DNA of 64,000 nucleotides. It comes from Chloroflexota bacterium (GTDB lineage Bacteria > Chloroflexota > UBA6077 > FW602-bin22 > JAMCVK01). Position 1 is the first letter of the stretch. Each line of letters begins with the position of its first letter. Both the position numbers and the translations under genes were made by a program. Below are positions 1 to 64,000 of the stretch, one piece after another. The stretch spans positions 14,132-78,131 of the forward strand of contig JAMCVK010000021.1 in NCBI GenBank assembly GCA_023475225.1. The letters run 5' to 3'. Below the pieces are notes generated by a model. That model did not search any database and was not told where the DNA came from. It saw only the letters and a list, made by a program, of their open reading frames with translations.

Positions 1-259
1 TGCCCAACCGGCCTATGCCCCAACAGACTACAGCCGTCGCCTCCCAAAAGAAGTAGAAGAGAAGCAGATTGGTGGCCGTTACGGTGATAATTGCGCTGAC
101 AATGAAAAGGATCACCAGGATGAGGTAATCGATGACCCCCGGAGAACCCAGGCAGGACCAGAGGAGAAGCAGAGGCATAACAATGCACAAGCCAGCTATA
201 AACCGACTTAAATCGTCAAGGACCAACAAGCCAAATCCAGAGAAGTCAAAGGGTAGCAT
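1..259 (-). CDS. Antiporter-like proton-translocating membrane subunit (NuoN/MnhD/HyfB family), N-terminal 86 codons; gene continues past the left edge
   Basis: Edge-truncated, so absent from the ORF track. Manual minus-strand translation from ATG at 257-259 gives MLPFDFSGFGLLVLDDLSRFIAGLCIVMPLLLLWSCLG...NLLLFYFFWEATAVVCWGIGRLG. It is strongly hydrophobic, with the FFWE-type motif common in this family. The start overlaps the stop of the DUF362 gene. Confidence 0.4.
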   Translation of the reverse strand, partial: MLPFDFSGFGLLVLDDLSRFIAGLCIVMPLLLLWSCLGSPGVIDYLILVILFIVSAIITVTATNLLLFYFFWEATAVVCWGIGRLG

Positions 260-1346
260 CTTTTCCCATCCCGTAGTGGACCTCCAACCCGACCTCCTTC
301 GCTATCTCTCCGAAGGCAGAATGCGCCGGAAAGTGCCATTTGAGTTGGTGTTGGTAGGTCGGGTGGGGACGAAATCTCCGGGCGACGCGCTCGAGGCTGT
401 CCCCCAGGATCTCTATGCGCTCCAGATCACCAACCCCCAATCCAGCTAGTCGACAATAATGCAAATAGCCGATTTGATCGATATCAAAACCCATCATCTT
501 CGCCGCCACCGTATCGGCCGCCAGGAAGTCGGTGCTGGCGACAGCCACGCACAAATCAACGGCCTCACCAACCCCTGGTCCGTCTCCCTCCATACCCGTA
601 AAGCCATCAATGATGCTGAGATGAGGGGGGAATATCCTGGCCAGGAGATATAGATTGAGATTATGGACCGCATATCCCTGGTGCATCGCCACTCTATCAC
701 TACGACTAACGTTGTTCACGATAACACTCTTCAACCCTTCCAGGAGGGGCGAGTACTTGACGAAGGGTGGAACATAACGATAGGTCTGGCGCAGAAGATT
801 GCGTATCACAGCCAACGATCCCACCGGCAAGCGATGTAACAGGCTGCCCATAATCATATTTTTGAGCGAGAGGGTCACTACGACAACGTCATGCGTCTTG
901 GGAGGACAAACCGAAATGCGATAATCGCTTTCCACCACCCGCTTAGCCACCCGCAAGCGGAGAGGTTGCCAGCGGCGATCGTACACCTGTACCTCAACAC
1001 CCTCATCCTCATTGAGGTCAACGAGTTCAACACCGTACTGGCGGGACAGATCAAGATAGCCAAAGTTCTGGAAGCCTTCGTAGGCCGGGGCACCTGTTCC
1101 CTCACCGATGGTGATAGGGCCTGCATAGCGTGCACGCACAAAGTCCAGTACCGCCCGCACGGCATCCACATGGGTGGCGGCCAACTGCACTGTTGTCGAA
1201 AGGAAGTTGGGTTTGATGAAAATGCTCTTCTTATGGGACAGATCGATATCGTCGCTGATCAGCTGCAAGGCGTTCAGGGCATTCCTATAGCGATCATCGC
1301 CTTTAACCAGGGCGACCCTGCTAGTTCTTGTCGCTCCCCTACTCAT
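246..1346 (-). CDS. DUF362 domain protein
   Basis: ORF 246..1589 contains VALVKGDDRYRNALNALQLI...SIFIKPNF...THVDAVRAVLDFV, the typical DUF362 architecture. The long ORF overlaps the rhomboid gene end (1462), so the internal ATG at 1344-1346 (MSRGATRTSRVALVKGDD) is preferred. The start is uncertain. Confidence 0.7.
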   Translation of the reverse strand: MSRGATRTSRVALVKGDDRYRNALNALQLISDDIDLSHKKSIFIKPNFLSTTVQLAATHVDAVRAVLDFVRARYAGPITIGEGTGAPAYEGFQNFGYLDLSRQYGVELVDLNEDEGVEVQVYDRRWQPLRLRVAKRVVESDYRISVCPPKTHDVVVVTLSLKNMIMGSLLHRLPVGSLAVIRNLLRQTYRYVPPFVKYSPLLEGLKSVIVNNVSRSDRVAMHQGYAVHNLNLYLLARIFPPHLSIIDGFTGMEGDGPGVGEAVDLCVAVASTDFLAADTVAAKMMGFDIDQIGYLHYCRLAGLGVGDLERIEILGDSLERVARRFRPHPTYQHQLKWHFPAHSAFGEIAKEVGLEVHYGMGKDATL

Positions 1347-1461
1347 CCAGCCGACCGCCTCACCCGAACCGTCTCCAGGAGGCGAGACCGCTACCTCTTT
1401 TATGGGGTCGTTCCAATGTCCCCTTTCAATAGGGCTTTCTTCCTGAACCGCCCCTACTTTC

Positions 1462-2151
1462 CTAGCGCTGCAGACGCTGCCGAGGGAAGAATACCGACAC
1501 GACGAGCCCAGCGGCGAAGCCCCCAATATGGGCCCAATAAGCAATGCCCCCGGTCTGCTGAGCAGGAATCCCCAACGAACCGATGCCACTGAAAAACTGC
1601 AAGAGGGCCCAGAGTCCGATAAGGAAGATAGCCGGGACAGTAGTTATCGTCACAAAGAAACCCAGGAAGAGAAGCACTCGTACCCGAGCCCGCGGGAAAC
1701 GGAGGAGATAAGCCGCCAGTACACCAGCGATGGCCCCGCTGGCCCCAATGCTTGGTGTGCGCGAGTTCGCCTCAACCCAAACATAGGCTGCGGCAGCGAT
1801 AAGTCCACAAAGCAGATAGAAGATCAGGAAACCGAGATGTCCCATAGAATCTTCAACGTTATCGCCGAAGACCCAGAGATAAAGCATGTTGCCCAGAAGG
1901 TGTAGCCATCCCCCGTGGAGAAACATCGCAGTGAGAGCTGTCAGATAGATGGGGCTTGGGCTGGCAGGCGGGATGTCGATGCCTCCGGTTATTTCGTAAG
2001 GAACAAGCCCGAGGGCTCTGATAAGTCCCTCCAGATGGGGTGGGCTAAGGGAGATCTCGTAGAGAAAGACAGCTATATTGATCAGAATAATGGTTATCGT
2101 CACTAAAGGGAATCTACGTCTCACTCCCACGTAATCAGAGATCGGGATCAC
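1462..2151 (-). CDS. Rhomboid family intramembrane serine protease
   Basis: Multi-TM protein with FLHGGWLHLLGNMLYLWVFG and the catalytic GASGAIAGVLAAY motif, plus a downstream WAHIGGF histidine motif. Confidence 0.9.
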   Translation of the reverse strand: MIPISDYVGVRRRFPLVTITIILINIAVFLYEISLSPPHLEGLIRALGLVPYEITGGIDIPPASPSPIYLTALTAMFLHGGWLHLLGNMLYLWVFGDNVEDSMGHLGFLIFYLLCGLIAAAAYVWVEANSRTPSIGASGAIAGVLAAYLLRFPRARVRVLLFLGFFVTITTVPAIFLIGLWALLQFFSGIGSLGIPAQQTGGIAYWAHIGGFAAGLVVSVFFPRQRLQR

Positions 2152-2269
2152 AGTACACTCACGCTCCCTGTATCAGCGATGAGGGTCCGGCCTGATTTTA
2201 GGGGCTTAAGGCCACGGCACTACGGCGCTCGTATTCTAGTTCACCTCGATAGGCAAGTCAATCTCGTGT

Positions 2270-2335
2270 ACTCGTCCCTCACCCCCTCAGTCCCCCTCTC
2301 TCGTCCGCCTTTGGCGGACGCCCCCTTGAAGCCCG
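2270..2335. repeat. Copy of the dispersed GC-rich hairpin repeat family (module caagggggcgtccgcc-N-ggcggac, inverted)
   Basis: Hairpin cgtccgcctttggcggacg at 2302-2320. The reverse complement matches the module at 42146-42172. Confidence 0.55.
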
Positions 2336-2349
2336 TTGTTCACCCTCAA

Positions 2350-2829
2350 TCAGACGCCGCTGCTACCCCAACCCCTGTCCGATCGCTCGCTGGACGGTAG
2401 CATGGCCACCTCTACAAAATCCGGAGAGAGGAAGGGCAGGATGATCAGCTGGGCGATGCGATCCCCCCGCTTTATATGAAAAGGCCTCTGTCCCATATTA
2501 GTCAGCACCACTGAGATGAGGCCACGGTAGCCGGAATCCACCGTGCCCACATGCATAAAGAGCCCCTGAGCAGCCAATCCCGAACGGCCAGTGATCATCC
2601 CATAATACCCCTCAGGGATGGCCATAGCCATGTTCGTGGCTATCTTCTGGGTAGCTAGCGGCTCGATGACCGTCTCCTCCAGGGCGATGAGGTCGGCACC
2701 GGCATCGGTCGCGTAGGCTCGGTAATAGGCCGCCAAATGCTCATCTGCGCGTTTGAAGGCTACCTGCAACTGACTACGCCTCCTTCTGCTGGCTTTCAGG
2801 TTGTAGGCTCTTTCATAATGGCCCCCCAA
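2350..2829 (-). CDS. dut: dUTP diphosphatase
   Basis: Motifs ATDAGADL, ITGRSGLA, VGTVDSGYRGLISVVLTN, IKRGDRIAQLIILP and C-terminal SDRGWGSSG align with the five conserved trimeric dUTPase motifs. Confidence 0.85.
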   Translation of the reverse strand: MGGHYERAYNLKASRRRRSQLQVAFKRADEHLAAYYRAYATDAGADLIALEETVIEPLATQKIATNMAMAIPEGYYGMITGRSGLAAQGLFMHVGTVDSGYRGLISVVLTNMGQRPFHIKRGDRIAQLIILPFLSPDFVEVAMLPSSERSDRGWGSSGV

Positions 2830-2850
2830 ATCCGCCTTCGGCGGACTCTA
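2822..2850. repeat. Copy of the dispersed hairpin repeat family (module ccccaaatccgccttcggcgg)
   Basis: ccccaaatccgccttcggcgga is shared with 59217-59240. Hairpin tccgccttcggcgga at 2831-2845. Confidence 0.5.
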
Positions 2851-2859
2851 CACTCCCCA

Positions 2860-3579
2860 TCATGAAAGCCCCTGGGTCGTGAGGATATCGACAATCTTAC
2901 GTTGTAACTGAGGGTCTATCTTCTTTTGATCTTGTGGCCGGCGCACAAGCCCCCTTAACTCCTTTGGTGTCACCGCTGGGATCTGGGGCTCCACTACCTC
3001 TAGCTTGGCTCGCGGGCTCATAAAGACGACTATGCTCTTGATCTGCACCTGCTCCATCTCCTCTTCGCTCAATCGCTGAGCAAGGTACCGACGAACAGCC
3101 TCCTCATTCCGTCGCGCTTCCAGCGTAGGATTGCCCAGCCCACCCTCCGCGAGCCCATCAGTGAACCAACTCCAGATGCTCCTCTTGTGGCGCCACTCAC
3201 CCCCCCGCAGGCTGATCTGGCCATAGTGTTGCTTGGGGTCAATGATGAAGAGTCCGATGGGGGAGAGAAGTAAATGCCTGACCGGTAACTGGGGTAAATA
3301 GTTCAGCAGATGATACTTGTGGTCCAGTCCTTTAAGGGCGTTGGCTATGACCTCGTCCTCGCGCGGCTTTACCCCCCAGCGGATGAAGTTGTAGCGCCCG
3401 ATGCTGAAGATGTAGAGTCCGGCGATCAAGGCGGCATAGGCGTAATAGATCGAATACGGCCCGGCTATATTAAGCGACAGCGCGAAGCCACCAAGGAAGA
3501 GGGCGAACCCAAGCAGGGTGCTAAGCCGGCCAATAGTCGCCCTCCTGCGGACGAATTGCTGATCCGTTACTATTTGCAC
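2860..3579 (-). CDS. Membrane-anchored NERD (nuclease-related) domain protein
   Basis: Two N-terminal TM helices, then GEDEVIANALKGLDHKYHLLNYL...VRHLLLSPIGLFIIDPKQHYGQISLRGGEW, which matches the NERD pattern. Confidence 0.6.
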   Translation of the reverse strand: MQIVTDQQFVRRRATIGRLSTLLGFALFLGGFALSLNIAGPYSIYYAYAALIAGLYIFSIGRYNFIRWGVKPREDEVIANALKGLDHKYHLLNYLPQLPVRHLLLSPIGLFIIDPKQHYGQISLRGGEWRHKRSIWSWFTDGLAEGGLGNPTLEARRNEEAVRRYLAQRLSEEEMEQVQIKSIVVFMSPRAKLEVVEPQIPAVTPKELRGLVRRPQDQKKIDPQLQRKIVDILTTQGLS

Positions 3580-3583
3580 CAGG

Positions 3584-4891
3584 CTATCCCTCGTAGCGGC
3601 GAAAGATCAGGCAGGCGTTATGGCCACCAAAGGCGAAGGAGTTAGACAGCGCCACCTTCACCTCGGCTGGCCGTCCCACGTTGGGTACATAATCGAGATC
3701 GCATTTCTCATCCAGGGTTTCGTAATTGATGGTGGGATGGATAAATCCATCACGAATCGTCAGGATACAGGCGATGGCTTCCAGAGCGCCGGCGGCCCCT
3801 ATGGTATGTCCGATCATCGATTTGGTGGAGCTGATGGGCAGACGGTAGGCATACTCGCCAAAGACCTTCTTGATGGCCAGCGTCTCTGCGGCGTCGTTAA
3901 GTTGAGTGGAGGTGCCATGGGCATTGATATAGTCAACATCGGTTGGTTCCAGGCGAGCATCAGCCAGAGCGCGTTGCATCACCTGCACTGCTCCCTGCCC
4001 CTCTGGCTCTGGGGCCACCACGTGATAGGCATCCAACGAACTGGCATAGCCGACGATCTCAGCCAGGATGGGGGCTCTCCGCTCCAGGGCGTGTTCCAGA
4101 CGCTCTAATAAGAGGACGCCTGCCCCCTCGGCCGGGACAAAGCCATCGCGGTGCAGGTCGAACGGTCGGCTGGCCTTGGTCGGTTCATCATTGCGTGTGC
4201 TCAAGGCGCGGATGACACAGAAGCTGGCGAAACCAAGTTCGCAGAGCGAGGCCTCGCTGCCCCCAGCGATCACCACCTCGGCCGCTCCACGTCGGATGGC
4301 TTCGACGGCATCACCGATGGCTTGGGCACTGCTGGCACAGGCGGTCACGACTGTGGAGTTATAGCCCTTGGCTCCGAAGATACGACTGATCTGGCCAGCC
4401 CCCATATTGGCAAGCATCATCGGTAGGAAGAAGGGATTTATCCGCATGCCACCTCGTTCGAGCAGCACGCGGTACTCCTGCTCCATGGTGTTGAGACTGC
4501 CAATGCCCGTGCCGATCACTACCCCTACGTCAGGAGCATTGGACGCGTTGATCTCGAAGTGCCCGCTCTCGAGGGCCATTTGCGTAGCAGCCACAGCGAA
4601 ATGAATGAAGCGCGACATTCTTCTGGCTTCCCTGGGTTCCAGCCAGCGCTGGGGATCAAAGTCCTTCACTTCGGCGGCGATGTGTGTCGGGTAGGCTGAG
4701 GCATCGAAATGTGTCACCAGGCCAACGCCGGAGATGCCACGCCTCAAGCCGTACCAGTACTCTTCCACGTTGAGCCCCAACGGGGTTATCGCCCCCAAAC
4801 CAGTGACGACGACTCGATGATAGGGACGCATCGGTTGTATCTGTTCCCTCCGTCTGGTTTCCACTTCCAATAAGGCACCGGCCACGGCCAT
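3584..4891 (-). CDS. fabF: 3-oxoacyl-ACP synthase II
   Basis: RVVVTGLGAITPLG N-terminus, active-site ACASS, HGTSTxLND and GHxxGAAG motifs. ATG at 4889-4891 is preceded by AAGGAGA with a 5-nt spacer. Confidence 0.95.
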   Translation of the reverse strand: MAVAGALLEVETRRREQIQPMRPYHRVVVTGLGAITPLGLNVEEYWYGLRRGISGVGLVTHFDASAYPTHIAAEVKDFDPQRWLEPREARRMSRFIHFAVAATQMALESGHFEINASNAPDVGVVIGTGIGSLNTMEQEYRVLLERGGMRINPFFLPMMLANMGAGQISRIFGAKGYNSTVVTACASSAQAIGDAVEAIRRGAAEVVIAGGSEASLCELGFASFCVIRALSTRNDEPTKASRPFDLHRDGFVPAEGAGVLLLERLEHALERRAPILAEIVGYASSLDAYHVVAPEPEGQGAVQVMQRALADARLEPTDVDYINAHGTSTQLNDAAETLAIKKVFGEYAYRLPISSTKSMIGHTIGAAGALEAIACILTIRDGFIHPTINYETLDEKCDLDYVPNVGRPAEVKVALSNSFAFGGHNACLIFRRYEG

Positions 4892-4903
4892 CAAATTCTC
4901 CTT

Positions 4904-5896
4904 TTACCCAGTAATCGGACTGCTTTGTCTCGCTCCCCTGGCGATCGCCTCTATGATATTCTGCTCTGCTGTCTGCCTGGCCAGGCGAAGGGCATTCTTA
5001 ATGGCCTTGGCCCGGCTGCGGCCGTGGGCGATGATCACTGTCCCATTCACACCGAGTAGCGGTGCCCCGCCGTATTCAGCATAGTCCAGGCGTTGCTTCA
5101 GTCTCTTGAAGGCGGGCAGCAGAATGAGAGCGGCCAACCGGGAGATGATACTCTTAGAGAGCTCCTCTCGGATGAGGTCGAACAACACTTCAGCCAAACC
5201 TTCGCTGAGCTTGAGCACGATATTGCCAGTGAAGCCATCACTCACCACTACATCGGCCATGCCTAAGGGGATGTGTTGTCCCTCAACATTGCCGATAAAA
5301 TGGGGGTCGCTACCCTTGAGCATCCGGTGGGTTTCGCGCACCAGCTGATCGCCTTTGCCTTCTTCCTCCCCGTTGCTCAGTAGAGCAACGCGAGGGTTGG
5401 ACACACCGAAAATCCTTTCGGTGTAGATGCTCCCCATCAGGGCAAATTGAACCAGATGGGTTGGTTTACAGTCAACATTTGCCCCGATATCAATGAGCAG
5501 ACACCTATCCTTAATCGTGGGATAGATTGTGCTCAGGGCCGGTCGTTCGATGCTTGGGATCCTTCCCAAGATGAAGAGGGCTGTGGCCATCACTGCCCCA
5601 GTGTTGCCGGCCGAGACGAAGGCGGCTGCTTCCCCTTCCTTTACCAGCTGGAGTCCAACGGCCAGGGAGGAATCTCTTTTGTGACGTACGGCGATGGCCG
5701 CAGGCTCATCCATCCTCACCACCTCTGGGGCATGGACGAGGGAGATTCCTTCCATGGCGACGAGGTGAGGACGAACAGCCTCCTGCTGCCCAACCAGGAT
5801 GGATTCTATCCCATATTCCTTGACGGCCTCCATAGCCCCTTTGACGATCTCCGCCGGGGCGTAATCACCGCCCATCACGTCCAAAGCTATTTTCAT
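4904..5896 (-). CDS. plsX: Phosphate acyltransferase PlsX
   Basis: MKIALDVMGGDYAP N-terminus and full-length PlsX-like sequence. The longer ORF to 5935 adds only a basic leader. Confidence 0.93.
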   Translation of the reverse strand: MKIALDVMGGDYAPAEIVKGAMEAVKEYGIESILVGQQEAVRPHLVAMEGISLVHAPEVVRMDEPAAIAVRHKRDSSLAVGLQLVKEGEAAAFVSAGNTGAVMATALFILGRIPSIERPALSTIYPTIKDRCLLIDIGANVDCKPTHLVQFALMGSIYTERIFGVSNPRVALLSNGEEEGKGDQLVRETHRMLKGSDPHFIGNVEGQHIPLGMADVVVSDGFTGNIVLKLSEGLAEVLFDLIREELSKSIISRLAALILLPAFKRLKQRLDYAEYGGAPLLGVNGTVIIAHGRSRAKAIKNALRLARQTAEQNIIEAIARGARQSSPITG

Positions 5897-5960
5897 CTCC
5901 TGACCTCTCGGGCGAGTCCGCCTCCGGCGGATCAAGCACTACACTTATAAATAACACCAC

Positions 5961-7904
<1,944 letters not shown>

Positions 7905-7929
7905 CTAAGGGGATGCATGTTGGTGATTC

Positions 7930-8895
7930 CTAAACCTGCGCTGCGCGACTCTGATAGAAGAACATGCTGGCTGCTGTCAGCCCGGCAGCGATATAGGCAC
8001 TCCCTACCAGAGCGATGAGCGCCCCCAGCAGATGCTGGCTGATCGCTTCCCAGACCACCTGCATGCCCAAAGTGATGAGCACAGTCAAACCAACGAGCAC
8101 AAGGGCAGGCCATAGATTAGTGCTGACCACCCGTATGCTATTACCTAAGGCGCGCAGGGGTCCTACCTCACTGATGACGATAGCATCGACAGTAAAGAAA
8201 AGGTAGACACCGAGTACGGTCAGGGGTACCGATAGCAACAATCCGCTTAAGACGGGCAAAAACAGGTTGATCAGGGCGATGAAAAGGAGATAGGGCACAC
8301 CGATCACGATGCCTCCGAGCAAGAGGACGCCGATCAACCCCACCAGGCTGATCCAGCAACGCCAGGCTTGGGACCAGAGCAGGGTCAGGTCTATCTGACC
8401 ATCACGCACCTGCTGCCCGATCAGCGCAAGATAGAGGCAGCTGATGAAAAGCCCACTGGCGCTTAGAAGCAAGACCGTGATAAAGAGGATGAATGTTCTC
8501 TCTATCTCCAGAGTTGGCGGCGTGATGATGGTTATGTTTGGTACAAAGCTGGGAATAGCCGCGATATTGAACACTAGCAGTCCCAGGAGGTTGAACTTCT
8601 CTGCGGCTGCTTCCAAAGCGGGCTGCAACTGGTTGAACTGTTTAATGATCTCCTCGGCTATCGCCGCCGGCGTACGACCCTCTTTCAAATACAAAGGTAG
8701 GGATGCTGCATACCAGGCCAGGGCCTTGTTCACCAGAGGCGCAGCCGATAAGCGTGGGCCAAGCCATAGTAAGACATCCAAGGCCAGGGAGAACAACAAG
8801 ACCCAAAGTATGCGGTTGATGCGTTCAAAACCGGACCCGATGGTGTCAATCACCCCGGGCGTGTTACGCTCTGCTCTTCTCATCTCAATCACCAT
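7930..8895 (-). CDS. Polytopic membrane protein of unknown function
   Basis: 321-aa ORF with about 7 hydrophobic segments and no recognisable catalytic motif. Confidence 0.55.
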   Translation of the reverse strand: MVIEMRRAERNTPGVIDTIGSGFERINRILWVLLFSLALDVLLWLGPRLSAAPLVNKALAWYAASLPLYLKEGRTPAAIAEEIIKQFNQLQPALEAAAEKFNLLGLLVFNIAAIPSFVPNITIITPPTLEIERTFILFITVLLLSASGLFISCLYLALIGQQVRDGQIDLTLLWSQAWRCWISLVGLIGVLLLGGIVIGVPYLLFIALINLFLPVLSGLLLSVPLTVLGVYLFFTVDAIVISEVGPLRALGNSIRVVSTNLWPALVLVGLTVLITLGMQVVWEAISQHLLGALIALVGSAYIAAGLTAASMFFYQSRAAQV

Positions 8896-9029
8896 TCATT
8901 ATTTAGGGCTATTTTAGCACAAAACTGGCTGAGTTGGGGAGTACAGGTAGCCTGGCTAACCCTGGTTACCGTTTCGGTCGGTTCATGGTAACATACGAGT
9001 CGTGACATACTCAGCAGCGCAGGGAGACG

Positions 9030-9470
9030 TTTGGGGGTTCCAAGGGGGCGCAGCTCACCGCAGGGAGTGAAGTGAGATGCAGCCCAGGTTCAATCCCCCT
9101 TCTCTCAGGGGGTAGTTCAGAAGGGGGGTAATCCCCTACAGGGGATCAGAGATCCGCCCCGGCTATCATCTCCCATCTCCTGCTTGGCAGGAGATGGACG
9201 GGGGTGAGGGCAGTCTCACTGCTGGGGGGGATCTAGGGCTCTGCCCTAGATCCTCTCCTCCCGGCCTGAATGGGGAGCCCTAGTAGGGGCGAGGTCACCT
9301 CGCCCCTACTTTCGCAAAGCCCTCGCCCCTATTTTCGCAAAGCGGGAGAGGGGGATTAAGGGGGTGAGGGTGCCCCAGAACATAAAAAGCCCGCAGGGCT
9401 ACCTTGAATCCCCTCTGGGCCTGCCCGCCGCAGGCGGGGGTTTGGGGGGAGCCATTCAACACTCTAAGGG
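9030..9470. repeat. Large composite copy of the dispersed GC-rich mosaic hairpin repeat family
   Basis: A string of short perfect palindromes: catctcctgc-ttg-gcaggagatg (9174-9196), ctagggc-tct-gccctag, taggggcgaggt-c-acctcgccccta (9284-9308), cccgcc-gca-ggcggg. About 100 nt (9279-9402) is nearly identical to the reverse complement of 59240-59345. Confidence 0.8.
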
Positions 9471-9477
9471 GAATCTG

Positions 9478-11001
9478 ATGAGAGGTTCGTTGTCCCGCTT
9501 GACCGAGGGCGAAAGCCATAAATGGTGGGCTCTGGGAACAGTGGCCATCGGCATCTTTATGGCTTCCCTTGATGGCAGCATCGTCAATATCGGTCTGCCG
9601 ACGATAATGCGTTTCTTCCGTACCGATTTACCCACCATCGAGTGGGTAGTGATGGCCTACCTGTTTACCATCAGTGTACTCCTTCTTCCCTTTGGGCGCC
9701 TGGCGGACATGGTGGGGCGCAAGAGGGTATACACCGCCGGATTCATCGTCTTCACCAGCGGTTCTGCCCTCTGCGGGGCAGCCCAAAGTCCGTGGCAGCT
9801 CATCCTCTTTCGGGTGCTTCAGGCCATCGGTGCCTCGATGCTTATGGCCAACGGCATGGCCATTACCACAGCCGTCTTCCCCTCGCGGGAACGAGGCAAG
9901 GCCCTGGGCATCAACGCTACCATCGTGGCCACCGGAGCCACGGTGGGACCGACGCTGGGTGGACTGCTCATCGGCTGGTTGGGGTGGCGTTCCATCTTCT
10001 ACGTTAACGTGCCCGTTGGGGTCATCGGTACGGTGATGGCTCTCCTGATGCTGAGCGAGGAGCGCATCTCAGTCTTGAGTGGACGGCCAAGGTTAGCCTT
10101 CGACCTGCTAGGGGCATTGACCGTAGCTGTGTCTGTGTTGGCCTTGCTCGTGGCCCTTACCAACAGCCAGGACAGCGGCTGGGGATCACCCTCTGTTTCG
10201 TTCTTACTCGTCATGTTTTTTGTCTTCCTCGTGGCTTTTCTGGTCATTGAGAGGCATGTTCAGCACCCTATGGTTGATCTGAGTCTTTTCCGCAGTCGCT
10301 TCTTCGCTGCCGGTAATGCGGCAGCCTGCCTCTCTTACCTAGCCATCTCTGCCAATATGTTCTTAATGCCTTTCTTCCTGCAATTGGTCTTGGGCTACAC
10401 CCCAGTCCAGGCTGGCGTTCTGCTGACACCGGTATCCCTGGTGATCGCCGTGGTGGCACCGCTAAGCGGTTGGCTCTCCGATCGACTCGGGGCGCGTCTC
10501 CTCTCATCGCTAGGGCTGGCCATTAACTGCTTAGCCCTCTTCTCGCTGAGTCAGCTGAGCATCAGCTCCGGATATGGGGATGTCCTGGCCCGCCTGACGC
10601 TCTTAGGGTTGGGGCAGGGTATGTTCCAATCGCCCAACAACAGCGCCGTGATGGGCAGTGTTCCTCGGGAGCGCTACGGTCTTGCCTCCGGCTTCCTCTC
10701 CATGATGCGCAACCTGGGGATGGTCGGCGGCGTGGCCGTGAGCGGTACTATCCTGGCCAGCGGCATGTCCTCCATTGTCGGGCACGCCACCCTGCATGAT
10801 CTGCCGGCGGCGACGGGACAGGGAGGGAATGCCCTACTGCTTACGGCCTTTATGAGAGGCTTTCAGCTCGCCTACAGCGCGGCGGCCGCCATTGCGGCCA
10901 TAGGCATTGCCGCCTCGCTGGTGCGAGGGAGAAGGGTACAGGAAGCAGCCAAGGCTCCATCCGACGAATCCCTTGCTCTGCTATCCCGGCGGGATGAGTG
11001 A
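9478..11001 (+). CDS. MFS transporter, DHA2 (EmrB/QacA-like, about 14 TM) drug/H+ antiporter family
   Basis: WWALGTVAIGIFMASLDGSIVNIGLPTI, GRLADMVGRKRVY and many TM segments. The ORF 5' extension (9364-9477) lies inside the repeat element, so ATG 9478 is preferred. Confidence 0.85.
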   Translation: MRGSLSRLTEGESHKWWALGTVAIGIFMASLDGSIVNIGLPTIMRFFRTDLPTIEWVVMAYLFTISVLLLPFGRLADMVGRKRVYTAGFIVFTSGSALCGAAQSPWQLILFRVLQAIGASMLMANGMAITTAVFPSRERGKALGINATIVATGATVGPTLGGLLIGWLGWRSIFYVNVPVGVIGTVMALLMLSEERISVLSGRPRLAFDLLGALTVAVSVLALLVALTNSQDSGWGSPSVSFLLVMFFVFLVAFLVIERHVQHPMVDLSLFRSRFFAAGNAAACLSYLAISANMFLMPFFLQLVLGYTPVQAGVLLTPVSLVIAVVAPLSGWLSDRLGARLLSSLGLAINCLALFSLSQLSISSGYGDVLARLTLLGLGQGMFQSPNNSAVMGSVPRERYGLASGFLSMMRNLGMVGGVAVSGTILASGMSSIVGHATLHDLPAATGQGGNALLLTAFMRGFQLAYSAAAAIAAIGIAASLVRGRRVQEAAKAPSDESLALLSRRDE

Positions 11002-11074
11002 TGTTTGTGCAACTGATCCTCACCTATGTCATAAAGGAGCTGTGCTATAATGGTGCTGTCTCCAAAGGAGTAGT

Positions 11075-11275
11075 CTAGGAAGGGGTAACCCCCTTCTGGG
11101 AGGGTTCTAGGGCTCCGCCCCGGTTCCTCTCTTCCCGGACTGAATGGGGGAGTGCCGAGGGGCGAAGCCCTTCGGCTGGGGTTTGGGGTATTCCCAAACC
11201 CACCTCCCCCCTTCTCCCAGAGGGAGAAGGGGGGCAAGGGGGGATGAGGGCATCCAAACGAGGGTTCTAGGGCTT
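11075..11275. repeat. Copy of the dispersed GC-rich mosaic hairpin repeat family
   Basis: Shares modules with 9030-9470 and 59217-59479: gaaggggtaacccccttc, ctagggctccgccc, cccggactgaatggggg. Sits immediately upstream of galE. Confidence 0.7.
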
Positions 11276-11293
11276 TCTGGAGGAGGTTCGATC

Positions 11294-12271
11294 TTGGCTG
11301 TCTTAGTGACGGGGGGTGCTGGTTATATCGGTAGTGTCGTCGTGGAAGAGCTGCTGAGGGATGGCCAGGAGGTGATCATCTGCGATAACCTATCTACCGG
11401 ACATCGCCAGGCCGTCCTGGAAGGAGCCATCTTCGTCCAGGCCGATCTATCTGATAGAACAGTGCTCACGGCCATCTTTCAGCATTACCCCATTGAGGCA
11501 GTCATCCACATGGCGGCGAGCAGCCTGGTGAGCGAATCAATGGTCGATCCAGCACCCTTTTTCTATAATAACCTCGTGAATGGCTGGAATCTACTCGAGA
11601 GCATGCGGGCCAATGGGGTGAAAAGGATCGTGTTCTCCTCAACAGCCGCCGTCTACGGGGAGCCCAAGAACATCCCCATCCGTGAGGATGACCCGCTGGA
11701 GCCAACCAACCCCTATGGGGAATCAAAACTCTCCCTGGAGCGGATGCTCCGCTGGTATGAACAGGCCTATGGCTTGCGCCATATCTCGCTGCGCTACTTC
11801 AACGCTGCGGGAGCTTCGGAGCAGCTAGGGGAAGACCATCGCCCGGAGACGCATCTCATCCCCGTCGTCTTGCAGACGGCCCTGGGACAACGCCTCTGGG
11901 TGGAGGTGTTCGGAACAGACTACGATACAGTAGATGGCACCTGTATCAGAGACTACATTCACGTGACTGATCTCGCCCTGGCCCACGTGCTGGCTTTGAA
12001 AGCGCTGGACGAGGGGCGCAGCGGCGTATATAACCTGGGCAATGGTGATGGCTTCTCTGTGTTGCAGGTCATCGAGACGGCGCGCCAGGTTACCGGGCGA
12101 GAGATACCGACCATCGTGAAGGGGCGCCGTCTGGGCGATCCAGCCATCCTGGTGGCCAGCTCGGAAAGGATCAGGTCCGAGTTAAACTGGCAGCCACGCT
12201 TCGCCGATCTAAAGACCATCATTCGCACGGCCTGGGAATGGCTCCAGAAGCACCCTGACGGCTACGTCTAG
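11294..12271 (+). CDS. galE: UDP-glucose 4-epimerase
   Basis: VLVTGGAGYIGS Rossmann motif, YGESK catalytic motif, RYFNAAGA. TTG at 11294 is preceded by GGAGGAGG. The upstream part of ORF 11144.. is repeat-derived. Confidence 0.9.
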   Translation: MAVLVTGGAGYIGSVVVEELLRDGQEVIICDNLSTGHRQAVLEGAIFVQADLSDRTVLTAIFQHYPIEAVIHMAASSLVSESMVDPAPFFYNNLVNGWNLLESMRANGVKRIVFSSTAAVYGEPKNIPIREDDPLEPTNPYGESKLSLERMLRWYEQAYGLRHISLRYFNAAGASEQLGEDHRPETHLIPVVLQTALGQRLWVEVFGTDYDTVDGTCIRDYIHVTDLALAHVLALKALDEGRSGVYNLGNGDGFSVLQVIETARQVTGREIPTIVKGRRLGDPAILVASSERIRSELNWQPRFADLKTIIRTAWEWLQKHPDGYV

Positions 12272-12304
12272 GGGACAATCCATATACAGGACGCTGTAAA
12301 GGAA

Positions 12305-12498
12305 GCGATGCCATCATGGCGCTCTTCAACGCCCCAATCCCTCAGCCTGAGCATCGGAGGGTGGCCCTGGAAGCAGCCATCGCCCTCCAGCAAAAGGCAG
12401 CTAGCCTGAATCTGCCCTTCGCCATTGGCATCGGCATCAACAGCGGCCTGGCCATAGTCGGCAATGTCGGCGGGGGAGAGGTGACAGATTACACAGCC
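12305..12498 (+). pseudogene. Internal fragment of a class III adenylate/guanylate cyclase domain (divergent copy of 15063-15259)
   Basis: Translates to AIMALFNAPIPQPEHRRVALEAAIALQ...GINSGLAIVGNVGGGEVTDYTA, paralogous to the intact cyclase at 14888-15448. It lacks both N- and C-terminal parts. Confidence 0.75.
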
Positions 12499-12797
12499 AG
12501 TTCCGCGGACAGGAACCACTCCACGGCTGCTCGACCATAGATGGGTTGAACGATCTGCTTGCCTTTTGGATACGGACTGGCAGCTTTGAACCCTACTTGC
12601 TCAAGCAGGTGGCGAACCTGAGCAAGTTCGCTCGGCGCCAACATCAGCCGGACTTCGTAACCCTTTTTATATTTTCTCCGGCCAAGCGCCTCGATGCGTT
12701 CCTTGTTTGCCACCCGTATGTAGCCCTTCCTTTGAAAGAACTGCTTCAACTGAACAGCTGGCTGTTCACTTGCGGCCGATTGGAGTAGATGATTCAT
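12489..12797 (-). CDS. Hypothetical protein (3' end runs into the cyclase-fragment junction)
   Basis: 102-aa ORF in an AT-richer cassette with no recognisable motif. Confidence 0.35.
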   Translation of the reverse strand: MNHLLQSAASEQPAVQLKQFFQRKGYIRVANKERIEALGRRKYKKGYEVRLMLAPSELAQVRHLLEQVGFKAASPYPKGKQIVQPIYGRAAVEWFLSAELAV

Positions 12798-13140
12798 GCT
12801 CTTCTCCTTTACCTTTGATCATTCATCTGTGGGGATCGGATTTGACCTCCAGGGCATACCTACGCCTGCTGGCGAGTGTCGCGGCTAACTAGTACTTAGA
12901 CTGTAATTTCGCTGTATAACACCCTAAATGGAGATGTTTTACACCAACTGTCATCTGAAAACATTATGAGGCAACCTATACCAGAAGTCAATCTACCTCC
13001 AGCCTCCTGACCACCCGTAACTGGCGATGATATACTTACTATTAGTAGAGATAATCAGGGGTCATACAAATGGTTATAGGACTGAAGAAAAGTGATGAGG
13101 AAATAAGCTGCTAGGTTGGAGCACTAAGGGGGTATTAGTC

Positions 13141-13380
13141 ATGAAAACTTTGAAGCTCAATTTTACAGTTCCTGAAGACGTAGCTGAGGCGTTGAAGGCT
13201 CGTGTCAGCAAACGCAAGCGCAGCGCCTTCGTCGCTGCGGCCGTTCTTGACAAGCTGCAGGAACTTGAACGGGAACAGCTCAGACAAGCTCTCATGGAGG
13301 GTTATCAGGCAAGGCGAGAAGAAAATACAGAGATTAACAGAGAATGGGAGGGAGCTACGCTGGAGGGATGGTCACGATGA
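13141..13380 (+). CDS. Ribbon-helix-helix (CopG-like) antitoxin
   Basis: MKTLKLNFTVPEDVAEALKARVSKRKRSAFVAAAV is a typical RHH N-terminus. It lies directly upstream of the PemK/MazF toxin gene. RBS AAGGGGG. Confidence 0.7.
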   Translation: MKTLKLNFTVPEDVAEALKARVSKRKRSAFVAAAVLDKLQELEREQLRQALMEGYQARREENTEINREWEGATLEGWSR

Positions 13381-13398
13381 CATGGGTTGGAGGTAACT

Positions 13399-13779
13399 AT
13401 GTCCCAGCGTGAGCCGAAGCCCATCCATGAGGCAGGTTTCCCCCGATATGGAGATATTTACGAGGTGAACCTTGACCCTGTTGTTGGGTCTGAAACTGGT
13501 AAGCATCGGCCGGCGCTAGTTGTTTCCAACGACATCAACAATGAATTCTCCCAGATCGTCACCGTCCTTCCTATTACCGGGCAGCCTGCCAAGAAACAGT
13601 ACCCTTTCGAAGTTCTCGTTCCCAAAGGCGTTGCGGGCCTCACCGTAGATTCTCAGATAAAGGCCAATCAGATTAGAACGGTGGATAAACGTCGCTTGGT
13701 CAGCTTCAGAGGCTCGCTGCCTTTACAATACCTTCCACAGGTAGAGAAGGCGCTGAAAATCCACCTGAATTTGAAATAG
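13399..13779 (+). CDS. mazF: Type II toxin, MazF/PemK family endoribonuclease
   Basis: YGDIYEVNLDPVVGSETGKHRPALVVSND...VTVLPITG...IKANQIRTVDKRRL matches MazF/PemK. ATG 13399 follows GGAGGT. Confidence 0.85.
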   Translation: MSQREPKPIHEAGFPRYGDIYEVNLDPVVGSETGKHRPALVVSNDINNEFSQIVTVLPITGQPAKKQYPFEVLVPKGVAGLTVDSQIKANQIRTVDKRRLVSFRGSLPLQYLPQVEKALKIHLNLK

Positions 13780-13814
13780 ATGGGGTTCACATCTGGACAG
13801 CGCTCAACCAGGAC

Positions 13815-14354
13815 GTGTTCAAATCTGAAAAGTTACTCAATGACTGGTTCTCCAAAGCGCTGGGCCCTGTCAACGGAATGATACATTTCTACCCTAGCGA
13901 GAGTCCCCCTGTGTCACAAGCCAGGTCAGCAGTCACAATAATGAAACAGCAATTCTCAAAGGCTACCCTGCCGGCCATTTATACGGGTGAAACCTTTGAG
14001 GCCAGGTTCGAAAGTAGTGGGGGACCAGGTGGTCGGGTAAGTATATCAGGACTGGAACCTGAGCCGAGCCAAGTCGTCAGCCAGTGGATTAAGCGTATAG
14101 TTGATAAAGGTAAGCAACTTCCTTCTGGTGAGGCAGAAGTTATTATTGGAAGCCCATTATTTCTCTGGGGCACTCGTGAGTGTGAAGCTGCAAACCAGGC
14201 TTTGGTAAACGCATTGACCAAGCAGCCTCATACACGAATCTCAGGCATAATCTTTCATGCCAAACATGTGGAAAACAGCAGCTTCTTAAAGCACGTCCCT
14301 GCCGTAGTGATAAACCCTAAGGCAACGGCCAGGTGTGATGAAGCACTCACTTAG
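13815..14354 (+). CDS. Hypothetical protein
   Basis: 179-aa ORF (GTG start) in the inserted cassette with no recognisable motif. It may be a truncated gene. Confidence 0.4.
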   Translation: MFKSEKLLNDWFSKALGPVNGMIHFYPSESPPVSQARSAVTIMKQQFSKATLPAIYTGETFEARFESSGGPGGRVSISGLEPEPSQVVSQWIKRIVDKGKQLPSGEAEVIIGSPLFLWGTRECEAANQALVNALTKQPHTRISGIIFHAKHVENSSFLKHVPAVVINPKATARCDEALT

Positions 14355-14380
14355 CTTGCTCACGCCCTTTTTCTGTACCC

Positions 14381-14457
14381 CGAGCTTCGCCGACCTGAAG
14401 ACAATCGTTGGCGCAGCCTGGAAACGGCTCCAAGGTCACTCTAACGGCTACGTCTAG
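14381..14457 (+). pseudogene. Remnant of a galE 3' end (divergent duplicate of 12195-12271)
   Basis: cgagcttcgccgacctgaagacaatcg...aacggctacgtctag aligns with the last ~25 codons plus stop of galE. The following gacaatccatatacaag also matches the sequence after the galE stop. Confidence 0.7.
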
Positions 14458-14506
14458 GTGACAATCCATATACAAGGTGCTATATTTAAGGGGGGAGGTG
14501 TGAAGG

Positions 14507-14728
14507 ATGCCCCAGTTCGTCTGTTGCGGTATAAATTTCGCCAGCGAGTCAACCTATATCGAGCACCGGCAAAAGGTCCATGGGGAGCAGCCCCAGGTAA
14601 AGTACACCTGCTGCGGGATAAGGTTTTACACCGCTGAGGGATATGGTGAGCATCGGCAGCAGGTGCATGGCGAGAGTGCGCCTAGCGCTCGAAAGGGTCT
14701 GCTTGCCAGGCTCTTCAAGAGATCGTAA
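14507..14728 (+). CDS. Small protein with two tandem CC-x12-H-x4-H (C2H2-like) zinc-finger repeats
   Basis: FVCCGINFASESTYIEHRQKVHGE and YTCCGIRFYTAEGYGEHRQQVHGE are repeated in tandem. A strong RBS GGGGGAGG lies upstream of the ATG. Confidence 0.6.
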   Translation: MPQFVCCGINFASESTYIEHRQKVHGEQPQVKYTCCGIRFYTAEGYGEHRQQVHGESAPSARKGLLARLFKRS

Positions 14729-14887
14729 ACTACCGAAAGGAGAAGGGTCATGAGGGCTGAAATCGTATACACGCGGTATTGTAAGGTGTGTCGCACCCCG
14801 ATCCGGGGTCTGCGGGCCCTCCCCTTCCGCCTGCGGGGGATAATGCCCTTCGCCAAAAATCCTAGTCTCTGCAATCGGTGAGGCAAG

Positions 14888-15448
14888 GTGCGCTTTCCTG
14901 CCGTGGAGCAGGAAATTACGGTCCTGTTCGCCGATGTCCGCGGTTTCACCTCCCTGGCTGAGCGGACACCTCTGGACCAATTACGGAAATCACTCAACGT
15001 TTTATTCGTCGCCGCCAGCGACCTTCTGATGCAACGAGATGCGCTGATAGACAAATTTCTGGGCGATGCCATTATGGCCCTCTTCAACGCTCCAATTCCT
15101 CAGTCCCAGCATCGGCAGGTGGCCCTTGAAGCAGCCATCGCCCTTCAGGAAGAGGTGGCGGGCTTGAATCTACCCTTTGCCATCGGGATCGGCATCAACA
15201 GTGGCCTAGCCATAGTCGGCAACGTCGGTGGGGGAGAGGTGACGGACTACACAGCCATCGGCGACACGGTGAACGTGGCGGCTCGTCTATCGGGCCTGGC
15301 CCAGAAGGGCGAGATCCTTGCTGGGGCCTCTACCTGTGAGGGACAGACCCATCTCCTCCCATCAGGGTATTCCTGTGAGCCGCTGAGCCTTCAAGTTAAG
15401 GGGAGAGAGGAGCCAGTAGCAGCCTATCGCCTCTATCCAGTCGGATGA
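14888..15448 (+). CDS. Class III adenylate/guanylate cyclase catalytic domain protein
   Basis: EITVLFADVRGFTSLAE, DKFLGDAIMALFNAP, GINSGLAIVGNVGG and TAIGDTVNVAARL motifs. An in-frame 43-codon CxxC mini-ORF (14750-14881) is separated from it only by TGA (see findings). Confidence 0.8.
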   Translation: MRFPAVEQEITVLFADVRGFTSLAERTPLDQLRKSLNVLFVAASDLLMQRDALIDKFLGDAIMALFNAPIPQSQHRQVALEAAIALQEEVAGLNLPFAIGIGINSGLAIVGNVGGGEVTDYTAIGDTVNVAARLSGLAQKGEILAGASTCEGQTHLLPSGYSCEPLSLQVKGREEPVAAYRLYPVG

Positions 15449-15483
15449 CTCAAACTGATCAAACGTAACCCGGAACGCTCCGA

Positions 15484-15500
15484 TGGTGGAGGCAAGGGGA
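15484..15500. repeat. Direct repeat of the tRNA-Ala 3' end (candidate distal att site)
   Basis: tggtggaggcaagggga versus tggtggaggcgagggga at 27012-27028. Same orientation, 16 of 17 identical. Confidence 0.6.
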
Positions 15501-15831
15501 CGATATTAAGAACCTTTAGCCTGGCCTTCGGTCTAACCACATAGCCTACACCCTTCGGATAACACGACTGCGATAGTAGAGAGCTTCTAGCGCAACAGTA
15601 TGTGCTATCTCAAGTCGACTCTAGGTATGGCTGAACAATCTGCTCTCCAGCCTCCTTGGGTTCGACTCCGGCTCGGCTCACCAAGTGAAAAGTTCTGTCT
15701 TTTATCCTGCGTGGTGATCCCTTGGAATGCCGTCTTGTCAGCGAGGGTAGACCACGACCTCTTCCGAAGTTACCGGTTGATGAACAGACGGCGAAGCTTA
15801 CAACCCTGCTAGACGAGTTCAAGCGCAACAC

Positions 15832-16854
15832 TTAGCCCTGCAACGATGGCGCTTCAGGTTGCGGAGGTGACGGCGGTGGCTGCTGAGGGAGTGGGACAGG
15901 TTGGGTTGGCGGTGGACCTTGGATAACAACCTGTTGAGCCAGCTTTATAAAGGCCCGCCCTTGATGGTTTTCTATTATCTTCGTAGCGGCAGTAGCCGAA
16001 AACGTATGCATGCAAGCGTGATAGGCAGTTAGCACCTTGTCTTGCAGGTTCTGGTCTGATTCGAGGAATTCTATCCTCATGCCCAATGATCTGAGATAAT
16101 TCCTATCAAGCGGCCGGCCATGAGTTCGAAGCTCTTCGTGGTCGCTGAGGGCGGAAGCGATTCGCTTTGCTCGCTCCTCCCGTTTGCGTGACCTTCGTAA
16201 CATCCATGTGGTGAGCCAGCTTGACACCAGTTCCCGAGACAACGCTATGGCATTTTCGCACTGTTCCAGAAGGGCTGGACCATACTGCTGCAGACTCGGC
16301 ACCCAGACAGCTAGGTTTGCCCTGTCCTCTGCGCACTCCCGCTTGGCACGGGCGAACTGATCCAGTATCGCTTGTGCAGGAACGGACTGAATACCCAGAG
16401 GAGTTGCAAGCTGAAATTGGGGGTCGATTGGACCCATGTAAGACTGGCGGCCCATGACAACTATATTGGCAGCACAGGCAAGCATCGTTGCGGCAGACAT
16501 CGCCTCATGAGGGACAAATACACGGATGTCCCGGAATTTGCTCCGCAAGTACTTTACGATAGCTTCGGTGGCCTCTGCGCGTCCACCAGGACTGTGCAGC
16601 ACGATGTCCAATTTTCGTCCTTGCAGACCGTAGAACACCTCCATGAAGCCTTCGATATCCTCATTGGTAATACTGAGAAGTTCAGGAGGCACCCTGGGCT
16701 TTTGGAGATGCCCGCTTGCGTATAGCACCACATTGCGCCCTGTATAACTAGCCAGGTCTGCCAGGGCCTCACGCCGTATTACATCGAGGGCATCCCTTCG
16801 TCCTTGTGCTTGGAGTTCCTGCAGCCTTCTTAGCAATTCCCCCCAGGTTGGCAT
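15832..16854 (-). CDS. SDH-family Clp-fold serine proteinase (SppA/ClpP-like) with Pro-rich C-terminal tail
   Basis: LDIVLHSPGGRAEATEAIVKYLR...VFVPHEAMSAATMLACAANIVVMGRQSYMGPIDPQ matches the serine dehydrogenase proteinase family. The tail is PPPTQPVPLPQQPPPSPPQPEAP. Confidence 0.75.
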   Translation of the reverse strand: MPTWGELLRRLQELQAQGRRDALDVIRREALADLASYTGRNVVLYASGHLQKPRVPPELLSITNEDIEGFMEVFYGLQGRKLDIVLHSPGGRAEATEAIVKYLRSKFRDIRVFVPHEAMSAATMLACAANIVVMGRQSYMGPIDPQFQLATPLGIQSVPAQAILDQFARAKRECAEDRANLAVWVPSLQQYGPALLEQCENAIALSRELVSSWLTTWMLRRSRKREERAKRIASALSDHEELRTHGRPLDRNYLRSLGMRIEFLESDQNLQDKVLTAYHACMHTFSATAATKIIENHQGRAFIKLAQQVVIQGPPPTQPVPLPQQPPPSPPQPEAPSLQG

Positions 16855-16869
16855 CCGCTACGCCCTTCT

Positions 16870-17082
16870 CTATTGGAGGTCAGACCGGTTGGAAGTCGTA
16901 ATAAGCGGCTCTTGCCGAGTCGCTTCCACATATTGCTGTACCTCGCGGATCATCTCCTCGTAGCCACCATAGACCTTGAGCAGGTCAGTGATGCCGGGGA
17001 ATTGCTGCTCTGCGCTTCTGAGCAAGCCCTTCACCTCAGATTCGGTGCCCCTGCGTGGCTTCCTATTTTGCAATGTCTCCAT
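16870..17082 (-). CDS. Small hypothetical protein, upstream partner of the Clp-fold protease
   Basis: 70-aa ORF with RBS GGGGGAGG, 15 nt upstream of the protease gene. No recognisable motif. Confidence 0.45.
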   Translation of the reverse strand: METLQNRKPRRGTESEVKGLLRSAEQQFPGITDLLKVYGGYEEMIREVQQYVEATRQEPLITTSNRSDLQ

Positions 17083-17155
17083 TGGCCTCCCCCGATCTCG
17101 TTCTTTGTTTAGGATATCTCCTCCTGTGCACAGCAGGTTACAAATTCCATAATAA

Positions 17156-17184
17156 AGTATAAACGTTGCTCTTTATTTCGGCAA
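17156..17184 (-). promoter_or_regulatory. Candidate sigma70-type promoter for the small ORF + protease pair
   Basis: The minus strand reads TTGCCG-17 nt-TATACT, about 74 nt upstream of ATG 17082. A 10-bp palindrome ctgtgcacag (17124-17133) lies between the promoter and the RBS. Confidence 0.4.
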
Positions 17185-17220
17185 CTGTGGCATGGCAGCC
17201 ATTGGACAGCTACCCCTTTC

Positions 17221-20200
17221 TTAGCCAGCCCAATCTTTGCATAACAATTCAGCTTGCTCCAGTACTGTCAGGGTGGCTTTTTCATGTTTATCTGGCGGGT
17301 AGCCGTACCGGCGAAGGAGTCGCTTGACCGCTATTCGCAACCTGGCGCGGACGCTCTCTCTGATCGTCCAGTCGATAGTGACATTGCGCCGAACCGTTTC
17401 TACGAGTTCACGTGCTATCGTCCTAAGCGTTTCGTCACCCAACACCTTCACCGCGCTATCGTTCACCTCGAGGGCGTCGTAGAACGCCTCCTCTTCTTCG
17501 CTTAGTCCCAGCTTTTCGCCCAGCGCTTTGGCATCGCGCATTTGCTTAGCCAGTTCGATGAGTTCTAGGATCACCTGGGCAGCCTCGATGGTACGATTCT
17601 GATATCTACGAATGGTGGTTTCAAGCATCTCGGCAAACGAACGGGACTGGACCAGGTTCTTTCTGGCTCGTGCCTTGATTTCGTCATTAAGGAGCTTCTG
17701 CAGCAACTCGAGGGCAAGATTACGATGTGGCATACCCTGCAGCTCTGTAAGGAACTCGTCAGACAGGATTGAGATATCCGGTTTCTTGAGACTGGCAGCG
17801 CTGAATATGTCGACTACCTCGTCAGAAGATACCGCTCTGGATACGATTTGACGAACAGCCGAATCCAACTCCTCTTCAGCTTTTCCTGGTAGCTGGGTGT
17901 TCTTGGCTATGGCCGCTCGTACCGTCTGGAAAAAGTCAACATCGTCCTTGATCTTAAGCGCTTCCCCATGAGGGACGGAGAGGGCGAAAGCCTTCGATAG
18001 CTCCGTTACGGCTTGCAGTAGCCGCACTTTTCCATCCTTCTGGCTCAAGATATGCTCCATAGCCGCAGGAATGATCGCCAGGCGCTCAGCTGGGGCACCG
18101 GTGATGAACTTAGAATAATCAAAGCCATGAAACATGCCACAGACGATCTCATACTTTTCGAGCATTATCGCCACCGCATCTTCCTGGGGGATTCCCGTGT
18201 CGCGGCGGGAGCCTTCCGTGTAGTCCATAAGGGCCTTTTTTAGCTCGTCGGCGATGCCCAGGTAATCAACCACCAGGCCTCCGGGCTTATCACGAAAGAC
18301 CCGATTTACACGGGCTATGGCCTGCATCAGGCCGTGGCCACGCATGGGCTTATCAATGTACATAGTGTGCAGGCAGGGCGCATCGAAGCCAGTGAGCCAC
18401 ATATCCCGAACGATGACTAGTTTCAATGAGCCTGCAGGGTCTTTCATCCGCTTCTTGATGAACTCCCGGCGTTCTTTGTTACGGATGTGAGGCTGAAAAT
18501 TCTGCGGGTCGCTTGCGGAGCCGGTCATGACTACCTTAATCACACCCTTATCGTCGTCTGGATGGTGCCAAGAGGGGCGAAGTTTGGTGATGGCGTCATA
18601 AAGGTCCACGCAGATATGCCGGCTCATGCACACTATCATCCCTTTGCCGTCTATAGCCTCCAGGCGTTGCTCGAAGTGCTCCACGATGTCCTTGGCCACA
18701 AGCCCTATCCGTTTCTCGGTCCCTACCATCGACTCAAGGCGGGCCCACTTGGTCTTAAGCCTCTCCCTGACAGTTTCCTCCTCACCTTCAGTAACCTCCT
18801 CGAAGTCAGGGTCTATGTGTGGCCTTTCCTCCTCCTTTAGTTCGAGCTTCGCCAGCCGCCCCTCATAGAAGATACGGACAGTAGCACCATCCTCCACTGC
18901 TCGCTGAATGTCGTAGATACTGATGTAGTCCCCGAATACCGCCGGGGTGCTTCTGTCGTCTTTTTCGATGGGGGTGCCAGTGAACCCTATGAACGAAGCA
19001 TTGGGGAGGGCATCTCGCATGTGGCGGGCGAAGCCATCGATGAAATCATACTGGCTGCGATGAGCTTCATCAGCAATGACGACGATATTGCGGCGGTCCG
19101 ACAGCAGCGGGAACCTCCCCCCACCCTCTGGGAGGAACTTCTGGATAGTGGTGAATACGATACCCCCAGAGGCTACCTTGAGGAGGTCTCTCAAATGCTC
19201 TCGGCTCTCGGCTTGCACAGGCTGCTGCCTGAGCAGATCATGGGCCAAGGCGAAGTTGCCAAAGAGCTGCTGGTCGAGGTCATTCCTGTCAGTCAATAAG
19301 ACCAGGGTAGGGTTCTCCATAGCCGGATGAAGGACGATCTTTCCGGCGTAGAACACCATCGTAAGGCTCTTGCCCGCACCCTGGGTATGCCATACCACGC
19401 CTACTCGCTTATCCCCCTTGGGCGATGTCGCCCCCACCGTGGCTGCTACTGCTGCATTGACGGCGTGATATTGATGATAGGCTGCTACCTTCTTGGCTAT
19501 CCTGGAGCCGTCTACCTCGAAAAGAATGAAGTGGCGCACCAGGTCAAGGAAGCGGCTCTTCTCGAACATGCCGTTGAGGAGCACCTCCAGCTCTGAGACA
19601 CCCTTCGGAGCAGCCGTGGCTCCGTCGCTGGTGCGCCAGGGGAGGAACCACTCCCAGCCCGCCGTCAGCGTTCCCACTCGGGCCTCGGTGCCATCGCTGA
19701 TGACCAGCAACTCGTTATAGGGGAAAAGAGACGGGATGTCCGTCTTGTAGGTCTGAAACTGGTTGAACGCAGCCTTAATGGTGGCGTTCTCGTCGACCGG
19801 ATTCTTCAGCTCTATCACTGCAAGGGGGAGACCATTGACAAAAACTACCAGGTCGGAGCGGCGGTTATGCTGCCCTTCGATAACGGTGAACTGATTGACC
19901 ACCAGCCAGTCGTTCCGGTCTGGGTTGGCAAAATCCACCAGCCAGACCTTGTCGCCCACGATGCGCCCCTCTTCGTTGCGATACTCCACATCCACGCCCT
20001 CAGTCAGCATCTTGTGGAACTGACGGTTGTTGACCATGAGGCTGGGGCTATCAGGGCGGGTGACCTTTCTGAAGGCGTCTTCCAGAGCCTCGGTAGGAAT
20101 ATCCGGGTTCAACGAGGCCAGGGCAGAGCGCAGCCTTTCTACCAGCACTACTTCCGAGTAGTTTCTGCGCTCGGGATGTGGGCCGTCGCAGGCAATGTCC

Positions 20201-20289
20201 GGCCCAGGCAAATGCTGATAGCCGAGACCCTTGAGCCAGTCAATGGTGGCTTCTTCTACTACGGACTCAGTGAGGACGTGCTGGATCAT
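17221..20289 (-). CDS. hsdR: Type I restriction enzyme, R subunit
   Basis: 1022 aa. N-terminal nuclease region ([15 protein letters not shown]), helicase motifs GAGKS and ADEAHRSQ, plus TGTPI and the C-terminal HsdR domain. Confidence 0.95.
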
Positions 20290-21077
20290 GGCGCCGTGCC
20301 CCCTTTGAGACGTCTTACGAGGCCAGTTTCGCTCTCGTGTTTGTCCCGGATTCTAAACGCCAACTGACCTTGCACAGGTGAGTCATCCCAGGTGCGACCC
20401 TGCAGCAGGCGTCCGGCACGCTTCTTACTCACCCCTCCCCACTGTTTGAAGAAAAATGGCACGCTAGCCGCCAGACACTGTTCCCTGATTTGTGTTACCC
20501 AGTTCTCTCTTACAGGCCTTGCCCCTGGCCCCGACTCACCGCCGACTATCACCCAGTGGATCCCATGAAGATCCAGGTCTGGCAGCGGTCCTAGTAACGG
20601 TTCGAGAGACAAAAACCTTGTTCGGGCACTGGTCTGGCGCAGATGGTCAGCACGGAAGATGTAATCCATATTTTCGATGCTGACACCCATCCACACATTC
20701 TCGGGCCAGTGAATCGCTGAGTTAAGTTCGAGCAAACGCTGTGATCGTTTCGTAAGAATCTGAAATTGGTGCCACCAAGCGCGCCGCATGACATCGAAAA
20801 CCTTCAAGATGAATGGCACAGGAACGTCTTCGTGGAACAAATCGCTCATAGAATTAACAAAAATCATCAGTGGCTTCTTCCAGCTTAGCGGTGCCTCTAA
20901 TACAGGCTCATGCAACGTCAGTTTGAATCCATTTGAGTAATTAGGTTGCCCCATCGCTTGCAGCCGGAACGCCATTCTCTCAGCGTAGCAATGCTTGCAT
21001 CCGGGACTGACCTTAGTGCAGCCCGTTAGTGGGTTCCACGTGGAATCGGTCCACTCGATGGAAGATTTCGTCGCCAT
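20286..21077 (-). CDS. DUF5131 (phage Gp37/Gp68 family) protein with N-terminal three-Cys motif
   Basis: [28 protein letters not shown] (C-x6-C-x2-C), ...[11 protein letters not shown]..., [25 protein letters not shown] and FFFKQWGG are typical of the family. Its stop overlaps the hsdR start (ATGA). Confidence 0.85.
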
Positions 21078-21079
21078 AG

Positions 21080-22213
21080 CTATATGTTACCCTTCGATGG
21101 AAACATGACCGTTACTGTGTCCGCAAATGTAGATTCACCCTTGCGCCTGCGCTGCTGATCTGCAGGAGGGTCGGCTGAAACCTTACCTTGGGCCTCAAGT
21201 CTTGCGAGAACATCCTTATAATTGGATTTGATATAGGGCGTTCCGACATGATGCTGATTGTACACCTCCAGCATTGTCATCTTCCGGCTAGCAAAGTCAT
21301 TCAGCAGCATACCTTCGAGATCATCAAGTGGTCGTGAAAGATCAAAAAGCAAGGGTTGGCTGCGCGTGGCCGGGTTGTATTCGAAGGATGGCACGCCTTG
21401 TTGTGCGCTTGAGCTTTCCTTAGCCATAATTTCCTTCATGATTTCGTAGCCTTTGATATGCTTGCTAACAAAAACCAAATGATGACTAGTGCGGTTGCCA
21501 CTGCCGTTCTTGAAACGGAATGGCAGGACGTACTCGCCGCCCATTTCCTTAAGTGCTTCGGCAAGGGCTTCAACAATAGTCAACTCTCGCTTGTGAGGTC
21601 GCATAGGCTCGAGTTGCTCCCGGAGCTTATCTGCGCGTTCTTTGCCAAAAAGGGCGTTCATGTGTTCTTTAACAGATTCGTTATTAAACCCCATATTGAT
21701 GCGGTTATAGTTAAAGAAAACAATACAATCACAACCCCAATCCTTAAGCACCAAGTTAATGAGACGAAGTGATAGTCCCTTGTAGCCCCAAGGGTCCACA
21801 AAAAAGAGGGTGGGGACAAGGCGCATCTGTTCAAACATCTTGACTATTTCTTCCCCAACTAGCGCGTTGTAAACTTGTGGCTTGTGCCTGAGCACTTTTA
21901 TACCTGGAATCGAATCAATAGCTTGGCAGAGCGTCTGAGTATTGTTCGAATCCGCATCGTTAAAAATGGTAACTAGCATTTCTCGCATATCTGGGTCCTG
22001 AATCGCACGTTCTAGGACAAGCAATGGTGTGGACTTTGTCCCGTCCTTATAGCGACCTGGCCCAGCAAACAGGTCTATGTAAGCGATTTTGTTCCCCCTT
22101 CCTTTTTGAGACGGAATAATCACCTTAGCCCAAGCCCAGAAGTATTTTGCAACTATTTCAGCCTTAACCTGGGACTGCTCTTGAGACTCGTCAAAGAAAG
22201 AGTTGCCGGTCAT
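21080..22213 (-). CDS. tcmP: Three-Cys-motif partner protein TcmP-like (Rossmann/methyltransferase-like)
   Basis: N-terminal [30 protein letters not shown] (SAM-binding motif I-like), [10 protein letters not shown] (motif IV-like). Positioned next to DUF5131, as is typical for this family. Its start overlaps the hsdS stop (ATGA). Confidence 0.75.
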
Positions 22214-23487
22214 GCTATCGCCTCCACGAACTTCTCCGCATCCTTCACCCGTATCTCCCCGGACAGGAGCTTGGGCAATAGGCTAGCTCGGATAGCACCA
22301 AGGGCTTGGGATTCGTCATCGTTAGCTTTCATCTTTTGAAACCAGGGCTTCACCTGTTGCTCGAACCGTTCGGCGATAGAGGGCAAGGGAACTGCCACCC
22401 AGTAATGGTCAAAACAGCCAGGGTCGACACGCTGGCGGCCAGACGTTCCGGTCATTGCCTGGATAGCATGGGCCCGAAAGTCAGGATGCCGGGCAAGACA
22501 GTAATTGAAAGGCATACCCAGAGGAGGCTTTGGCCCTAGCACAATGAATTCAGTGGAGCCCCAGCCAATCTCCCCATCTTGTAGAAAGTCGACTACTGCG
22601 GTCTTGCCATTTTCCAGGCAGGGTGTTATGCGGGCTAGTAGAACATCACCGTTGGCGAAACGTGATCCTGAACCAGAGAACGGCCTCCTAATCGTTTCCA
22701 ACACACGTGCTGATGCTGTGGGTAGAGCAGACATATCAACATAGACGGCGTTCGCTCCCCGCTCAAGTCTGCGAGGTGGGTTAATACCGACCGCTTCGGC
22801 AACAGTAGCGCACCGCCATCCCTTTGGTATTGGCCCCACGAGAGAATCCTGCATTCCCTGGTCTCGGAAAGGCTCAAGGCCCACAAACCAACTCTTGAAG
22901 AGGGCCCCGGCCATTGCCTCCAGGGTCTCGTTCATGCGGCGGTTCAGCTCAATCTTGTCATCCAGCGCCCCCAAGATGGCAGCGATGGCCCGCTGCTCTG
23001 GGAGGGGAGGAAGGGGAATCTTGATAGTCTTCAGGTACGTTACCGGCTGTGCGATCGACGGAACCCCCACTTGGGCTGCATTGGCCAGAAGCTTGTGTTG
23101 TCCTTCTGCTGTCTTGAAGTAGTACACCACAAACTGGGGGATAACGTGTTGAGGGTTGCAGCGCATGTAGAACTGCCGTTGGGAAATGACATAGCGCTCG
23201 TATCGTGAGTTCCAAGGAATATACGAGACCTGCCCGATATTACCAGCGTGGGTGAAGACCACATCCCCCCTCTGGACGTTTGCATTCTTCAGCCGGTCTG
23301 CGTGCTCGGGAGTGATGAAGTTGAATCCGGGCGTCTCGTCAAGTCTGGAGTCATGAAGGTGTTGGCCACTAATAACTGGGACGCCTTCGGAAACAAATGT
23401 CTCAACCTTGATTGATGAGCCGAAAGGCCCCATCGCTACCTTCTCTGCGACTTCACCAATCGAGGCGGTGTGCCACTCACCGGACAT
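22210..23487 (-). CDS. hsdS: Type I restriction-modification system, S (specificity) subunit
   Basis: Two target-recognition domains separated by the conserved LPPLPEQRAIAAILGALDDKIELNRRMNETLEAMAGALFKSWF helix, plus a C-terminal conserved helix. Confidence 0.9.
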   Translation of the reverse strand: MSGEWHTASIGEVAEKVAMGPFGSSIKVETFVSEGVPVISGQHLHDSRLDETPGFNFITPEHADRLKNANVQRGDVVFTHAGNIGQVSYIPWNSRYERYVISQRQFYMRCNPQHVIPQFVVYYFKTAEGQHKLLANAAQVGVPSIAQPVTYLKTIKIPLPPLPEQRAIAAILGALDDKIELNRRMNETLEAMAGALFKSWFVGLEPFRDQGMQDSLVGPIPKGWRCATVAEAVGINPPRRLERGANAVYVDMSALPTASARVLETIRRPFSGSGSRFANGDVLLARITPCLENGKTAVVDFLQDGEIGWGSTEFIVLGPKPPLGMPFNYCLARHPDFRAHAIQAMTGTSGRQRVDPGCFDHYWVAVPLPSIAERFEQQVKPWFQKMKANDDESQALGAIRASLLPKLLSGEIRVKDAEKFVEAIA

Positions 23488-23524
23488 ACCCCACTCCTTT
23501 CACGGAAGGCGACCATCTACCATT

Positions 23525-24040
23525 TCAGCTCAACTTCACTCCCAGGGCACGAAGCATCTCAAATGTATCAATGTACCGAATGTTGAATGCCCGGCAGACA
23601 TTGGGAATCGGAATCCTCCGCCTCACGTTGGCATCAAACCGTTCAAGCGTCACGATGACGCATCCCCTCGCCTTAGCATACGCGATCAGCCAGCCATCCA
23701 CCGCGCTGGCAAACTCAGCCTTGGCCGCGTCGGTAAACTGGCTCTGACCCTGAGCCCAAGTCATGACCTGACGATAAGCTTGAACAACATCATCGTGACC
23801 CGTTGACTCAAACCACTGGTGGAAACTACCATTTGCCCATTGCTTGAGGTCATCCTTACCTCGGTCAATTTCCACCTTGATGCGGTCAATGCTCTGAACC
23901 TGGCCACTTTCCGCATGCTCAATTAATTGCTCCCAGAAGCGCGGGGCAATGTCGAAAGCGTAGTACCGACGTGCCGCCTCTATGAACACGTTAGCATCCA
24001 GGAGATACACGGGCAGAAGATACACGGGAAGGGCGGTCAC
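23525..24040 (-). CDS. DUF4411 (PIN-like) protein
   Basis: YLLDANVFIEAARRYYAFDIAPRFWEQL...WLIAYAKARGCVIVTLE fits the DUF4411/PIN-like pattern. The GTG start overlaps the ImmA-like gene stop (GTGA). The true start may be slightly downstream. Confidence 0.7.
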   Translation of the reverse strand: MTALPVYLLPVYLLDANVFIEAARRYYAFDIAPRFWEQLIEHAESGQVQSIDRIKVEIDRGKDDLKQWANGSFHQWFESTGHDDVVQAYRQVMTWAQGQSQFTDAAKAEFASAVDGWLIAYAKARGCVIVTLERFDANVRRRIPIPNVCRAFNIRYIDTFEMLRALGVKLS

Positions 24041-25230
24041 ACCAGCGCTCCTGAGGCGAGGAATCTCCCATACCTCTCAAATGTCTGTCCGTAAAGCCCT
24101 GTTAGCTCGTAGGCTTCTCGGTAGAGAAGATTGCCCTCTCTTACAGCGCGCATCACTGCTTCCGCAAAGCGCCGACCGAGGCGGAGATTCTGGGTGGCGT
24201 AGAAGTTGCCGCCCTCTTGACCTCGTGCAGCAGCCGAGCGCTCGGCTTGCTGATAGGCAACATAGAAGTCTAGAAACTCGTGTTTGGTGATGAGACCCAG
24301 ATCGAGAGCCTTGCGAGCGCCGACGACTTCGCTGACCTTGAACTGGCGAGCGATGGCTTGGAAAGGGTCAGGCCCTTGTTTGATGAATGGCCACATCTCT
24401 TGTAGCTCATCTCTCGGGACCAGGAACTCAGCGGCAACCTGGCTGCAAGCCCGTTCCGTCTCGTCGTCCGCGGGTTGAAGTTCCCGCAAGTCAAATGCAG
24501 CACTGCTACCGAACCATATATGCGCCAGCTCGTGTGCCAGCGTGAACATCTGCGCAGCCTTGCTGTCGGCACCGTTGACAAAGACCAACGGTGCATACTC
24601 ATCCACCAGGATGAAGCCACGAAACTCGGTGACGTTCAACTTGCGATGCGGATTGTTTCCAACGATGCTGTTCACGACCACAAGGATCCCGGCCTCCTCT
24701 ATCCTGCTCTGTAGCTCTCGCAGCGCCTCAGTCCAAGTGGACTGTTGGGCCGTCCATCCTTGAGCGAGACCCAATGTGCGCCTCATCTCGCGAGCCAACC
24801 CCTCCGCTATGTCCGTGAGCCGTGCAGAGCGGACAAAGCTCAACGGTTCGTGACCTTGTTCCGTCAGATACTCCCGCATCCATGCTTGGCGGCGCTCCAT
24901 CATCTGGATGGTCTCAAGCAGGTCAGGACTGGACCGGCGTAGAGGCTCATCGCCCAGCGTGCGGAAGTGGGGAACAGGCAATCGCTCCTGGGGCGGCTCA
25001 GAAAGGAACAGGTATCCCAGCGGGGTCGAGGTGGCCTTCGCGAGCTCCTCAAGCTGACGCAGCGTCGGTCGGCTCTTACCGCTGAGCCACTCCGGCAGCT
25101 TGGGGAACTTCCGCGCGACGGCTCCTGGGCTGCCCGAGCGCTCCATAGCCCAGCGGAGGACAGGCTCACTGATGGTGACCCGCGTCATGCTGCGATGTCC
25201 TTTCTCAGCCTGCATTCGAGTTCTGGCCAC
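24037..25230 (-). CDS. HTH(XRE)-ImmA/IrrE family zinc metallopeptidase fusion
   Basis: N-terminal HTH-like segment (PTLRQLEELAKATSTPLGYLF) and an HEXXH motif (AHELAHIWFG) in a COG2856-like domain. The GTG start abuts the hsdM stop. Confidence 0.8.
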   Translation of the reverse strand: MARTRMQAEKGHRSMTRVTISEPVLRWAMERSGSPGAVARKFPKLPEWLSGKSRPTLRQLEELAKATSTPLGYLFLSEPPQERLPVPHFRTLGDEPLRRSSPDLLETIQMMERRQAWMREYLTEQGHEPLSFVRSARLTDIAEGLAREMRRTLGLAQGWTAQQSTWTEALRELQSRIEEAGILVVVNSIVGNNPHRKLNVTEFRGFILVDEYAPLVFVNGADSKAAQMFTLAHELAHIWFGSSAAFDLRELQPADDETERACSQVAAEFLVPRDELQEMWPFIKQGPDPFQAIARQFKVSEVVGARKALDLGLITKHEFLDFYVAYQQAERSAAARGQEGGNFYATQNLRLGRRFAEAVMRAVREGNLLYREAYELTGLYGQTFERYGRFLASGALV

Positions 25231-26850
25231 TTACCCGCCATGCCCCAACCCCCTCAGGTTCTGGCGAATCACCGCCTCAAGCCTGGCTGACTCAGCGAAC
25301 TGCTCCTCCAGTTTCCCCGTCAGCCGTGATATCTTCTCCTCAAAGGGTTCGTCTTCGTCCTCTATGTCCTCAGCCCCCACATAGCGGCCTGGAGTGAGCA
25401 CATGGCTGTGGGCGGCGATTTCCTCGGTGGAGGCCGACTTGCAGAAACCCGGAATGTCCTGGTACGACTCCACACCCTCGTCTCCCCGCCAGGCGTGGTA
25501 CGTCCCAGCAATGCGGGCTATATCCTCGTCGGTGAGCTCCCGGTGCACCCGGTCAATCATGCGCCCCATCCTGCGGGCATCAATGAAAAGGACCTGGCGG
25601 CGGCGATCACGAAACCAGCGGTTGCGCTTGTCTCGGGCCAGGAACCAGAGACAAGCGGGTATCTGGGTGTTATAGAATAGCTGGCCGGGGAGGGCTACCA
25701 TGCAGTCCACCAGGTCGGCCTCAATGATGTTCCTGCGGATTTCCCTCTCTCCAGATTGATTAGAGGACATAGAGCCATTGGCCAGCACGAAGCCCGCCAG
25801 GCCGGTGGGGGTGAGGTGGTGGATGAAGTGTTGTACCCAGGCGAAGTTGGCGTTGTTTACCGGGGGCACGCCGTATTTCCAGCGGACGTCCTCACGGAGC
25901 TGCTCACCACCCCAGTCGTTGTCATTAAAAGGCGGATTGGCGAGGATGAAATCGGCCCTCAGGTCCTTGTGCAGGTCGTTCCTGAAGGAGTCTGCGTTGC
26001 GTGGGCCAAGATTGCCCTCTATGCCACGGATGGCCAGGTTCATCTTGCACAGTCGCCAGGTGGTGTGGTTCGACTCCTGCCCGTAGATGGAGATGTCGCC
26101 GATGCGGCCGCCGTGGGCCTCAACGAATTTCTCGCTCTGGACAAACATGCCGCCCGACCCGCAACAGGGATCAAAGACACGGCCCCTATAAGGTGCCAGC
26201 ATCTCGACCAGCAGGCGAACGATGCAGCGAGGCGTGTAGAACTGACCCCCTTTCTTGCCTTCGGCGCTAGCGAATTGGCCGAGGAAGTATTCATAGACAC
26301 GGCCTAGAATGTCCTTGGAGCGGTTTTCAGCATCCCCCAGGCCGATGGAGCTGATAAGGTCGATAATCTCCCCCAATCGCTGCTTGTCCAGGGCCGGGCG
26401 GGCGTAGTCCTTGGGAAGCACACCTTTTAGGGACAGATTGTCCCGCTCTATGGCGACCAGGGCATCATCCACCAGCTTGCCGATGGTTGGTTGTTTGGCG
26501 TTGGCCTGGAGATACCGCCAGCGGGCCTCCCGGGGCACCCAGAAAACACTGGCAGCGACGTACTCATCACGATCCTCGAGGAGTTCATATCGGGCCTGCG
26601 GCTCTTTGATGTAGTATCCGTGCGAAGGATCGGAGGTCCACAGACGGAGCTGCTGGTAGTGCTCCTGGAAAGCATCGGAAACGTATTTCAAGAAGATAAG
26701 GCCCAGGACCACATGCTTGTACTCCGCCGCATCCATATTGCTGCGCAGCTTGTCAGCAGCCTGCCAGAGCTTCTCCTCGAAGCCGAGATTGGCCCCGTTG
26801 GACTTCTGGACCCTGTAGCTAGTCAGGCTTGAACTTCTCCTTCTTGCCAC
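25231..26850 (-). CDS. hsdM: Type I restriction-modification system, M (N6-adenine methyltransferase) subunit
   Basis: HsdM N-terminal domain ([32 protein letters not shown]), motif I (DPCCGSGGM) and motif IV (LANPPFN). GTG start with GGAGG 6 nt upstream. Confidence 0.95.
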
Positions 26851-27011
26851 TGGATGCCTCCATGTGCGCTATCTCGGATGGACTTCGTGCTTCCTCCTTT
26901 TTGCCCTTTCTCGGGTCATCATAGGTCGCTGCAAATTGCTCCAGCTTGTCTTTGTGAATGAGCCAGGTGAGGTCACGATGACAGCGATCGACAGGACAAT
27001 CGATGAATATC

Positions 27012-27086
27012 TGGTGGAGGCGAGGGGATTCGAACCCCTGACTTCTTGCATGCGAAGCAAGCGCTCTCCCACTGAGCTACGCCCCC
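27012..27086 (-). tRNA. tRNA-Ala (anticodon CGC), CCA encoded
   Basis: The reverse complement folds as a cloverleaf: GGGGGCG-TA-GCTC-AGTGGGA-GAGC-G-CTTGC-TTCGCAT-GCAAG-AAGTC-AGGGG-TTCGAAT-CCCCT-CGCCTCC-ACCA. It has the G3:U70 Ala identity pair. Confidence 0.92.
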
Positions 27087-27191
27087 TATGTCCGATTATA
27101 GGTGTAGCAGCCGTCAGTGTCAATTGAGCTTGGAACTGTCTGCATCAGAAGACTCAGCGGCCAGCGCCCTGTGAGCTTTACCTGAAATGAG

Positions 27192-27200
27192 TGGTATAAT
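27192..27200 (+). promoter_or_regulatory. Candidate extended -10 promoter element (TGgTATAAT) for the MFS gene
   Basis: tggtataat lies 29 nt upstream of the TTG start, with RBS AAGGAGG at 27214-27220. Confidence 0.4.
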
Positions 27201-27228
27201 AGGGGGCAAACTAAAGGAGGCATAACCG

Positions 27229-28482
27229 TTGGATAGAATAGGGGACACCGCCGTGCGCGAGGCGCCGCTGGGACGCCGCATCTGGGGTCTTAATAAAAAC
27301 GTATTCGTCCTGGGCTGGGTGAGCCTGCTCACCGATATCAGCAGTGAAATGACCTTGACCATCCTGCCCCTCTTTCTGGCCAATGTGCTGGGCGTCAGGG
27401 TGTCTATAATCGGACTTATTGAGGGTATCGCCGACAGCACGGCGACAATGCTTAATCTCGTCAGTGGGTGGTTATCTGACCGAATAGGAAAGCGAAAGAC
27501 GCTGACGGCCTGGGGATACGGGCTCTCCGCTGTGTCTAAACCGTTTCTCTACCTGGCCAGCAACTGGGGCATTGTGTTGGTTGTCCGTTTCACCGACCGG
27601 GTCGGTAAGGGCATCAGAACATCACCACGCGATGCCCTCATCGCCGCGAGCAGCCCGGTGGCTGAGAGGGGGAAGTCCTTTGGCTTTCACCGTGCCCTGG
27701 ATACAGCGGGGGCAGTAGTCGGCCTCGCCCTGGCTACCCTCATCGTCTGGTTCAGTCAGCGGGGACTCTTGACTTTGGAACGATCCACCTTTCAGACATT
27801 GGTCCTCGTCGGCATAATACCGGGGCTATTGGCCGTGCTCTTGCTCCTCTTGTTTGTCACCGAGGTGAGGACAGCGGTAAGGCCCGCCGCAGCACCATCG
27901 CTCAGGCTGCACGGCTTTGACCGGCAATTTAAATTTTTCCTGGCCATAATGGTGATCTTCACCCTGGGCAACTCGAGCGATGCCTTCCTCCTCCTGCGGG
28001 CTCAGACGGTGGGGCTCTCTGTCTTGCAGATCTTCACCATGCTGGTTATGTTCAACGTCATCTATACACTGGTATCCTTCCCCGCCGGGATACTCTCGGA
28101 TAGGTTAGGACGCAAACGGTTGATCGTGTTAGGCTGGACAGCCTATGCCCTCATCTATTTCGGTTTCGCGGTGGCGGCGGCCGCCTGGCATATCTGGTTG
28201 CTCTACGTGCTCTACGGGCTCTACTATGGGACCACACAGGGGGCAGCTAAAGCCTTCGTAGCCGACGTGGTAGTCCCGGCCCAGCGAGGTACAGCCTATG
28301 GCCTCTATCACGCCGCTGTTGGTGTCGCTGCTTTGCCGGCCAGCATCATCGCTGGCCTTCTATGGCAAATGATCAATCCCCAGGCCACCTTCCTTTTCGG
28401 GGCTGGGCTGGCGCTGCTGGCGATGCTGCTGCTCTGGACGCAGATCAAAGAGGCGCAGACGCTCCCCGCGTCCTCAGGGTAA
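27229..28482 (+). CDS. MFS transporter
   Basis: 417 aa, about 12 TM. Motif GWLSDRIGKRK in the TM2-3 loop and a second DRLGRKR in the C-terminal half. Confidence 0.85.
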   Translation: MDRIGDTAVREAPLGRRIWGLNKNVFVLGWVSLLTDISSEMTLTILPLFLANVLGVRVSIIGLIEGIADSTATMLNLVSGWLSDRIGKRKTLTAWGYGLSAVSKPFLYLASNWGIVLVVRFTDRVGKGIRTSPRDALIAASSPVAERGKSFGFHRALDTAGAVVGLALATLIVWFSQRGLLTLERSTFQTLVLVGIIPGLLAVLLLLLFVTEVRTAVRPAAAPSLRLHGFDRQFKFFLAIMVIFTLGNSSDAFLLLRAQTVGLSVLQIFTMLVMFNVIYTLVSFPAGILSDRLGRKRLIVLGWTAYALIYFGFAVAAAAWHIWLLYVLYGLYYGTTQGAAKAFVADVVVPAQRGTAYGLYHAAVGVAALPASIIAGLLWQMINPQATFLFGAGLALLAMLLLWTQIKEAQTLPASSG

Positions 28483-28561
28483 ACAAGCCCTCCAAATGGT
28501 CAAGACAGCCGAGGCCCTATTTCTGACCTGTCTATAGGATGGTGCCAAAGGACGCTGCTCG

Positions 28562-28816
28562 TCAGGAGAGCACTTTATATATCTGGTCGTGTTCCCTGAC
28601 GTGCTCCTTGACCTTGATGGCCACCGCCTGTCCCGGACCGGCCTTCTCCACCTTCTGATGCTCGATCTCCATCGAGTCCACCGTCTGCGTCAGGTCAGTG
28701 CTATGCCCCTTGATATGGATGGTGTCACCGAGGTGTAGCTCCTCGGTTAACCGCAGGGCCGCTACCTGAAGATGGGTATAATAGTGTGTTACTACCCCTA
28801 TCTCCTTCTCCTCCAT
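28562..28816 (-). CDS. Small EF-Tu domain-2-like beta-barrel protein
   Basis: 84 aa. IGVVTHYYTHLQVAALRLTEELHLGDTIHIKGHSTDLTQTVDSMEIEHQKVEKAGPGQAVAIKV resembles stand-alone translation-factor-like barrel proteins. Confidence 0.55.
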   Translation of the reverse strand: MEEKEIGVVTHYYTHLQVAALRLTEELHLGDTIHIKGHSTDLTQTVDSMEIEHQKVEKAGPGQAVAIKVKEHVREHDQIYKVLS

Positions 28817-28867
28817 CGCTCTTTCACCCCCTCAATATCATTGTACACTGATAGAGGGCGGCTTGGC

Positions 28868-29070
28868 AACTCGGTTAGGGGGGAATGGCCCTCATCCCCC
28901 TGCCCCCTGCCCCCTGTCACCGAGGCGACAGAGGGAATTAGTAGCGCGGGGGGACAAGCCCTGCGCTACATCTACGCACTAGAACCCTCCCAAAAGGCGG
29001 ATCACTCCCAGCGGGAGAGGATAGAGGCATCATCTCTTAGTAATAGTCAGCGCCTTCCCCTCGCGACCCT
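28868..29070. repeat. Copy of the dispersed GC-rich mosaic hairpin repeat family
   Basis: Hairpins gtagcgc-N15-gcgctac and ctgtc-N8-gacag. The module ctagaaccctcccaaaagg is shared with 59353-59372. Confidence 0.6.
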
Positions 29071-29077
29071 CGCCCTG

Positions 29078-30295
29078 TCAGCAGGGGCTCGTTTGTGGAG
29101 CCTCTACCTCCTGTAAGGTGACAGCGGTGGGTACAGGGCAGACCTGGAGGCACAGTCCGCAGCCGACACAGCTCTTCTCGTCTACGGCGGCCACCCTATC
29201 CTCACCGAAAACGATGGCCTCGTGCCCCCCATCTCGACAGGCTACATAACAGCGGCCACAACCGATACAGAGCTCATTTATTATATGACTGCGCACTTTG
29301 TACTGGCGCGATAGTTCCTCGTGTGCGCATAATTTCGGTAGGGCCAGGCCGCAGAGGTCAGCCACCTTTGCGTAGCCTCGATCAACAAGGAAACGGCTCA
29401 GCCCGTCTGCCAGTTCCTCGATCAAGCCGAAGCCATTTTCCATGGCTGCCGTACAAACCTGCAAGTTGCTGGCACCGACGAGAAGGAACTCCGCCGCATC
29501 TCGCCAATCGTAGATTCCACCTACCCCAGCCAGCGGGAGCCGCACGTGGCGGGCGATGTCGGCTACACAACGAAGGGCGATGGGTTTAATCGCTCGGCCG
29601 GTGTAGCCTCCGAAGGAGGAGCGCCCGCGAACGGAGGGGAGCGGGGAAAAGGTAGCAAGGTCTAAACCGATTAAGGCCTCTACGGAGTCGATGGCACAAA
29701 CGCCAGCGCAGCCGCTAGCCTCAACCGCCCTGGCGATCTCAACGATGTCGGTGACGTTGGAGGTCAGCTTGACGTACACTGGCGTCCTTTTCACGGCCTC
29801 CTTGACCCAGCGGGCGGTCATCTCAGTCAGACGGGGGTCCTGGCTGATCATATAGCCTAAGCCACCCGGCGTGCCGTGGGGGCAAGAGAGGCTACACTCA
29901 ATGAGGTCAGCACCAGCCTCTTCCAACTGGCGAGCCAGGTCCTCCCAATCCTTCTGCCTGGAGGCCATAATGCTGCCAATTACGACCCGGTCCGGATACT
30001 CTGCTTTCAGCCAGCGGATGTCCCGGACGATCTCCTCGATGTGCCGTACGGAGATGAGATCGATGTTGTGCAATCCGAGCAGCTCTTGGCCACGCCTGAG
30101 TCCGGAGATCATCGGATAGACCAAACTGACCTCTTCCGAGGGCATAGAGGTAGTCTTAAGGACAGCCCCACCCCAGCCAGCAGCGAAGGCACGGGCGATG
30201 CGGTCGGCCTTATCTGTACAGGGAGAGGCGGCCAGGGTGAACGGATTGGAGAAACGAACGCCGCAAAATTCTTGGGCAAGATCGACGCTGAGCAT
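29078..30295 (-). CDS. preA: Dihydropyrimidine dehydrogenase subunit PreA (DHOD-fold FMN domain + 2x[4Fe-4S])
   Basis: FSNPFTLAASP...GWGGAVLKT N-terminus of the DHOD/DPD family. C-terminal CIGCGRCYVAC and CVGCGLCLQVCP ferredoxin motifs. Confidence 0.8.
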   Translation of the reverse strand: MLSVDLAQEFCGVRFSNPFTLAASPCTDKADRIARAFAAGWGGAVLKTTSMPSEEVSLVYPMISGLRRGQELLGLHNIDLISVRHIEEIVRDIRWLKAEYPDRVVIGSIMASRQKDWEDLARQLEEAGADLIECSLSCPHGTPGGLGYMISQDPRLTEMTARWVKEAVKRTPVYVKLTSNVTDIVEIARAVEASGCAGVCAIDSVEALIGLDLATFSPLPSVRGRSSFGGYTGRAIKPIALRCVADIARHVRLPLAGVGGIYDWRDAAEFLLVGASNLQVCTAAMENGFGLIEELADGLSRFLVDRGYAKVADLCGLALPKLCAHEELSRQYKVRSHIINELCIGCGRCYVACRDGGHEAIVFGEDRVAAVDEKSCVGCGLCLQVCPVPTAVTLQEVEAPQTSPC

Positions 30296-30299
30296 TGTT

Positions 30300-31655
30300 T
30301 TATCCCTCCCCGCTTAAGAATCTATGTATCCCTAGAGCGGCCTTCCGTCCCTCAGCGATGGCCTGGACGACGGTGGTCCCACCATTGACCACGTCACCGG
30401 CGGCGAAGACCTTCAGATGCGTGCTCTGGAACGATGCTGGATTCACCGCGATGGTGCCTCCCTCTGTTAACGCCAGGTTCAGCCCGGCGAGGAGCCCTTT
30501 CTCCAGGGCCTGACCGATGGCCAGGATCACCTGATCGCAGGGGAACTCTTCTCCTTCCCCCTCAAGCGGTTCGACCCGGCGGCGCCCAGTGTCATCTGGT
30601 TCTCCCAGGCGCAGCAGTTGCGTACGCACGGCCATGACTTGCCGTCTGTCAGCGCGGAAAGCGGATACGCCGGTCAGCCAGCGGAACTCGACGCCCAGGG
30701 AGACGGCGTATTCGTATTCGGCCCGCCAGGCCGGCATCTCGGCCAGAGTGCGTCGGTAGAGAACGGTCACCCTCTCTGCCCCCCAACTCTTCGCTACTGA
30801 GGCGGCATCCATAGCGACATTGCCTCCGCCAATCACCACCACCCGTTGGCCGAACCTCGGCTGGGGTCCTTCGCCACGCTCATATAGGCGAATGGCTTTC
30901 AAGAAGTCGAGGGCCGACTGCACCCCGTCAAGTTCAGTCCCGCTCCCGGCGAACGGTACGGCCATGCTCAGACCGATGCCCAGGAAGACGGCATCGTAAC
31001 GCTCCACCAGCCGGCAAAGCTCAGCGGGGCTGACCTCACTCCCCAGATGGAAATTTATCCCCGCTTCGTGGAGGGACTCCATCTCGAGGCGAATCACTTC
31101 GCTGGGCAGACGAAAAGGGGGAATGCCATGGGTGAGCATCCCACCCAGTGAGGAGTTTCGCTCGAAGAGATCGACGGCGTACCCCAGACGGCGTAGGGTG
31201 AGGGCACAGGATAGTCCAGCCGGACCGCCACCAACGATGGTCACCTTCCGCCCATTGAACAGGTTACGCAGGTGAGCGTAGCTCGGTCGCAGGAGGGCTC
31301 CGGCATAGTGATGCAGGGCCCCTATGCGCACGCTGGAAGGGGCCATCCCGTGCACAGTGCAGCTCTTCTCACACAGATATTCCGTAGGGCAGACCGCTCC
31401 ACAGATGGCCGGGAAGGGGTTATTCTCCAGTGCGGCTACATAGGCACCGCTGAGGTTTGCCAGCTCAATCCGCCAGATGAAACGAGGAATGCTGACACCA
31501 GCCGGACATCCTTTGATACAGGGGGCATCGTAACAGTGTAGGCAACGTCTGGCCTCAACGCAGGCCAGATGGTGATTGTTGCGCATCGCCAGCGGTGTGG
31601 GGCGTTGCTCGGCCGACTCCAACTGTGTCGGTTTCAACGTAATACACCTCCTCAA
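30300..31655 (-). CDS. preT: Dihydropyrimidine dehydrogenase subunit PreT (GltD-like NAD(P)H flavin oxidoreductase)
   Basis: N-terminal Cys cluster CLHCYDAPCIKGCP, then VTIVGGGPAGLSCA and VVVIGGGNVAMD dinucleotide-binding motifs. Confidence 0.8.
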   Translation of the reverse strand: MRRCITLKPTQLESAEQRPTPLAMRNNHHLACVEARRCLHCYDAPCIKGCPAGVSIPRFIWRIELANLSGAYVAALENNPFPAICGAVCPTEYLCEKSCTVHGMAPSSVRIGALHHYAGALLRPSYAHLRNLFNGRKVTIVGGGPAGLSCALTLRRLGYAVDLFERNSSLGGMLTHGIPPFRLPSEVIRLEMESLHEAGINFHLGSEVSPAELCRLVERYDAVFLGIGLSMAVPFAGSGTELDGVQSALDFLKAIRLYERGEGPQPRFGQRVVVIGGGNVAMDAASVAKSWGAERVTVLYRRTLAEMPAWRAEYEYAVSLGVEFRWLTGVSAFRADRRQVMAVRTQLLRLGEPDDTGRRRVEPLEGEGEEFPCDQVILAIGQALEKGLLAGLNLALTEGGTIAVNPASFQSTHLKVFAAGDVVNGGTTVVQAIAEGRKAALGIHRFLSGEG

Positions 31656-31665
31656 TTAAGAGCGT

Positions 31666-33045
31666 TTATAGGCAACCAGGGCCGAGGCTGCGGAAAACCA
31701 GCTTCCCCTGTGGTTCGGTAGTCACTAAGGTCCCCTCCTCAACCAGAACTTGACCGCGCAAAACCGTAGTGTAGGGAAAGCCCTCTACGATCATTCCTTC
31801 ATAGACGGAATGGTCGGTGTTCGAATGGAGAGCAGCGGCGGTTAACCTGGTGCGCTGCTGCGGGTCGATGAGGACCAGATCGCCATCGCTGCCTGGGGCG
31901 ATCACCCCTTTCCTGGGGTAGAGTCCGAAACGCCTGGCCGGATTGGTACAACATAGCTCTACCAGGCGGTTGAGGCTGAGGCGTCCCCGGCCTACCCCCT
32001 CGGTATACATGAGGGGAAGGCGGGTCTCAATGCCCGCCATCCCACCCGGGATCATCGTGAAATCGGAGCGTCCCGCCTTTTTCTCCTCACTTGTATAAGG
32101 ACAATGGTCGGTCGCTACTATAGAGAGCGCATCATTGGCGATGCTTCGCCAGAGCGCATCCTGATCGTCGGTGGGGCGGAGGGGAGGGGAGGCCACGAAG
32201 TAGGTGGCCTCTGGATCATCACGACGGTACTCCTCATCGGTAAAGAGAAGGTATTGCGGACAGGTCTCCCCCGATACCCTTGCCCCCTCGGCCCGGGTCA
32301 AGCCGATGAGAGCGGCCCCCTGGGCGGTACTGACGTGGCAGAAGTGGATATTGGCCTTCAGGTGTTTGGCATAGGTGAGGAGGCGGGCGATGGCCTCAAC
32401 CTCACAGATCGGCGGTCGGCTATCCGGGTAATAATATACCCCTCGCTTCCCTGACCCCAGCAAGCGCTGAGTATGGAAGTGGGCGATGACCTCGCTCTCG
32501 GCGTGAATACAAATCAAGGACTGCTCTCTAGCGCTCTGCTCAAATAGGTCTAGGATGGCCCTATCTTCTAGGAGGAGACCAGGATAAGCCGTGTAGATTT
32601 TGAAGCTGGGGAAGCCATTGCGGACCAGCGCGCCCATCTCGGCCAGGATAGCCGGAGAGATATCACGTATGGTGACCTGCAAGCTGTAATCCACGTAGGA
32701 GTGTCCGCAGGCCCTTCTGAGATTTTGCTCAAGGCTTTGTTCTAAAGTCTCGCCTTCCTCGGGCACGATATATGGAACTATAGTAGTTACCCCTCCACGG
32801 GCCGCCGCCTGCGTGCCGGAGGAGAAATCATCCCCAGAGGAGACTCCCTTAGAAATCCAGGGCATATGGCAATGAACGTCGATCGCCCCGGGCAGGACCA
32901 GTTTCCCCTGGGCATCTAGCGTCCTTTCGGCCGGCAGGGATAGCCCCTGGCCGATGAGCCTGATGATTCCGTCGTCTATGGCCAGATCGGCCTGAAAGCT
33001 TCCGTTGGGATTGACGCAGGTTCCCCCCTTGACGATGAGTTGCAT
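31666..33045 (-). CDS. Dihydropyrimidinase / D-hydantoinase (cyclic amidohydrolase)
   Basis: LVLPGAIDVHCHM metal-binding motif, SFKIYTAY (carboxylated-Lys region), ATDHCP. 459 aa. Confidence 0.8.
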   Translation of the reverse strand: MQLIVKGGTCVNPNGSFQADLAIDDGIIRLIGQGLSLPAERTLDAQGKLVLPGAIDVHCHMPWISKGVSSGDDFSSGTQAAARGGVTTIVPYIVPEEGETLEQSLEQNLRRACGHSYVDYSLQVTIRDISPAILAEMGALVRNGFPSFKIYTAYPGLLLEDRAILDLFEQSAREQSLICIHAESEVIAHFHTQRLLGSGKRGVYYYPDSRPPICEVEAIARLLTYAKHLKANIHFCHVSTAQGAALIGLTRAEGARVSGETCPQYLLFTDEEYRRDDPEATYFVASPPLRPTDDQDALWRSIANDALSIVATDHCPYTSEEKKAGRSDFTMIPGGMAGIETRLPLMYTEGVGRGRLSLNRLVELCCTNPARRFGLYPRKGVIAPGSDGDLVLIDPQQRTRLTAAALHSNTDHSVYEGMIVEGFPYTTVLRGQVLVEEGTLVTTEPQGKLVFRSLGPGCL

Positions 33046-33104
33046 GGCGGCTCTCCTCTCTGTCCTTTTTATGCCAGGTTGTTTTCGCTGATCGGCAGAA
33101 TCGT

Positions 33105-35912
33105 CTAATATCCTCGTCTCGCTCGTAAGGCTTGCCGAATCTTATCCTTAGTGGCGGGGAGATCGGTGAGGCGCACCCCCACAGCGTCGTAGATGGCATT
33201 GGCGATGGCGCCGGCCGTCGGTAGGGCAGCCATCTCGGCTGTCCCTTTCGCTCCGAAGGGTCCGCTGGGTTCCTTATCCTCGACGATGATTGGTATTATC
33301 TCAGGCGCCTGCAAACTAGTGGGAATACGACACTTGGCTAAAGTATTGGTGAGATTGAATCCCTTTTCTATCTTGAACTCCTCGTAGAGGGCAAAGCCCA
33401 ATCCCATCACACAGCCGCCATCGATCTGCCCTTCCACGTTCAGCGGATTAAGGGCCTTGCCAACATCGTGAGCGGCGATCATCTTGAGAACGTTTACCTC
33501 CCCGCTATCCTCATCCACTTCGACTATGGCCGCCTGTGTGGCGAAGGAGAAGGCGACATAATTATAAGGGGCTTCCTCCTTATTTAGCCGGTCCAGCCCG
33601 CCTTCGGCGGGTCCGCAGAGCCCCCGGGTTTGTCTTCCTACGAAGCAGTGCTCCGCGCTCAAGAGTATCCCTTTGGAGGCCGCCAGAGCAGCAAGGTCAG
33701 TCGTAGAGAGAAGCACTCGGCCACTTTGGGTGTCCTTAATCGCATTATTCTGGATGATCACCTGGTCCTGGTGCAGACCGCACTCTGCGGCCACAAGGGC
33801 GCTGATCCTTTCCCGCAATGTTTGGCTGGCCCGCAGCACGGCGTTGCCGGAGAAGTAGCTCTGGCGTGAGGCCGTCGTAGGGCCACCCTCTGGCGTCAGG
33901 TGGGTATCACCCGTGATGACCTCTATCGTTTCAAATCCAGCTCCCAGCACCTCGGCGGCTATTTGACCCATGATCGTGGCCGAACCCTGTCCCATATCGG
34001 CGCAGCCAACACGGATCCTGAAGTGGCCATCGCTCAGCAACTCCACGATCGCTCCAGCCTTGTCCTCATTACCCAGTCCTAACCCCACATTCTTGAAACC
34101 GGAGGCCAGACCGATGCCTAGCTTCCAGCCAGGGCGGGGGGTGGGTAAGGGCATAGATTGCAAAGTGGACTTCACCCTCGCCAGCGTCTCCTTCATCCCT
34201 ACACTGCCCTCCAGGACCTGCCCCGTACTGATCGGAAGGCCGACGGCCAGGGCATTCCGTTCACGAAAGGCGAAGGGGTCTATGCCCAGGGCACGGGCCA
34301 GCGCATCTAACTGTGATTCTACGGCGAAGGTCACCTGGGGCACCCCAAAACCGCGCATAGCGCCGGCCACAATGTTGTTGGTGTAATAGGAGTAGCCATC
34401 CAGGCGCACGTTCGGCCAGTAGTAAGGCCCAGTGGCGAACACTGTCGCCTGCTCGATCACGTCGTAGCCCAGGGAGGCGTAGGCCCCGGTGTCAGCGATG
34501 ATTTTGGCCTGGATAGCCAGCAGCTGACCGTCCTTGGTGGCGCCAATCTTGTAGTACATCTTAAACCGATGGCGTTTCGGATGCATGCGTAGCGACTCCT
34601 GACGGGTCAACACCATCTTGACCGCTCTACCCGTCCGTAAGGCACCCAGGGCCAGAAAGAAATGGATGCTTATCTCCTCCTTGGCCCCAAAGGCCCCACC
34701 CATTGGCAGTTGCACGACGCGCACCTTATCTTTGGTTAACCCCAGGGCATCAGCCAGCTGATCCCTATCAGAGAAGGGGCTCTGAGTCCCAATCCAGATG
34801 GCGACGCCACCATCGGCTGTGGGGGCAGCAACCCCCGCCTCGGTTTCCAGGTAGGCGTGTTCAACGAAGGGTGTCGAGTAGGATTGTTCGATGATGACAT
34901 CGGACTGGGCGAAACCCTCAGCGATGTTGCCCCGCTCCACTGTGCAATGCTTCATTAAATTACCACTCTCGTGCACCAGGGGCGCCTCCGGCTCACTGGC
35001 CCGCTCCGCAGAGAAGACCCCTTCCAGCTCTTTATAAGTGACCTTTATCTTTTCTAGGGCGACCTCAGCTGTTTTCAGGTCGTCGGCGAAGACCACGGCC
35101 ACGGGGTCACCGATAAAGCGCACTTTCTTATCAGCGATGGCCGGTTGATCACGAATCAACATACCGATCTTGTTGACGCCGGGCACATCCCTGGCCGTCA
35201 ACACAGCTCTGACGCCGGCCGTCCTTTCCGCCTCACTCGCATCTACGTCTAAGATCTCAGCGTGGGGATAGGCGCTCCAGAGCACCTTGCCGTGGAGCAT
35301 TCCCTCCAAATGGATATCGTCGGCGTATTTAGCTTCCCCCATGACCTTGGGCAAGGCATCCTTCCTGGCCACGGATATACCTACGACGTGGCCGGTAGGA
35401 GTCCGCCGAAGGCGGACTGGGCCAGCGTAGTCTTCCCTGTTGAGAATCTCAGCCGCCGCCTTGATGGACTGAATGATCTTGCTGTATCCGGTGCAACGAC
35501 AAAGGTTCCGGGCGATAGCGCGCTTGATCTCCTCAGTGGAGGGAGAGGGCTGACGGTCAAGCAAGGCTTTAGCCGCCATGATCATCCCGGGTGTACAGAA
35601 GCCGCACTGTACGGCGCCGAGATCAACGAAGGCCTGTTGCAGGGGGTGCAACCGGCCGCCCTGAGCCAACCCCTCGATGGTTTGTACCGCCCGGCCATGC
35701 ATCCGGGACATCTTGATGAGGCAGGAATGGGTTGCTTCACCGTCCAGGATGACCGTACAGGCGCCGCAATGTCCCTGAGCACAGCCGTTCTTTGTCCCGG
35801 TTAGCCGCAAGTGCTCGCGCAGAAAGGTGAGCAAGGTCAGGTCAGGAGGAACACGGGCGGTTATTCTGCTCCCATTCACCAGGAGATTTACGGTTATCTC
35901 TTCCATAATCAT
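33105..35912 (-). CDS. Molybdopterin aldehyde/xanthine oxidoreductase family enzyme with fused N-terminal 2x[2Fe-2S] domain (Mop-like)
   Basis: CAQGHCGACTV and CRCTGY [2Fe-2S] motifs, followed by about 750 aa of the molybdopterin-binding a/b hammerhead and Ald_Xan_dh_C domains (GGAFGAKE). Confidence 0.85.
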   Translation of the reverse strand: MIMEEITVNLLVNGSRITARVPPDLTLLTFLREHLRLTGTKNGCAQGHCGACTVILDGEATHSCLIKMSRMHGRAVQTIEGLAQGGRLHPLQQAFVDLGAVQCGFCTPGMIMAAKALLDRQPSPSTEEIKRAIARNLCRCTGYSKIIQSIKAAAEILNREDYAGPVRLRRTPTGHVVGISVARKDALPKVMGEAKYADDIHLEGMLHGKVLWSAYPHAEILDVDASEAERTAGVRAVLTARDVPGVNKIGMLIRDQPAIADKKVRFIGDPVAVVFADDLKTAEVALEKIKVTYKELEGVFSAERASEPEAPLVHESGNLMKHCTVERGNIAEGFAQSDVIIEQSYSTPFVEHAYLETEAGVAAPTADGGVAIWIGTQSPFSDRDQLADALGLTKDKVRVVQLPMGGAFGAKEEISIHFFLALGALRTGRAVKMVLTRQESLRMHPKRHRFKMYYKIGATKDGQLLAIQAKIIADTGAYASLGYDVIEQATVFATGPYYWPNVRLDGYSYYTNNIVAGAMRGFGVPQVTFAVESQLDALARALGIDPFAFRERNALAVGLPISTGQVLEGSVGMKETLARVKSTLQSMPLPTPRPGWKLGIGLASGFKNVGLGLGNEDKAGAIVELLSDGHFRIRVGCADMGQGSATIMGQIAAEVLGAGFETIEVITGDTHLTPEGGPTTASRQSYFSGNAVLRASQTLRERISALVAAECGLHQDQVIIQNNAIKDTQSGRVLLSTTDLAALAASKGILLSAEHCFVGRQTRGLCGPAEGGLDRLNKEEAPYNYVAFSFATQAAIVEVDEDSGEVNVLKMIAAHDVGKALNPLNVEGQIDGGCVMGLGFALYEEFKIEKGFNLTNTLAKCRIPTSLQAPEIIPIIVEDKEPSGPFGAKGTAEMAALPTAGAIANAIYDAVGVRLTDLPATKDKIRQALRARRGY

Positions 35913-35950
35913 CCCTGTATTCGCCTGAACGGTCGGCGAAATATCGATCC

Positions 35951-36697
35951 TTATGGCCGCAAGGAAGGAATGCGGCGAACTACCTCGAATTTGAAGAAGC
36001 CAGGGACGAAATAATTGGCGGAAAACCCTATCGGTTGGTCGGTGTCCGAATAGAACGTCTCCTCGATCAAGAGGAGGATAGTGGACGCATCCACGTTGAG
36101 CAAGCGGCTGAGGTCCGCCTCAGCCGCAGTCGAGATGATCTCAGCCCGGGCATATTCCAAGGGGGGATGGCGCCAGGCCACCAGAAAGTCGATAATCGAA
36201 TCCTGAAAACCAGCTCTTAGTTGGGCTGTGGTGGCCACTTCCTGAGGGATGGCGCTGTACATATAGGCGACCGGCTCTCCGTTCACCGTCTTGATGCGGG
36301 TGAGCGTCGTGACTGCTGTTCCCTCTGGTAGGTGGAGCCTGGTGGCGATCGTTTTGGGGGCAGGCGCTTCCTCGATGGCTATATCCCTGGTAGTACAGGC
36401 CATGCCCTGTTTCGCCGCCAGCGATTCCAGGCTTTCGAGCATTTCCAATCCACTGCGAATAAGCGGTCTTGCGGCCCTGACGAAGGTACCCACCCCCTGG
36501 CGACGCAGCAGGCGCCCTTCTCTTTCTAGCTGTCTGATAGCCTCCCGCAGGGTGTGGCGGGCGATGCCCATTTGCCTGGCCAGGATCGGTTCTGGGGGCA
36601 GCTTTTGGCCTGGTTGATAGGCACCACTGTTCAACAGTTCGACAAGCACTTCCTCAGCCTGAATGTATAATGGTCGTGGATCAGTTTTGAGCCTCAT
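35951..36697 (-). CDS. GntR family (HutC/UTRA subfamily) transcriptional regulator
   Basis: PLYIQAEEVLVELL...LPPEPILARQMGIARHTLREAIRQLEREGRLLRRQGVGTFV winged-HTH plus a C-terminal UTRA-like domain. The internal ATG at 36697 is preferred over the 36832 ORF start. Confidence 0.85.
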   Translation of the reverse strand: MRLKTDPRPLYIQAEEVLVELLNSGAYQPGQKLPPEPILARQMGIARHTLREAIRQLEREGRLLRRQGVGTFVRAARPLIRSGLEMLESLESLAAKQGMACTTRDIAIEEAPAPKTIATRLHLPEGTAVTTLTRIKTVNGEPVAYMYSAIPQEVATTAQLRAGFQDSIIDFLVAWRHPPLEYARAEIISTAAEADLSRLLNVDASTILLLIEETFYSDTDQPIGFSANYFVPGFFKFEVVRRIPSLRP

Positions 36698-36834
36698 GCC
36701 ACGGTCAGGCGGCGACTCAGGAAAGGCACCGCACCCCTCCTTTGGCCATATCGTAGGATGTCCAACAAACTTTAGCATACATTTCCTGACCTCGTCAATA
36801 TTTTGAGCAAGCGTGAACGATGGAGATTCCAAGG

Positions 36835-37105
36835 GGGGCGTCCTTCTTCGAAGGACTGGGATGGACTAGGGGGCACAGCCTCCCTTCCCCCTCTCTCCCG
36901 CTGGACTGTCCGCCGAAGGAGGATGGGGAGTGCATCCGCCGAAGACGGATTCGGGGGAAGCTACTCAACTCCCTCCAGCACGACCGCTTGCCAGGGCCTC
37001 GAAAACGGTGCTAAAATGGGCTGGGTTTCGCCACTCTTCTAGCAAGAGAGAGGGAGTGAGGGACCTCAGGGGGATCGGCTATCGGGGGAAGCTCTTCAGA
37101 ACCTA
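36835..37105. repeat. Copy of the dispersed GC-rich mosaic hairpin repeat family
   Basis: Modules gtccttcttcgaaggac, gtccgccgaaggagga, catccgccgaagacggatt and ctagggggc are related to those at 2302, 2831, 42150 and 59221. Confidence 0.6.
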
Positions 37106-37123
37106 CCGCTTGTCAATCGCTAA

Positions 37124-37729
37124 TCATTGGACGGGGGAGACCTGTTCGCTTTCTACTTCCAGCAAGACCTCCCTGGTGGCTTTTTCCATACGGGGATAGA
37201 GTAACCAGATCGAGGCTGCCCCAAAGAGGATGCCTGTCAAGATGCGTACCTCCCAAGTGCTCTCCCACCAGCCCAGGGCTTGGCCGAGGCCGTCGATAGC
37301 CATGGGGGCGATGAAGAGCAAGTACAAACGCCACGGCAATGGCTTCATTCCCTCGCGCCCTAAGGCGAATAAAAGGCCGCAGAGGAACATAGTAGTATAG
37401 ATGGCCGTGTCTCGTTGACAATAAGCCATCTGATACCCGAAAAGGAAAAATGACCGCTCAGGCAATTGATGACAGGAGAGCGTGTAAGCCATATAGATCC
37501 ACTGGGCAATGCGGACCTGTCCCATAGTCATCAGCAGGGGAGCCAGCAGGGGCAGCGTGGCGAACAAACCCATAAAAAGATTGAGCAAGAGTAGCCACCG
37601 CTGCAGGGCAAAATCCAGGAGACCCTCCAGCGAAATAAAGCGGCTGAAGGTCGGCCTGGCCTTTAGGGAAGCCTGTCCCGTTCGGGTAGAGACAGACCCT
37701 TCATCGGAGAAATCAACAGTCTCGCTCAT
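37124..37729 (-). CDS. DUF2085 family membrane protein
   Basis: CHQLPERSFFLFGYQMAYCQRDTAIY signature plus TM helices. ATG 37729 is preferred because the longer ORF would overlap the divergent MFS gene. Confidence 0.7.
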   Translation of the reverse strand: MSETVDFSDEGSVSTRTGQASLKARPTFSRFISLEGLLDFALQRWLLLLNLFMGLFATLPLLAPLLMTMGQVRIAQWIYMAYTLSCHQLPERSFFLFGYQMAYCQRDTAIYTTMFLCGLLFALGREGMKPLPWRLYLLFIAPMAIDGLGQALGWWESTWEVRILTGILFGAASIWLLYPRMEKATREVLLEVESEQVSPVQ

Positions 37730-37783
37730 AATCCCACCCGAGAAATACTTTACTCTTGAGCGGAGCAAAAGGCAAATTGAACA

Positions 37784-39040
37784 ATGGAAGATAGCACGAA
37801 TACCATATCTCAGGCGCGCTCCACGCTGCACTTGGGCAACACCTTCGTCGCTTTACGTCACTATAACTTTCGCCTCTTCTGGTATGGACAGTTAATCTCA
37901 CTGATCGGCACCTGGATGCAGTCCGTAGCTCAAGGTTGGCTGGTGCTGCAACTGACAAACTCACCCTTTTTCCTGGGACTGGTCGGGGCAGCCCGCGCCC
38001 TACCTATCCTCTTCTTCACCCTCTTCGGCGGCGTGGTGGCCGATAGGGTAAATAAGCGCATCCTCATCATAGGCACTCAGTCAGCCTCTATGTTGCTTGC
38101 CCTCTTGTTAGCTGTCTTAACCTCAACGGGACACATTCGGGTCTGGGATGTCCTTATCGTTGCCTTCCTGTTAGGCACGGTAGATGCCTTTGATCGACCA
38201 GCCCGCCAGGCCTTCGTCGTGGAGATGGTGGGCAAGGAGGATCTGATGAACGCCATCGCCCTGAATTCCTCGGTGATGAACGGGGCGCGCATCGTCGGTC
38301 CGGCCCTGGCCGGTGTCCTGGTTAGCCTTATCGGTGTGGCCGGCTGTTTCTACCTAAATGGGGTGAGCTTCCTGGCCGTCATCGCCGGTCTTCTGCTCAT
38401 GCGGCTCGCCCCCTCATCGCCAGTGAAACAGGGCGATTCGGTCTGGCAGAACATACTTGAGGGAGTCGACTACATCTATCGGGACTCAGCCCTTCTCCCG
38501 CTGGTGATCCTGGTAGCTTTAGTGAGCATCTTCTGTATGCCCTACTCGGCCCTGATGCCGGTCTTTGCGCGTGACATTCTCCACGCCGGAGCGACGGGTC
38601 TAGGCCTTCTCATGTCGGCGGCTGGTTTGGGGGCCTTAACCGGTGCGCTCAGTCTGGCGGCCCTGGGCAATTTCAGACATAAGGGCTATCTTCTCCTGGG
38701 ACCCGCGCTAGCCCTTTCCCTGGCACTCAGCGTATTCTCCCTATCACATTGGCTTCTGCTCTCTCTGGTTGCCCTGGTAGCAGTGGGCTGGTCAATGATG
38801 ACCTACACGGCGGTGACGAGCACCCTACTCCAAACTATGGTACCCGATCGCCTGCGAGGGCGGGTGATGAGCGTTTACACATTTATGTTCAGTGGTATGA
38901 CTCCGCTCGGAAACCTGCAAGCTGGCATCGTTGCTGAATATTGGGGTGCGCCATTCGCCATCCTGCTGGGAGCGCTCCTCTGTGGACTGCTCAATCTCCT
39001 TGTCCATCGGCAACGACCATATCTGCGTCGACTGAGCTAG
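37784..39040 (+). CDS. MFS transporter (EntS/MFS_3-like)
   Basis: LRHYNFRLFWYGQLISLIGTWMQSVAQGWLVLQLT N-terminus typical of this subfamily, GGVVADRVNKR loop, 12 TM. Confidence 0.85.
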   Translation: MEDSTNTISQARSTLHLGNTFVALRHYNFRLFWYGQLISLIGTWMQSVAQGWLVLQLTNSPFFLGLVGAARALPILFFTLFGGVVADRVNKRILIIGTQSASMLLALLLAVLTSTGHIRVWDVLIVAFLLGTVDAFDRPARQAFVVEMVGKEDLMNAIALNSSVMNGARIVGPALAGVLVSLIGVAGCFYLNGVSFLAVIAGLLLMRLAPSSPVKQGDSVWQNILEGVDYIYRDSALLPLVILVALVSIFCMPYSALMPVFARDILHAGATGLGLLMSAAGLGALTGALSLAALGNFRHKGYLLLGPALALSLALSVFSLSHWLLLSLVALVAVGWSMMTYTAVTSTLLQTMVPDRLRGRVMSVYTFMFSGMTPLGNLQAGIVAEYWGAPFAILLGALLCGLLNLLVHRQRPYLRRLS

Positions 39041-39245
39041 AGAAGGCACACCTTCCTGATCCCCCTCTCGTGGATGGTTCCTGGAGCGAGGTGTCCCCCC
39101 ATATGCAATGCAAGGGTGGCTGAACCCTCAGATCTTTGCGTCGAGCATCTTGTCGTGAGATTCGCCGTTGGTGGTGCAAATAGCTCAGGTGTTCAACCGT
39201 CCGGATATAAGATAATGATTTAATCCATGCAGCGGCCTGGACAAG

Positions 39246-41987
39246 TTACTGCGAACCAGAAGATAGGAAAAGGCTGGTCACAACCAGACTATCTCCAGAG
39301 CCATCGGCCAGCGGTATTCTTTTAGCTTGTTCGGGCTGGTAGAAGCCCACTTCCAGTTCGTACTTCCCCGTCGGTGCCTCCGGCCGGACGACGATGTCGT
39401 AGGTATCAGCTAAAACTTCACCCGGAATCCAACCATCGGTGGGCGCTTTCCCATCAAGAGGAACGGAATCTTTTTGGCCGTAGATTTGTCCATCTGCTCC
39501 TATCAAATGTGTGAATACCTTATAGCTATCATCCATCTGGCTCAAAGCCCGCCAGTAGAGCGTTAAATGAACTGTCTGCCCTCCCTTTATTGGCTCATCT
39601 GGTGCTGTCTTCAAATCATAACCCAGGAGCTCGATAGATGAACCAAAACGGGCCTCCTTAGAGTAAGCTATACGAGGAATGTTGAAATCCCTTTTTCGTG
39701 CTCTTACTTTCACCTTGGGGAAGCCGGAGAAGGTCTTATCCACCAGCCTGTTGGCTTTCAGCTCCAGCAACAGGGTGTAATCCCCTGTAGACGCCCGCGC
39801 GGGCACCCGCACATCAAGGTAAGTCATTAAAGTTCGGCCTTGCCGCCACCGGCTGGTGGGAAACCAGGAAGTCCCCAATACCTCCGTCTTCTGCCACACA
39901 GCCTCTCCGTTGTCAGCGATAAGGCGTGCAAGCATCTGGTAATCCTGGTCGCTATCCTTTGTTAGCTGCCAGAGGAGCTTCACGGTGATGGTATCTCCTG
40001 GACGACAGTTCTCCCCGTCCAGGCCGAAGCCCAACAGATTCAACCCCTCGAAAGAAAAGTTAACCTGGTACGGCGTGGTGGCCGGGTCATAAAGCGCGGT
40101 AAGCGGTGGAGCGTCCAGCACTCTTATTTGAGCGAGACGGACTGGACCCCTCGGCAAGGTCTGACCATCCCGCCGTAGCTCGCTCGCCTCTCCGCTTACT
40201 TTGTCATAAACAACTATCATCAGCGAGTACTGGCCTGGTGGAAGAAAGGAGGGAACCGGCATACCGTAGCGATCTACCACCTCCTCGCCGGGAGCCCATC
40301 TGTTACTGGGAAAGAAGCCTGAGGCAGGTCTGGCATCTCGCTGCCAGACGGTGCGGCCCTCTTGATCTACAAGACGCCAGGAGACCGCATAATCCCTCGC
40401 CGTCTTGTTCCCAACCTGCCAGTGCAGGGCCAGGTGCAGAATATCTCCAGGCCTCACCGAAGTGGCATCAAGGCTGAGGCCTTTCAGGAGAGCCTCTTGC
40501 TCGTAGCTAATATTCAGCGGGGTGAAATTTAGTGTTGGCGGAGCCGATGCGTAGTAGACAACACGATTCAATCCCACCCTCGCCGAGACCACTTGATAGT
40601 AGTTGATTGCCAGGTGTGTTTCGACCAGATGCTGCGGGTCGTAGGCAGCGACATCATAGTCCAAGAGCCAGATGCCCCGATGTTTTGCCATGATCTCATC
40701 CAGCCGTTGCGCAGCTAATTGCCATCCATCGGGCTCGCCGAGGGGGAACAGATAGCTAGGGATAGGTTCCTTAGCCCTCAATCTTTGGTAATACCAGAAC
40801 TGGAGTGTCTGGCTCCAGCCATCCAAGATTATGGCGTCCCCATGCTGGGCATGCCTTTCGATGTAAGTTACCGCTTCGCGAAAGTCGGTCTTTGCATACC
40901 CGTAATTGTAGAAGTGATTATACAGGGAGAATCCCTGGGTTAACACTAGAAGAAGGACGGAGACTACCCCCAGGAGAGAAGCCTTGCGATATAAGCCGAC
41001 CAAGCCTAGACCCAGCACCATATAGAATGCCGGAGCACTGACCATCAGGTAGCGGGGCGCAAACATAGGACGCAGGAGGGATACCATGAGACCCAGGGTA
41101 GTGGGGAGGAGCAGGTAGCCGAGCACGAACCAGCGCCGAAACCAGGCTGGATACCTGTGACCATCATGGCCAGCAAACCAGAGCCCGATGAGGATGATGA
41201 CCAGGAATCCGAAGGACAAACGAAACCCCTCATCCGCGGGGACTGATAACCCTAAGCTGTAATAGGTGAGGCTCTGTTTCACGATGGCTATGAGGTCCAC
41301 GGTGCCCCTTTTAAAGGGGGCGTAAGAACTAACAATTTTATTGGCAAAGGCGAGCCATGGAAGGTACAGGACGGCGATGGTGAGTTGGATGGCAAGCCAG
41401 TAAACAACTGCCCGTCGTGACCACCCCCCACGCCATATTCCCCACAACAGCAGCGTGTTCGTGAACAGAAACAAAAAGAAGGCATAGTAGTGGGAATACA
41501 GGCCCAGCAGCATAAATATGGCATAGAATCCCATATGGCGCAGCGTTGCCTGTTGAAAGGTCCGCAGGGCAAAGTAGATGGCCATAAGCCCGAACAGAGC
41601 TACTGAGGCATACATTCTCGCCTCTTGTGCATACCAGACCTGGTAAGGATTCAAGGTCAGCAGAACTGCTCCAACCAGCCCAGCAGCGCGCCATGAGAAG
41701 AGATCGGCAACTTTGAAGAGAAATGCTACTGTCAAAACATTTGCTATCAGCGAGGGAAACCTCAGAGCAAATTCGCTGGTGCCGGCCAGCGGATACCAAG
41801 CGTGCAGGAACAAGTAGTAAAGGGGAGGATGGGGTTCGGCGGTAGAGGTCAGGCGCAGGATGCTAGAAAAACTAGAGTAAGCGGTTTGAATGGAGAAGGC
41901 CTCGTCACCCTCCAGCCCGACCCCATCCAGGCGGTAGACTCTGATGGCGAAGGCCACAAATATAACCACGAGTGCGGCAGCTCGCAT
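39246..41987 (-). CDS. GT39/PMT_2-family (ArnT-like) glycosyltransferase with three C-terminal tandem beta-rich repeats
   Basis: N-terminal about 450-aa polytopic domain (RVYRLDGVGLEGDEAF...HPPLYY). The C-terminus has three ~100-aa repeats (GDILHLALHWQ.., GDTITVKLLWQ.., GQTVHLTLYWR..). Confidence 0.8.
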   Translation of the reverse strand: MRAAALVVIFVAFAIRVYRLDGVGLEGDEAFSIQTAYSSFSSILRLTSTAEPHPPLYYLFLHAWYPLAGTSEFALRFPSLIANVLTVAFLFKVADLFSWRAAGLVGAVLLTLNPYQVWYAQEARMYASVALFGLMAIYFALRTFQQATLRHMGFYAIFMLLGLYSHYYAFFLFLFTNTLLLWGIWRGGWSRRAVVYWLAIQLTIAVLYLPWLAFANKIVSSYAPFKRGTVDLIAIVKQSLTYYSLGLSVPADEGFRLSFGFLVIILIGLWFAGHDGHRYPAWFRRWFVLGYLLLPTTLGLMVSLLRPMFAPRYLMVSAPAFYMVLGLGLVGLYRKASLLGVVSVLLLVLTQGFSLYNHFYNYGYAKTDFREAVTYIERHAQHGDAIILDGWSQTLQFWYYQRLRAKEPIPSYLFPLGEPDGWQLAAQRLDEIMAKHRGIWLLDYDVAAYDPQHLVETHLAINYYQVVSARVGLNRVVYYASAPPTLNFTPLNISYEQEALLKGLSLDATSVRPGDILHLALHWQVGNKTARDYAVSWRLVDQEGRTVWQRDARPASGFFPSNRWAPGEEVVDRYGMPVPSFLPPGQYSLMIVVYDKVSGEASELRRDGQTLPRGPVRLAQIRVLDAPPLTALYDPATTPYQVNFSFEGLNLLGFGLDGENCRPGDTITVKLLWQLTKDSDQDYQMLARLIADNGEAVWQKTEVLGTSWFPTSRWRQGRTLMTYLDVRVPARASTGDYTLLLELKANRLVDKTFSGFPKVKVRARKRDFNIPRIAYSKEARFGSSIELLGYDLKTAPDEPIKGGQTVHLTLYWRALSQMDDSYKVFTHLIGADGQIYGQKDSVPLDGKAPTDGWIPGEVLADTYDIVVRPEAPTGKYELEVGFYQPEQAKRIPLADGSGDSLVVTSLFLSSGSQ

Positions 41988-42139
41988 GGTTATTTCTGAG
42001 CGAGAAGTTCGGAAAACAGAGATGCATCGCATGTCTGCAAGTCCTGCCTTTAGCGCGTCGCGATACTTCTTTATCTCGGGAGATTATAGTATATGGCGAT
42101 ACCGGTTTCCAAATCAATGTAGGAGGAATGTCGATCAAC

Positions 42140-42232
42140 GGGGGGTCCAAGGGGGCGTCCGCCGAAGGCGGACCTGCGGTGGATCTGGGGATGTGCCCCA
42201 GAGCACAAAAGAAAGCCCGCAGGGCTAGATTG
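42140..42232. repeat. Copy of the dispersed GC-rich mosaic hairpin repeat family
   Basis: ccaagggggcgtccgccgaaggcggac and gccccagagcacaaaagaaagcccgcagggctagattgaa parallel 9040-9050 and 9371-9408. Confidence 0.65.
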
Positions 42233-42334
42233 AACCATTCTCGGCACTGCAGGCCATTTCGTGGTTGCTATTGCTGTCTTCACTTAGGGCGTTTCGTTCA
42301 ATAACGAGGCATAAGGATGCTCATATGATTCCGG

Positions 42335-43726
42335 TTAGTTCTTCTCGAAGAGAGGTAAAAATACGGAAAAGATGGTTCCTTGTCCGACCTGGCTTTCAAC
42401 TTCAATCCTGCCACCATGAACTTGGGCGATATGCTGACAGATCGATAGGCCGAGCCCAGCGCCTCCCTCAGCGCGTGAACGAGCCTTATCAACACGGTAA
42501 AAACGCTCGAAGATATGTGGCAGGTGCTCTTTTGGGATGCCGATGCCTGTGTCTTTGATAGCTATCACCGCTGTTTTACCTTCCCCGACGACAGAGGCTG
42601 ATACGCTGCCGCCGCTTGGAGTGTACCTGATGGCATTTTGCAGAAGATTGAGAAATAATTGCTTCAGTTTTATCTTGTCGCCCTCTACAATAAGATTCTC
42701 CAGCGGGCCAAGGTTGAACTGAAGTCCCTTTTCCTGGCAAAGCACTTCTATGTCTGCAGACAAGTCAGTAAAAAGTTCCTTAAGTCTAACCTCCTCGAAG
42801 TTCATTTGTTCCTTACCGGCATCGCTGCGAGTCAGATACAATAGCTTACCAACGATGGCCGACATATATTCCGCCTCCTGAGAAATCAATCCAAGCGACT
42901 TCCGGTAATCGCCCTCTGCTCGTTCCTTTCGTAATGCCAGCGTGGACTCGGCTTGAATGATAGCCAAGGGCGTGCGCAACTCATGAGAAGCATCAGCCGT
43001 GAACTGACGCTGACGACTGAAAGCCCCCTCCAGGCGCGCGATCATCCGATTCGGCGTTGAAGCCAGTTTTCCTAGCTCATCCTCACTGTGCACCTCTATC
43101 CTTCTGCTCAAATCACTCTCTTCTATCTCCTGCGCCGTGCGAGTGATCTGCTCTACAGGCTTAAAGGCACGGTTTGCCAGAAACAGACCACCGCCGCCTG
43201 CCAGAGCTGCTGTTGCTAGGACTGCAATAATAAGGATATATCTGAACCTCTCCAGCATATCCTTTATTTCTGCTGTTGAGCGGCCAACCACTACGGCGGC
43301 ATGAATGCCCGATTCGTCCTTGAGAGGAACGGCATAAAGGCGGATTTCCTGATCATTCGCCATCTGACTAGCAAACGAGCTCCGACCAGCAAGAGCCTGG
43401 TCTAGCAACGTGTAAATCCGCGAGCTCTCTATTTTCCGACCCCAGCTCTGTATCAAATGTCGTTCGTTATCATAAAGCAGCATCAGTTCGACCGATTGCT
43501 CGCCAAAATTAAACTGGTTATCGTTCCGAAAGCCAATACTACCATTCTCTACCCCTAGGGAATTCTCGAGCTGCGCTGCTCCTAGTTTTAGAGAATTATC
43601 AAGACTCTGATACAGGCTGTGTGATAGCATGAAATAGGCCATTGCACCAAAGAGGGGCAGTAAGGCGCTCATGATGACCAGATACCAGATGGTCAGCCGA
43701 AATTTGATACTTTTGGTGAACCTCAT
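42335..43726 (-). CDS. Sensor histidine kinase (two TM, HAMP, HisKA, HATPase_c)
   Basis: H-box SHELRTPLAII, N-box NLLQNAIRYT, G1 IKDTGIGI, G2 GGAGLGLSI. Confidence 0.9.
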   Translation of the reverse strand: MRFTKSIKFRLTIWYLVIMSALLPLFGAMAYFMLSHSLYQSLDNSLKLGAAQLENSLGVENGSIGFRNDNQFNFGEQSVELMLLYDNERHLIQSWGRKIESSRIYTLLDQALAGRSSFASQMANDQEIRLYAVPLKDESGIHAAVVVGRSTAEIKDMLERFRYILIIAVLATAALAGGGGLFLANRAFKPVEQITRTAQEIEESDLSRRIEVHSEDELGKLASTPNRMIARLEGAFSRQRQFTADASHELRTPLAIIQAESTLALRKERAEGDYRKSLGLISQEAEYMSAIVGKLLYLTRSDAGKEQMNFEEVRLKELFTDLSADIEVLCQEKGLQFNLGPLENLIVEGDKIKLKQLFLNLLQNAIRYTPSGGSVSASVVGEGKTAVIAIKDTGIGIPKEHLPHIFERFYRVDKARSRAEGGAGLGLSICQHIAQVHGGRIEVESQVGQGTIFSVFLPLFEKN

Positions 43727-44400
43727 ACTTCCCTCAGCCGGTAGCCGGCTCCCCGCACTGTCTGAATCAGACTATTCTGGCCTCTTTCATCAATCTTGCG
43801 CCGCAGCCTTCGAATATAGACGTCTATCAGGTTAGACATGCTGTCAAACTCGTAATCCCAGGCATGCTCTTCCAGCATCGTGCGGGTGATCACCATGTTT
43901 GGGTGGCGCATGAAGTACTCCAGTATGACATACTCCTTGCTGGTCAGCTCGATCCTTCTCTGCCCCCGCCATACCTCCCTGCTCAGTGTATCCATGACCA
44001 GATCTCCTACCTGTAGCCTTGGTGATTTGGAAAATCCTTCCCGCCGCAAGAGCGCTCGTATCCTGGCCAGCAGCTCGTTGAAGGCGAAGGGTTTGATCAG
44101 GTAATCGTCGGCTCCAGCGTCAAGCCCCTTGACCCTGTCCTCCACGGAATCTTTGGCGGTTAGCATCAGGATTGGCGTGTTTACCCTCTTCAGCCGCAAC
44201 TCCTGGCAGACCCCGATGCCATCTTTCTTGGGTAGCATAATGTCAAGAATGATAAGGTCATACGGGGTGCTCTCAGCAAGGTATTCGCCATCCTCACCGT
44301 CGTATGCGGTGTCAACTGCATATCCTTCTTCCAGCAATCCCCGTTTGATGATGTTACAAAGTCGTCTTTCATCTTCGAGAACCAGAATTCTCACGATCAA
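43723..44400 (-). CDS. OmpR/PhoB-family response regulator
   Basis: Receiver domain (ILVLEDE...DLIILDIMLP...LTAK) and winged-helix output (LTSKEYVILEYF...IQTVRGAGYRL). 4-nt overlap with the kinase gene. Confidence 0.95.
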   Translation of the reverse strand: MIVRILVLEDERRLCNIIKRGLLEEGYAVDTAYDGEDGEYLAESTPYDLIILDIMLPKKDGIGVCQELRLKRVNTPILMLTAKDSVEDRVKGLDAGADDYLIKPFAFNELLARIRALLRREGFSKSPRLQVGDLVMDTLSREVWRGQRRIELTSKEYVILEYFMRHPNMVITRTMLEEHAWDYEFDSMSNLIDVYIRRLRRKIDERGQNSLIQTVRGAGYRLREV

Positions 44401-44438
44401 TCCTCCGAACCGATTACTGCGTCATTATATTACAACAA

Positions 44439-44526
44439 GATGAATAGAAGATGAACGGCGGAACTTGGGCTCACGAAGTATCAGTTTAATCTGATGTTCA
44501 TGTTCGGTTAACAGCAGATTCATGTT
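44439..44526. promoter_or_regulatory. Candidate response-regulator boxes in the divergent RR-HK / PepSY intergenic region
   Basis: GATGAA repeated at 44439 and 44450 (11-nt phasing). TTCATGTT repeated at 44497 and 44519 (22-nt phasing). Confidence 0.3.
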
Positions 44527-44596
44527 GGCATGCTAGACTGGCATCGACGAGAGCGAAGGCATCTCGTTAATCGTGATAGAAAGGAGGTGAAAGGAA

Positions 44597-45058
44597 ATGC
44601 TGAAAAAAATGCTAGCCGGAACTGGCATAGCGACCATGCTCACGGCGGGATTTCTCTTGGGTAGCCTCACCGTGGGGCCCGTCTTTGCCCAAACTCCGCC
44701 CACCACTCCTCCGGCACAGACCCAGGTGGACGAGCAACAGCCGCAGTACACAGGTTCTATCAAGGTAAACGACGCCCAATACGAGGGCATGAGTGAGGCT
44801 GATGAGGCTGCTGCATTGCAGAGCAAGGCCACCATCAGCGCTGCCAACGCGGAAGCGGCTGCTGTTGCGGCTAACCCTGGCGCCAGCGTCGTCAAGACTG
44901 AGCTTGATAACGAGAATGGCGTGCTGGTGTATAGTGTAGAGCTGAGCAACGGTAAGGACGTGAAGGTAGACGCCGGCACGGCGAAAGTACTCCACACAGA
45001 AGCAGGTGGGCTTGACCGTGGAGGTGAAGTCCACGAGCAAAAGACGGTCGAAGGCTAG
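44597..45058 (+). CDS. Secreted PepSY domain protein
   Basis: N-terminal signal/TM segment, then ISAANAEAAAVAANPGASVVKTELDNENGVLVYSVELSNGKDVKVDAGTAKVL (PepSY pattern). Confidence 0.8.
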   Translation: MLKKMLAGTGIATMLTAGFLLGSLTVGPVFAQTPPTTPPAQTQVDEQQPQYTGSIKVNDAQYEGMSEADEAAALQSKATISAANAEAAAVAANPGASVVKTELDNENGVLVYSVELSNGKDVKVDAGTAKVLHTEAGGLDRGGEVHEQKTVEG

Positions 45059-45079
45059 AACAAGCCAGCATCCAGCGCA

Positions 45080-45120
45080 GATAAGGGCAGGGACGAAAAA
45101 TTCCCTGCCCTTATCGCTTA
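45080..45120 (+). terminator. Rho-independent terminator candidate after the PepSY gene
   Basis: gataagggcaggga-cgaaaaat-tccctgcccttatc forms a 14-bp perfect stem, followed by a T-containing tail gcttatt. Confidence 0.6.
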
Positions 45121-45313
45121 TTATCCCAACCGCCGATGGCTGGTCATTCTGGTTTTGGCCCTTTGTTCTGGCCTGGCGTTTTACTTATGAAACCAGTCGA
45201 GCCTCGGTTACTTGGTGTGTCCTTGGCTGCGACTCTGCGTAGTCATGCACGTAGGTCCGTCAGCGATATAAAGCATGGCTTCAGCCCTGGGTTTAACAGT
45301 CCAGAACGTTCAA

Positions 45314-45508
45314 TCAGGCCACACAGTCAGGCTTAAATTCCTTCGGAGGACTAAAGAGGTGCTTGCAGCTCGGACAGCGGAACACACCGTGGAATGCATC
45401 ACTCAGCTTCGCCAGTATTGTAGCCTCTGCTTTTAGAGTATCCCCGCATTTGGGGGCTTGCCTTGACGGATAGGGAGCGATGCAATATAATTTCAAGTGG
45501 AGCATCAT
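45314..45508 (-). CDS. Possible small Cys-containing (zinc-ribbon-like) protein
   Basis: 64-aa ORF with C..KCGD and CPSC pairs. No strong RBS was verified. Confidence 0.25.
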   Translation of the reverse strand: MMLHLKLYCIAPYPSRQAPKCGDTLKAEATILAKLSDAFHGVFRCPSCKHLFSPPKEFKPDCVA

Positions 45509-45642
45509 TTTTCTCCTATTATCCCAAGATGGCCGACGGCGATGAAGATGCGCGTTGGCCAGTGGAAGGGGTTGTGCGTTGCATCGTCAAGTTCCTCTAC
45601 AATTATATCTAAACCCCACAATAACATCCAGGAGGTCATAGA

Positions 45643-46125
45643 ATGGAATACACGAAGATCAGCGAGATCAAGGAGTTTTCGGCCGAGAGATTCTTGAAGA
45701 AGGTGCCCCTGACTACAGAGAAGATCGTCTTTAACGCCTTTAACTTCAGGCCCCGCCAGATCCTCCCCTTGCACAAGCATCCTACTACCGACGAACTATT
45801 CTACGTGATCGAAGGTACAGGTGAGGTCACCATCGGGAATGAGCAGCGGACGATTGGTCCAACCTCGGTGATCTACGGCCCGGCTGATGTTTGGCACGGC
45901 ATCGTGAACGCCGGTGAGGACGATATGGTGGTCATCTCTGTCCAGGCACCCAAGCCAGTAGAGATGGTCTACGCTGAGAACAGCACCGTGATCTGCCCTG
46001 TCTGCAAGCAGGAGGTCATCCTCAAGGTAGATACCAAGGAAGGCGACTTGATCACCTGTCCGCGTTGTCAGGCAAGGTTGAAACTGAGCAGGGTTGACGG
46101 AAAGTGGACGGCAGTGCAGGCTTAG
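45643..46125 (+). CDS. Cupin domain protein fused to a C-terminal LysW-like zinc ribbon
   Basis: Cupin motifs LHKHPTTDELFYVIEGTG and GPADVWHGIVN. The C-terminal CPVCKQEV...GDLITCPRCQARLKL is a 4-Cys ribbon. Confidence 0.8.
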   Translation: MEYTKISEIKEFSAERFLKKVPLTTEKIVFNAFNFRPRQILPLHKHPTTDELFYVIEGTGEVTIGNEQRTIGPTSVIYGPADVWHGIVNAGEDDMVVISVQAPKPVEMVYAENSTVICPVCKQEVILKVDTKEGDLITCPRCQARLKLSRVDGKWTAVQA

Positions 46126-46236
46126 GCACCTAACGACCAGGGTGGGACGATGGTATGCCTCGCCACCGAAGCCGCCCTGTCTCTTGGGGATACACCCGAC
46201 ACCTGCCTGCATCTATATTCGAGGAGGAAACACAAC

Positions 46237-47169
46237 ATGGCCATAACATCAAGCCCTCAAGAGATCATCACCCTCTTAAATGAGGACATCACGCGGGAGC
46301 ACGAGACCATAGTTCAATATCTTCAACACGCTTACGCCATCGGTGAAGGTGCTATCGCCTGTGCAATTGAGGAGATCGCGCGGGAGGAAATGTGGCACCT
46401 GGAGTGGCTTTCTGAAAGGGTCGTGGGTCTCGGTGGTGATCCTACCCTGGAGCGGGGGGGAATAACAATAGAGAAGCAGGCCACGGCCATGCTGCGAGAC
46501 GACATCGCTCAGGAGGAAAAGGCCATCGCTCAATATCGGCGTCATATAGAAGCCATCGGCGATGAGGGAACCAAAAAGATGCTAGAGCGCATCCTCGCCG
46601 ATGAGGAATCACACCGTGACCAATTTGAGTCCATGGTCAAGGAACTGGAGGCGGCCGAAGGTGCCGCTATTGAACAAACAGCCTCGCCGGCGACGCAGCC
46701 TATCATAGGACCGCTCAACGCTGATATCAGAGACGAATATACGGCCATCCTCCAGTATCTGCACCAATCCTTCATCGCTGCGGATCCTGAGACGAGCAAC
46801 GAACTGGAGCACAGGGCAATAGAGGAGATGAAACATCTGGGTTGGCTATCTGAGAGGGTGGCTGAATTGGGTGGTGAGCCACACATCGAACGAGGAGAGA
46901 TCGATCGCTCCGTTGCTATCCCGGAGATGCTGAGGGCGAACATCAGGGCCGAACAGCAAGCGCAAGCCCAATACAGCCGTCATATTGAGGAGATCGCCGA
47001 TCCCGAGGTGAAGAGCCTTCTTTCCCGGATCAATCTCCAGGAGGCTTACCACGAGTATCAGTTCAAGGAAATGCTGGAGGAAGCGGAGAAATCAGAGACC
47101 CCCGCCCCTGCGGCGCCCAGCCCGACTGGGTTGACCGTGGGCAGTCTGCTGGGGCGAGAGCAAGAATAG
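46237..47169 (+). CDS. Tandem ferritin-like (bacterioferritin/rubrerythrin-fold) protein with C-terminal encapsulin cargo-loading peptide
   Basis: Two repeats, each with E...EEMxHLxWL...E...ExxH diiron-type ligands. A Pro/Ala linker (ETPAPAAPSPTG) is followed by LTVGSLLG at the C-terminus. ATG 46237 follows GAGGAGGA. Confidence 0.8.
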   Translation: MAITSSPQEIITLLNEDITREHETIVQYLQHAYAIGEGAIACAIEEIAREEMWHLEWLSERVVGLGGDPTLERGGITIEKQATAMLRDDIAQEEKAIAQYRRHIEAIGDEGTKKMLERILADEESHRDQFESMVKELEAAEGAAIEQTASPATQPIIGPLNADIRDEYTAILQYLHQSFIAADPETSNELEHRAIEEMKHLGWLSERVAELGGEPHIERGEIDRSVAIPEMLRANIRAEQQAQAQYSRHIEEIADPEVKSLLSRINLQEAYHEYQFKEMLEEAEKSETPAPAAPSPTGLTVGSLLGREQE

Positions 47170-47228
47170 AGAATGTCGATGATCGACCCGAAATACAAAA
47201 CCAGAATTCCTGGAAGAGAGATGAGGAG

Positions 47229-47786
47229 ATGAAAGAGATTCGCATTCACGCTAGGGCCGGGCAGGGGGCCATCACGGCTGCTATGCTCCTGGCCGTAGCC
47301 GCCTTCGAGGAGGGTAAATTTGCCTTGGCCTTTCCCCACTTCGGGGCAGAGCGGATGGGGGCCCCTATGAATGCCTTCGTCCGTCTCGATGATAAACCCA
47401 TTCGAGTGCGCAGCCAGATTCGCCAGCCAGATTGTATCCTGGTACAAGACCCTACTTTACTGCTTAGTTTTAATGTGATAGAGGGACTAAAGCCGGATGG
47501 CCTAGCCATCATCAATACAGAGAAGGAACCTGAGGCATTGAAATTGCAGACGTCCTCCAGGATAGTGACCGTACCAGCTTCAAGGATCGCTCAGGAGCTC
47601 CTGGGACGAGCGGATCGAACCAATACGGCGGTCTTGGGGGCCTTTGCCGCGGCCGGCGGAGAGATCGGACTGAAAGCGCTCAAGGCGAGCATTCGCGCCC
47701 GTTTCTCCGGTGCGGCCGCTGAAAAGAACATACAAGCGGCCGAACAGGCATATGAGTACGTGAAAGGTGCAGGAGTTAAAGTATGA
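47229..47786 (+). CDS. porG: Pyruvate:ferredoxin (2-oxoacid) oxidoreductase, gamma subunit
   Basis: IRIHARAGQGAITAAMLLAVAAFEEGKFALAFPHFGAERMGAP is the typical gamma subunit sequence. Confidence 0.9.
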   Translation: MKEIRIHARAGQGAITAAMLLAVAAFEEGKFALAFPHFGAERMGAPMNAFVRLDDKPIRVRSQIRQPDCILVQDPTLLLSFNVIEGLKPDGLAIINTEKEPEALKLQTSSRIVTVPASRIAQELLGRADRTNTAVLGAFAAAGGEIGLKALKASIRARFSGAAAEKNIQAAEQAYEYVKGAGVKV

Positions 47787-48046
47787 GGATCACTATTGGA
47801 GCAGTAGCCAAGCCCGGTTCAAGCCGGGCTAACAAGACAGGGAGCTGGCGTACGGGGACAAGACCCGCATTTCTTCAGAGTCGATGCACCGACTGTGGCC
47901 TATGTATATTGTCTTGCCCAGAGGGCATTATCTTTGGCCAGGGCAAGAACACCTACTACGCCGATTTGGATTACTGCAAAGGCTGCGGCATCTGTGCCAA
48001 CATCTGTCCAGTTAAAGATATCGTGATGGTTGCGGAGGTGAAATGA
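47783..48046 (+). CDS. porD: Pyruvate:ferredoxin oxidoreductase, delta subunit (2x[4Fe-4S])
   Basis: CTDCGLCILSCP and CKGCGICANICP motifs. 4-nt overlap with porG. Confidence 0.9.
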   Translation: MRITIGAVAKPGSSRANKTGSWRTGTRPAFLQSRCTDCGLCILSCPEGIIFGQGKNTYYADLDYCKGCGICANICPVKDIVMVAEVK

Positions 48047-48047
48047 T

Positions 48048-49229
48048 ATGGTTAAGAAGATGATTGAGGGCTCACGAGCCATAGCCGAAATGGTAGGCCT
48101 CTGTCGGCCTCAGGTCATCGCCGCTTATCCCATCACACCCCAGACGCATATCGTAGAGGAACTCTCGCAGCTGGTTGCCAATGGAGAGCTTCAGGCAGAG
48201 TACGTCAACGTGGAGAGCGAGTTCTCAGCCGCCTCGGTGATCCTGGGGGCCAGTGCCACCGGGGTACGTACCTATACGGCCACCACCTCCCAAGGGCTAT
48301 TGCTGATGATCGAGGTGCTCTACAACATCGCCGGACTGCGTCTCCCTGTTGTTCTGGGCTGTGCCAATCGCGCTATCTCTGCACCTATAAACATCTGGAA
48401 TGATCAGCAGGATTCCATCACGGCGCGCGATACCGGTTGGATTCAGCTCTACGCTGAGAGTAACCAGGAAGCGGCAGACCTTCACCTGCAGGCCTATCGC
48501 ATTGCCGAGGACCAGCGTGTACTCCTACCAGTGATGGTTTGTCTGGACGGATATGTCTTGACTCATGCCTATGAGACGGTAGATCTCCCCTCGCAAGAGG
48601 AGGTGGACGCCTTCTTACCCCCCTTCCGTCCGCTGTATCGCCTGGACCCGGCCAATCCCCTCACCTTTGGCACCCTGGCTGACCCCAGCTGCTATATGGA
48701 GACGCGCTATATTCTGCAGCGGACCACCGGGAAAGCCTTGGCGGTCATCGAGGAAACAGCCACCGCCTTCCAGAAGGCCTTTGGACGCCGCAGTGGTGGC
48801 TTGATCGACTGTTATAAGACGGAGGACGCCGCTATCATTCTCGTGGCGATGGGCTCTGTGGTCGGTACGATCAAAGAGGCTGTCGATGAGCTGCGTGCTG
48901 CTGGGCAAAAAGTGGGCGTATTAAAGGTCATTACCCATCGGCCCTTCCCTAAAGAAGCCATCTATCAGGCCTTGCACGGGGCAGAGCATGTGATTGTCCT
49001 GGAGAAGGCCATCTCCTTAGGTAACGGTGGCCCCTTGGCCACGGAGATCAAGGCTACTTTCCAGGAGCGTCCGCAGAGGGTGGCGATAAGCTCAGTCATC
49101 GCCGGCTTGGGTGGGCGCGATATAACCGTGGATAGTATCAAAAGGGCTGTGGCTATGGCTCGCGAGAGGGTCTTAGATGGTGAATTCCTTGATCTCCGAG
49201 CAGATTTGGAGATAGAAGAGGTAGCTTAA
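48048..49229 (+). CDS. porA: Pyruvate:ferredoxin oxidoreductase, alpha subunit
   Basis: GSRAIAEMVGLCRPQVIAAYPITPQT and a full-length alpha-subunit-like sequence. Confidence 0.9.
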   Translation: MVKKMIEGSRAIAEMVGLCRPQVIAAYPITPQTHIVEELSQLVANGELQAEYVNVESEFSAASVILGASATGVRTYTATTSQGLLLMIEVLYNIAGLRLPVVLGCANRAISAPINIWNDQQDSITARDTGWIQLYAESNQEAADLHLQAYRIAEDQRVLLPVMVCLDGYVLTHAYETVDLPSQEEVDAFLPPFRPLYRLDPANPLTFGTLADPSCYMETRYILQRTTGKALAVIEETATAFQKAFGRRSGGLIDCYKTEDAAIILVAMGSVVGTIKEAVDELRAAGQKVGVLKVITHRPFPKEAIYQALHGAEHVIVLEKAISLGNGGPLATEIKATFQERPQRVAISSVIAGLGGRDITVDSIKRAVAMARERVLDGEFLDLRADLEIEEVA

Positions 49230-49296
49230 GAGTGTTAAGGGTAGTTGAATGTTTTCACCTGCCCGCAAAATTTTGTATCCACTGTAGGAGTTAAAG

Positions 49297-50181
49297 ATGG
49301 AGAACGATCATCTTTTTGCGCCGGGGCACACCGCCTGCACTGGTTGTGGGCAAGCCTTAGGGGTACGGCTGGTGCTCAAGGCCGCCGGACGCAACGTCAT
49401 CACCACCGATGCCACCGGCTGCCTGGAGGTTTTCAGCTCGGCCTACCCCTATTCGGCCTGGGAGGTGCCCTGGATTCATTCCCTGTTTGAGAACTCGGCG
49501 GCTGTGGCCTCTGGGATAGAAGTGGCTTTGAAAGTGACCGGTCGTCTGGAACAGATCAAGGTTATTGCCCAAGGGGGCGATGGCGGTACGGCTGATATTG
49601 GCCTACAGGCACTCTCCGGCATGTTTGAGCGAGGACACGACGTGCTTTACGTCTGCTACGATAATGAGGCTTATATGAACACCGGGGTACAGCGCAGCGG
49701 CCTGACGCCCTACGCCGCGCGCACTACTACCAGTCCACCCGGCCGGCTCTCCTGGGGAAATGCTCGACCTAAAAAGGACCTGCCGGCCATCGCCGCCGCC
49801 CATCACATCCCCTATGTGGCTACCGCCTCGGTAGGCTATCCCTACGATCTCGATAAAAAGGTCAAGAAGGCCCTCTCCCTCGGTGGACCTAAATACATCC
49901 AGCTCCACGTGCCCTGTCCTTTGGGCTGGGCCCATGAGGCCGCATTGACCATCGAGATCGCCAAGCTGGCTGTGCAGACTGGGCTTTACCCGCTCTTTGA
50001 GATGGAGAACGGCGTGCTCAGCGCGGTCAAGAAGATCGCTAAACCGAAGCCGGTGGAGGAATACCTCAAGCTCCAGGGACGTTTTCGGCACCTCTTCCAG
50101 AAAGAGGGTGGGGCGGAGGAGATCAAGACTATTCAGGGAATCGCTGATGAGAATATCCAACGCTACAGACTCGTAGGCTGA
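49297..50181 (+). CDS. porB: Pyruvate:ferredoxin oxidoreductase, beta subunit (TPP-binding)
   Basis: [18 protein letters not shown] and [13 protein letters not shown]-binding motifs. Confidence 0.9.
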
Positions 50182-50199
50182 ACTGGCTAGGGAGTGACC

Positions 50200-51378
50200 A
50201 TGGAACCAGTCAAAATGAAGGATGGTCTCTACTGGATCGGATCCTTGGATCCGGACCTGCGCACCTTCGATATCATTTTTCGCACCGAGCGCGGCACAAC
50301 CTACAACTCTTACCTGGTAAGGGGCACAGAGAAAACAGCTGTAATCGATACCGTCAAGGCCCGTTTCCAAGAAGAATTCATATCCAAGATAAAGGTCTTG
50401 ATCGATCCCCGAGAGATCGACTACATCGTCCTGAATCATACTGAACCAGACCACTCAGGGGCCCTTCCCAAGCTTCTGGAAGCGGCAACCTCGGCCCGCC
50501 TGATCATCTCTAAGCCGGCCAATCATTTTGTGCGGAATCTCTTCAATCGTGACCTCGACCCCTGGGTAGTCGGGGATGGGGATACCGTCGATCTGGGAGG
50601 AAGGACTCTGCGGTTCATCTCTGCCCCCTTTCTACACTGGCCAGACACGATGTTCACCTATCTGGTCGAGGATAAGATCCTTTTCCCCTGCGACGCCTTC
50701 AGCTGTCACTTCTGCGACGACAGGCTCTACAACGATCTGGTAGATGATTTCAGTGCCTATTTCCGTTATTACTTCAATGGCATTATGCGGCCGTTCAAAG
50801 AGCAGGTGCAAAAGGCAGTAGAAAGGATCAGGGGACTGGAGATCGAAATCGTCGCCCCTTCCCACGGCCCCATCTTGCGCCATAATCCCTGGGAATATAT
50901 CAACCGCTATGCCGAATGGAGCCGCTTACCCAAGCCCGGGGCAAAGAAGGTCCTGATCTTCTACGTCAGCATCTATGGAAATACCAGGGCGATGGCTGAG
51001 GAGATCGCCAGGGGCGCCTCTATAGACGGGGTTGAAGTCAGGCTTCTGGATGTTACGCAGATCAAGCCGGACCAGATCCTGGATGAGGTGGAAGCGGCGG
51101 CGGCGATCGTCATTGGTTCACCTACTGTTTGTGGTGATGCCCTGCCGCTGATCTGGGAGCTTCTTTCCAGCCTGACCACCATCCGGCTGCGGGGCAAGGT
51201 TGGAGCGGCCTTCGGTTCTTACGCCTGGAGTGGGGAGGCCGTGCCAATGATCGAGGAAAGACTTAAAAGCCTGCACTTTAAGGTTATTGAACCGGGGCTC
51301 AAGGTCACCTTGGCCCCAACGGAGGATGATCGGCGTAGGGCCCGTGAGCTGGGACGGCAGATAGCCGAAAGCTTGTGA
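50200..51378 (+). CDS. fprA: Flavodiiron protein (FprA-type O2/NO reductase: metallo-beta-lactamase + flavodoxin domains)
   Basis: NHTEPDHSG diiron motif and a C-terminal flavodoxin-like domain (VLIFYVSIYGNTRAMA). ATG 50200 follows AGGGAG. The ORF track starts at GTG 50194. Confidence 0.88.
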   Translation: MEPVKMKDGLYWIGSLDPDLRTFDIIFRTERGTTYNSYLVRGTEKTAVIDTVKARFQEEFISKIKVLIDPREIDYIVLNHTEPDHSGALPKLLEAATSARLIISKPANHFVRNLFNRDLDPWVVGDGDTVDLGGRTLRFISAPFLHWPDTMFTYLVEDKILFPCDAFSCHFCDDRLYNDLVDDFSAYFRYYFNGIMRPFKEQVQKAVERIRGLEIEIVAPSHGPILRHNPWEYINRYAEWSRLPKPGAKKVLIFYVSIYGNTRAMAEEIARGASIDGVEVRLLDVTQIKPDQILDEVEAAAAIVIGSPTVCGDALPLIWELLSSLTTIRLRGKVGAAFGSYAWSGEAVPMIEERLKSLHFKVIEPGLKVTLAPTEDDRRRARELGRQIAESL

Positions 51379-51430
51379 GTTCGCTTCTTAAGGCGTGTAC
51401 ACAATACGTCTTTAATTAAGGAGGAGAGGT

Positions 51431-52267
51431 ATGGCAGATTATCTTATGCGGGATCAGGCGCCCCTTACTGCGGAACAGTGGGAGCATATCGACAAAGTAG
51501 TGACAGAAGTGGCCCAACGCACGCTGGTGGGCCGACGCTTCATCCCTATTTTCGGTCCTCTCGGCGTTGGAATACAGGTTATCCCCAAACCTGCCTTCTA
51601 CGGCGCCGAGGCCGGCGTAGAGGAATTGTCGAAGGAAAAGGAAGCCAGAGCTGCAAAGTATATCCCTCTGTACACCATCCAAAGGGATTTTGTATTACAC
51701 TGGAGGGAACTTGAGACCAGCAAGCAGCTCAATATGCCTTTAGAGCTGGGTCCGGCGGCTGCGTCTGCCGCCTTCTGTGCTCAAGCGGAGGATAACCTCA
51801 TTTTCAATGGCAACCGTGGGCTTGGCTGCGAAGGACTGCTTAACGCCGAGGGGAGAAACTTGCTTCCCCTCAGTGACTGGACAGCGACAGGTAATGCCTT
51901 TCGGGATGTGGTGGCGGCCACAGAGAAGCTGCTATCGGCTGGCTTTTTTGGCCCTTACGCTGCGGTGTTGAGTCCACAACTATACGCCGCCATACATAAG
52001 GTCTATGAGAATACCAGTGTCCTGGAGATCGAACAGGTGCGCAAAATCATCACCGATGGCGTTTACTATTCACCATCCTTGCTGGCGGATAGTGGACTGA
52101 TTGTAGCGACTGGTTTGCAGAATATGGACCTGGTCATTGCCCAAGATTTAGTTACCGCTTTCCTGGAGACCAGTAACATGGATCACCGCTTCCGGGTCCT
52201 GGAAATCCTGGCCCTGCGCATCAAGCGACCAGGCGCCATTTGTGTGTTGGAGGGTGGGCCAGCCTAA
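51431..52267 (+). CDS. Family 1 encapsulin nanocompartment shell protein (HK97 fold, linocin M18-like)
   Basis: MADYLMRDQAPLTAEQWEHIDKVVTEVAQRTLVGRRFIPIFGPLG parallels the T. maritima encapsulin N-terminus. 278 aa. Strong RBS AAGGAGGAGAGG. Confidence 0.88.
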   Translation: MADYLMRDQAPLTAEQWEHIDKVVTEVAQRTLVGRRFIPIFGPLGVGIQVIPKPAFYGAEAGVEELSKEKEARAAKYIPLYTIQRDFVLHWRELETSKQLNMPLELGPAAASAAFCAQAEDNLIFNGNRGLGCEGLLNAEGRNLLPLSDWTATGNAFRDVVAATEKLLSAGFFGPYAAVLSPQLYAAIHKVYENTSVLEIEQVRKIITDGVYYSPSLLADSGLIVATGLQNMDLVIAQDLVTAFLETSNMDHRFRVLEILALRIKRPGAICVLEGGPA

Positions 52268-52410
52268 CGTTAATTTCTGCTACCACCATATATTGTGTAT
52301 AATGCTCTTGATGCTGCTATATATGGTGTTTCAGTAGCGTAAAATTACGACCTTTCACACAATCTGACGTTAGACGAAACGGCGGCGCATATGTAATAAA
52401 AGGGATAGGA

Positions 52411-53484
52411 ATGCGAAAAACCACAGCTTATCAACAAACAATTTTCCCAGACCTAACTGCCGAGTTTCCTTCCACCCGCTATCAGGGTAGCAAGGCGAAA
52501 CTGGCGGACTGGATTGGGGAGCAAATCGCGGATTTGGGTTTTATGACCTGTTTGGACGCCTTTGGCGGTAGTGGTAGCGTCGCTTATCGTTTAAAGCAGG
52601 CAGGCAAGCGGGTTACATATAATGACTTGCTCCGCTTCAACTACTACACTGGACTGGCACTGATCGAGAACAGCCGAACCCGGCTCAGCCCTGAGGAGGT
52701 AAGCTGGCTTCTGCAGAGACACCCAGAGATCACGTATCCGTATTTTGTCCGTGACAATTTCCATGACATCTACTTCACTGATGAAGAGAATGCCTGGATT
52801 GACCAAGCGATTACCAACACTCGCCAACTCACCGATCCCTACAAGTTCGCGCTGGCGTTTTTCGCTCTGTGTCAAGCCTGCATTATCAAGCGACCCTACA
52901 ACCTGTTTCATCGAAAAAACCTCTACATACGTTTCGCCGAAGTGGTGCGCTCGTTTGGAAACAAGACCACCTGGGATAGGCCCTTCGACGAGTGGTTTCG
53001 CATTTTCATCGGAGAAGCGAATCAAGCCGTCTTTGACAACAGCCAGATGAACCGTGCCTTGAACCTTGACGCTGCTGATGTGCCTGGCGAATATGACCTG
53101 GTATATGTAGATACGCCTTACATCTCCAACCGTGGCGTAGCTGTCGACTACTTGTGCTTTTATCACTTCTTAGAAGGATTGACGATGTACGATGAGTGGG
53201 GCAAGCATATAGATCACAGATCAAAGCATCGCCGCTTAATGCCACGACCGAGCGAATGGACTGACAAGAACCGAATTCATGCCGCCTTTGATCGCTTATT
53301 CCAACGATACCAGAAAAGCATCATTGTGGTTTCTTATCGAAGCGATGGTATCCCCTCCGAATCGGAGCTCGCGTCCCTTCTCAAGCAATATAAGCGCAAT
53401 GTACGCGTCGAGCATTTTGGCCAGTATAAATACGTGTTATCTACCAATTCCGAGTCTGGAGAAATTCTCCTGATTGGGACATAG
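52411..53484 (+). CDS. Dam-like (D12 class) N6-adenine DNA methyltransferase, M.EcoRV-like
   Basis: Motif I DAFGGSGSVAY and motif IV VYVDTPY. Located directly upstream of an EcoRV-like endonuclease. Confidence 0.85.
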   Translation: MRKTTAYQQTIFPDLTAEFPSTRYQGSKAKLADWIGEQIADLGFMTCLDAFGGSGSVAYRLKQAGKRVTYNDLLRFNYYTGLALIENSRTRLSPEEVSWLLQRHPEITYPYFVRDNFHDIYFTDEENAWIDQAITNTRQLTDPYKFALAFFALCQACIIKRPYNLFHRKNLYIRFAEVVRSFGNKTTWDRPFDEWFRIFIGEANQAVFDNSQMNRALNLDAADVPGEYDLVYVDTPYISNRGVAVDYLCFYHFLEGLTMYDEWGKHIDHRSKHRRLMPRPSEWTDKNRIHAAFDRLFQRYQKSIIVVSYRSDGIPSESELASLLKQYKRNVRVEHFGQYKYVLSTNSESGEILLIGT

Positions 53485-53505
53485 ATTCTACCGGGTGCAG
53501 CAAAG

Positions 53506-54294
53506 ATGACCATGGACGATTTCAGGGAGAGCCTGTTAGCACACTTTGACATATTCAGACGCACCCTTGCCACAGACACTGGCGACTGGGTTGTCAAAGG
53601 ATTCATTGATGCGTACCGAAACATCTATACCATCTCGGTAGATACAAAAGTCGTCTCCAAGATCATCGAGCTGATGCTTTTTCCGGTCATCTCACGGTTT
53701 GCTGTAGAGCACAACTACAGAATGGTGCTCAGTGAGCATCAAAATCATTATCCCGACATCAGTTTCATAGCGCCAGATGAGACAAAGATCGCCCTTGACC
53801 TTAAAAGCACGTATCGAACGGATAGAGAAACGGTAAACGGCTTTACGCTGGGCGCCTTCACCGGGTACTTTCGGCAGCGCAAATCCACCAAGAATACCAC
53901 CTTCCCGTATGAACATTACGCTGCGCACTTTGTTCTGGGCATCATCTATAGCCGTAGCGACGAGGCTGTTGATGAACGCCGTGTTTATACGCTGGATGAT
54001 CTGCGGAACATCATATCGGTGGTCAAGGATTTCACCTTTCTGTGTCAAGAGAAATGGCGAATTGCCAGCGATCGACCTGGAAGCGGAAATACTAAGAACA
54101 TCGGTTCATTCAAAGATATCCAAGCCTTGGTTGAAGGCAATGGCCCGTTTGCCCCTTATGGGCAAGAAGTGTTCGACGATTACTGGATGAACTTCATGAC
54201 GGAAGACATGGCGCGGGCCATCGACTCGGATGTCCATTATCGGAATCTTGAAGAATATTGGGAGTGGCGTGATCGTGTTGCTCGGAGAAGATAG
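53506..54294 (+). CDS. Type II restriction endonuclease, EcoRV family
   Basis: Colinear with EcoRV as recalled. DTKVVSKIIELMLFPVI (EcoRV DTKVLSTIFELFSRPII), HQNHYPDISF (QQNHYPDFTL), KIALDLKSTY (KIAIDIKTTY, the PD...DxK site), GSGNTKNIGS (GSGNTTNIGS). Confidence 0.88.
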   Translation: MTMDDFRESLLAHFDIFRRTLATDTGDWVVKGFIDAYRNIYTISVDTKVVSKIIELMLFPVISRFAVEHNYRMVLSEHQNHYPDISFIAPDETKIALDLKSTYRTDRETVNGFTLGAFTGYFRQRKSTKNTTFPYEHYAAHFVLGIIYSRSDEAVDERRVYTLDDLRNIISVVKDFTFLCQEKWRIASDRPGSGNTKNIGSFKDIQALVEGNGPFAPYGQEVFDDYWMNFMTEDMARAIDSDVHYRNLEEYWEWRDRVARRR

Positions 54295-54450
54295 AACGTG
54301 CCACCGCATCGTCTAACAGCGGCTGAAGGGCTTCGGGGCTATGTACTTTCGCCCAAATCGCCTTCTGCAACTTGTTTTAGTCGCAAGACGCTAGGCATCG
54401 TTGTGCCACTTTAGACAGTCAGCACATAGCAAGGTGTGAGGGGAAGCTGA

Positions 54451-54966
54451 ATGGACAAGAGCAAGCGTAGAATGATTGAAGGGTGGATTGACAAAGCTTC
54501 GACTCAACTGCGAGCAGCTAAAGAGCATCTGAAGTCTTATACTCGGTATTCAGAATCCATACAAGCGTCCCAGGAATGCATCGAGCTTTCGGTCAAATCA
54601 ACCCTCTCCCTGCTGGATGTTGAATACCCTCCAAGCCATGGCTGGAATAGGGAGCAATTCACTGGAATCGCAAAGCAGATCCAAGAGAGACGGCTCCTGG
54701 ATAGACTCGCCGCGCAGAACTTGGGCTATATCCGCTTGCCGAGACTCTTGTTTCTGGCGAACTTCTGGGCCCAGTTCTACTTGCCAGCCAAGTACGGCTT
54801 CGAGGTTGAGTATCTGGCGCCAGCTCAGGATTTGTTTGACAAAAATGAAGCTGACCTTGCTGTGCAACATGCTGAGGAATGTTACAGGGTTGCATCACAA
54901 CTCAGGAACCTTAGCGGAGACGGACTGGCCGGCATCGTTTCGCAACCTGAGGACTTGGCTCACTAG
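54451..54966 (+). CDS. HEPN-like four-helix protein (orphan, no adjacent nucleotidyltransferase)
   Basis: IEGWIDKASTQLRAAKEHLKSYTRYSESIQASQECIELSVKSTLSLL resembles the first two HEPN helices. No canonical C-terminal Rx4-6H motif was identified. Confidence 0.5.
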   Translation: MDKSKRRMIEGWIDKASTQLRAAKEHLKSYTRYSESIQASQECIELSVKSTLSLLDVEYPPSHGWNREQFTGIAKQIQERRLLDRLAAQNLGYIRLPRLLFLANFWAQFYLPAKYGFEVEYLAPAQDLFDKNEADLAVQHAEECYRVASQLRNLSGDGLAGIVSQPEDLAH

Positions 54967-55052
54967 GATTAGAAGCTGAAGGCAAGAGCATAAGGTGCTA
55001 AGCTCAATAACGTGCGCCAGGTATTCGGATCCTGCTCGAGCGGCAAGTGGCA

Positions 55053-55077
55053 CAGCGATCACATAATGTGATCGCTG
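55053..55077. promoter_or_regulatory. Perfect 12-1-12 palindrome, candidate operator upstream of rubrerythrin-mntH
   Basis: cagcgatcacat-a-atgtgatcgctg lies about 110 nt upstream of the rbr start codon. There is no T-tract, so it is unlikely to be a terminator. Confidence 0.4.
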
Positions 55078-55189
55078 ACTCTGGGCTGCAGGCTTCGCCC
55101 AAATGCCGCTTCGCGGCACTTCGTCAACCGCTGGACGTCACGCGACATTTTGCTTGGCAGCTAAATTGAAGAAGGGAGTAAAAACAGCA

Positions 55190-55693
55190 ATGAGGAAGAT
55201 GACCGAGGAGAATCTGAAGGCGGCTTTTGCCGGTGAGAGTCAGGCTCATATGAAGTATCTCATCTTCGCCGATCGCGCTGAGAAAGAGGGCCATGCCAAT
55301 GTGGCCCGTCTCTTCCGAGCCATCGCCTACGCCGAACAGGTGCATGCCACTAACCATTTCAAGGAGCTGGGGCAGCTGGGAGCTACGCCGGCTAACTTAG
55401 GGGCGGCCATAGCGGGGGAGACCTTTGAAGTGGAAGAGATGTACCCGGCCTATAACGAGGTGGCCAGGTTGCAGGAGGAGAGGGGAGCCCAAAGGAGTAC
55501 CCACTATGCCCTTGAGGCGGAGAAGATCCACGCCCGCCTCTATACCGAGGCCAGACAGGCCGTGGAAGGCGGTAGGGATATCCAGATAGGCGATGTCTTC
55601 ATCTGTGACGTATGCGGGCATACAGTAGTGGGTGAGCCTCCGGAGAAGTGCCCGATCTGTGGGGCCCCACGCAACCGCTACAAGAAGTTCTGA
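55190..55693 (+). CDS. rbr: Rubrerythrin
   Basis: LKAAFAGESQAHMKY, the EQVHATNH diiron four-helix bundle and the C-terminal rubredoxin-like CDVCGH...CPICGAP. ATG 55190 is preferred over ORF start 55103. Confidence 0.9.
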   Translation: MRKMTEENLKAAFAGESQAHMKYLIFADRAEKEGHANVARLFRAIAYAEQVHATNHFKELGQLGATPANLGAAIAGETFEVEEMYPAYNEVARLQEERGAQRSTHYALEAEKIHARLYTEARQAVEGGRDIQIGDVFICDVCGHTVVGEPPEKCPICGAPRNRYKKF

Positions 55694-55724
55694 GCGCGAA
55701 CGTCTTTTTGTCTCTTCCACCCAG

Positions 55725-56954
55725 ATGACTCTGGGCCAAAGCGTGAAGGCCAAAAAGGATAATCTCCTGGCCCTGGTCACCGATATGGGGCCTGGCTTCC
55801 TTGTTGCTGTCGGTTTCATCGACCCAGGTAATATCGCCACCAATGTGGTGGCCGGGGCAAACTACGGCTATCAACTCCTTTGGGTAGTGGTGCTCAGCAC
55901 CCTGATGGTCATCCTGATGCAGGAGATGGCTGCCAGACTCGGTGTTGCCAGCCACCGTTGTCTCTCCGAAGCCATCGCCACCCAATTCGGTCGGGGATGG
56001 TCACTCCTGCTAGCACCATTGGTGCTCATCGGCAGCGTGGCCACGGTGATGGCCGAGCTACTGGGCGCTGCGCTTGGCTTGCATTTGCTGTTTGGTATAC
56101 CGCTATGGTTGGGTGGAGCACTCACCGCCTTGGCCGCCGCTATCATCATTTGGCGCGGACAATACCATCACGTAGAAGACATCATCGTTGGCTTCGTCGG
56201 GATCATCGGTCTCTGCTACCTGATCGAGCTGTTCATCGCCACCCCTGACTGGGGCCAGGTGCTGCGCTCCAGCTTGATTCCCCACCTCAGCACCAATAAT
56301 ACCCTCCTAGCCGTCGGCATTCTGGGCGCTATCCTCATGCCCTCTAACCTTTACCTGCACTCCTCCATCGTGCAAGAGAAGGATTGGTCAGAGGCAAAAC
56401 TCCACCACGAATTCATCGATACTACTGTGAGTATGATTGTTGGTGGATTTATAAATGCGGCTATTATCATAGTCGCTGCGGCCATCTTCTTCAGCCAAGG
56501 ACATGCGGTCCGAGACATCGCCGATGCAGCGATCACCCTGACCCCTTTGGCCGGCGAGCTCGCTCACTACCTTTTCGCCCTCGCCCTCTTCTTTGCTGGC
56601 TTTGCCTCCTCTATCACCGGTGCTATGGCCGGCTCCTACGGCATCGGCGGTTTCGTCTTTGGCACTCAACACCACAGTGATAAGCCGTTCCGTCTCGGCT
56701 TCATCGCCATTCTAGCGATGGCCTTAATCATAGTTTGCCTTGGTTTAGATCCCCTTGGGGTCTTGGTAATCAGCCAGGCCGTCTTAGGCGTACTGCTGCC
56801 CTTCACCGTGATTCCTCTCTTGCTCCTGATGCGACGACGCAGTTTGGTAGGGAGCTATATCAATCGGGCCGCCTTCCACTATCTAGGTTGGGGAACAGCC
56901 ATCGCCGCCGTCGCTATGGACGTGATCCTCCTCATGAGCTTGCTGAGTCCCTAG
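55725..56954 (+). CDS. mntH: NRAMP family divalent metal (Mn2+/Fe2+) transporter
   Basis: GPGFLVAVGFIDPGNIATN signature, MPSNLYLHSS motif, 11-12 TM. The start is uncertain (ATG 55725 chosen; the ORF begins at 55632 and overlaps rbr). Confidence 0.88.
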   Translation: MTLGQSVKAKKDNLLALVTDMGPGFLVAVGFIDPGNIATNVVAGANYGYQLLWVVVLSTLMVILMQEMAARLGVASHRCLSEAIATQFGRGWSLLLAPLVLIGSVATVMAELLGAALGLHLLFGIPLWLGGALTALAAAIIIWRGQYHHVEDIIVGFVGIIGLCYLIELFIATPDWGQVLRSSLIPHLSTNNTLLAVGILGAILMPSNLYLHSSIVQEKDWSEAKLHHEFIDTTVSMIVGGFINAAIIIVAAAIFFSQGHAVRDIADAAITLTPLAGELAHYLFALALFFAGFASSITGAMAGSYGIGGFVFGTQHHSDKPFRLGFIAILAMALIIVCLGLDPLGVLVISQAVLGVLLPFTVIPLLLLMRRRSLVGSYINRAAFHYLGWGTAIAAVAMDVILLMSLLSP

Positions 56955-56970
56955 GATCGAGTTGAAAATC

Positions 56971-56979
56971 TGCTATAAT
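56971..56979 (+). promoter_or_regulatory. Candidate extended -10 promoter element (TGcTATAAT)
   Basis: tgctataat lies about 36 nt upstream of ATG 57015. Confidence 0.3.
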
Positions 56980-57014
56980 ACTGCTTAATTTTAAGGCGTT
57001 TCAGGGGTAAGGGA

Positions 57015-58805
57015 ATGGCTCAAGGAGAACAGCCCCAGCCGGAGACCTATCCGGCCGGAAAACAGGAGGTCGAACTATACATTCGTACCTACAATACCCT
57101 CCTGCGTAGCTCCGGCGAGATTAAGATGAAGGCTTTGCTGCAAGCGCACCTGAATATCGATTCTAGCTTGCATCCAAACGCCCGAAATTCTGCCCCTGAT
57201 CTGACGGCCTTCATTTATTGTACTCTTCGCCTTCCCCCTTGCATCATGCAAACGAGACGGGTAGTCCTCGGGCAATCAGCCGAGGTCTTCAGCGAGCAGG
57301 GATTTGGTGATGTGGAGAGATGGCCAGCTGTAAAGGCGGCCGGTCGCCGTCGTAAGTGGTTTTTTGATGGACAACACACGCTGGCCGTATATATCGCCAG
57401 TGCTTCGGATGTTGACGACCTTATCCCCATACTGGTGGCCTTCCAGATCGAATGGAATAAGTTTTATCGTTTGCTCAATGCCGACTCCACTACCTTACAG
57501 ATGATCATCGAGGGGATGAAGATGTTGCCCACCTCCCCACGCTATGAAGAGACAGTTAAGGTGATTCGTGAAAGACTACTGCTGAGTGCCGACGACTGGG
57601 TACGCCTCGAAGCAGTGTGGGGGGAGAACTTCTGGCTGAATCTCCTCCTGATGGGCAAGATGGAAAGGAACTTCGCGATACGTATGCTCGGCGGTTCTCA
57701 CGTTGGCTATGCTAAAGCGACGCGAAAATGGTGGGCCGCCATCGGTGACTGCTTGACCGACCTACCTCTTGCTGAGAGACCTGTCTATTTCGTCTCCAGT
57801 AATACGCATAGCCTGGTCAATCCTCTTTCTGGCTTCGCCCTGCGTCGCAAGGAGGAACTCGAGCAGTTCGTGAAGATGACAGGCGATGCGGAGTTGCTAC
57901 CTGAGTATGAGAAGCTACAGCGTGGGGAGGTCAAGAGCAGTCGAGAGAATTTCCTGTACTACACGGCCAGGAAATACAGCCTCGATGGCCCGCGGGCCAA
58001 ACGAATGGAAGAAGAACGGCGCCGGGAGGAGGAAGAAAGAGGCATCTACTACGTTCGCAGCACCGCTGGACTCGATATAGATGCTCAAATAATAGACCTG
58101 GCCAGGCTTATCCCCCGAGATTTCGATCCCCGTTTACAGATGGATAATTTGGACTCACTGAAACGGAGCAACGCCATCGTTCTCAACATCGAATATCCCT
58201 TAGGATTAGCTGCCTATCACATCTTGCGCCAGCTGGCCGAGCAGGTCGGCCGCTTCAAGGGCATCTATATCCTCGGCAAAGCGGCCACCTTGAATGGCAG
58301 CATTGGTGACGTGATGATCCCTAATGTAGTGTTTGACGAGCATTCGGGAAATACCTATTGGCTTGACAACTGCTTTACGGCCCAGGATATAAGCCCCTTC
58401 TTGATCTACGGCTCAGTTTTAGACAATCAGAAAACGGTCTCTGTAAAGGGGACCTTCCTGCAAAATCGCCAATACCTGGAACTCTATTACCGCGAGAGTT
58501 ATACCGTGGTGGAGATGGAGGCCGGGCCGTACCTTAATGCCCTTTATGAAAGCATCTATCCGACCCGTTACCCGGTTGGGGAGAACATTAACTTCACTAA
58601 GTTGCCCTTTGTCATCGGTCTGTTACACTACGCCTCAGACACCCCCTACACGCGGGGCAAGAATCTGGGGGCAAAGCGGCAGTCATATTATGGCATGGAC
58701 TCTGCCTATGCTACCTCCATTGCCATCTTACGTCATATCCTGAGCAAAGAGGTTGCCGACGAACAACTCCTTACAACGGAACAGAGGCCATCTCTGGTGC
58801 TTTAG
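57015..58805 (+). CDS. Large protein with C-terminal nucleoside phosphorylase/nucleosidase-fold (PNP_UDP-like) domain and unknown ~380-aa N-terminal region
   Basis: The C-terminal NIEYPLGLAAYHILRQLAEQVGRFKGIYILGKAATLNGSIGDVMIPNVVFDEH...VVEMEAGPYLNA parallels the phosphorylase-fold core of AMP nucleosidase (IGHCGGL..GDYVL...AIDMESA). Confidence 0.55.
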   Translation: MAQGEQPQPETYPAGKQEVELYIRTYNTLLRSSGEIKMKALLQAHLNIDSSLHPNARNSAPDLTAFIYCTLRLPPCIMQTRRVVLGQSAEVFSEQGFGDVERWPAVKAAGRRRKWFFDGQHTLAVYIASASDVDDLIPILVAFQIEWNKFYRLLNADSTTLQMIIEGMKMLPTSPRYEETVKVIRERLLLSADDWVRLEAVWGENFWLNLLLMGKMERNFAIRMLGGSHVGYAKATRKWWAAIGDCLTDLPLAERPVYFVSSNTHSLVNPLSGFALRRKEELEQFVKMTGDAELLPEYEKLQRGEVKSSRENFLYYTARKYSLDGPRAKRMEEERRREEEERGIYYVRSTAGLDIDAQIIDLARLIPRDFDPRLQMDNLDSLKRSNAIVLNIEYPLGLAAYHILRQLAEQVGRFKGIYILGKAATLNGSIGDVMIPNVVFDEHSGNTYWLDNCFTAQDISPFLIYGSVLDNQKTVSVKGTFLQNRQYLELYYRESYTVVEMEAGPYLNALYESIYPTRYPVGENINFTKLPFVIGLLHYASDTPYTRGKNLGAKRQSYYGMDSAYATSIAILRHILSKEVADEQLLTTEQRPSLVL

Positions 58806-58851
58806 CATTACAGCGGGCGAAGATAGCTATTTTAGTAAGTGCCAGCCCCTC

Positions 58852-59187
58852 TTAAGCGAGCAAAGGGATCACGCAGAGGAAGCGCAGTGTCCCCTCACCT
58901 CTGTTGACGAACTGGTGTTTCTCATTGGGAGAGACGAAGACGACCATGCCCTCCTTAAGGGGCACATCTCCACTCTCCCCCCTCACCAGCCCTTCGCCCC
59001 CTACGACGAAGACTTCATGCTCCTCAGGATGGGTGTGAAAGGGAGTGTCACACCCTGGCTCGACTTCGAAGAGGCGCATGGCGAAATTTGGCGCTCCATC
59101 ACGCCTGGTGATGAGCCAGCGCACGGCCACACCTGGTGCCTCCCTAACGGGCTCTGGCGTTATCTCTGTATGGTTATTCACCTTCAT
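58852..59187 (-). CDS. Cupin domain protein
   Basis: FHTHPEEHEVFVVGGEG and VFVSPNEKHQFVN cupin motifs. ATG 59187 is preferred because the ORF extension to 59244 enters the repeat element. Confidence 0.8.
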   Translation of the reverse strand: MKVNNHTEITPEPVREAPGVAVRWLITRRDGAPNFAMRLFEVEPGCDTPFHTHPEEHEVFVVGGEGLVRGESGDVPLKEGMVVFVSPNEKHQFVNRGEGTLRFLCVIPLLA

Positions 59188-59216
59188 CGGTTCCCCCTTA
59201 GCTAGAGTGAATATCT

Positions 59217-59479
59217 CCCCCAAATCCGCCTTCGGCGGGTTCAAGGTAGCCCTGCGGGCTTTTTATGTTCTGGGGCACCCTCACCCCCTTAATCCCCTCT
59301 CCCGCTTTGCGAAAGTAGGGGCGAGGTCACCTCGCCCCTACTAGGGCGGAGCCCTAGAACCCTCCCAGAAGGGGTCACCCCCTTCTGGACTACCCCCAAC
59401 ACTGTGGGAGAAGGGGGATTGAACCTGGGCTGCATCCTACTTCGCTCCCAGCGGTGGGGCGGCGCCCCCTTGGAACCCC
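59217..59479. repeat. Large composite copy of the dispersed GC-rich mosaic hairpin repeat family (inverted relative to 9030-9470)
   Basis: The reverse complement of 59240-59345 is nearly identical to 9279-9402, apart from a ~23-nt internal duplication in the latter. The flanking modules are also colinear. Confidence 0.8.
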
Positions 59480-59520
59480 TGGTTATTCAACACCTTCAGT
59501 CAGGAGACTGGAGGATAACT

Positions 59521-59730
59521 CTATCGCAGCTCCTCCCGCCCGATCTCCCTCAACCTCGCCCCAGCCGCGGTCCTCAACTGCTCTGTCATGCGGTAACCGG
59601 TTTCTTGCTCAAACCGCTCAAACTCCTCATCCAGGTGAAGTAGCTTATGTACGGCCTCCCGTGGCGTTACCCGCAGAAAACGCCGTTCAAAAGCCTGATG
59701 CAGCCAACATCCTTGACCATCCAAATACAT
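59521..59730 (-). CDS. Possible small helical protein downstream of acsB
   Basis: 69-aa ORF, 42 nt after the acsB stop. No recognisable motif. Confidence 0.3.
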   Translation of the reverse strand: MYLDGQGCWLHQAFERRFLRVTPREAVHKLLHLDEEFERFEQETGYRMTEQLRTAAGARLREIGREELR

Positions 59731-59772
59731 ATCCCGTCTCCCAAACAGCAGAGGTTGAAGCCCCTTGACTGA

Positions 59773-62049
59773 TCAGAGCAACGGCTCCATAGTCAGAGCC
59801 GGATGCCCCTTCTCCTCCAGGAAGGGTAGCAGCTCCTCAAGTGTGGTGGCCACGCGTTCATCGGCGATCTTCTCGATGAGGTCTGGTTCCCCTTCTCGTT
59901 CAGCTGCGGCCTGCAGCTCCTCGGCCATGCTCTCCTTCAGGAAGGAGGAGAGCCAAACAATCCTTTTGAGCCCCCCATCGGCGGAGATGAATTTCTTGCT
60001 AATGAGGTAATACTTGCCCACCCCCATTACCCCAGGCGTCTGCAATCCCCCACCAGCCATACCGGCCAGGGTAGAAAAGGTCATGCCCGCCGGCGTCATG
60101 CTGGGGTCCTCGCGGGAGACGACCATTATCCCGTTGGCCTCGGGGATAAGCATGGCGATACACTCAAAACAGCCACAGGCGGTCATAGGATTTTCCATGA
60201 TCGAATAGAGGGCCACCTCCGGCACCGCACCATGAGAGTTCTGTTGAACGAACTCGTTCACCCGATCGAAGTAGCCTTTCACTGGGTCCAGGCAGCGACC
60301 CTTGGGGATGGGTTGGTTCGGGCCAGTAGAGTTTATCTCATAGGAGGCCCGGCAGTCCAACCAGTTATAAGCGCCACAGAGCCCCAGCCGCTCCGGGGTG
60401 ATTACGCAGACGTGGTTCGGAGCGAAACTCTGACAGAGTGTACAGGAGTAGAAGGTATCTACCGACTCGTCTACCATATCGGCCAGGCGCACGTTGCGCT
60501 CCTGATAGGCCGCACGTGCCCTCTCCAGCCAGTGCTCAATTTGGGTCTCATCTGTGTAAAGCTTGACCTGCACCTTGTCTACGATGGCCCCGAAATCAGC
60601 GTGGAAGCGGGCGTGGAGGATCTTGCCCAGATGCTCGAGCTGGAAACCCTTCTCCGCTGCGGCCTTGCTGATGCGAATCCAGGTGATGTCACGTTGCCCG
60701 ATATGCTGCACGCCTGAGGCACCGTTAATGAAGTGGTGGATTTGCCGCTCCAGGACCGGCTCGAAATCCCTCTGCATCCGACGGCCGGCCACCTCAACCA
60801 TGATGCCCAGATGCACATTGGCCCCTATCTTGTATTCATCGATGGCGGGTCCTATCACCTCGACCTTACCATCGTCTACCTCATCTAGATCGCGCATCAC
60901 CAGGTACTCGAAACAGCGTCCCTCCTTGCCGCCGAACTCGACGCGCATATCGTCCCGCCTCACGCGCTCGCCCTCGAAGGCTGAACCGTAGGGCACTGGG
61001 ATGGGCATCTCCGTGATACGCACTTTGACGCCACGTACCTCGATGCATTTCTGGATGAGTCGCTCAGCGCGCTCCAGGTCATCGCTACCCTCGAGTTCAT
61101 CAAAGGGCATAGAGACAACGTGCTCGTAGGTAGTGATGCCCCGGGGCAGGATCTGCGGGATGACTGTATCAGCGATGGTAGGGAAACCATAGCTGATGGC
61201 CCCGGCCGCGGTAGCGTATTTCAGATCATCTACCTCCCCCAAAGCCAGAACGAAGGCGAAGACACGGTATTTATTGTAAAGTAGCACCTCTCGAGCCTGA
61301 CCACCTTTAAGACCACCAAAGGTCAGGGCTGAGCGGGTGGCGAATCCCAAGGCGTAAATGGCTGATATAGTGTTGGTGCCAAAGGGGACGGTATAGGTGT
61401 CGTAACCCAGCTCCACCCCCTCCTCCATGAGTTGTTGGATGATGCTACGACCGCCGGCGCTGCCAGAGAGAAAGACCAGGATGTTGCGTCGCTGTAGCTC
61501 GCGCACAATCTTTACCGCCACCTCGTTGGACTTGGCTGCCCCAACGATGGCCGCGAAACCGGGCATTCGACCGTCCACCAGCTGAATGCCCCAGGCACGT
61601 AGCTGGATGTCGTCAATTGGCCCATTCAGACGTCCGTCGCCCTTGATCATATCGGGGCTGGTGAAGCTGGCCCCAACAGTGTAGCCACCCCAATCCATCT
61701 TCTCCGGTTGTTCACCATAGACGAAACGGATTCCCATGATCGCCTCTTCGGCCAGGAGGGTCGCTACCCCGCAATCAAGGGTCTCACCCAGATAGGGTAG
61801 CCACAGGCTAGCAGCTGGAACGGGATGGAGAAGATGCTTAGCATGCTCGAGCACGGGGACGAGGTCTCCCAATCGCTCAACCTTAAGGCCACTGAACCCA
61901 TAGATTACGGGAAGATAATAGGCCGTATTGGGGAAAGCAACAGCCGCTTCCGGCCCACGCTCGGCGATAGCCTTTTGTAGTAGTTCCTCTGCCTCCTTGA
62001 CGATGTGATTAGCACCACGAATAGCCGCCGTAGCGATGTAACGAGACAT
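59773..62049 (-). CDS. acsB: Acetyl-CoA synthase (CODH/ACS alpha subunit, A-cluster)
   Basis: 758 aa. A-cluster Cys motifs SCTLCQSFAPNHVCV...LCGA and ACGCFEC. N-terminus AAIRGANHIV...FPNTAYYLPVIY is typical of AcsB. RBS GGAAGGAGGA. Confidence 0.93.
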   Translation of the reverse strand: MSRYIATAAIRGANHIVKEAEELLQKAIAERGPEAAVAFPNTAYYLPVIYGFSGLKVERLGDLVPVLEHAKHLLHPVPAASLWLPYLGETLDCGVATLLAEEAIMGIRFVYGEQPEKMDWGGYTVGASFTSPDMIKGDGRLNGPIDDIQLRAWGIQLVDGRMPGFAAIVGAAKSNEVAVKIVRELQRRNILVFLSGSAGGRSIIQQLMEEGVELGYDTYTVPFGTNTISAIYALGFATRSALTFGGLKGGQAREVLLYNKYRVFAFVLALGEVDDLKYATAAGAISYGFPTIADTVIPQILPRGITTYEHVVSMPFDELEGSDDLERAERLIQKCIEVRGVKVRITEMPIPVPYGSAFEGERVRRDDMRVEFGGKEGRCFEYLVMRDLDEVDDGKVEVIGPAIDEYKIGANVHLGIMVEVAGRRMQRDFEPVLERQIHHFINGASGVQHIGQRDITWIRISKAAAEKGFQLEHLGKILHARFHADFGAIVDKVQVKLYTDETQIEHWLERARAAYQERNVRLADMVDESVDTFYSCTLCQSFAPNHVCVITPERLGLCGAYNWLDCRASYEINSTGPNQPIPKGRCLDPVKGYFDRVNEFVQQNSHGAVPEVALYSIMENPMTACGCFECIAMLIPEANGIMVVSREDPSMTPAGMTFSTLAGMAGGGLQTPGVMGVGKYYLISKKFISADGGLKRIVWLSSFLKESMAEELQAAAEREGEPDLIEKIADERVATTLEELLPFLEEKGHPALTMEPLL

Positions 62050-62067
62050 CCCTGTTTCCTCCTTCCT

Positions 62068-64000
62068 TTAAACCGCCACGGCCTTCTCTGCGCCAGCCAG
62101 ACCGCGCAGGCTGCTCAGCCGTTGCTCTTCGGGCATAGCCAGCAGCTCCAGGAGACGTCGGTCGCCACTTCGACCGAAGCGGGTGGGGTCATAGGTGGCC
62201 AGATTAAGAGCCGCCCGCTTCTCATCGATATGGTGCAGGGACTTTTCAACGATCTTGGCTGGATCAGGCTCGAACTCCAGTCTTCCCCCCACCAGCTCCT
62301 GCCAGCCACGGTTGATAAGGTCGGTGACCTCTGGGCTTCCCCCCACGGGAGAGCCTACTCCAAAGATGACGTAAGCGCCGGAGGCGACGAAGTAGGCCCC
62401 AATAGCCAGAGCCTTCTCACTCATCCACTCTGGGGCGATGCCTACGGCCGGTAGATCAGCGATGTCCTCCCCCAGCCCCCCCTCAGTAGCCATCTGGCTG
62501 AGAACAGTGAGGATGCGGGAGTTATCAACACAGGAGCCGAGATGCAGCACCGGGGGAATACCGATAGCCTCGCAGACTTCCCTTAAGCCTGGACCAGCAT
62601 CCTCCATAGCCTGACCGACCATAAGTCCATACTTGGCGCTGGCCAGGGCTCCACAGCCAGTCTGGGCTACCAGGACATCATTCTTTATCAATTCTCTGAC
62701 AATATAGTTATGGGCCTGATCATGAGGCGTGCGAGGATTATTACAACCAACGACGCCAGCCACGCCACGAATGCGCCCATCAATGACGGCATCGTTTAGA
62801 GGGCGGAAGGAGCCACGGTAATAGCCTCCCTGCATATAAACGAGGTACTCATGAGAGAAGCCAGGAACCAGGTCCTGAGTCACCTGGGGTATGTTCACCT
62901 TCCCTCGTTTGGGGAAGTTATCGATGGCCAGACGCACGATCTGTTTGGCGATCTCTATCGCTCGGTGTTCATCGAACTCTATATGGGTCGCTCCTTTGAT
63001 TTTGACCTTGGGCGAGGTAGTGATGACTGCGGTATGGAACCTTGTGGCCAGGTCAGGGAGGGCCTGCATAATACACTGCACATCTACAACCATGGCGTCG
63101 ACCGCCCCGGTAATGATGGCCAGTTCCTGGTTCAAGAAATTGCCCGCCGAGGGCACGCCCTGGCGCATCAAGACCTCGTTAGACGTGCAGCAGATACCGG
63201 CCAGGTTAATGCCCTTCGCCCCTTTGCTTTTAGCGTACTCCACCAGCTCAGGAGCCCTGGCGGCCAGCACAATCATCTCCGATAGGCTGGGCTCATGGCC
63301 ATGAATGACGACGTTCACCTCATCTTCTTTGAGTACCCCTAGGTTCACCTTGGCGGTAAGGGGGCCGGGTGTGCCGAAGAGGATATCTGAGAGATCAGTG
63401 CCCAACATAGAGCCTCCCCAGCCATCGGCTAAGGCAGTGCGTAGAGCCTGCCTCAAGAGATGCTCGGCATCCTGATCGTTCCCCATATGGGTGCGGTGCA
63501 ACATATCTACTACTTCGCGGTCAACGCCCCGCGGGATAAGCCCCACCCTCTGCCAGAGCTCCTGGCGCCTCTGGGGTGCACGAGCAAGATAGGGCAACGC
63601 CCCTCGCTGTTGGCCAAAGATGGCGATGGATTTCTCGGCCAGGGCACGGGCGACCTCCTCCCTGGACTTGCCCTCGACCTTGAGGCCAAGGAATTGGGCT
63701 ACGTTGTGTAGCTTGACCTCGTCTTTAATCTGGTAACCAGGGGCTGTCCCCTCAGCCACGGCCAGGAGTGCGAAAGCGAGGTCCCGTCCGTGATCAGAGT
63801 GAGAGGCCGCGCCGGCGGCGATGGCCCTGGCCAGGTTACGGGCACTGACTGTCTCCAGGGTAGCCCCACAGATGCCCACCTGTCCCTCTTTGACCAGGCG
63901 ACAGGGCCCCATCTCACAGTTCTTGCAACAGCGGCCATCAGCCCCAATGGGACAGGGCTTCATCTCCTCGGCCCGCTGAAAGGCAGTGGATAATCCCTCC
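62068..64000 (-). CDS. acsA: Ni-Fe-S carbon monoxide dehydrogenase catalytic subunit (CODH/ACS beta, CooS/AcsA); 5' end probably beyond the window
   Basis: CPIGADGRCCKNCEMGPCR D/B-cluster motifs and C-cluster regions (HGHEP, GCNNPR-like, GSCVDN). The frame stays open from ATG 63963 to the window end (EGLSTAFQRAEE), so the true start is probably upstream. Confidence 0.92.
   Translation of the reverse strand, partial: EGLSTAFQRAEEMKPCPIGADGRCCKNCEMGPCRLVKEGQVGICGATLETVSARNLARAIAAGAASHSDHGRDLAFALLAVAEGTAPGYQIKDEVKLHNVAQFLGLKVEGKSREEVARALAEKSIAIFGQQRGALPYLARAPQRRQELWQRVGLIPRGVDREVVDMLHRTHMGNDQDAEHLLRQALRTALADGWGGSMLGTDLSDILFGTPGPLTAKVNLGVLKEDEVNVVIHGHEPSLSEMIVLAARAPELVEYAKSKGAKGINLAGICCTSNEVLMRQGVPSAGNFLNQELAIITGAVDAMVVDVQCIMQALPDLATRFHTAVITTSPKVKIKGATHIEFDEHRAIEIAKQIVRLAIDNFPKRGKVNIPQVTQDLVPGFSHEYLVYMQGGYYRGSFRPLNDAVIDGRIRGVAGVVGCNNPRTPHDQAHNYIVRELIKNDVLVAQTGCGALASAKYGLMVGQAMEDAGPGLREVCEAIGIPPVLHLGSCVDNSRILTVLSQMATEGGLGEDIADLPAVGIAPEWMSEKALAIGAYFVASGAYVIFGVGSPVGGSPEVTDLINRGWQELVGGRLEFEPDPAKIVEKSLHHIDEKRAALNLATYDPTRFGRSGDRRLLELLAMPEEQRLSSLRGLAGAEKAVAV

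Follow-up and report, generated by a model that had tools for sequence, protein, structure and literature searches.

The TcmP and DUF5131 genes that lie between hsdS and hsdR in a type I restriction-modification (R-M) operon of this Chloroflexota bacterium probably form an autonomous, mobile cassette of the PDC-M30/PDC-M41 class seated in a cargo slot of that operon, and not a subunit of HsdMSR or its obligate guard; we put the probability of this reading at roughly 60%. It is the most likely explanation because pairs of the same kind occur mostly outside R-M systems and because the slot also holds other cargo. Judged by association, the most likely role of the pair is phage or plasmid defense independent of HsdMSR. 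In the window (the entire 64,000-nucleotide stretch analyzed), profile matches placed hsdM, hsdS, and hsdR all on one strand, and the operon reads hsdM, M78 peptidase, DUF4411, hsdS, TcmP, DUF5131, and hsdR on the minus strand. Its features are as follows.

27012 to 27086, minus strand: tRNA-Ala(CGC), directly upstream of the operon (ARAGORN, Rfam)
25231 to 26850, minus strand: hsdM, methyltransferase subunit, first gene of the operon (PF02384, E = 4e-110; PF12161)
23525 to 25230, minus strand: second embedded cassette, M78/DUF4411, in the hsdM-hsdS interval
24037 to 25230, minus strand: M78/ImmA-IrrE peptidase-regulator (PF06114, E = 1e-13)
23525 to 24040, minus strand: DUF4411 (PF14367, E = 8e-57)
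22210 to 23487, minus strand: hsdS, specificity subunit (PF01420; PADLOC Specificity_I, E = 4e-115)
21080 to 22213, minus strand: TcmP, 377 aa, predicted RlmJ-like class I SAM-methyltransferase fold with a C-terminal winged helix
22049 to 22075, minus strand: TcmP motif I, D47-L-F-A-G-P-G-R-Y55, the SAM-binding loop after beta-1, invariant in 47 homologues
21782 to 21805, minus strand: TcmP motif IV-like segment, F137-F-V-D-P-W-G-Y144, after beta-4, with D140, P141, W142, G143, and Y144 invariant (47 homologues)
21161 to 21382, minus strand: TcmP C-terminal winged helix-turn-helix (wHTH), residues 278 to 351 (PF22560 GMT-wHTH, 70 bits versus a cutoff of 27, E = 2e-19)
20286 to 21077, minus strand: DUF5131 (Gp37/Gp68 family), 263 aa, minimal radical-SAM-superfamily protein
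20988 to 21020, minus strand: DUF5131 cysteine triad C20-x6-C27-x2-C30, putative [4Fe-4S] site, invariant in 45 close homologues
17221 to 20289, minus strand: hsdR, restriction subunit (TIGR00348, E = 5e-194; PADLOC REase_I)

The junctions of the pair are as tight as a preliminary description of this DNA had read them. The hsdS stop and the TcmP start share an ATGA (22213 to 22210), the TcmP stop TAG is separated by the two nucleotides CT from the DUF5131 ATG at 21077, and the DUF5131 stop and the hsdR start share a second ATGA (20289 to 20286). Shine-Dalgarno-like GGAGG and GGGGG sequences were seen by eye 7 to 9 nt 5' of the TcmP and hsdR starts. The same description took this arrangement as translational coupling of the pair into the restriction operon; membership in the operon stands, and special coupling does not, since 4-nt overlaps are the usual junction in this operon family regardless of cargo. 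A perfect TTGACA-17-TATAAT lies upstream of the operon (27123 to 27095), and internal promoters and terminators were matched at chance level only. The tRNA-Ala(CGC) gene is a possible insertion site of the island; an att-type repeat of its 3' end, sought to delimit the island, was not found within the window.

An impression, originally by eye, that the pair is more AT-rich than its surroundings held when GC content was computed, with values of 0.470 for TcmP and 0.529 for DUF5131, uneven between the two, versus 0.591, 0.553, and 0.555 for hsdM, hsdS, and hsdR. In sister operons whose hsdR is 81 to 86% identical, the slot carries either the pair plus GmrSD, or an SMC-like ATPase, or DUF3800, all with overlapping junctions, and in the closest of them the GmrSD type IV nuclease gene comes after the pair. 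The M78/DUF4411 cassette is missing from sister operons L086 and L169. Lower GC content and alternative cargo in the slot of closely related operons bear out the earlier suggestion of a cassette insertion and support the view that the pair is a horizontally acquired, swappable mobile cassette. The close association with R-M genes of type I and type III-like systems, and in the nearest relatives with GmrSD, could nonetheless reflect a functional link, a counterpoint to autonomy.

The cassette belongs to a catalogued class. PADLOC matched TcmP to PDC-M30A (3e-28) and PDC-M41A (1e-6) and DUF5131 to PDC-M41B (3e-118) and PDC-M30B (4e-113), so that both component models match adjacent genes. These candidates were defined by Payne, Hughes, Fineran, and Jackson in 2024 on the basis of genes found inside type I R-M, BREX, and DISARM systems (bioRxiv 10.1101/2024.01.29.577857); a term search of the main text of that paper returned no analysis of their fold or mechanism. 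The window pair agrees with them in both protein families and in gene order, differs in nothing structural, and is thus a further instance; the B component is common to both candidates (FAM_00989). The view that the two families are annotated only as a conserved partner pair is outdated, given these PADLOC candidates and the curation of DUF5131 as a radical-SAM subgroup (PMC9477430). The searchable literature yielded no experiments on the TcmP-DUF5131 pair and no anti-phage test of PDC-M30/PDC-M41. With both the candidate and its embedding rationale already in print, the window instance adds no new principle; it is one more clear-cut case of a puzzle already recognized, and no new kind of system.

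The preliminary description proposed that the pair may be co-opted as an extra layer of the R-M system, for example as a second modification or as a guard that fires when the type I enzyme is inhibited. As such an accessory, it would write a second self-mark read by HsdR or a neighboring nuclease, or, as a PrrC-like guard, it would be silenced by the type I complex and fire when a phage inhibits the enzyme. The translationally coupled position between hsdS and hsdR is in keeping with this, and the placement recurs: it was found with three unrelated hsdR lineages (identities of 32%, 68%, and 80%), in one EcoEI-type operon, and, in type III-like systems, between the res-like and mod-like genes. 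Sister operon L086 points to co-inheritance (TcmP 77 to 78% and DUF5131 78 to 79% identical, versus 76% for hsdM and 80% for hsdR), and PrrC provides a guard precedent for exactly the hsdS-hsdR slot (bioRxiv 10.1101/2024.01.29.577857). Like the anticodon nucleases PrrC and RloC, the pair is co-transcribed hsdS-hsdR cargo of a type I R-M operon. However, PrrC is a single R-M-dependent ATPase-nuclease and, according to Payne et al. (bioRxiv 10.1101/2024.01.29.577857), almost exclusively embedded, whereas the TcmP pair is found mostly away from R-M genes and lacks the near-exclusive occurrence in type I R-M operons expected of a PrrC-like guard. Profile searches detected no nuclease or RNase effector domain in TcmP or DUF5131, and the sister operons function with different cargo, or none of the pair's kind, in the slot. 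Together with the 79 convergent loci without R-M genes nearby, the pairs in the integrase-repressor slot of Gordonia phages, and the unrelated slot cargo, these observations argue against both the extra layer and the guard, and we consider an accessory role improbable.

The distribution of the pair across genomes is more readily matched to an autonomous cassette. Of 160 pair loci, 79 were convergent, mostly cyanobacterial, and situated among housekeeping genes, in contexts that differed from one another (oxoprolinase, ndhD/thrB, and ileS). The R-M association implied by the preliminary description was strong at co-directional loci (about 14 of 61 with R-M genes within two genes) and at viral loci (5 of 12 inside or adjoining type I or type III-like R-M genes). 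It was essentially nil at the 79 convergent loci, and most pairs had no R-M gene within 10 kb. Defense neighbors included type I or type III-like R-M, GmrSD, TOTE, and Wadjet-like genes, and in S. meliloti a TcmP gene adjoins the validated Hna defense gene. In Gordonia phages the pair occupies a lysogeny slot between integrase and immunity repressor, and in IMG/VR it adjoins prophage recombinases. The plasmid search returned 16 distant matches only, and pSymA was not recovered at its sensitivity. Many pairs have purely housekeeping neighbors, a counterpoint to a role in defense. The published prophage defense of Gordonia phage CarolAnn was considered and set aside, as it involves a different gene pair and its paper does not deal with the methyltransferase and DUF5131 genes.

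What stays constant across these loci is the partnership of TcmP with some radical SAM enzyme, be it DUF5131, a canonical PF04055 protein, or a COG1533-type protein. DUF5131 adjoined TcmP at 78 of 80 genome loci, the remaining two being a contig end and locus L050. At L050 and L183 a canonical PF04055 protein takes the place of DUF5131 beside TcmP, and in Halopiger two COG1533-type radical SAM proteins adjoin it. Pairwise identities of TcmP and DUF5131 were correlated (r = 0.71; Mantel P = 0.001; 126 pairs). In the other direction the association is looser: of 180 phage records, about 175 have a solo DUF5131, positioned with early or replication genes, and in two viral contigs TcmP was split by a Mutator-family insertion sequence (IS) beside an intact DUF5131. 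The solo phage DUF5131 genes, given their position, would suit a part in DNA metabolism or repair no less than one in defense.

Small two-gene units dispersed among housekeeping genes could also be self-contained R-M-like or addiction modules, in which methylation by TcmP would protect the carrier's DNA and a 5'-deoxyadenosyl radical generated by DUF5131 would damage unprotected DNA. The convergent layout, with some 3'-overlapping ends, is like that of many type II R-M systems and occurs in cyanobacteria, on actinobacterial plasmids, and in Gordonia phages; the wHTH of the methyltransferase-like partner could autoregulate, and the radical SAM partner falls in the clade of the DNA-acting spore photoproduct lyase. 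Such a module is nevertheless hard to reconcile with DUF5131 intact beside an IS-split TcmP or alone in about 175 phage genomes. TcmP, moreover, has no variable target-recognition block and is 63 to 78% identical over phyla, unlike diversifying R-M specificity. We give this explanation little credence, and return to the autonomous cassette and to what its two proteins might do.

TcmP was matched decisively by the NCBIfam model TIGR04474 (three-Cys-motif partner protein; 232 bits versus a cutoff of 53; E = 1e-68; model positions 1 to 262 of 263), which confirms the family named from the letters alone. The family comprises 3,165 clusters at 50% identity in bacteria, archaea, and phages. Fusions to further domains were not seen among the best 150 of the 3,165 representatives, nearly all of which are full-length, single-stretch matches of ~365 to 385 aa and are therefore uninformative on fusions. 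An AlphaFold2 model of moderate confidence (pLDDT, 73.5) had RlmJ as its best Foldseek match in the PDB (6qe5/4blv; E = 1e-4), and the top matches were RlmJ, Trm1, TrmB, and other SAM methyltransferases at a probability of 1.00. A TcmP profile searched against PDB sequences matched RlmJ chains only, at an E value of about 1 that alone is nonsignificant; single-protein sequence searches of the PDB with TcmP and DUF5131 gave noise only. A class I Rossmann methyltransferase fold with a glycine-rich motif I is indicated by the Foldseek matches together with the invariant DLFAGPGRY.

Both motifs picked out earlier, DLFAGPG and FFVDPWGY, are present, and DLFAGPGRY and DPWGY are invariant in 47 TcmP homologues. 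The first aligns to D-T-H-A-G-A-G-R-Y of RlmJ, giving the common pattern D-x-x-A-G-x-G-R-Y. Gordonia phage gp42, a TcmP homologue at 27% identity, keeps motif I as DGFAGRGRY, and the motif IV-like segment is VDPFGY in the phage homologue; the motifs of TcmP and DUF5131 alike are kept in relatives at 27 to 55% identity. RlmJ, the 23S rRNA m6A2030 methyltransferase, and DNA m6A methyltransferases further resemble TcmP in a conserved N-terminal helix at the position of RlmJ's motif X and an acidic-Pro motif after beta-4. They differ in that TcmP has DP(W/F)GY rather than DPPY at motif IV, carries the additional C-terminal wHTH, and shares marginal sequence similarity (E of about 1). Motif IV of m6A methyltransferases is (D/N)PP(Y/F/W), 164-DPPY-167 in RlmJ, and the PROSITE pattern given for it requires P-P (PMC3814359). 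TcmP reads D-P-W-G-Y where the canonical (D/N)-P-P-(Y/F/W) would stand, with the second Pro replaced, and methyl transfer to an exocyclic amine can therefore not be taken for granted. In the model, TcmP combines an RlmJ-like fold of the m6A type of SAM methyltransferases, with DPWGY as a variant motif IV, and a winged helix at its C terminus. The Pfam name "GMT-like wHTH" was tried as a link to the Gamma-Mobile-Trio and rejected, as the GMT paper contains no TcmP, wHTH, or methyltransferase; a further literature search found nothing on the source of the name.

For DUF5131 the family assignment is equally decisive (PF07505; 338 bits versus a cutoff of 28.9; E = 4e-101; model positions 1 to 243 of 243), and TIGR04471 (rSAM_mob_pairA) also matched, at 6.5e-20 with a score under the family cutoff. 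The N-terminal C-x6-C-x2-C noted previously is present and invariant in 45 homologues, and C20, C27, and C30 are invariant also in solo phage DUF5131 homologues at 44 to 59% identity; the three conserved N-terminal cysteines of radical SAM enzymes are thus found in close and distant relatives. The spacing is not the canonical C-x3-C-x2-C, and no match to Pfam PF04055 was obtained at E ≤ 0.01, although the L183 homologue bridges the two families (PF04055, 7e-12; DUF5131, 1e-4). DUF5131 is a curated subgroup of the radical-SAM superfamily in SFLD/RadicalSAM.org (PMC9477430). Its AlphaFold2 model (pLDDT, ~73, with the Cys loop poorly modeled) resembles a partial TIM barrel and weakly matches lipoyl synthase and spore photoproduct lyase, the C-terminal ~25 residues lack conservation and were modeled with low confidence, and a DUF5131 profile matched only noise among PDB sequences. 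By sequence, DUF5131 is a minimal ~240-aa radical-SAM-superfamily enzyme with an invariant C-x6-C-x2-C, in which Fe-S binding and SAM cleavage are putative.

Spore photoproduct lyase, which acts directly on DNA, and COG1533-type proteins (PA0069/Rv2578c) share a radical SAM megacluster with DUF5131 (RadicalSAM.org) and give weak fold matches, and the COG1533 type stands in for DUF5131 beside TcmP in an archaeal plasmid. In comparison, DUF5131 is much smaller (~240 aa), has C-x6-C-x2-C instead of C-x3-C-x2-C, and is missed by the Pfam Radical_SAM model. It is conceivable from this kinship that the pair is not immune at all and is a mobile module for nucleic acid repair or housekeeping-type modification, such as lesion repair like that of spore photoproduct lyase, that merely travels with defense islands. 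Clustering of DUF5131 with that lyase and with COG1533 "DNA repair photolyase"-type proteins, the high frequency of the pair in light-exposed cyanobacteria with housekeeping genes on either side, solo DUF5131 in phage replication and recombination regions, and a ribosomal RNA methyltransferase as the best structural relative of TcmP are all compatible with repair. Recurrent embedding in R-M operons, lysogeny and integrase-proximal cargo positions in prophages, a patchy distribution driven by horizontal transfer at 63 to 78% identity over phyla, and decaying or IS-disrupted copies typical of accessory rather than core genes weigh against it, and we judge a repair module to be quite unlikely.

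As an autonomous defense cassette, the pair would depend for its expression on read-through from the surrounding type I R-M operon. TcmP may dock on nucleic acid and present a flipped base; its substrate is more likely DNA, given the wHTH and a pocket resembling the one in DNA m6A methyltransferases. DUF5131 would bind a [4Fe-4S] cluster, cleave SAM to a 5'-deoxyadenosyl radical, and perform hydrogen-abstraction chemistry on the substrate held by TcmP, so that the two proteins might jointly make a two-step SAM-derived modification. No hypervariable block was found in TcmP by conservation across homologues, and since the protein is uniformly conserved, without a variable specificity block, its target is probably a fixed feature and not a diversifying sequence. 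The proposal of a nucleic acid modification module agrees with the resemblance of both proteins to nucleic acid enzymes (the RlmJ-like fold of TcmP; the radical SAM kinship and three-Cys site of DUF5131). Glycyl-radical-type activation of TcmP by DUF5131 was also considered and dropped; the glycyl-radical fingerprint is RVxG(Y/F), and by eye VDPWGYKG is unlike it. More tentatively, and in our estimate unlikely, this could be a new nucleic-acid-directed immune pair, in which the RlmJ-like base-flipping partner would present DNA or a conserved RNA and the minimal radical SAM enzyme would install a radical-derived modification or lesion, yielding a radical-based "restriction" or a mark-and-destroy signal read by GmrSD.

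To our knowledge, the prokaryotic viperins (pVips) are the sole experimentally validated radical SAM-based anti-phage system. The candidate cassette is like them in being built on a radical SAM enzyme, but pVips are members of another radical SAM family, convert free nucleotides into chain terminators, and lack any partner that resembles a methyltransferase or binds DNA. New in the analysis of this window are the modeled TcmP fold, the invariance of the DUF5131 cysteines, the constant radical SAM partner, the mostly non-R-M contexts, and the swapping of slot cargo. The window offers a cleanly coupled example, and operons that are nearly identical but hold different cargo in the slot are natural controls that ease comparison with and without the pair. 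A widespread pairing of a radical SAM enzyme with a DNA-binding protein that resembles a methyltransferase could bring to light a DNA or RNA modification not seen before, or a novel means of disabling invading nucleic acid.

Our results best fit a reading of the TcmP-DUF5131 pair as an autonomous and mobile cassette of two enzymes, carried in restriction-modification (R-M) operons and at other accessory-gene positions. In the window, the pair occupies a type I R-M operon with the following layout:

hsdM: 25231-26850, minus strand
M78/ImmA-IrrE-type peptidase-regulator: 24037-25230, minus strand
DUF4411 protein: 23525-24040, minus strand
hsdS: 22210-23487, minus strand
TcmP, 377-aa ORF: 21080-22213, minus strand
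DUF5131, 263-aa ORF: 20286-21077, minus strand
hsdR: 17221-20289, minus strand

The preliminary description had the pair spliced between hsdS and hsdR, and the ORFs, junctions, and family matches confirm this: an ATGA is common to hsdS and TcmP, 2 nt separate TcmP from DUF5131, and a further ATGA is common to DUF5131 and hsdR. Both starts are correct, since both N termini agree with the homologue consensus. A scan of the operon for internal promoters and terminators returned matches at chance level only. TcmP matched TIGR04474 (E = 1e-68), with its C-terminal winged helix corresponding to PF22560, while its partner matched PF07505/DUF5131 (E = 4e-101) and, under that model's cutoff, the radical SAM "mobile pair protein A" model (E = 6.5e-20). 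Each protein also matched the PADLOC candidate systems PDC-M30 and PDC-M41, which derive from genes collected from within type I R-M, BREX, and DISARM operons ("guilt-by-embedding") and which Table S8 of the same study gives as two cassettes with a common B family (Payne et al. 2024; bioRxiv 10.1101/2024.01.29.577857). The central observation was therefore already in the literature. No functional study of the pair was found in the literature searched, and the pair is a catalogued defense candidate only.

A second embedded cassette, made up of the M78/ImmA-IrrE regulator (397 aa) and DUF4411, lies between hsdM and hsdS (23525-25230, minus strand). Its two genes overlap by 4 nt, the regulator has weak PADLOC matches to CapP and RmrA, and the cassette is missing in the sister operons L086 and L169. 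A tRNA-Ala(CGC) gene that has a perfect TTGACA-17-TATAAT promoter (27012-27123, minus strand) lies 160 nt upstream of hsdM, so that the R-M island abuts the tRNA 3' end; the window yielded no att-like repeat of the tRNA-Ala end, and there is no integrase within 10 kb. Immediately after hsdR, and on its strand (15832-17082, minus), come a 70-aa ORF without a family match and a gene for an SDH-type ClpP-like serine protease (PF01972; phrog_11747, E = 8e-86), which may be another small accessory pair. Two direct-repeat families (12198-12499 versus 14384-15257, plus strand; 195 nt at 86% and 101 nt at 80% identity) lie around the gene at 14888-15448, which encodes a guanylate-cyclase domain; the arrangement resembles a partial gene duplication.

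Operons whose hsdR is 81 to 86% identical to that of the window hold differing genes between hsdS and hsdR.

Table. Cargo between hsdS and hsdR in related operons
L166: GmrSD; upstream region cut off
L167: three small ORFs and an SMC-like ATPase
L168: DUF3800 and two small ORFs
L169 (Dehalococcoides mccartyi): TcmP, DUF5131, GmrSD

Nearly all listed junctions in these four operons overlap, most by 4 nt, and since overlaps occur with any cargo, translational coupling belongs to the slot. A GmrSD type IV restriction gene directly follows DUF5131 in the closest sister operons (L169, 5240-9004; L086, 4795-8562; L087; L089), with a 4-nt overlap at each side; this gene could be cargo in its own right or could work together with the pair. 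The L167 slot (hsdR 86% identical to the window's) is filled by a 788-aa SMC_N/AAA_23 ATPase (6638-9004), reminiscent in size and domains of RloC-type cargo, and a reverse-transcriptase gene lies just past hsdR. Identities between L086 and the window are similar for the pair (TcmP, 78%; DUF5131, 78%) and for hsdM (76%) and hsdR (80%), which indicates that the pair has been resident in that sublineage for a while. The GC content of TcmP is below that of the neighboring hsdR, both in the window and at loci L053, L040, L090, L126, and L088, consistent with a foreign cassette.

Our survey, seeded with TcmP, covered 160 genomic and metagenomic loci, among which the pair was convergent in 79, co-directional as TcmP-DUF5131 in 56, and in the order DUF5131-TcmP in 5. 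Convergent pairs in cyanobacteria are inserted among housekeeping genes in several contexts (oxoprolinase, ndhD/thrB, and ileS), and one on a Rhodococcus plasmid is flanked by zeta toxin and Wadjet-like genes. The pair carried by the Gordonia phages WelcomeAyanna and Angelique has the integrase on one side and the immunity repressor on the other, with TcmP co-directional with the repressor, the usual place of genes expressed in lysogeny. Co-directional pairs are frequently inside or beside R-M systems. The type I operons that hold them (L040, L041, L053, L086, L087, L089, L090, L133, L134, and L158) represent at least three hsdR lineages, and others stand in a type III-like order of ResIII helicase/endonuclease, pair, and N6_N4 methyltransferase (L088, L111, and L126); IMG/VR contigs show the same R-M neighbors, plus prophage recombinases. 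Adjacency to R-M (~14 of 61 co-directional loci) would far exceed the expectation for a random gene, as a rough estimate and not a controlled statistic. Because most pairs nevertheless have no R-M system nearby and the hsdS-hsdR slot is interchangeable, it is unlikely that the pair serves the type I enzyme as an essential subunit, as a second modifier, or as its obligate guard. At one locus (L026, 12034-14892), the UvrD-family helicase adjoining the pair holds an intein (Intein_splicing and Hint matches).

In the AlphaFold2 model of TcmP (pLDDT 73.5), a class I SAM-methyltransferase fold comes first, then a helical region, and finally a winged helix; the top PDB match of the model was RlmJ (23S rRNA m6A2030 methyltransferase), with Trm1, TrmB, and further SAM methyltransferases next. 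RlmJ was also the only return of a profile search against PDB sequences (E ~1, not significant alone), and that alignment sits exactly at motif I (RlmJ side, FLYLDTHAGAGRY). The RlmJ active site resembles those of DNA m6A methyltransferases, with DPPY as motif IV (PMC3814359). TcmP shares the fold and motif I with these enzymes but not the canonical motif IV: after beta-4 it carries an invariant DPWGY, for which a phage homologue with 27% identity has DPFGY. Conservation of TcmP is even over its length (entropy of 0.46 to 1.70 bits per 20-residue block; 126 sequences), whereas hsdS of the same operons drops to 32 to 50% identity, which suggests that TcmP has a fixed target rather than a diversifying sequence specificity.

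DUF5131 is a listed subgroup of the radical SAM superfamily, and RadicalSAM.org places it in one megacluster with spore photoproduct lyase. Its model (pLDDT 73.4) suggests a partial TIM barrel, which resembles lipoyl synthase and spore photoproduct lyase only weakly, and C20, C27, and C30 are invariant, solo phage homologues included. The Pfam Radical_SAM model did not recognize the window's protein; the L183 homologue matches both Radical_SAM and DUF5131 and thus bridges the two. With DUF5131 related to spore photoproduct lyase and the pair abundant in cyanobacteria, a repair or housekeeping role retains a low probability.

Nearly all apparently solo TcmP genes lie at contig ends. Where DUF5131 is truly absent (L050/L121 and L183), the adjoining gene encodes a canonical Radical_SAM protein (PF04055 in L050, 10001-12270), and on Halopiger plasmid pHALXA02 (L172, 3320-7110) a TcmP homologue accompanies two COG1533/PA0069/Rv2578c-type radical SAM proteins and no DUF5131. 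The conserved partnership is therefore that of TcmP with any radical SAM protein of this clade. Pairwise identities of TcmP and DUF5131 correlate across loci (r = 0.71; Mantel P = 0.001), and partner swaps exist (e.g., L104-L108). DUF5131 does not require a TcmP neighbor: it occurs in 180 phage records, TcmP in only 5, and the solo phage copies sit among early/replication genes. In two IMG/VR contigs (L185, 3915-7241; L186, 7430-10756), a Mutator-family IS transposase splits TcmP and the downstream DUF5131 ORF is intact. These intact copies, and the large number of phage DUF5131 genes without TcmP, weaken the case for a strict toxin/antidote relation of DUF5131 and TcmP, as in R-M.

The two enzymes would act jointly on nucleic acid, somewhat more likely DNA than RNA: TcmP would recognize and present a base, on which DUF5131 would perform radical SAM chemistry. 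The earlier proposal of nucleic-acid enzymes in a cassette is supported, while its suggestion of an added layer of the window's own R-M system is rather unlikely. Although the instance in the window brings no new principle, the kind of candidate being already catalogued, the biology of the pair is potentially important.

Follow-up and report, generated by a model that had tools for sequence, protein, structure and literature searches.

A probable VapBC52-type toxin–antitoxin module in the hsdM–hsdS slot of a Chloroflexi type I restriction–modification operon

The junction between hsdM and hsdS in an apparently complete type I restriction–modification (R-M) operon of an environmental Chloroflexi metagenome-assembled genome is occupied by two genes that probably form a toxin–antitoxin (TA)/abortive-infection module of the VapBC52 type, carried as swappable cargo. 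This is a known kind of defence cargo in a known kind of docking site. The window, meaning the whole stretch of DNA that was analysed, is 64,000 nucleotides long, and all positions refer to it (Table 1). Two co-directional minus-strand open reading frames (ORFs) fill positions 23525–25230, with hsdM on one side and hsdS on the other. Read along the minus strand, the gene order is hsdM, (HTH-M78 peptidase, DUF4411), hsdS, (TcmP, DUF5131), hsdR. The initial annotation had placed the pair between hsdM and hsdS, and the Pfam matches of the two products (M78 peptidase and DUF4411) and the flanking HsdM, HsdS, and HsdR confirm that placement.

Table 1. Positions of the operon genes and of the features of the antitoxin and toxin genes in the window.
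Feature	Position	Strand	Evidence or remark
hsdM, type I methyltransferase subunit, first operon gene	25231–26850	−	Pfam N6_Mtase 4e-110, HsdM_N 4.4e-25; PADLOC MTase_I 1.4e-230
hsdM–antitoxin spacer, 42 nt, contains ribosome-binding site (GAGAAAGGA)	25189–25230	−	Sequence read
Antitoxin gene, very probably 383 aa, VapB52 homologue by sequence	24037–25188	−	phmmer, Pfam M78, PADLOC, AF2/Foldseek
N-terminal five-helix Xre-like HTH domain, residues 1–61	25006–25188	−	AF2 helices 8–61
FR motif F75-R76, disordered linker	24961–24966	−	Aligned with VapB52 'DFRR'
HEXXH zinc-binding motif H219 E220 L A H223	24520–24534	−	CAC GAG CTG GCG CAT
Third zinc ligand E245	24454–24456
GTGA overlap, antitoxin stop/toxin start, translational coupling	24037–24040	−	Same 4-nt overlap: L081, L162, L166, L167
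DUF4411 PIN-like predicted nuclease (toxin), 171 aa, VapC52 homologue by sequence	23525–24040	−	Pfam DUF4411 7.7e-57
15-bp in-frame tandem duplication (CCCGTGTATCT[T/C]CTG x2), adds LPVYL to toxin N-terminus	23999–24028	−
Toxin acidic residues D15, E57, D115, E133	23996–23998, 23870–23872, 23696–23698, 23642–23644
Toxin–hsdS spacer, 37 nt	23488–23524	−	Same 37-nt spacing: L167–L169, L174–L175
hsdS specificity subunit	22210–23487	−	Pfam Methylase_S 1.7e-18; PADLOC Specificity_I 3.9e-115
Second cargo pair, hsdS–hsdR slot: TcmP 21080–22213, DUF5131 20286–21077	20286–22213	−
hsdR restriction subunit, HindI-like C-terminal domain	17221–20289	−	Pfam HSDR_N, SWI2_SNF2, T1RH-like_C (6.9e-135)

The host genes hsdM, hsdS, and hsdR are all intact and co-directional, with full-length Pfam and PADLOC matches for the three subunits. 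Tight gene junctions (4-nt overlap, 2-nt gap, 4-nt overlap) are found in the operon. The second cargo pair consists of TcmP (a TIGR04474 match, 232 bits) and DUF5131 (Pfam, 3.6e-101); it matches the PADLOC candidates PDC-M30A/B and PDC-M41A/B, and it occupies the same slot in the related locus L091. The order of hsd genes alternating with two cargo pairs had been described as an unusually regular interleaving. The order holds, but the arrangement is ordinary, because extra DNA with defence-type ORFs is frequent at both junctions. Among sampled close relatives of this type I family, 25 of 64 hsdM–hsdS junctions and 40 of 44 hsdS–hsdR junctions contained extra DNA, and its ORFs include many defence-type families. 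Other cargo in the same slots includes Fic/DOC, Abi_2, TIR, GmrSD, DarT-Macro, and OLD-like ATPases. In the hsdM–hsdS slot, the ImmA-DUF4411 pair recurs. A promoter and terminator scan gave sites no more numerous than in shuffled sequence, and none lay near the pair. The lack of a promoter-like site there, together with the short gap between hsdM and the antitoxin gene, indicates that the pair is probably co-transcribed with the hsd genes. An island anchored at a tRNA and bounded by direct repeats was also considered and dropped; the repeats found do not involve tRNA.

The first gene of the pair encodes the antitoxin. It had been read as a 397-residue protein starting at a GTG that abuts the hsdM stop. 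The ORF does extend to the GTG at position 25230, but the start is very probably the ATG at 25188, to judge from the sequence comparisons, which gives 383 residues. The database protein of this very sequence has 383 residues (P0121), and AAAGGA lies 9 nt upstream of the ATG. An N-terminus beginning 'MTR...' is found at the position of ATG 25188 in nearly all of 30 aligned homologues (M1 and R3 at 90% or more), two of which have longer N-termini while one is truncated. This start leaves the 42-nt spacer downstream of hsdM. The same spacing is seen in the related operons L165–L169, and the identity of the spacer to that of the window is 64–79% in two related operons and 69% in one free-standing copy.

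The AlphaFold2 (AF2) model and the sequence together give the layout of the antitoxin as an N-terminal HTH domain, a linker, an IrrE/ImmA-type M78 zinc peptidase, and a helical C-terminal domain. The Pfam match to Peptidase_M78 is 1.3e-13. The HTH assignment of the initial annotation misses the threshold at the sequence level (Pfam HTH_3, E = 0.024), but it is supported by the AF2 structure and its Xre-type matches; Foldseek matched the domain to C.Csp231I, lambda cI, and P22 c2 (probability 0.5–0.84). The structural matches of the middle domain are IrrE, ssDNA-bound PprI, and PrpR. The HEXXH motif noted earlier is indeed encoded in the peptidase, and both this motif and the third ligand, E245, are kept in 74 of 74 homologues. 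Two segments of the model have low confidence, the FR linker (pLDDT < 50 at residues 68–83) and the loop after HEXXH. Across the same 74 homologues, R76 of the linker motif is invariant and F75 is present in 63. In NCBIfam, the only match of the antitoxin was the far sub-threshold 'spr1629 antitoxin' (42 vs 335 bits).

The second gene encodes the toxin, and its start overlaps the antitoxin stop at the GTGA first pointed out in the initial annotation, an overlap that we read in the sequence and that recurs in homologous loci. The best Foldseek matches of the AF2 model of the toxin (pLDDT 86) are VapC/FitB PIN toxins (probability 1.0). D15, E57, D115, and E133 are invariant in 20 toxin homologues. 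The suggested PIN-like fold of DUF4411 and its acidic residues are thus borne out by the model and by these four positions. Compared with most of 19 toxin homologues, which are typically 166 residues long, the tandem duplication near the N-terminus inserts five residues. The duplication could affect toxin function; despite it, AF2 places strand β1 and D15 normally. PADLOC returned zero family matches for the toxin at E ≤ 0.01 and at E ≤ 10, and NCBIfam returned zero matches.

The relationship to a characterized system was obtained by a sequence search of PDB chains. With phmmer, the antitoxin matched 9vzy_A (VapB52) with E = 1.5e-19 over 344 residues (7–350). The toxin family profile matched 9vzy_D (VapC52) with 7e-14, and D15 aligned to the catalytic D6. 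At the level of sequence, then, the pair is homologous to VapBC52 of M. tuberculosis (Rv2515c/Rv2514c), whose structures are PDB 9vzy and 9vzz (Singh et al., NAR 2026; PMC13273310). Neither entry was returned from the Foldseek copy of the PDB (entries to April 2026), which may predate both. VapB52 and VapC52 form a 1:2 complex; ssDNA triggers self-cleavage of VapB52, which removes its own N-terminal domain and releases a tRNA-cleaving PIN toxin (PMC13273310). The reported structural matches of VapB52 are IrrE (3DTI), PrpR (6D2S), and C.Csp231I (4JCY) (PMC13273310), and IrrE, PrpR, and C.Csp231I are also among the structural neighbours of the three-domain window antitoxin. In both pairs, the gene of a large HTH-M78 peptidase antitoxin is followed by that of a DUF4411 PIN toxin. 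Also common to both are HEXXH with the Glu ligand, Cys248, which follows that ligand, the FR motif of the linker, and the toxin's catalytic Asp.

There are differences between the two. Identity to the window pair is low, and for the toxin the similarity exists at the profile level only. The 23-residue disordered N-terminal extension of VapB52 is absent from the window antitoxin. The cysteine-switch residue of VapB52, C229, which serves as a fourth zinc ligand and occludes the active site, is F232 in the window antitoxin. At this position, 74 antitoxin relatives have F, S, V, or T and never Cys (Phe in 52), and any Cys in the switch loop occurs in two of them. Because the cysteine-switch residue is absent, the activation mechanism may differ from that of VapB52. 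The window clade is unusually conserved: its members from different phyla of bacteria and archaea are 60–84% identical. The copy in the window sits inside a type I R-M operon, a location that is not known for VapBC52.

The initial annotation described a protease-controlled PIN-like toxin module, and this was the right reading given the VapC/FitB fold matches and the VapBC52 homology. It further expected an ImmA/IrrE protease that cleaves a partner repressor, which does not agree with VapB52, where the protease cuts itself at the linker. By analogy with VapBC52, a toxin dimer would be held by one antitoxin through the N- and C-terminal domains of the latter. A signal of infection or damage (ssDNA for VapB52) would activate the peptidase. 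The peptidase would then cleave itself in the linker, at the FR motif, the probable self-cleavage site from its alignment with VapB52, and the toxin-binding N-terminal domain would be lost. The freed PIN toxin would be expected to cleave host and phage tRNAs, and growth and phage production would be arrested.

We surveyed 80 DUF4411 loci from many phyla of bacteria and archaea. All 80 have an antitoxin homologue directly upstream, encoded on the same strand, so the pairing is not a matter of chance. The association with hsd genes recurs in a minority of loci: hsd neighbours were found at 11 of the 80, most commonly in the order hsdM-hsdS-(pair)-hsdR and scattered over the antitoxin tree, whereas none was detected at the other 69, where the flanks are mostly housekeeping genes. 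Of the eight closest lineages whose context could be read, the window among them, five have the order hsdM-(pair)-hsdS; three of these five have the same 42-nt upstream spacer as the window, and three have the same 37-nt downstream spacer. Free-standing chromosomal copies exist, and plasmid copies adjoin HipBA modules. Beside one free-standing copy, L162, a fossil of the hsdM 3′ end is still present; it emerged from translation and from an ungapped comparison with the start codon as anchor, and blastn-short did not detect it. Downstream of the free-standing copy, an hsdS-head fossil is suggestive only (MTGEFR vs MAGEWR). A separate HsdM-based metagenome scan had the pair in none of 80 relatives among the matches listed, a value that is not a frequency, as operons such as L167 surfaced only via the antitoxin.

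These contexts bear on the proposal that the pair is a fail-safe linked to R-M activity, for which co-location was the sole basis. In its strongest form, the pair would be wired to the type I enzyme in the manner of PrrC and fired by an anti-restriction block, or by ssDNA or degradation products after restriction. We consider this unlikely. The scattered recurrence of the embedding, the shared spacers in the closest lineages, and the hsdM fossil beside a free-standing copy are in its favour, and the ssDNA that triggers VapB52 (PMC13273310) could be produced by DNA breakage. However, most relatives have no detected hsd neighbour, the plasmid relatives sit beside other TA modules, and VapBC52 was characterized as a system of two genes, with no R-M system (PMC13273310). 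The family, with its free-standing and plasmid copies, is not confined to type I operons. The same slots also host many unrelated cargo families, which argues for a shared insertion or expression site and not for specific coupling, and zero interaction surfaces or shared regulators were identified. Among the defence genes embedded in type I R-M operons, PrrC is the only one known to be functionally coupled to the restriction enzyme. Most likely, the module acts alone, in parallel with restriction.

A more specific version of coupling is slightly less probable still. The module of this clade would have become a dedicated type I partner that lost the cysteine switch, depends on the hsd promoter, and has its peptidase switched on either by something that restriction produces or by its failure. 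The trigger could then be, for example, ssDNA that arises when exonucleases process HsdR-cleaved DNA, or anti-restriction proteins. Restriction followed by tRNA-cleaving abortive infection would make a two-layer relay, and both the conserved junctions of 42 and 37 nt and the fossil hsdM tail beside a free-standing copy would mark a co-evolved composite, not mere use of a landing site.

The classical type II TA architecture with its 4-nt overlap is also compatible with an addiction module that guards the R-M island or the cargo slot against loss and has no role in phage defence. The HipBA neighbours of plasmid relatives point the same way, as do toxin genes broken by stops or frameshifts in four survey copies (L010, L011, L027, L060), which are typical of decaying selfish modules. 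We regard this as improbable, since overexpression of VapC52 confers phage resistance in M. smegmatis (PMC13273310), RosmerTA systems, with related Zn-peptidase antitoxins, defend against phage (Millman et al. 2022, bioRxiv 10.1101/2022.05.11.491447; Ernits et al. 2023, PMC10440598), and the neighbours in the slots are overwhelmingly defence genes. Stabilization and defence are, moreover, not mutually exclusive.

C.Csp231I, an R-M controller protein, is among the best structural matches of the N-terminal domain, and the ImmA/IrrE family is known for repressor cleavage. Both facts would fit an HTH-peptidase that regulates the restriction operon like a C protein, or acts as an anti-repressor of a mobile element of the ImmA/ImmR type, with DUF4411 as an accessory nuclease. 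This is very improbable. The C.Csp231I match reflects a generic Xre fold, and VapB52, whose gene is not known to lie in an R-M operon, gives the same match (PMC13273310). A separate repressor or integrase was not found near the pair, and the pair moves as a unit into unrelated contexts. An alignment of nine upstream regions revealed no conserved operator upstream of the antitoxin; the shared part is the ribosome-binding region only. A VapBC52-type module is the reading that we favour.

The window adds an environmental Chloroflexi example to a TA/defence family that was first characterized only in 2026. The family occurs in many phyla of bacteria and archaea and is unusually well conserved, and a large clade of it lacks the cysteine switch that has been proposed for VapB52 and CapP. 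In this type I R-M family, extra genes, many of them of defence type, are often present at both inter-gene junctions. The result is of use for the annotation of defence islands and for the choice of a second model system, and opens no new question by itself.

Several known systems resemble the pair. RosmerTA (RmrT/RmrA) likewise has an ImmA-type Zn-peptidase antitoxin with an N-terminal HTH and a variable toxin partner. Fourteen PADLOC RmrA models match the window antitoxin (1.6e-11 to 1.8e-4), and several span residues 40–328. The DUF4411 toxin, on the other hand, was matched by zero PADLOC RmrT models, even at E = 10, and the characterized Rosmer toxins include membrane-depolarizing proteins, not PIN RNases. 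ImmA-type antitoxins have also been found paired with PIN-like toxins (Ernits et al. 2023, PMC10440598). CapP/CapH of CBASS and IrrE/DdrO of Deinococcus use the same peptidase fold, with DNA damage or ssDNA as the activating signal, and the PADLOC capP match of the window antitoxin is 1.4e-11. Those proteases cleave a separate HTH repressor and thereby turn on transcription, whereas in the window antitoxin and in VapB52 the HTH-like domain and the protease form one protein, which would be expected to let go of a bound toxin. The window pair has exactly the DUF4411.1 architecture predicted by Matelska et al. 2017 (PMC5499597), with DUF4411 downstream of a fused HTH-DUF955 gene. Their three-component HTH/DUF955/PIN-like TA system is a bioinformatic prediction only, in which the protease was proposed to degrade the HTH and derepress the toxin gene, in contrast to releasing a bound toxin. 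The same study described a coupling of PIN-like toxins with subunits of type I R-M systems. That type I operons are docking sites for accessory genes, as the initial annotation stated, is correct and already published, through these PIN toxins, TgvAB (PMC11411939), DarTG2 with RptR (PMC12255303), and the 'guilt-by-embedding' approach from which the PADLOC 'PDC' candidates come (bioRxiv 10.1101/2024.01.29.577857). PrrC, RloA-F, TgvAB, DarTG2, and PDC are, like the window pair, accessory defence or TA cassettes placed co-directionally between hsd genes. Most published cases sit in the hsdS–hsdR slot, whereas the window pair sits in the hsdM–hsdS slot.

The seven genes from hsdM to hsdR form a single, tightly packed minus-strand operon, as judged from the ORF coordinates. 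The three hsd genes are each full length by Pfam and PADLOC, and thus the restriction system of the window looks intact. Between hsdM and hsdS lies a pair consisting of an antitoxin gene (M78 peptidase of the ImmA/IrrE type) and a toxin gene (DUF4411, PIN-like). The stop codon of the former overlaps the start codon of the latter in a GTGA at 24037–24040, as initially noted. The peptidase had also been assigned a GTG start (25230) directly after the hsdM stop, which is very unlikely. A public protein identical to the window antitoxin has 383 aa (P0121), and nearly all of 30 aligned homologues (65–84% identical) start with 'MTR' at the position of ATG 25188, the exceptions being two with longer N-termini and one that is truncated. 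An AAAGGA ribosome-binding site lies 9 nt 5' of this ATG. These observations place the antitoxin gene at 24037–25188; residue numbers refer to the 383-aa protein. The spacer to hsdM is then 42 nt, and a promoter/terminator scan found no promoter-like site near the pair. For both reasons, the module probably shares a transcript with the hsd genes.

Genes of the operon and modelled domains of the antitoxin
Feature	Position	Strand	Source
hsdM	25231–26850	−	Pfam, PADLOC, NCBIfam
M78-peptidase (antitoxin) ORF	24037–25230 (as ORF)	−	Pfam, PADLOC
DUF4411 (toxin) gene	23525–24040	−	Pfam
hsdS	22210–23487	−	Pfam, PADLOC, NCBIfam
TcmP gene	21080–22213	−	Pfam, PADLOC, NCBIfam
DUF5131 gene	20286–21077	−	Pfam, PADLOC, NCBIfam
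hsdR	17221–20289	−	Pfam, PADLOC, NCBIfam
Antitoxin N-terminal domain, five helices	residues 8–61		AF2
Antitoxin disordered linker	residues 62–87		AF2
Antitoxin peptidase core	between linker and C-terminal domain		AF2
Antitoxin helical C-terminal domain	residues 302–378		AF2

Upstream of hsdM, 162 nt away and also on the minus strand, is a tRNA-Ala(CGC) gene (27012–27123, −) with a perfect TTGACA-17-TATAAT promoter. The scan placed no terminator-like site between the two, so the restriction operon may be located at a tRNA-linked island site or be fed by read-through transcription. Directly 3' of hsdR, on the same strand, is a gene for an SDH-type ClpP-like serine protease (15832–16854, −), which has no PADLOC match.

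In Foldseek, the AF2 model of the toxin (pLDDT 86) matched the PIN toxins VapC and FitB best among PDB entries, with a probability of 1.0. Residues D15, E57, D115 and E133 are invariant in an alignment of 20 toxin homologues and are spaced in a similar way to the four canonical acidic residues of PIN proteins. The model and the alignment support the proposed PIN-like fold. The first codons of the toxin ORF contain a 15-bp in-frame tandem duplication (23999–24028, −; 14/15 identical). It adds LPVYL just before strand β1, which ends in the catalytic D15. Homologues are mostly 166 aa long, and an internal GTG could serve as an alternative start.

M78 peptidase is the only Pfam domain found in the antitoxin. 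The HTH of the initial annotation was sub-threshold in Pfam (HTH_3, E = 0.024) but is supported by structure: in the AF2 model (pLDDT 75), Foldseek matched the N-terminal domain to C.Csp231I, lambda cI and P22 c2. The core matched IrrE, ssDNA-bound PprI and M. tuberculosis PrpR. The HEXXH motif (H219, E220, H223) and the third zinc ligand, E245, are kept in all 74 aligned antitoxin relatives. In the linker, R76 is found in 74/74 and F75 in 63/74.

A PDB sequence search matched antitoxin residues 7–350 to chain A of 9vzy ('HTH cro/C1-type domain-containing protein'; E = 1.5e-19) and the toxin family profile to 9vzy chain D and 9vzz ('DUF4411 family protein'; E = 7e-14). In their molecule names, chain lengths and 3:6 chain counts, these entries agree with the M. 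tuberculosis VapB52/VapC52 (Rv2515c/Rv2514c) complex that Singh et al. report (NAR 2026, PMC13273310). According to that paper, VapB52 and VapC52 form a 1:2 antitoxin:toxin complex, in which the N-terminal domain of VapB52 is required for binding the toxin and its C-terminal domain occludes the PIN active site. Once activated by ssDNA, the CapP-like peptidase of VapB52 cuts VapB52 itself close to a conserved 'FR' motif and so removes its N-terminal domain. VapC52 cleaves tRNAs, including those of phage D29, at anticodon or variable loops, and its overexpression confers phage resistance in M. smegmatis. As HEXXH, the Glu ligand and FR are conserved, homology supports this self-cleaving, toxin-releasing logic well for the window pair. 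The antitoxin would sequester a toxin dimer until a trigger activates its zinc peptidase; the peptidase would then cut its own FR linker, and the freed PIN toxin would cleave tRNAs. A self-contained module of this type is the best-supported reading of the pair; an addiction-only role or a regulator role appears less likely.

The two families are large, with 1487 toxin matches and more than 7800 antitoxin matches. The window clade retains 60–84% identity across Chloroflexota, Actinomycetota, Planctomycetota, Nitrospirota, Bacillota, Methanothrix, Nitrosopumilus and others; so striking a conservation implies that horizontal transfer has been frequent and constraint strong. In a toxin-profile sample, the antitoxin gene was immediately 5' of the toxin gene, on the same strand, in 80/80 genome loci. 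Four of these (L010, L011, L027, L060) have a DUF4411 gene split by an in-frame stop or frameshift beside an intact antitoxin gene, suggesting recurrent toxin inactivation. The direct neighbours were mostly unrelated housekeeping genes. Eleven of the 80 adjoin type I hsd genes, and hsdM-hsdS-[pair]-hsdR is the commonest order. At most of the 11, the hsd genes match those of the window only weakly (E about 1e-22 to 1e-33) and so come from a type I family less closely related to it. These loci are scattered over the antitoxin tree; hence the association arose several times. Distant relatives were found on 43 plasmids, one copy adjoining HipBA modules, and in two phage records.

Of the antitoxin lineages whose gene context could be read, the eight closest are the window and seven relatives (72–79% identity). 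Five of them (window, P0123, P0128, P0143, P0150) have hsdM-[pair]-hsdS in operons of the same type I family as the window's. P0123 and P0128 share the window's 42-nt upstream spacer, P0123 and P0150 its 37-nt downstream spacer. The hsdS-hsdR cargo differs from one of the five to the next: TcmP/DUF5131, an OLD-like ATPase-TOPRIM protein, or unknown genes. The pair is free-standing in the other three (P0125, P0136, P0138). At one free-standing copy (L162), the 66 nt that precede a 42-nt spacer encode the decayed C-terminal end of an HsdM (L162:7930–8000), reading '...ALDVALSRNL*ELGYGG*' vs '...RLDEAIEANLKELGYGG*' in locus L167. This fossil, at the same distance from the antitoxin start codon, indicates that the ancestor of the L162 pair was embedded in an R-M operon. 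Downstream, a short stretch (L163:2140, MTGEFR...) may be what is left of an hsdS 5' end, but it is no more than suggestive.

Such recurrent embedding somewhat favours a PrrC-like fail-safe, in which the pair would be functionally linked to the type I enzyme and fire when restriction is blocked. However, most copies are free-standing and relatives occur on plasmids, which points to a shared landing or expression site instead. The many unrelated cargo families in the same slots argue likewise. Among 80 metagenomic HsdM relatives from the matches listed (64–80% identity to window HsdM), extra DNA of more than 400 bp was present at 25/64 hsdM-hsdS and 40/44 hsdS-hsdR junctions. The former include DUF1016/YhcG nucleases, ORF6N/KilA-N, Fic/DOC, HEPN, Abi_2, TIR and Schlafen-like proteins; the latter include AAA_21/AAA_15 ATPases, GmrSD, RhuM, DUF4276, DarT with Macro, Mrr, DUF5131 (with TcmP in locus L091), one M78 peptidase and IS200. 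The interleaving once described as unusually regular is thus ordinary, and the view of type I operons as docking sites for accessory defence genes fits published cases, namely TgvAB (PMC11411939), DarTG2 (PMC12255303) and a 'guilt-by-embedding' study (bioRxiv 10.1101/2024.01.29.577857). In PMC13273310, VapBC52 itself was characterised as two genes alone, with no R-M system involved. We therefore regard the fail-safe as improbable.

Cargo can stack in a single slot: in one related operon (L173:5334–5893), the hsdM-hsdS slot holds a DUF4258 gene and a small partner, followed in tandem by an ImmA-DUF4411 pair. The window's TcmP/DUF5131 cargo (20400–22200) is lower in GC (45–50%) than either the ImmA-DUF4411 pair or the hsd genes (55–62%), which suggests more recent acquisition. 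It matches PADLOC candidates PDC-M30 and PDC-M41, which appear to derive from the guilt-by-embedding approach (bioRxiv 10.1101/2024.01.29.577857).

Elsewhere in the window, the 3' end of an epimerase gene and downstream DNA (12198–12499) are repeated in two pieces, 14384–14484 (80% identity over 101 nt) and 15063–15257 (86% over 195 nt). The intervening DNA carries a MazF/PemK toxin ORF (13387–13779) and two unknown ORFs, and the arrangement looks like a rearrangement or insertion scar. The second piece lies inside a short nucleotide-cyclase ORF (14888–15448, +; 186 aa) that matches Pycsar PycC models (PADLOC, 1.2e-20) and Guanylate_cyc (Pfam, 1e-17). Its neighbours include no obvious effector gene, and the ORF may represent a Pycsar cyclase, truncated or orphan, in the same defence island.

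The core of the initial annotation holds: a PIN toxin under protease control, docked within an R-M operon. Both the protease-gated module and the docking phenomenon are already known. Matelska et al. (2017, PMC5499597) predicted exactly the DUF4411.1 / HTH-DUF955 architecture as a TA system and also described PIN-like toxins that are coupled to subunits of type I R-M systems. Millman et al. (2022, bioRxiv 10.1101/2022.05.11.491447) and Ernits et al. (2023, PMC10440598) assigned antitoxins of the Zn-peptidase type to the RosmerTA defence family and mentioned that some partners are PIN-like. Three points are added here. The hsdM-[pair]-hsdS composite recurs, and several lineages repeat its 42-nt and 37-nt junctions; a free-standing copy has kept an hsdM fossil next to it; and a large, highly conserved clade lacks the cysteine switch. 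The window antitoxin and its relatives share with VapB52 the HEXXH, the Glu ligand, the linker FR and C248 (24445–24447). This cysteine, three residues past the Glu ligand, is present in 72/74 relatives; the sections of PMC13273310 that were consulted do not discuss its role. In contrast, the switch cysteine of VapB52 described there, C229, aligns with F232. Across the 74 relatives, F, S, V or T occupies this position but in no case Cys, and just two of them have any Cys in the switch loop. The restraint of the inactive peptidase, and possibly the trigger too, may therefore differ from VapB52 in the window clade.

Follow-up and report, generated by a model that had tools for sequence, protein, structure and literature searches.

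The 64,000-nucleotide stretch of DNA analysed here (the window), from a Chloroflexi genome, encodes a family 1 encapsulin shell protein and a tandem ferritin-like protein, whose genes lie 4,261 bp apart on the same strand, with a pyruvate:ferredoxin oxidoreductase (PFOR) operon, porGDAB, and a flavodiiron protein (FDP) gene, also on that strand, filling the gap. This arrangement raises the question of whether the ferritin-like protein is the cargo of the shell, and whether the enzymes encoded between them belong to the same compartment. The initial annotation proposed such a pairing and a possible role in protecting the O2-sensitive PFOR; all of the ORF positions that it gave were borne out.

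Encapsulin shell gene and double ferritin-like protein

The ORF at 51431-52267 (+ strand, 278 aa), preceded by a strong Shine-Dalgarno sequence (AGGAGG), had been read as a family 1 encapsulin, and profile searches agree: it scores 276 bits against NF041155 ('family 1 encapsulin shell', cut-off 100) and 237 bits against PF04454. The closest solved shell is that of M. xanthus EncA (4PT2/7S20; E 1e-87, residues 1-276), followed by the T=4 shell of Q. thermotolerans (6NJ8), and the T=1 shell of T. maritima matches at only E 1e-15.

The ferritin-like protein (46237-47169, + strand, 310 aa) has a GGAGG Shine-Dalgarno sequence 8 nt 5′ of its ATG. A profile search places the Pfam Ferritin family on two stretches of the protein (3.8e-31), and the double ferritin-like protein (DFLP) TmDFLP of Thermocrinis minervae (PDB 9VIW) matches residues 6-282 with an E value of 8.3e-47, although identity to TmDFLP or to any database relative is modest (no more than 49%). 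Two bacterioferritin-like four-helix domains, an N-terminal one at approximately residues 1-140 (nt 46237-46656) and a C-terminal one at residues 151-287 (nt 46687-47097), are joined by a linker at residues 141-150, and the two halves of the protein share 45% identity. The presence of two complete diiron units, as read in the initial annotation, is confirmed by the ligands, as both domains carry the full E/ExxH/E/ExxH site (E21/E51/H54/E93/E123/H126 and E167/E197/H200/E239/E269/H272), together with methionines M52 and M198. An AF2 model (pLDDT 90.8) has two bundles with eight helices in all, and each modelled domain superposes on bacterioferritins with a TM score of 0.75-0.89.

The same annotation presented this tandem cargo as a departure from the usual type; however, the type is already known. 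Two-bundle 'Bfr' cargos with conserved C-terminal targeting peptides were described from Firmicutes, Aquificae, Chloroflexi and Cyanobacteria (Andreas & Giessen 2021, PMC8346489), and DFLPs have since been characterised, with the crystal structure 9VIW, in work demonstrating that TmDFLP and CaDFLP dimerise, bind heme and act as ferroxidases (Anuchina et al. 2025, bioRxiv 10.1101/2025.09.13.676036).

Targeting peptide and its co-occurrence with encapsulin genes

The C-terminus of the 310-aa protein consists of a Pro/Ala linker followed by LTVGSLLGREQE. The flexible Pro/Ala-rich linker, the targeting peptide and the tail span 47098-47166 (+ strand), and the AF2 pLDDT drops to 52-61 across the linker and peptide stretch. 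The final letters read ...ETPAPAAPSPTG-LTVGSL-LGREQE, with the LTVGSL peptide at residues 299-304 (nt 47131-47148, + strand) ahead of the six-residue tail LGREQE. Compared with known cargo-loading peptides, as had been suggested, the motif is identical to the structurally characterised LTVGSL peptide of M. xanthus EncB/C/D (quoted in 10.1101/2025.09.13.676036), and family 1 loading depends on such a peptide in every system characterised (PMC8346489).

A six-frame scan of the whole window found a TVGSL-type motif in one real ORF only, which upholds the earlier claim that 46237-47169 encodes the only window protein with a cargo-loading peptide. The bare motif is expected by chance about twice among the 128,000 six-frame positions; what gives it weight is its placement at the C-terminus, behind a linker, along with its conservation among homologues. 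An [LF]TVGSL tail is present in 42 of the 120 best DFLP homologues and absent from the other 78.

The co-occurrence of peptide and shell gene was counted across 80 DFLP loci from species-representative genomes, requiring at least 1.2 kb of downstream sequence for peptide-bearing DFLPs. An encapsulin gene lies directly downstream of all 11 peptide-bearing DFLPs (23-72 bp away in 10 and 533 bp in one), whereas none of 57 peptide-less DFLPs has an encapsulin gene nearby; 68 of the 80 loci encode a DFLP without the peptide. This contrast gives strong support to the prediction, made earlier from the window itself, that the 310-aa tandem ferritin-like protein is encapsulin cargo.

The gene row and its counterparts in relatives

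Gene order is identical in the NCBI metagenome-assembled contig and in two independent Logan assemblies, and the split is therefore not a misassembly. It was rightly noted as atypical, since a gap of 4,261 bp is unique among the approximately 17 contexts examined. The DFLP gene immediately precedes that of the shell in the three closest DFLP relatives that offer usable context, as it does at the two closest encapsulins on long contigs. The sole odd feature of the locus is the five unrelated redox genes that split a normally adjacent cargo and shell pair.

Four of these genes encode a four-subunit, archaeal-type PFOR (47229-50181, + strand), assigned by profile scores: porG (47229-47786, PorG 224.4 bits against a cut-off of 225), porD (47783-48046, TIGR02179 90.5 against 60), porA (48048-49229, PorA 536 bits against 550) and porB (49297-50181, PorB 414 bits against 405), all on the + strand. 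The fifth (50194-51378, + strand) encodes a class A FDP, an O2/NO reductase with metallo-beta-lactamase-like diiron and flavodoxin domains (ODP 4.6e-28, Flavodoxin_1 7.3e-17); the protein lacks a rubredoxin domain and scores 338 against the flavorubredoxin equivalog model (cut-off 635). As the initial annotation had observed, PFOR and FDP bear no obvious targeting peptide: the C-termini and the six-frame scan revealed no targeting motif in any of the four Por products or the FDP, and the five proteins carry an [LF]-x-[VI]-G-x-[LI]-type motif at neither terminus and lack a disordered Pro/Ala linker.

The row begins with a gene for a cupin protein with a C-terminal LysW-like Zn-ribbon (45643-46125, + strand, 160 aa; Cupin_2 1.6e-17, Zn_ribbon_LysW 1.3e-5). 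Its Zn-ribbon part shares 47% identity over 49 aa with a free-standing 70-aa Zn-ribbon protein encoded by the first gene of a ZnR-Rbr-Rd-DFLP-encapsulin operon in another locus (L081). Upstream of the cupin gene is a promoter-like site, TTGACG-17-TATAAT (45463-45491, + strand; 11 of 12 consensus matches), a candidate start for the whole co-oriented row, and a terminator-like hairpin with a 14-bp perfect stem (45080-45115) ends the preceding PepSY gene. Intergenic gaps within the row range from a 4-bp overlap to 111 bp, and a sequence scan found no credible + strand terminator within it. Co-orientation, tight spacing and the lack of a convincing terminator make co-transcription plausible, and the genes from cupin-Zn-ribbon to encapsulin are predicted to form a single transcription unit.

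Downstream of the encapsulin gene, beyond an inserted restriction-modification/HEPN block, lies a gene for a rubrerythrin with a C-terminal rubredoxin-like domain (55190-55693, + strand; Rubrerythrin 4.3e-24, RUBY_RBDX 7.3e-10), which belongs to the same oxidative-stress neighbourhood as the encapsulin. A gene for an Nramp-family divalent metal (Mn2+/Fe2+) transporter (PF01566) follows directly 3′ of it at 55743-56954 (+ strand; coordinates mapped to the window from a gene call on the same contig, L093 19507-20718). CODH/ACS genes are found 8 kb from por; FDP, rubrerythrin, PFOR and CODH/ACS are all inside the window, which supports the earlier view of the host as an anaerobe.

The recurrent neighbours of DFLP genes are FDP, rubrerythrin, NROR (NADH:rubredoxin oxidoreductase) and SOR (superoxide reductase), with a recurring order FDP-NROR-Rbr-DJ-1-SOR-DFLP, but PFOR is not among them. 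Many Anaerolineae loci have an FDP homologue (55-63% identity) no more than a few kb from a DFLP gene, and at many loci DFLP genes are flanked by rubrerythrin homologues (57-73% identity).

Interpretation of the split locus

The locus probably encodes a canonical nanocompartment for iron oxidation and storage, built from a family 1 encapsulin with the DFLP as core cargo, and with PFOR and FDP as cytosolic operon passengers rather than cargo. By analogy with the characterised systems, we infer shell assembly, cargo loading and ferroxidase activity, as well as the T number and the co-transcription of the row, as follows. The shell protein would self-assemble into an EncA-like icosahedral shell, probably of T=3 or larger, and the DFLP, expected to be a heme-bridged homodimer, would be tethered inside it by the C-terminal LTVGSL peptide on its flexible linker. 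Fe2+ would enter via the shell pores and be oxidised at the DFLP diiron sites, and the ferric mineral would be kept in the lumen, removing Fenton-active iron. In the ancestral layout, the shell gene would have followed directly after that of the DFLP; the porGDAB block would later have come between them in this lineage, with FDP, a habitual neighbour of DFLP genes, also placed between cargo and shell. The row and its FDP, together with rubrerythrin and Nramp, would form the anaerobe's oxidative-stress and iron island, and such an island with a lineage-specific por insertion is the most likely reading of the locus.

It is unlikely that PFOR, FDP and the DFLP-encapsulin pair are co-transcribed because they work together, with pyruvate oxidation by PFOR feeding low-potential electrons, via PorD or ferredoxin, to an FDP that reduces O2/NO, and the nanocompartment catching Fe2+ from oxidatively damaged PFOR Fe-S clusters. 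In keeping with this, a single strong promoter-like site precedes the genes, all of them co-oriented and separated by short gaps, and the FDP, unlike its relatives, has no adjacent NROR or rubredoxin partner and so would need another electron donor. One por operon, 66% identical to that of the window, is set among rubrerythrin, SOR, FDP, NifS/NifU and ferritin genes (L177), so this por clade may have a functional association with oxidative-stress genes, and in another locus (L132) FDP is followed by a more distant porGDAB. However, oxidative-stress genes are absent around two of the three close por operons, por genes lie between or beside cargo and shell in none of the other DFLP-encapsulin loci examined, and por adjoins FDP in 1 of 80 FDP-centred loci, approximately the level of chance. 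With CODH/ACS 8 kb away, por may equally be a pyruvate synthase tied to the Wood-Ljungdahl pathway. The specific PFOR-protecting role proposed in the initial annotation is thus not supported by the comparisons. That PFOR and/or FDP are themselves non-canonical cargo of an O2-shielding compartment, without a recognisable peptide, is very improbable: nothing but their location in the gap between cargo and shell speaks for it, the arrangement is conserved in no relative, and the five proteins lack both motif and linker in a family whose loading is peptide-dependent. PFOR must also exchange CoA, pyruvate and ferredoxin, which is implausible across a shell with small pores.

A separation of the pair in function, with the DFLP mainly a free cytosolic ferroxidase and the shell empty, differently loaded or decaying, is improbable. 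Most DFLPs are peptide-less and function without a shell, and adjacency has been lost in this lineage alone; but both genes are full-length and intact, the LTVGSL consensus is perfect and its linker kept, the shell gene has its strong Shine-Dalgarno sequence, the split is fixed across three samples, and DFLPs far from their shell gene are already accepted as secondary cargo (10.1101/2025.09.13.676036). The public NCBI name of the 310-aa protein, 'manganese catalase family protein', would make it a manganese catalase rather than a ferroxidase cargo, which is extremely improbable: the Pfam Mn_catalase matches are partial (approximately 60 residues, for a profile of 284 positions), NCBIfam ManCatBAC gives 46.5 bits against a cut-off of 350, the full-length match goes to 9VIW and bacterioferritins, and both the ligand set and the Met pair resemble those of bacterioferritins.

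The encapsulin with DFLP core cargo has close parallels. The M. xanthus iron-storage system (EncA/EncB/EncC/EncD, T=3/T=1) provides the closest solved shell, an identical LTVGSL motif and ferritin-like cargo for iron mineralisation, as predicted here; its encapsulated ferritins EncB and EncC are short, with two helices each, and form decamers, whereas in the window cargo a full four-helix bacterioferritin-like unit is covalently duplicated and the protein is an expected dimer. McHugh and colleagues reportedly described, in 2014, some M. xanthus cargo genes located away from that of the shell. FDP and rubrerythrin flank the window DFLP as in the oxidative-stress islands of anaerobes (FDP, NROR, rubrerythrin, SOR), a pattern also seen around the DFLP in many Anaerolineae and Dehalococcoidia relatives; however, in the immediate row a PFOR operon and an encapsulin shell take the place of NROR, rubredoxin and SOR, which it lacks. 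The 'Bfr' survey (PMC8346489) covers the same cargo class and phylum, but it took the cargos for bacterioferritins that form cages (a shell within a shell), relied on operon adjacency and does not describe a split layout. Published DFLP layouts comprise adjacent core cargo, distant secondary cargo and reversed order (10.1101/2025.09.13.676036), and the window, with both genes on one strand in a probable operon but 4.3 kb apart, fits none of the three. The split removes the tight coupling seen in every relative, and the cargo:shell stoichiometry or the expression of the pair could therefore differ. DFLP-encapsulin systems such as the core-cargo operon of Caldanaerovirga acetigignens (CaDFLP) and TmDFLP otherwise share with the window two bacterioferritin-like four-helix domains per chain, EEHEEH ligands, a conserved Met pair, a C-terminal [LF]TVGSL after a linker and a family 1 EncA-like shell. 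In the C-terminal domain, the full EEHEEH set of the window DFLP contrasts with ESHEEH in TmDFLP.

Identity of the predicted cargo and shell proteins

The 310-aa protein encoded at 46237-47169 on the + strand was delineated from the ORF map and profile matches. It probably does not start at the in-frame ATG further upstream (46150), because the ATG at 46237 has a GGAGG sequence 8 nt upstream and is the start used in public gene calls. The protein matches the Pfam Ferritin profile in two stretches (3.8e-31), and its matches to NCBIfam, all sub-threshold, are to encapsulated-ferritin, bacterioferritin and Mn-catalase models. The N-terminal domain carries the full bacterioferritin ligand set E21/E51/H54/E93/E123/H126 and the C-terminal domain the full set E167/E197/H200/E239/E269/H272 (EEHEEH in both), bearing out the initial annotation of two complete diiron-type units. 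All 12 ligands are invariant in alignment A1, the bacterioferritin heme methionine is present in both halves (M52 and M198), and the halves share 45% identity with each other.

An AlphaFold2 model (23 homologues; pLDDT 90.8) has eight long helices in two bundles, with low confidence in the inter-domain linker (residues 141-150) and in the tail from residue 288, and each bundle superposes on bacterioferritins with a target-normalised TM of 0.75-0.89 (Foldseek against the PDB). The Foldseek matches listed comprise single-domain bacterioferritins and one mini-bacterioferritin only, with PDB entry 9VIW absent among them; the structural match to a double ferritin-like protein (DFLP) therefore rests on the sequence search, in which 9VIW matches residues 6-282 with an E value of 8.3e-47. 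The crystal structure in this entry is that of TmDFLP, the Thermocrinis minervae 'double ferritin-like protein' (10.1101/2025.09.13.676036). DFLPs are duplicated bacterioferritin-like proteins that form homodimers, not 24-mer cages, bind heme via a Met pair that is 100% conserved and have ferroxidase activity, the homodimer, heme and ferroxidase activity having been shown for TmDFLP and CaDFLP only (10.1101/2025.09.13.676036). With two ferritin-fold domains in one chain, EEHEEH sites and the Met pair, the 310-aa protein fits the DFLP class, whose C-terminal domain retains the ligand set variably; no relative exceeds 49% identity to it.

The alternative that the protein is a manganese catalase, for which a full-length profile match would be expected, is extremely improbable: the NF052557/ManCatBAC score is 46.5 bits against a cut-off of 350, and the Pfam Mn-catalase match is confined to positions 143-201 of the 284-position profile. 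In public databases the window protein is named 'manganese catalase family protein' (NCBI) and its relatives 'bacterioferritin' (JGI). Both names mislead when applied to DFLPs, and a keyword search would overlook such cargos because of them.

The ORF at 51431-52267 (+) encodes the family 1 encapsulin that had been annotated there, scoring 276 bits against the equivalog model NF041155 (cut-off 100; positions 1-261 of 261) and 237 bits against PF04454, and the positions first given for both ORFs agree exactly with the ORF map. In a PDB sequence search the shell is nearest to EncA, the Myxococcus xanthus shell (E 1e-87, residues 1-276), and much less similar to the T=1 shells known from T. maritima and mycobacteria (E 1e-15 or weaker). 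A phage capsid is ruled out by the equivalog score, the similarity to EncA and the absence of phage genes, and the protein is predicted from these matches to adopt the HK97-type fold of a family 1 encapsulin.

Targeting peptide and linkage to encapsulin genes

The DFLP C-terminus, ...ETPAPAAPSPTG-LTVGSL-LGREQE (PAPAAPSPTG-LTVGSL-LGREQE), consists of a flexible linker and then a peptide, lies in the tail of low pLDDT, and has the form expected of family 1 cargo, in which a flexible linker precedes a C-terminal [LF]-x-[VI]-G-x-[LI]. Its LTVGSL is the exact peptide seen bound in M. xanthus EncA structures (as quoted in 10.1101/2025.09.13.676036). A six-frame scan of the whole 64 kb window found a TVGSL-type motif in one real ORF only, in keeping with the claim that a single window protein bears an encapsulin-type peptide, and no other cargo was found in the window by C-terminal and anywhere-in-ORF motif scans of all six frames.

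Among the 120 best homologues, 42 are of a long type (median 317 aa) that ends in a linker and [LFYP][TS][VI]G[SN]L, and 78 are of a short type (median 281 aa) that ends right after the last helix. An encapsulin-targeting motif has been reported at the end of 56 of 157 DFLPs, with three gene layouts: adjacent core cargo, distant secondary cargo and reversed order (10.1101/2025.09.13.676036). The window proteins were mapped on 80 DFLP loci from species-representative genomes, which were counted where at least 1.2 kb lay downstream. An encapsulin gene was found near the DFLP gene at all 11 loci encoding a targeting peptide (at 23-72 bp in 10, and at 533 bp with no intervening gene in one), versus none within the flank at the 57 loci encoding a DFLP without the peptide. 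Direct adjacency of the two genes is also seen at the closest DFLP relatives (P0002, P0005 and P0085) and at the closest encapsulins on long contigs (P0133 and P0131). This perfect association strengthens the case for peptide-bearing DFLPs as true cargo. Because peptide and encapsulin gene co-occur without exception, LTVGSL is the EncA-bound peptide and the shell is nearest to EncA, the prediction that the 310-aa DFLP is the cargo of the window shell is well supported. That DFLPs form a cargo class targeted to encapsulins is already in the literature, from computational work in 2021 and experimental work in 2025; to this recently defined class the window contributes a well-supported, divergent Chloroflexi member, and it neither reveals a new mechanism nor resolves an open question.

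Split gene order and its interpretation

From the stop codon of the cargo gene (47169) to the start codon of the shell gene (51431) there is a gap of 4,261 bp containing five genes; no other of the roughly 17 peptide-bearing contexts compared shows a gap of this kind. The typical layout, with core cargo directly upstream of the shell gene (a feature that is not strictly defining), is thus not found in the window, and the separation is as atypical as initially supposed when set against 23-72 bp (533 bp in one case) in relatives. The intervening genes are those of a predicted four-subunit PFOR (porG, porD, porA and porB) and a class A flavodiiron protein (FDP), all on the + strand as annotated, with gaps ranging from a 4-bp overlap to 67 bp. 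Misassembly is ruled out as the origin of the split, as the order is identical in three independent assemblies: the NCBI contig of the Chloroflexi MAG GCA_023382375.1 and two independent Logan assemblies, each built from a different run. The organism is present in samples SRR10278331 and SRR10267473. Recent horizontal insertion of the por-FDP genes was rejected since GC content is flat over 46-52 kb (0.544-0.568), compared with 0.487 in the restriction-modification block at 52-54 kb; no repeats were obvious by eye at the two junctions of the inserted genes.

A strong promoter-like site (45463-45491, 11/12 matches) lies 5′ of the gene for a cupin fused to a LysW-like Zn-ribbon (45643-46125), which is upstream of the DFLP gene, and a perfect 14-bp terminator hairpin (45080-45115) closes the preceding PepSY gene. 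When the upstream region was searched for an operator, this hairpin was the only inverted repeat in 45060-45660. No credible + strand terminator was found between 45643 and 52267, nor any Rfam family at gathering threshold across 44-56 kb, and these predicted signals make it plausible that one transcript spans the row from the cupin gene through the encapsulin gene. The split layout is undescribed and would be overlooked or misclassified by automated searches that find cargo through adjacency, because cargo and shell are 4.3 kb apart though in one probable operon.

At many Anaerolineae loci, homologues of FDP (55-63% identity) and rubrerythrin (57-73%) are encoded no more than a few kb from a DFLP gene, and an FDP gene lies just 3′ of the shell gene in two comparison loci (L041 and L061). 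At locus L007 the row comprises ferritin, FDP, an ArsP-type exporter, DFLP, encapsulin, a rubrerythrin-like protein, NADH:rubredoxin oxidoreductase (NROR) and rubrerythrin; at L014 (5668-11446) it comprises FDP, NROR, rubrerythrin, DJ-1/PfpI, superoxide reductase (SOR), a DFLP without the peptide and FMN reductase. Judged by this recurrent gene context, DFLPs form part of the classic anaerobe oxidative-stress island, in which an FDP gene beside the shell gene is ordinary. At L009, L011-L013, L014, L024, L028, L031, L045 and L096, genes for peptide-less Anaerolineae DFLPs follow those for FDP and rubrerythrin at a distance of a few kb, the intervening genes being annotated at L014 only; such gene neighbourhoods suggest that shell-less DFLPs are cytosolic members of the anaerobic oxidative-stress response.

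The por genes do not share this recurrence. PorB scores above its equivalog cut-off (414 vs 405), PorA (536 vs 550) and PorG (224.4 vs 225) fall just under theirs, and PorD and PorG pass pyruvate/2-ketoisovalerate subfamily models. No other DFLP-encapsulin locus compared has por genes between or beside cargo and shell; three peptide-less DFLP genes have only weak PorA-like matches (27-30% identity), several kb away. A por operon adjoins FDP at just one (L132) of the 80 metagenome loci chosen around FDP relatives, with distant por genes in a different order, which is about chance level. The three close PorA relatives with gene context comprise L177, which is in an oxidative-stress island, and L176 and L178, which are not. 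A conserved por-FDP block was rejected on these frequencies (1/80 FDP loci and 1/3 PorA loci), and the proposal that the compartment is tied to, and possibly protects, PFOR gained no support from these comparisons. The L177 row (70-9979) runs from an NROR fragment through rubrerythrin, FMN reductase, an SOR N-terminal domain, porG/A/B, NifS, NifU and TusA to FDP, a rubredoxin-like protein, rubrerythrin and ferritin. Its por operon is 66% identical to that of the window, and apart from the window no further instance was seen in which this por clade lies among oxidative-stress genes. The L177 PorB is fused to a cytochrome b5 domain, which in L178 is encoded by a separate gene after porB.

The arrangement is probably best read as a standard DFLP-loaded family 1 encapsulin in an oxidative-stress/iron island that underwent a lineage-specific rearrangement. 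The loaded shell would oxidise and sequester iron, the rearrangement would have placed porGDAB, together with FDP, between the cargo and shell genes, and PFOR and FDP would remain cytosolic. The por genes may simply be present as pyruvate synthase near Wood-Ljungdahl genes, because CODH/ACS genes lie 8 kb downstream of the por operon: within 59773-63963 on the - strand are encoded the acetyl-CoA synthase beta subunit (CdhC/ACS, 758 aa) and the Ni-CODH catalytic subunit (Prismane family, 631 aa). Together with por, these fit a strictly anaerobic, possibly acetogenic Chloroflexi host that uses PFOR as pyruvate synthase.

A functional module, in which PFOR would give electrons to FDP and the compartment would catch iron from damaged clusters, could account for a window FDP gene that has no adjacent NROR or rubredoxin partner and for the por genes among oxidative-stress genes at L177, but the arrangement is not conserved and we consider such a module unlikely. 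That the split operon is adaptive rather than accidental, with one transcript coupling the PFOR of a Wood-Ljungdahl anaerobe, a partner-less FDP and an iron-sequestering DFLP-encapsulin, appears more doubtful still; if true, it would represent a stand-alone module for 'pyruvate-powered O2 scavenging plus iron quarantine', in which PFOR would supply electrons to FDP, FDP would act as O2/NO reductase and the DFLP-encapsulin would take up iron set free by damage to PFOR Fe-S clusters. Functional uncoupling of the cargo-shell pair is quite improbable; the shell gene has kept a strong Shine-Dalgarno sequence. It is very improbable that PFOR or FDP is itself a non-canonical cargo.

Neighbouring genes and related loci

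Between the encapsulin gene and the rubrerythrin and Nramp genes, 52411-54966 encodes a D12-class (Dam-like) DNA methyltransferase, an EcoRV-family endonuclease and a HEPN-domain protein. The GC content of this block is 0.487 compared with about 0.55 around it, and it resembles a restriction-modification/defence insertion acquired separately and more recently, one that breaks up the oxidative-stress island further. A second restriction-modification system in the 64-kb window, of type I, is encoded at 17221-26850 on the - strand (HsdR, 1022 aa, and HsdM, 539 aa, with intervening ORFs). Directly after the Nramp gene and on the same strand, 57015-58805 (+) encodes a 596-aa DUF6909 protein with an end-to-end match of 760 bits.

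The Zn-ribbon encoded upstream of the DFLP gene shares 47% identity over 49 aa with a free-standing 70-aa Zn-ribbon protein (9053-9265) of L081, an unrelated MAG, where it heads an operon of Zn-ribbon, rubrerythrin, rubredoxin, DFLP and encapsulin genes. L081 was the only one of 92 loci searched to have a homologue, which rules out a claim of a generally conserved partner; a recurring small metal-binding partner, seen at two loci only, is possible.

Three Chloroflexota MAGs (L089, 3874-4464; L090, 7280-7870; L091, 7280-7870) have an encapsulin gene without an upstream DFLP gene. The family 1 encapsulin at these loci, P0145, is 58% identical to the window shell and is preceded by two ORFs of ~196 aa, neither of which has a Pfam match; a PDB sequence search with the ORF directly upstream of P0145 also returned no match. 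That ORF begins MVPAELQPGAEPQWTVGSLFGQPQGG..., an N-terminal TVGSL-type motif followed by a Pro/Ala-rich linker, and may represent an undescribed family of cargo whose targeting peptide is N-terminal.
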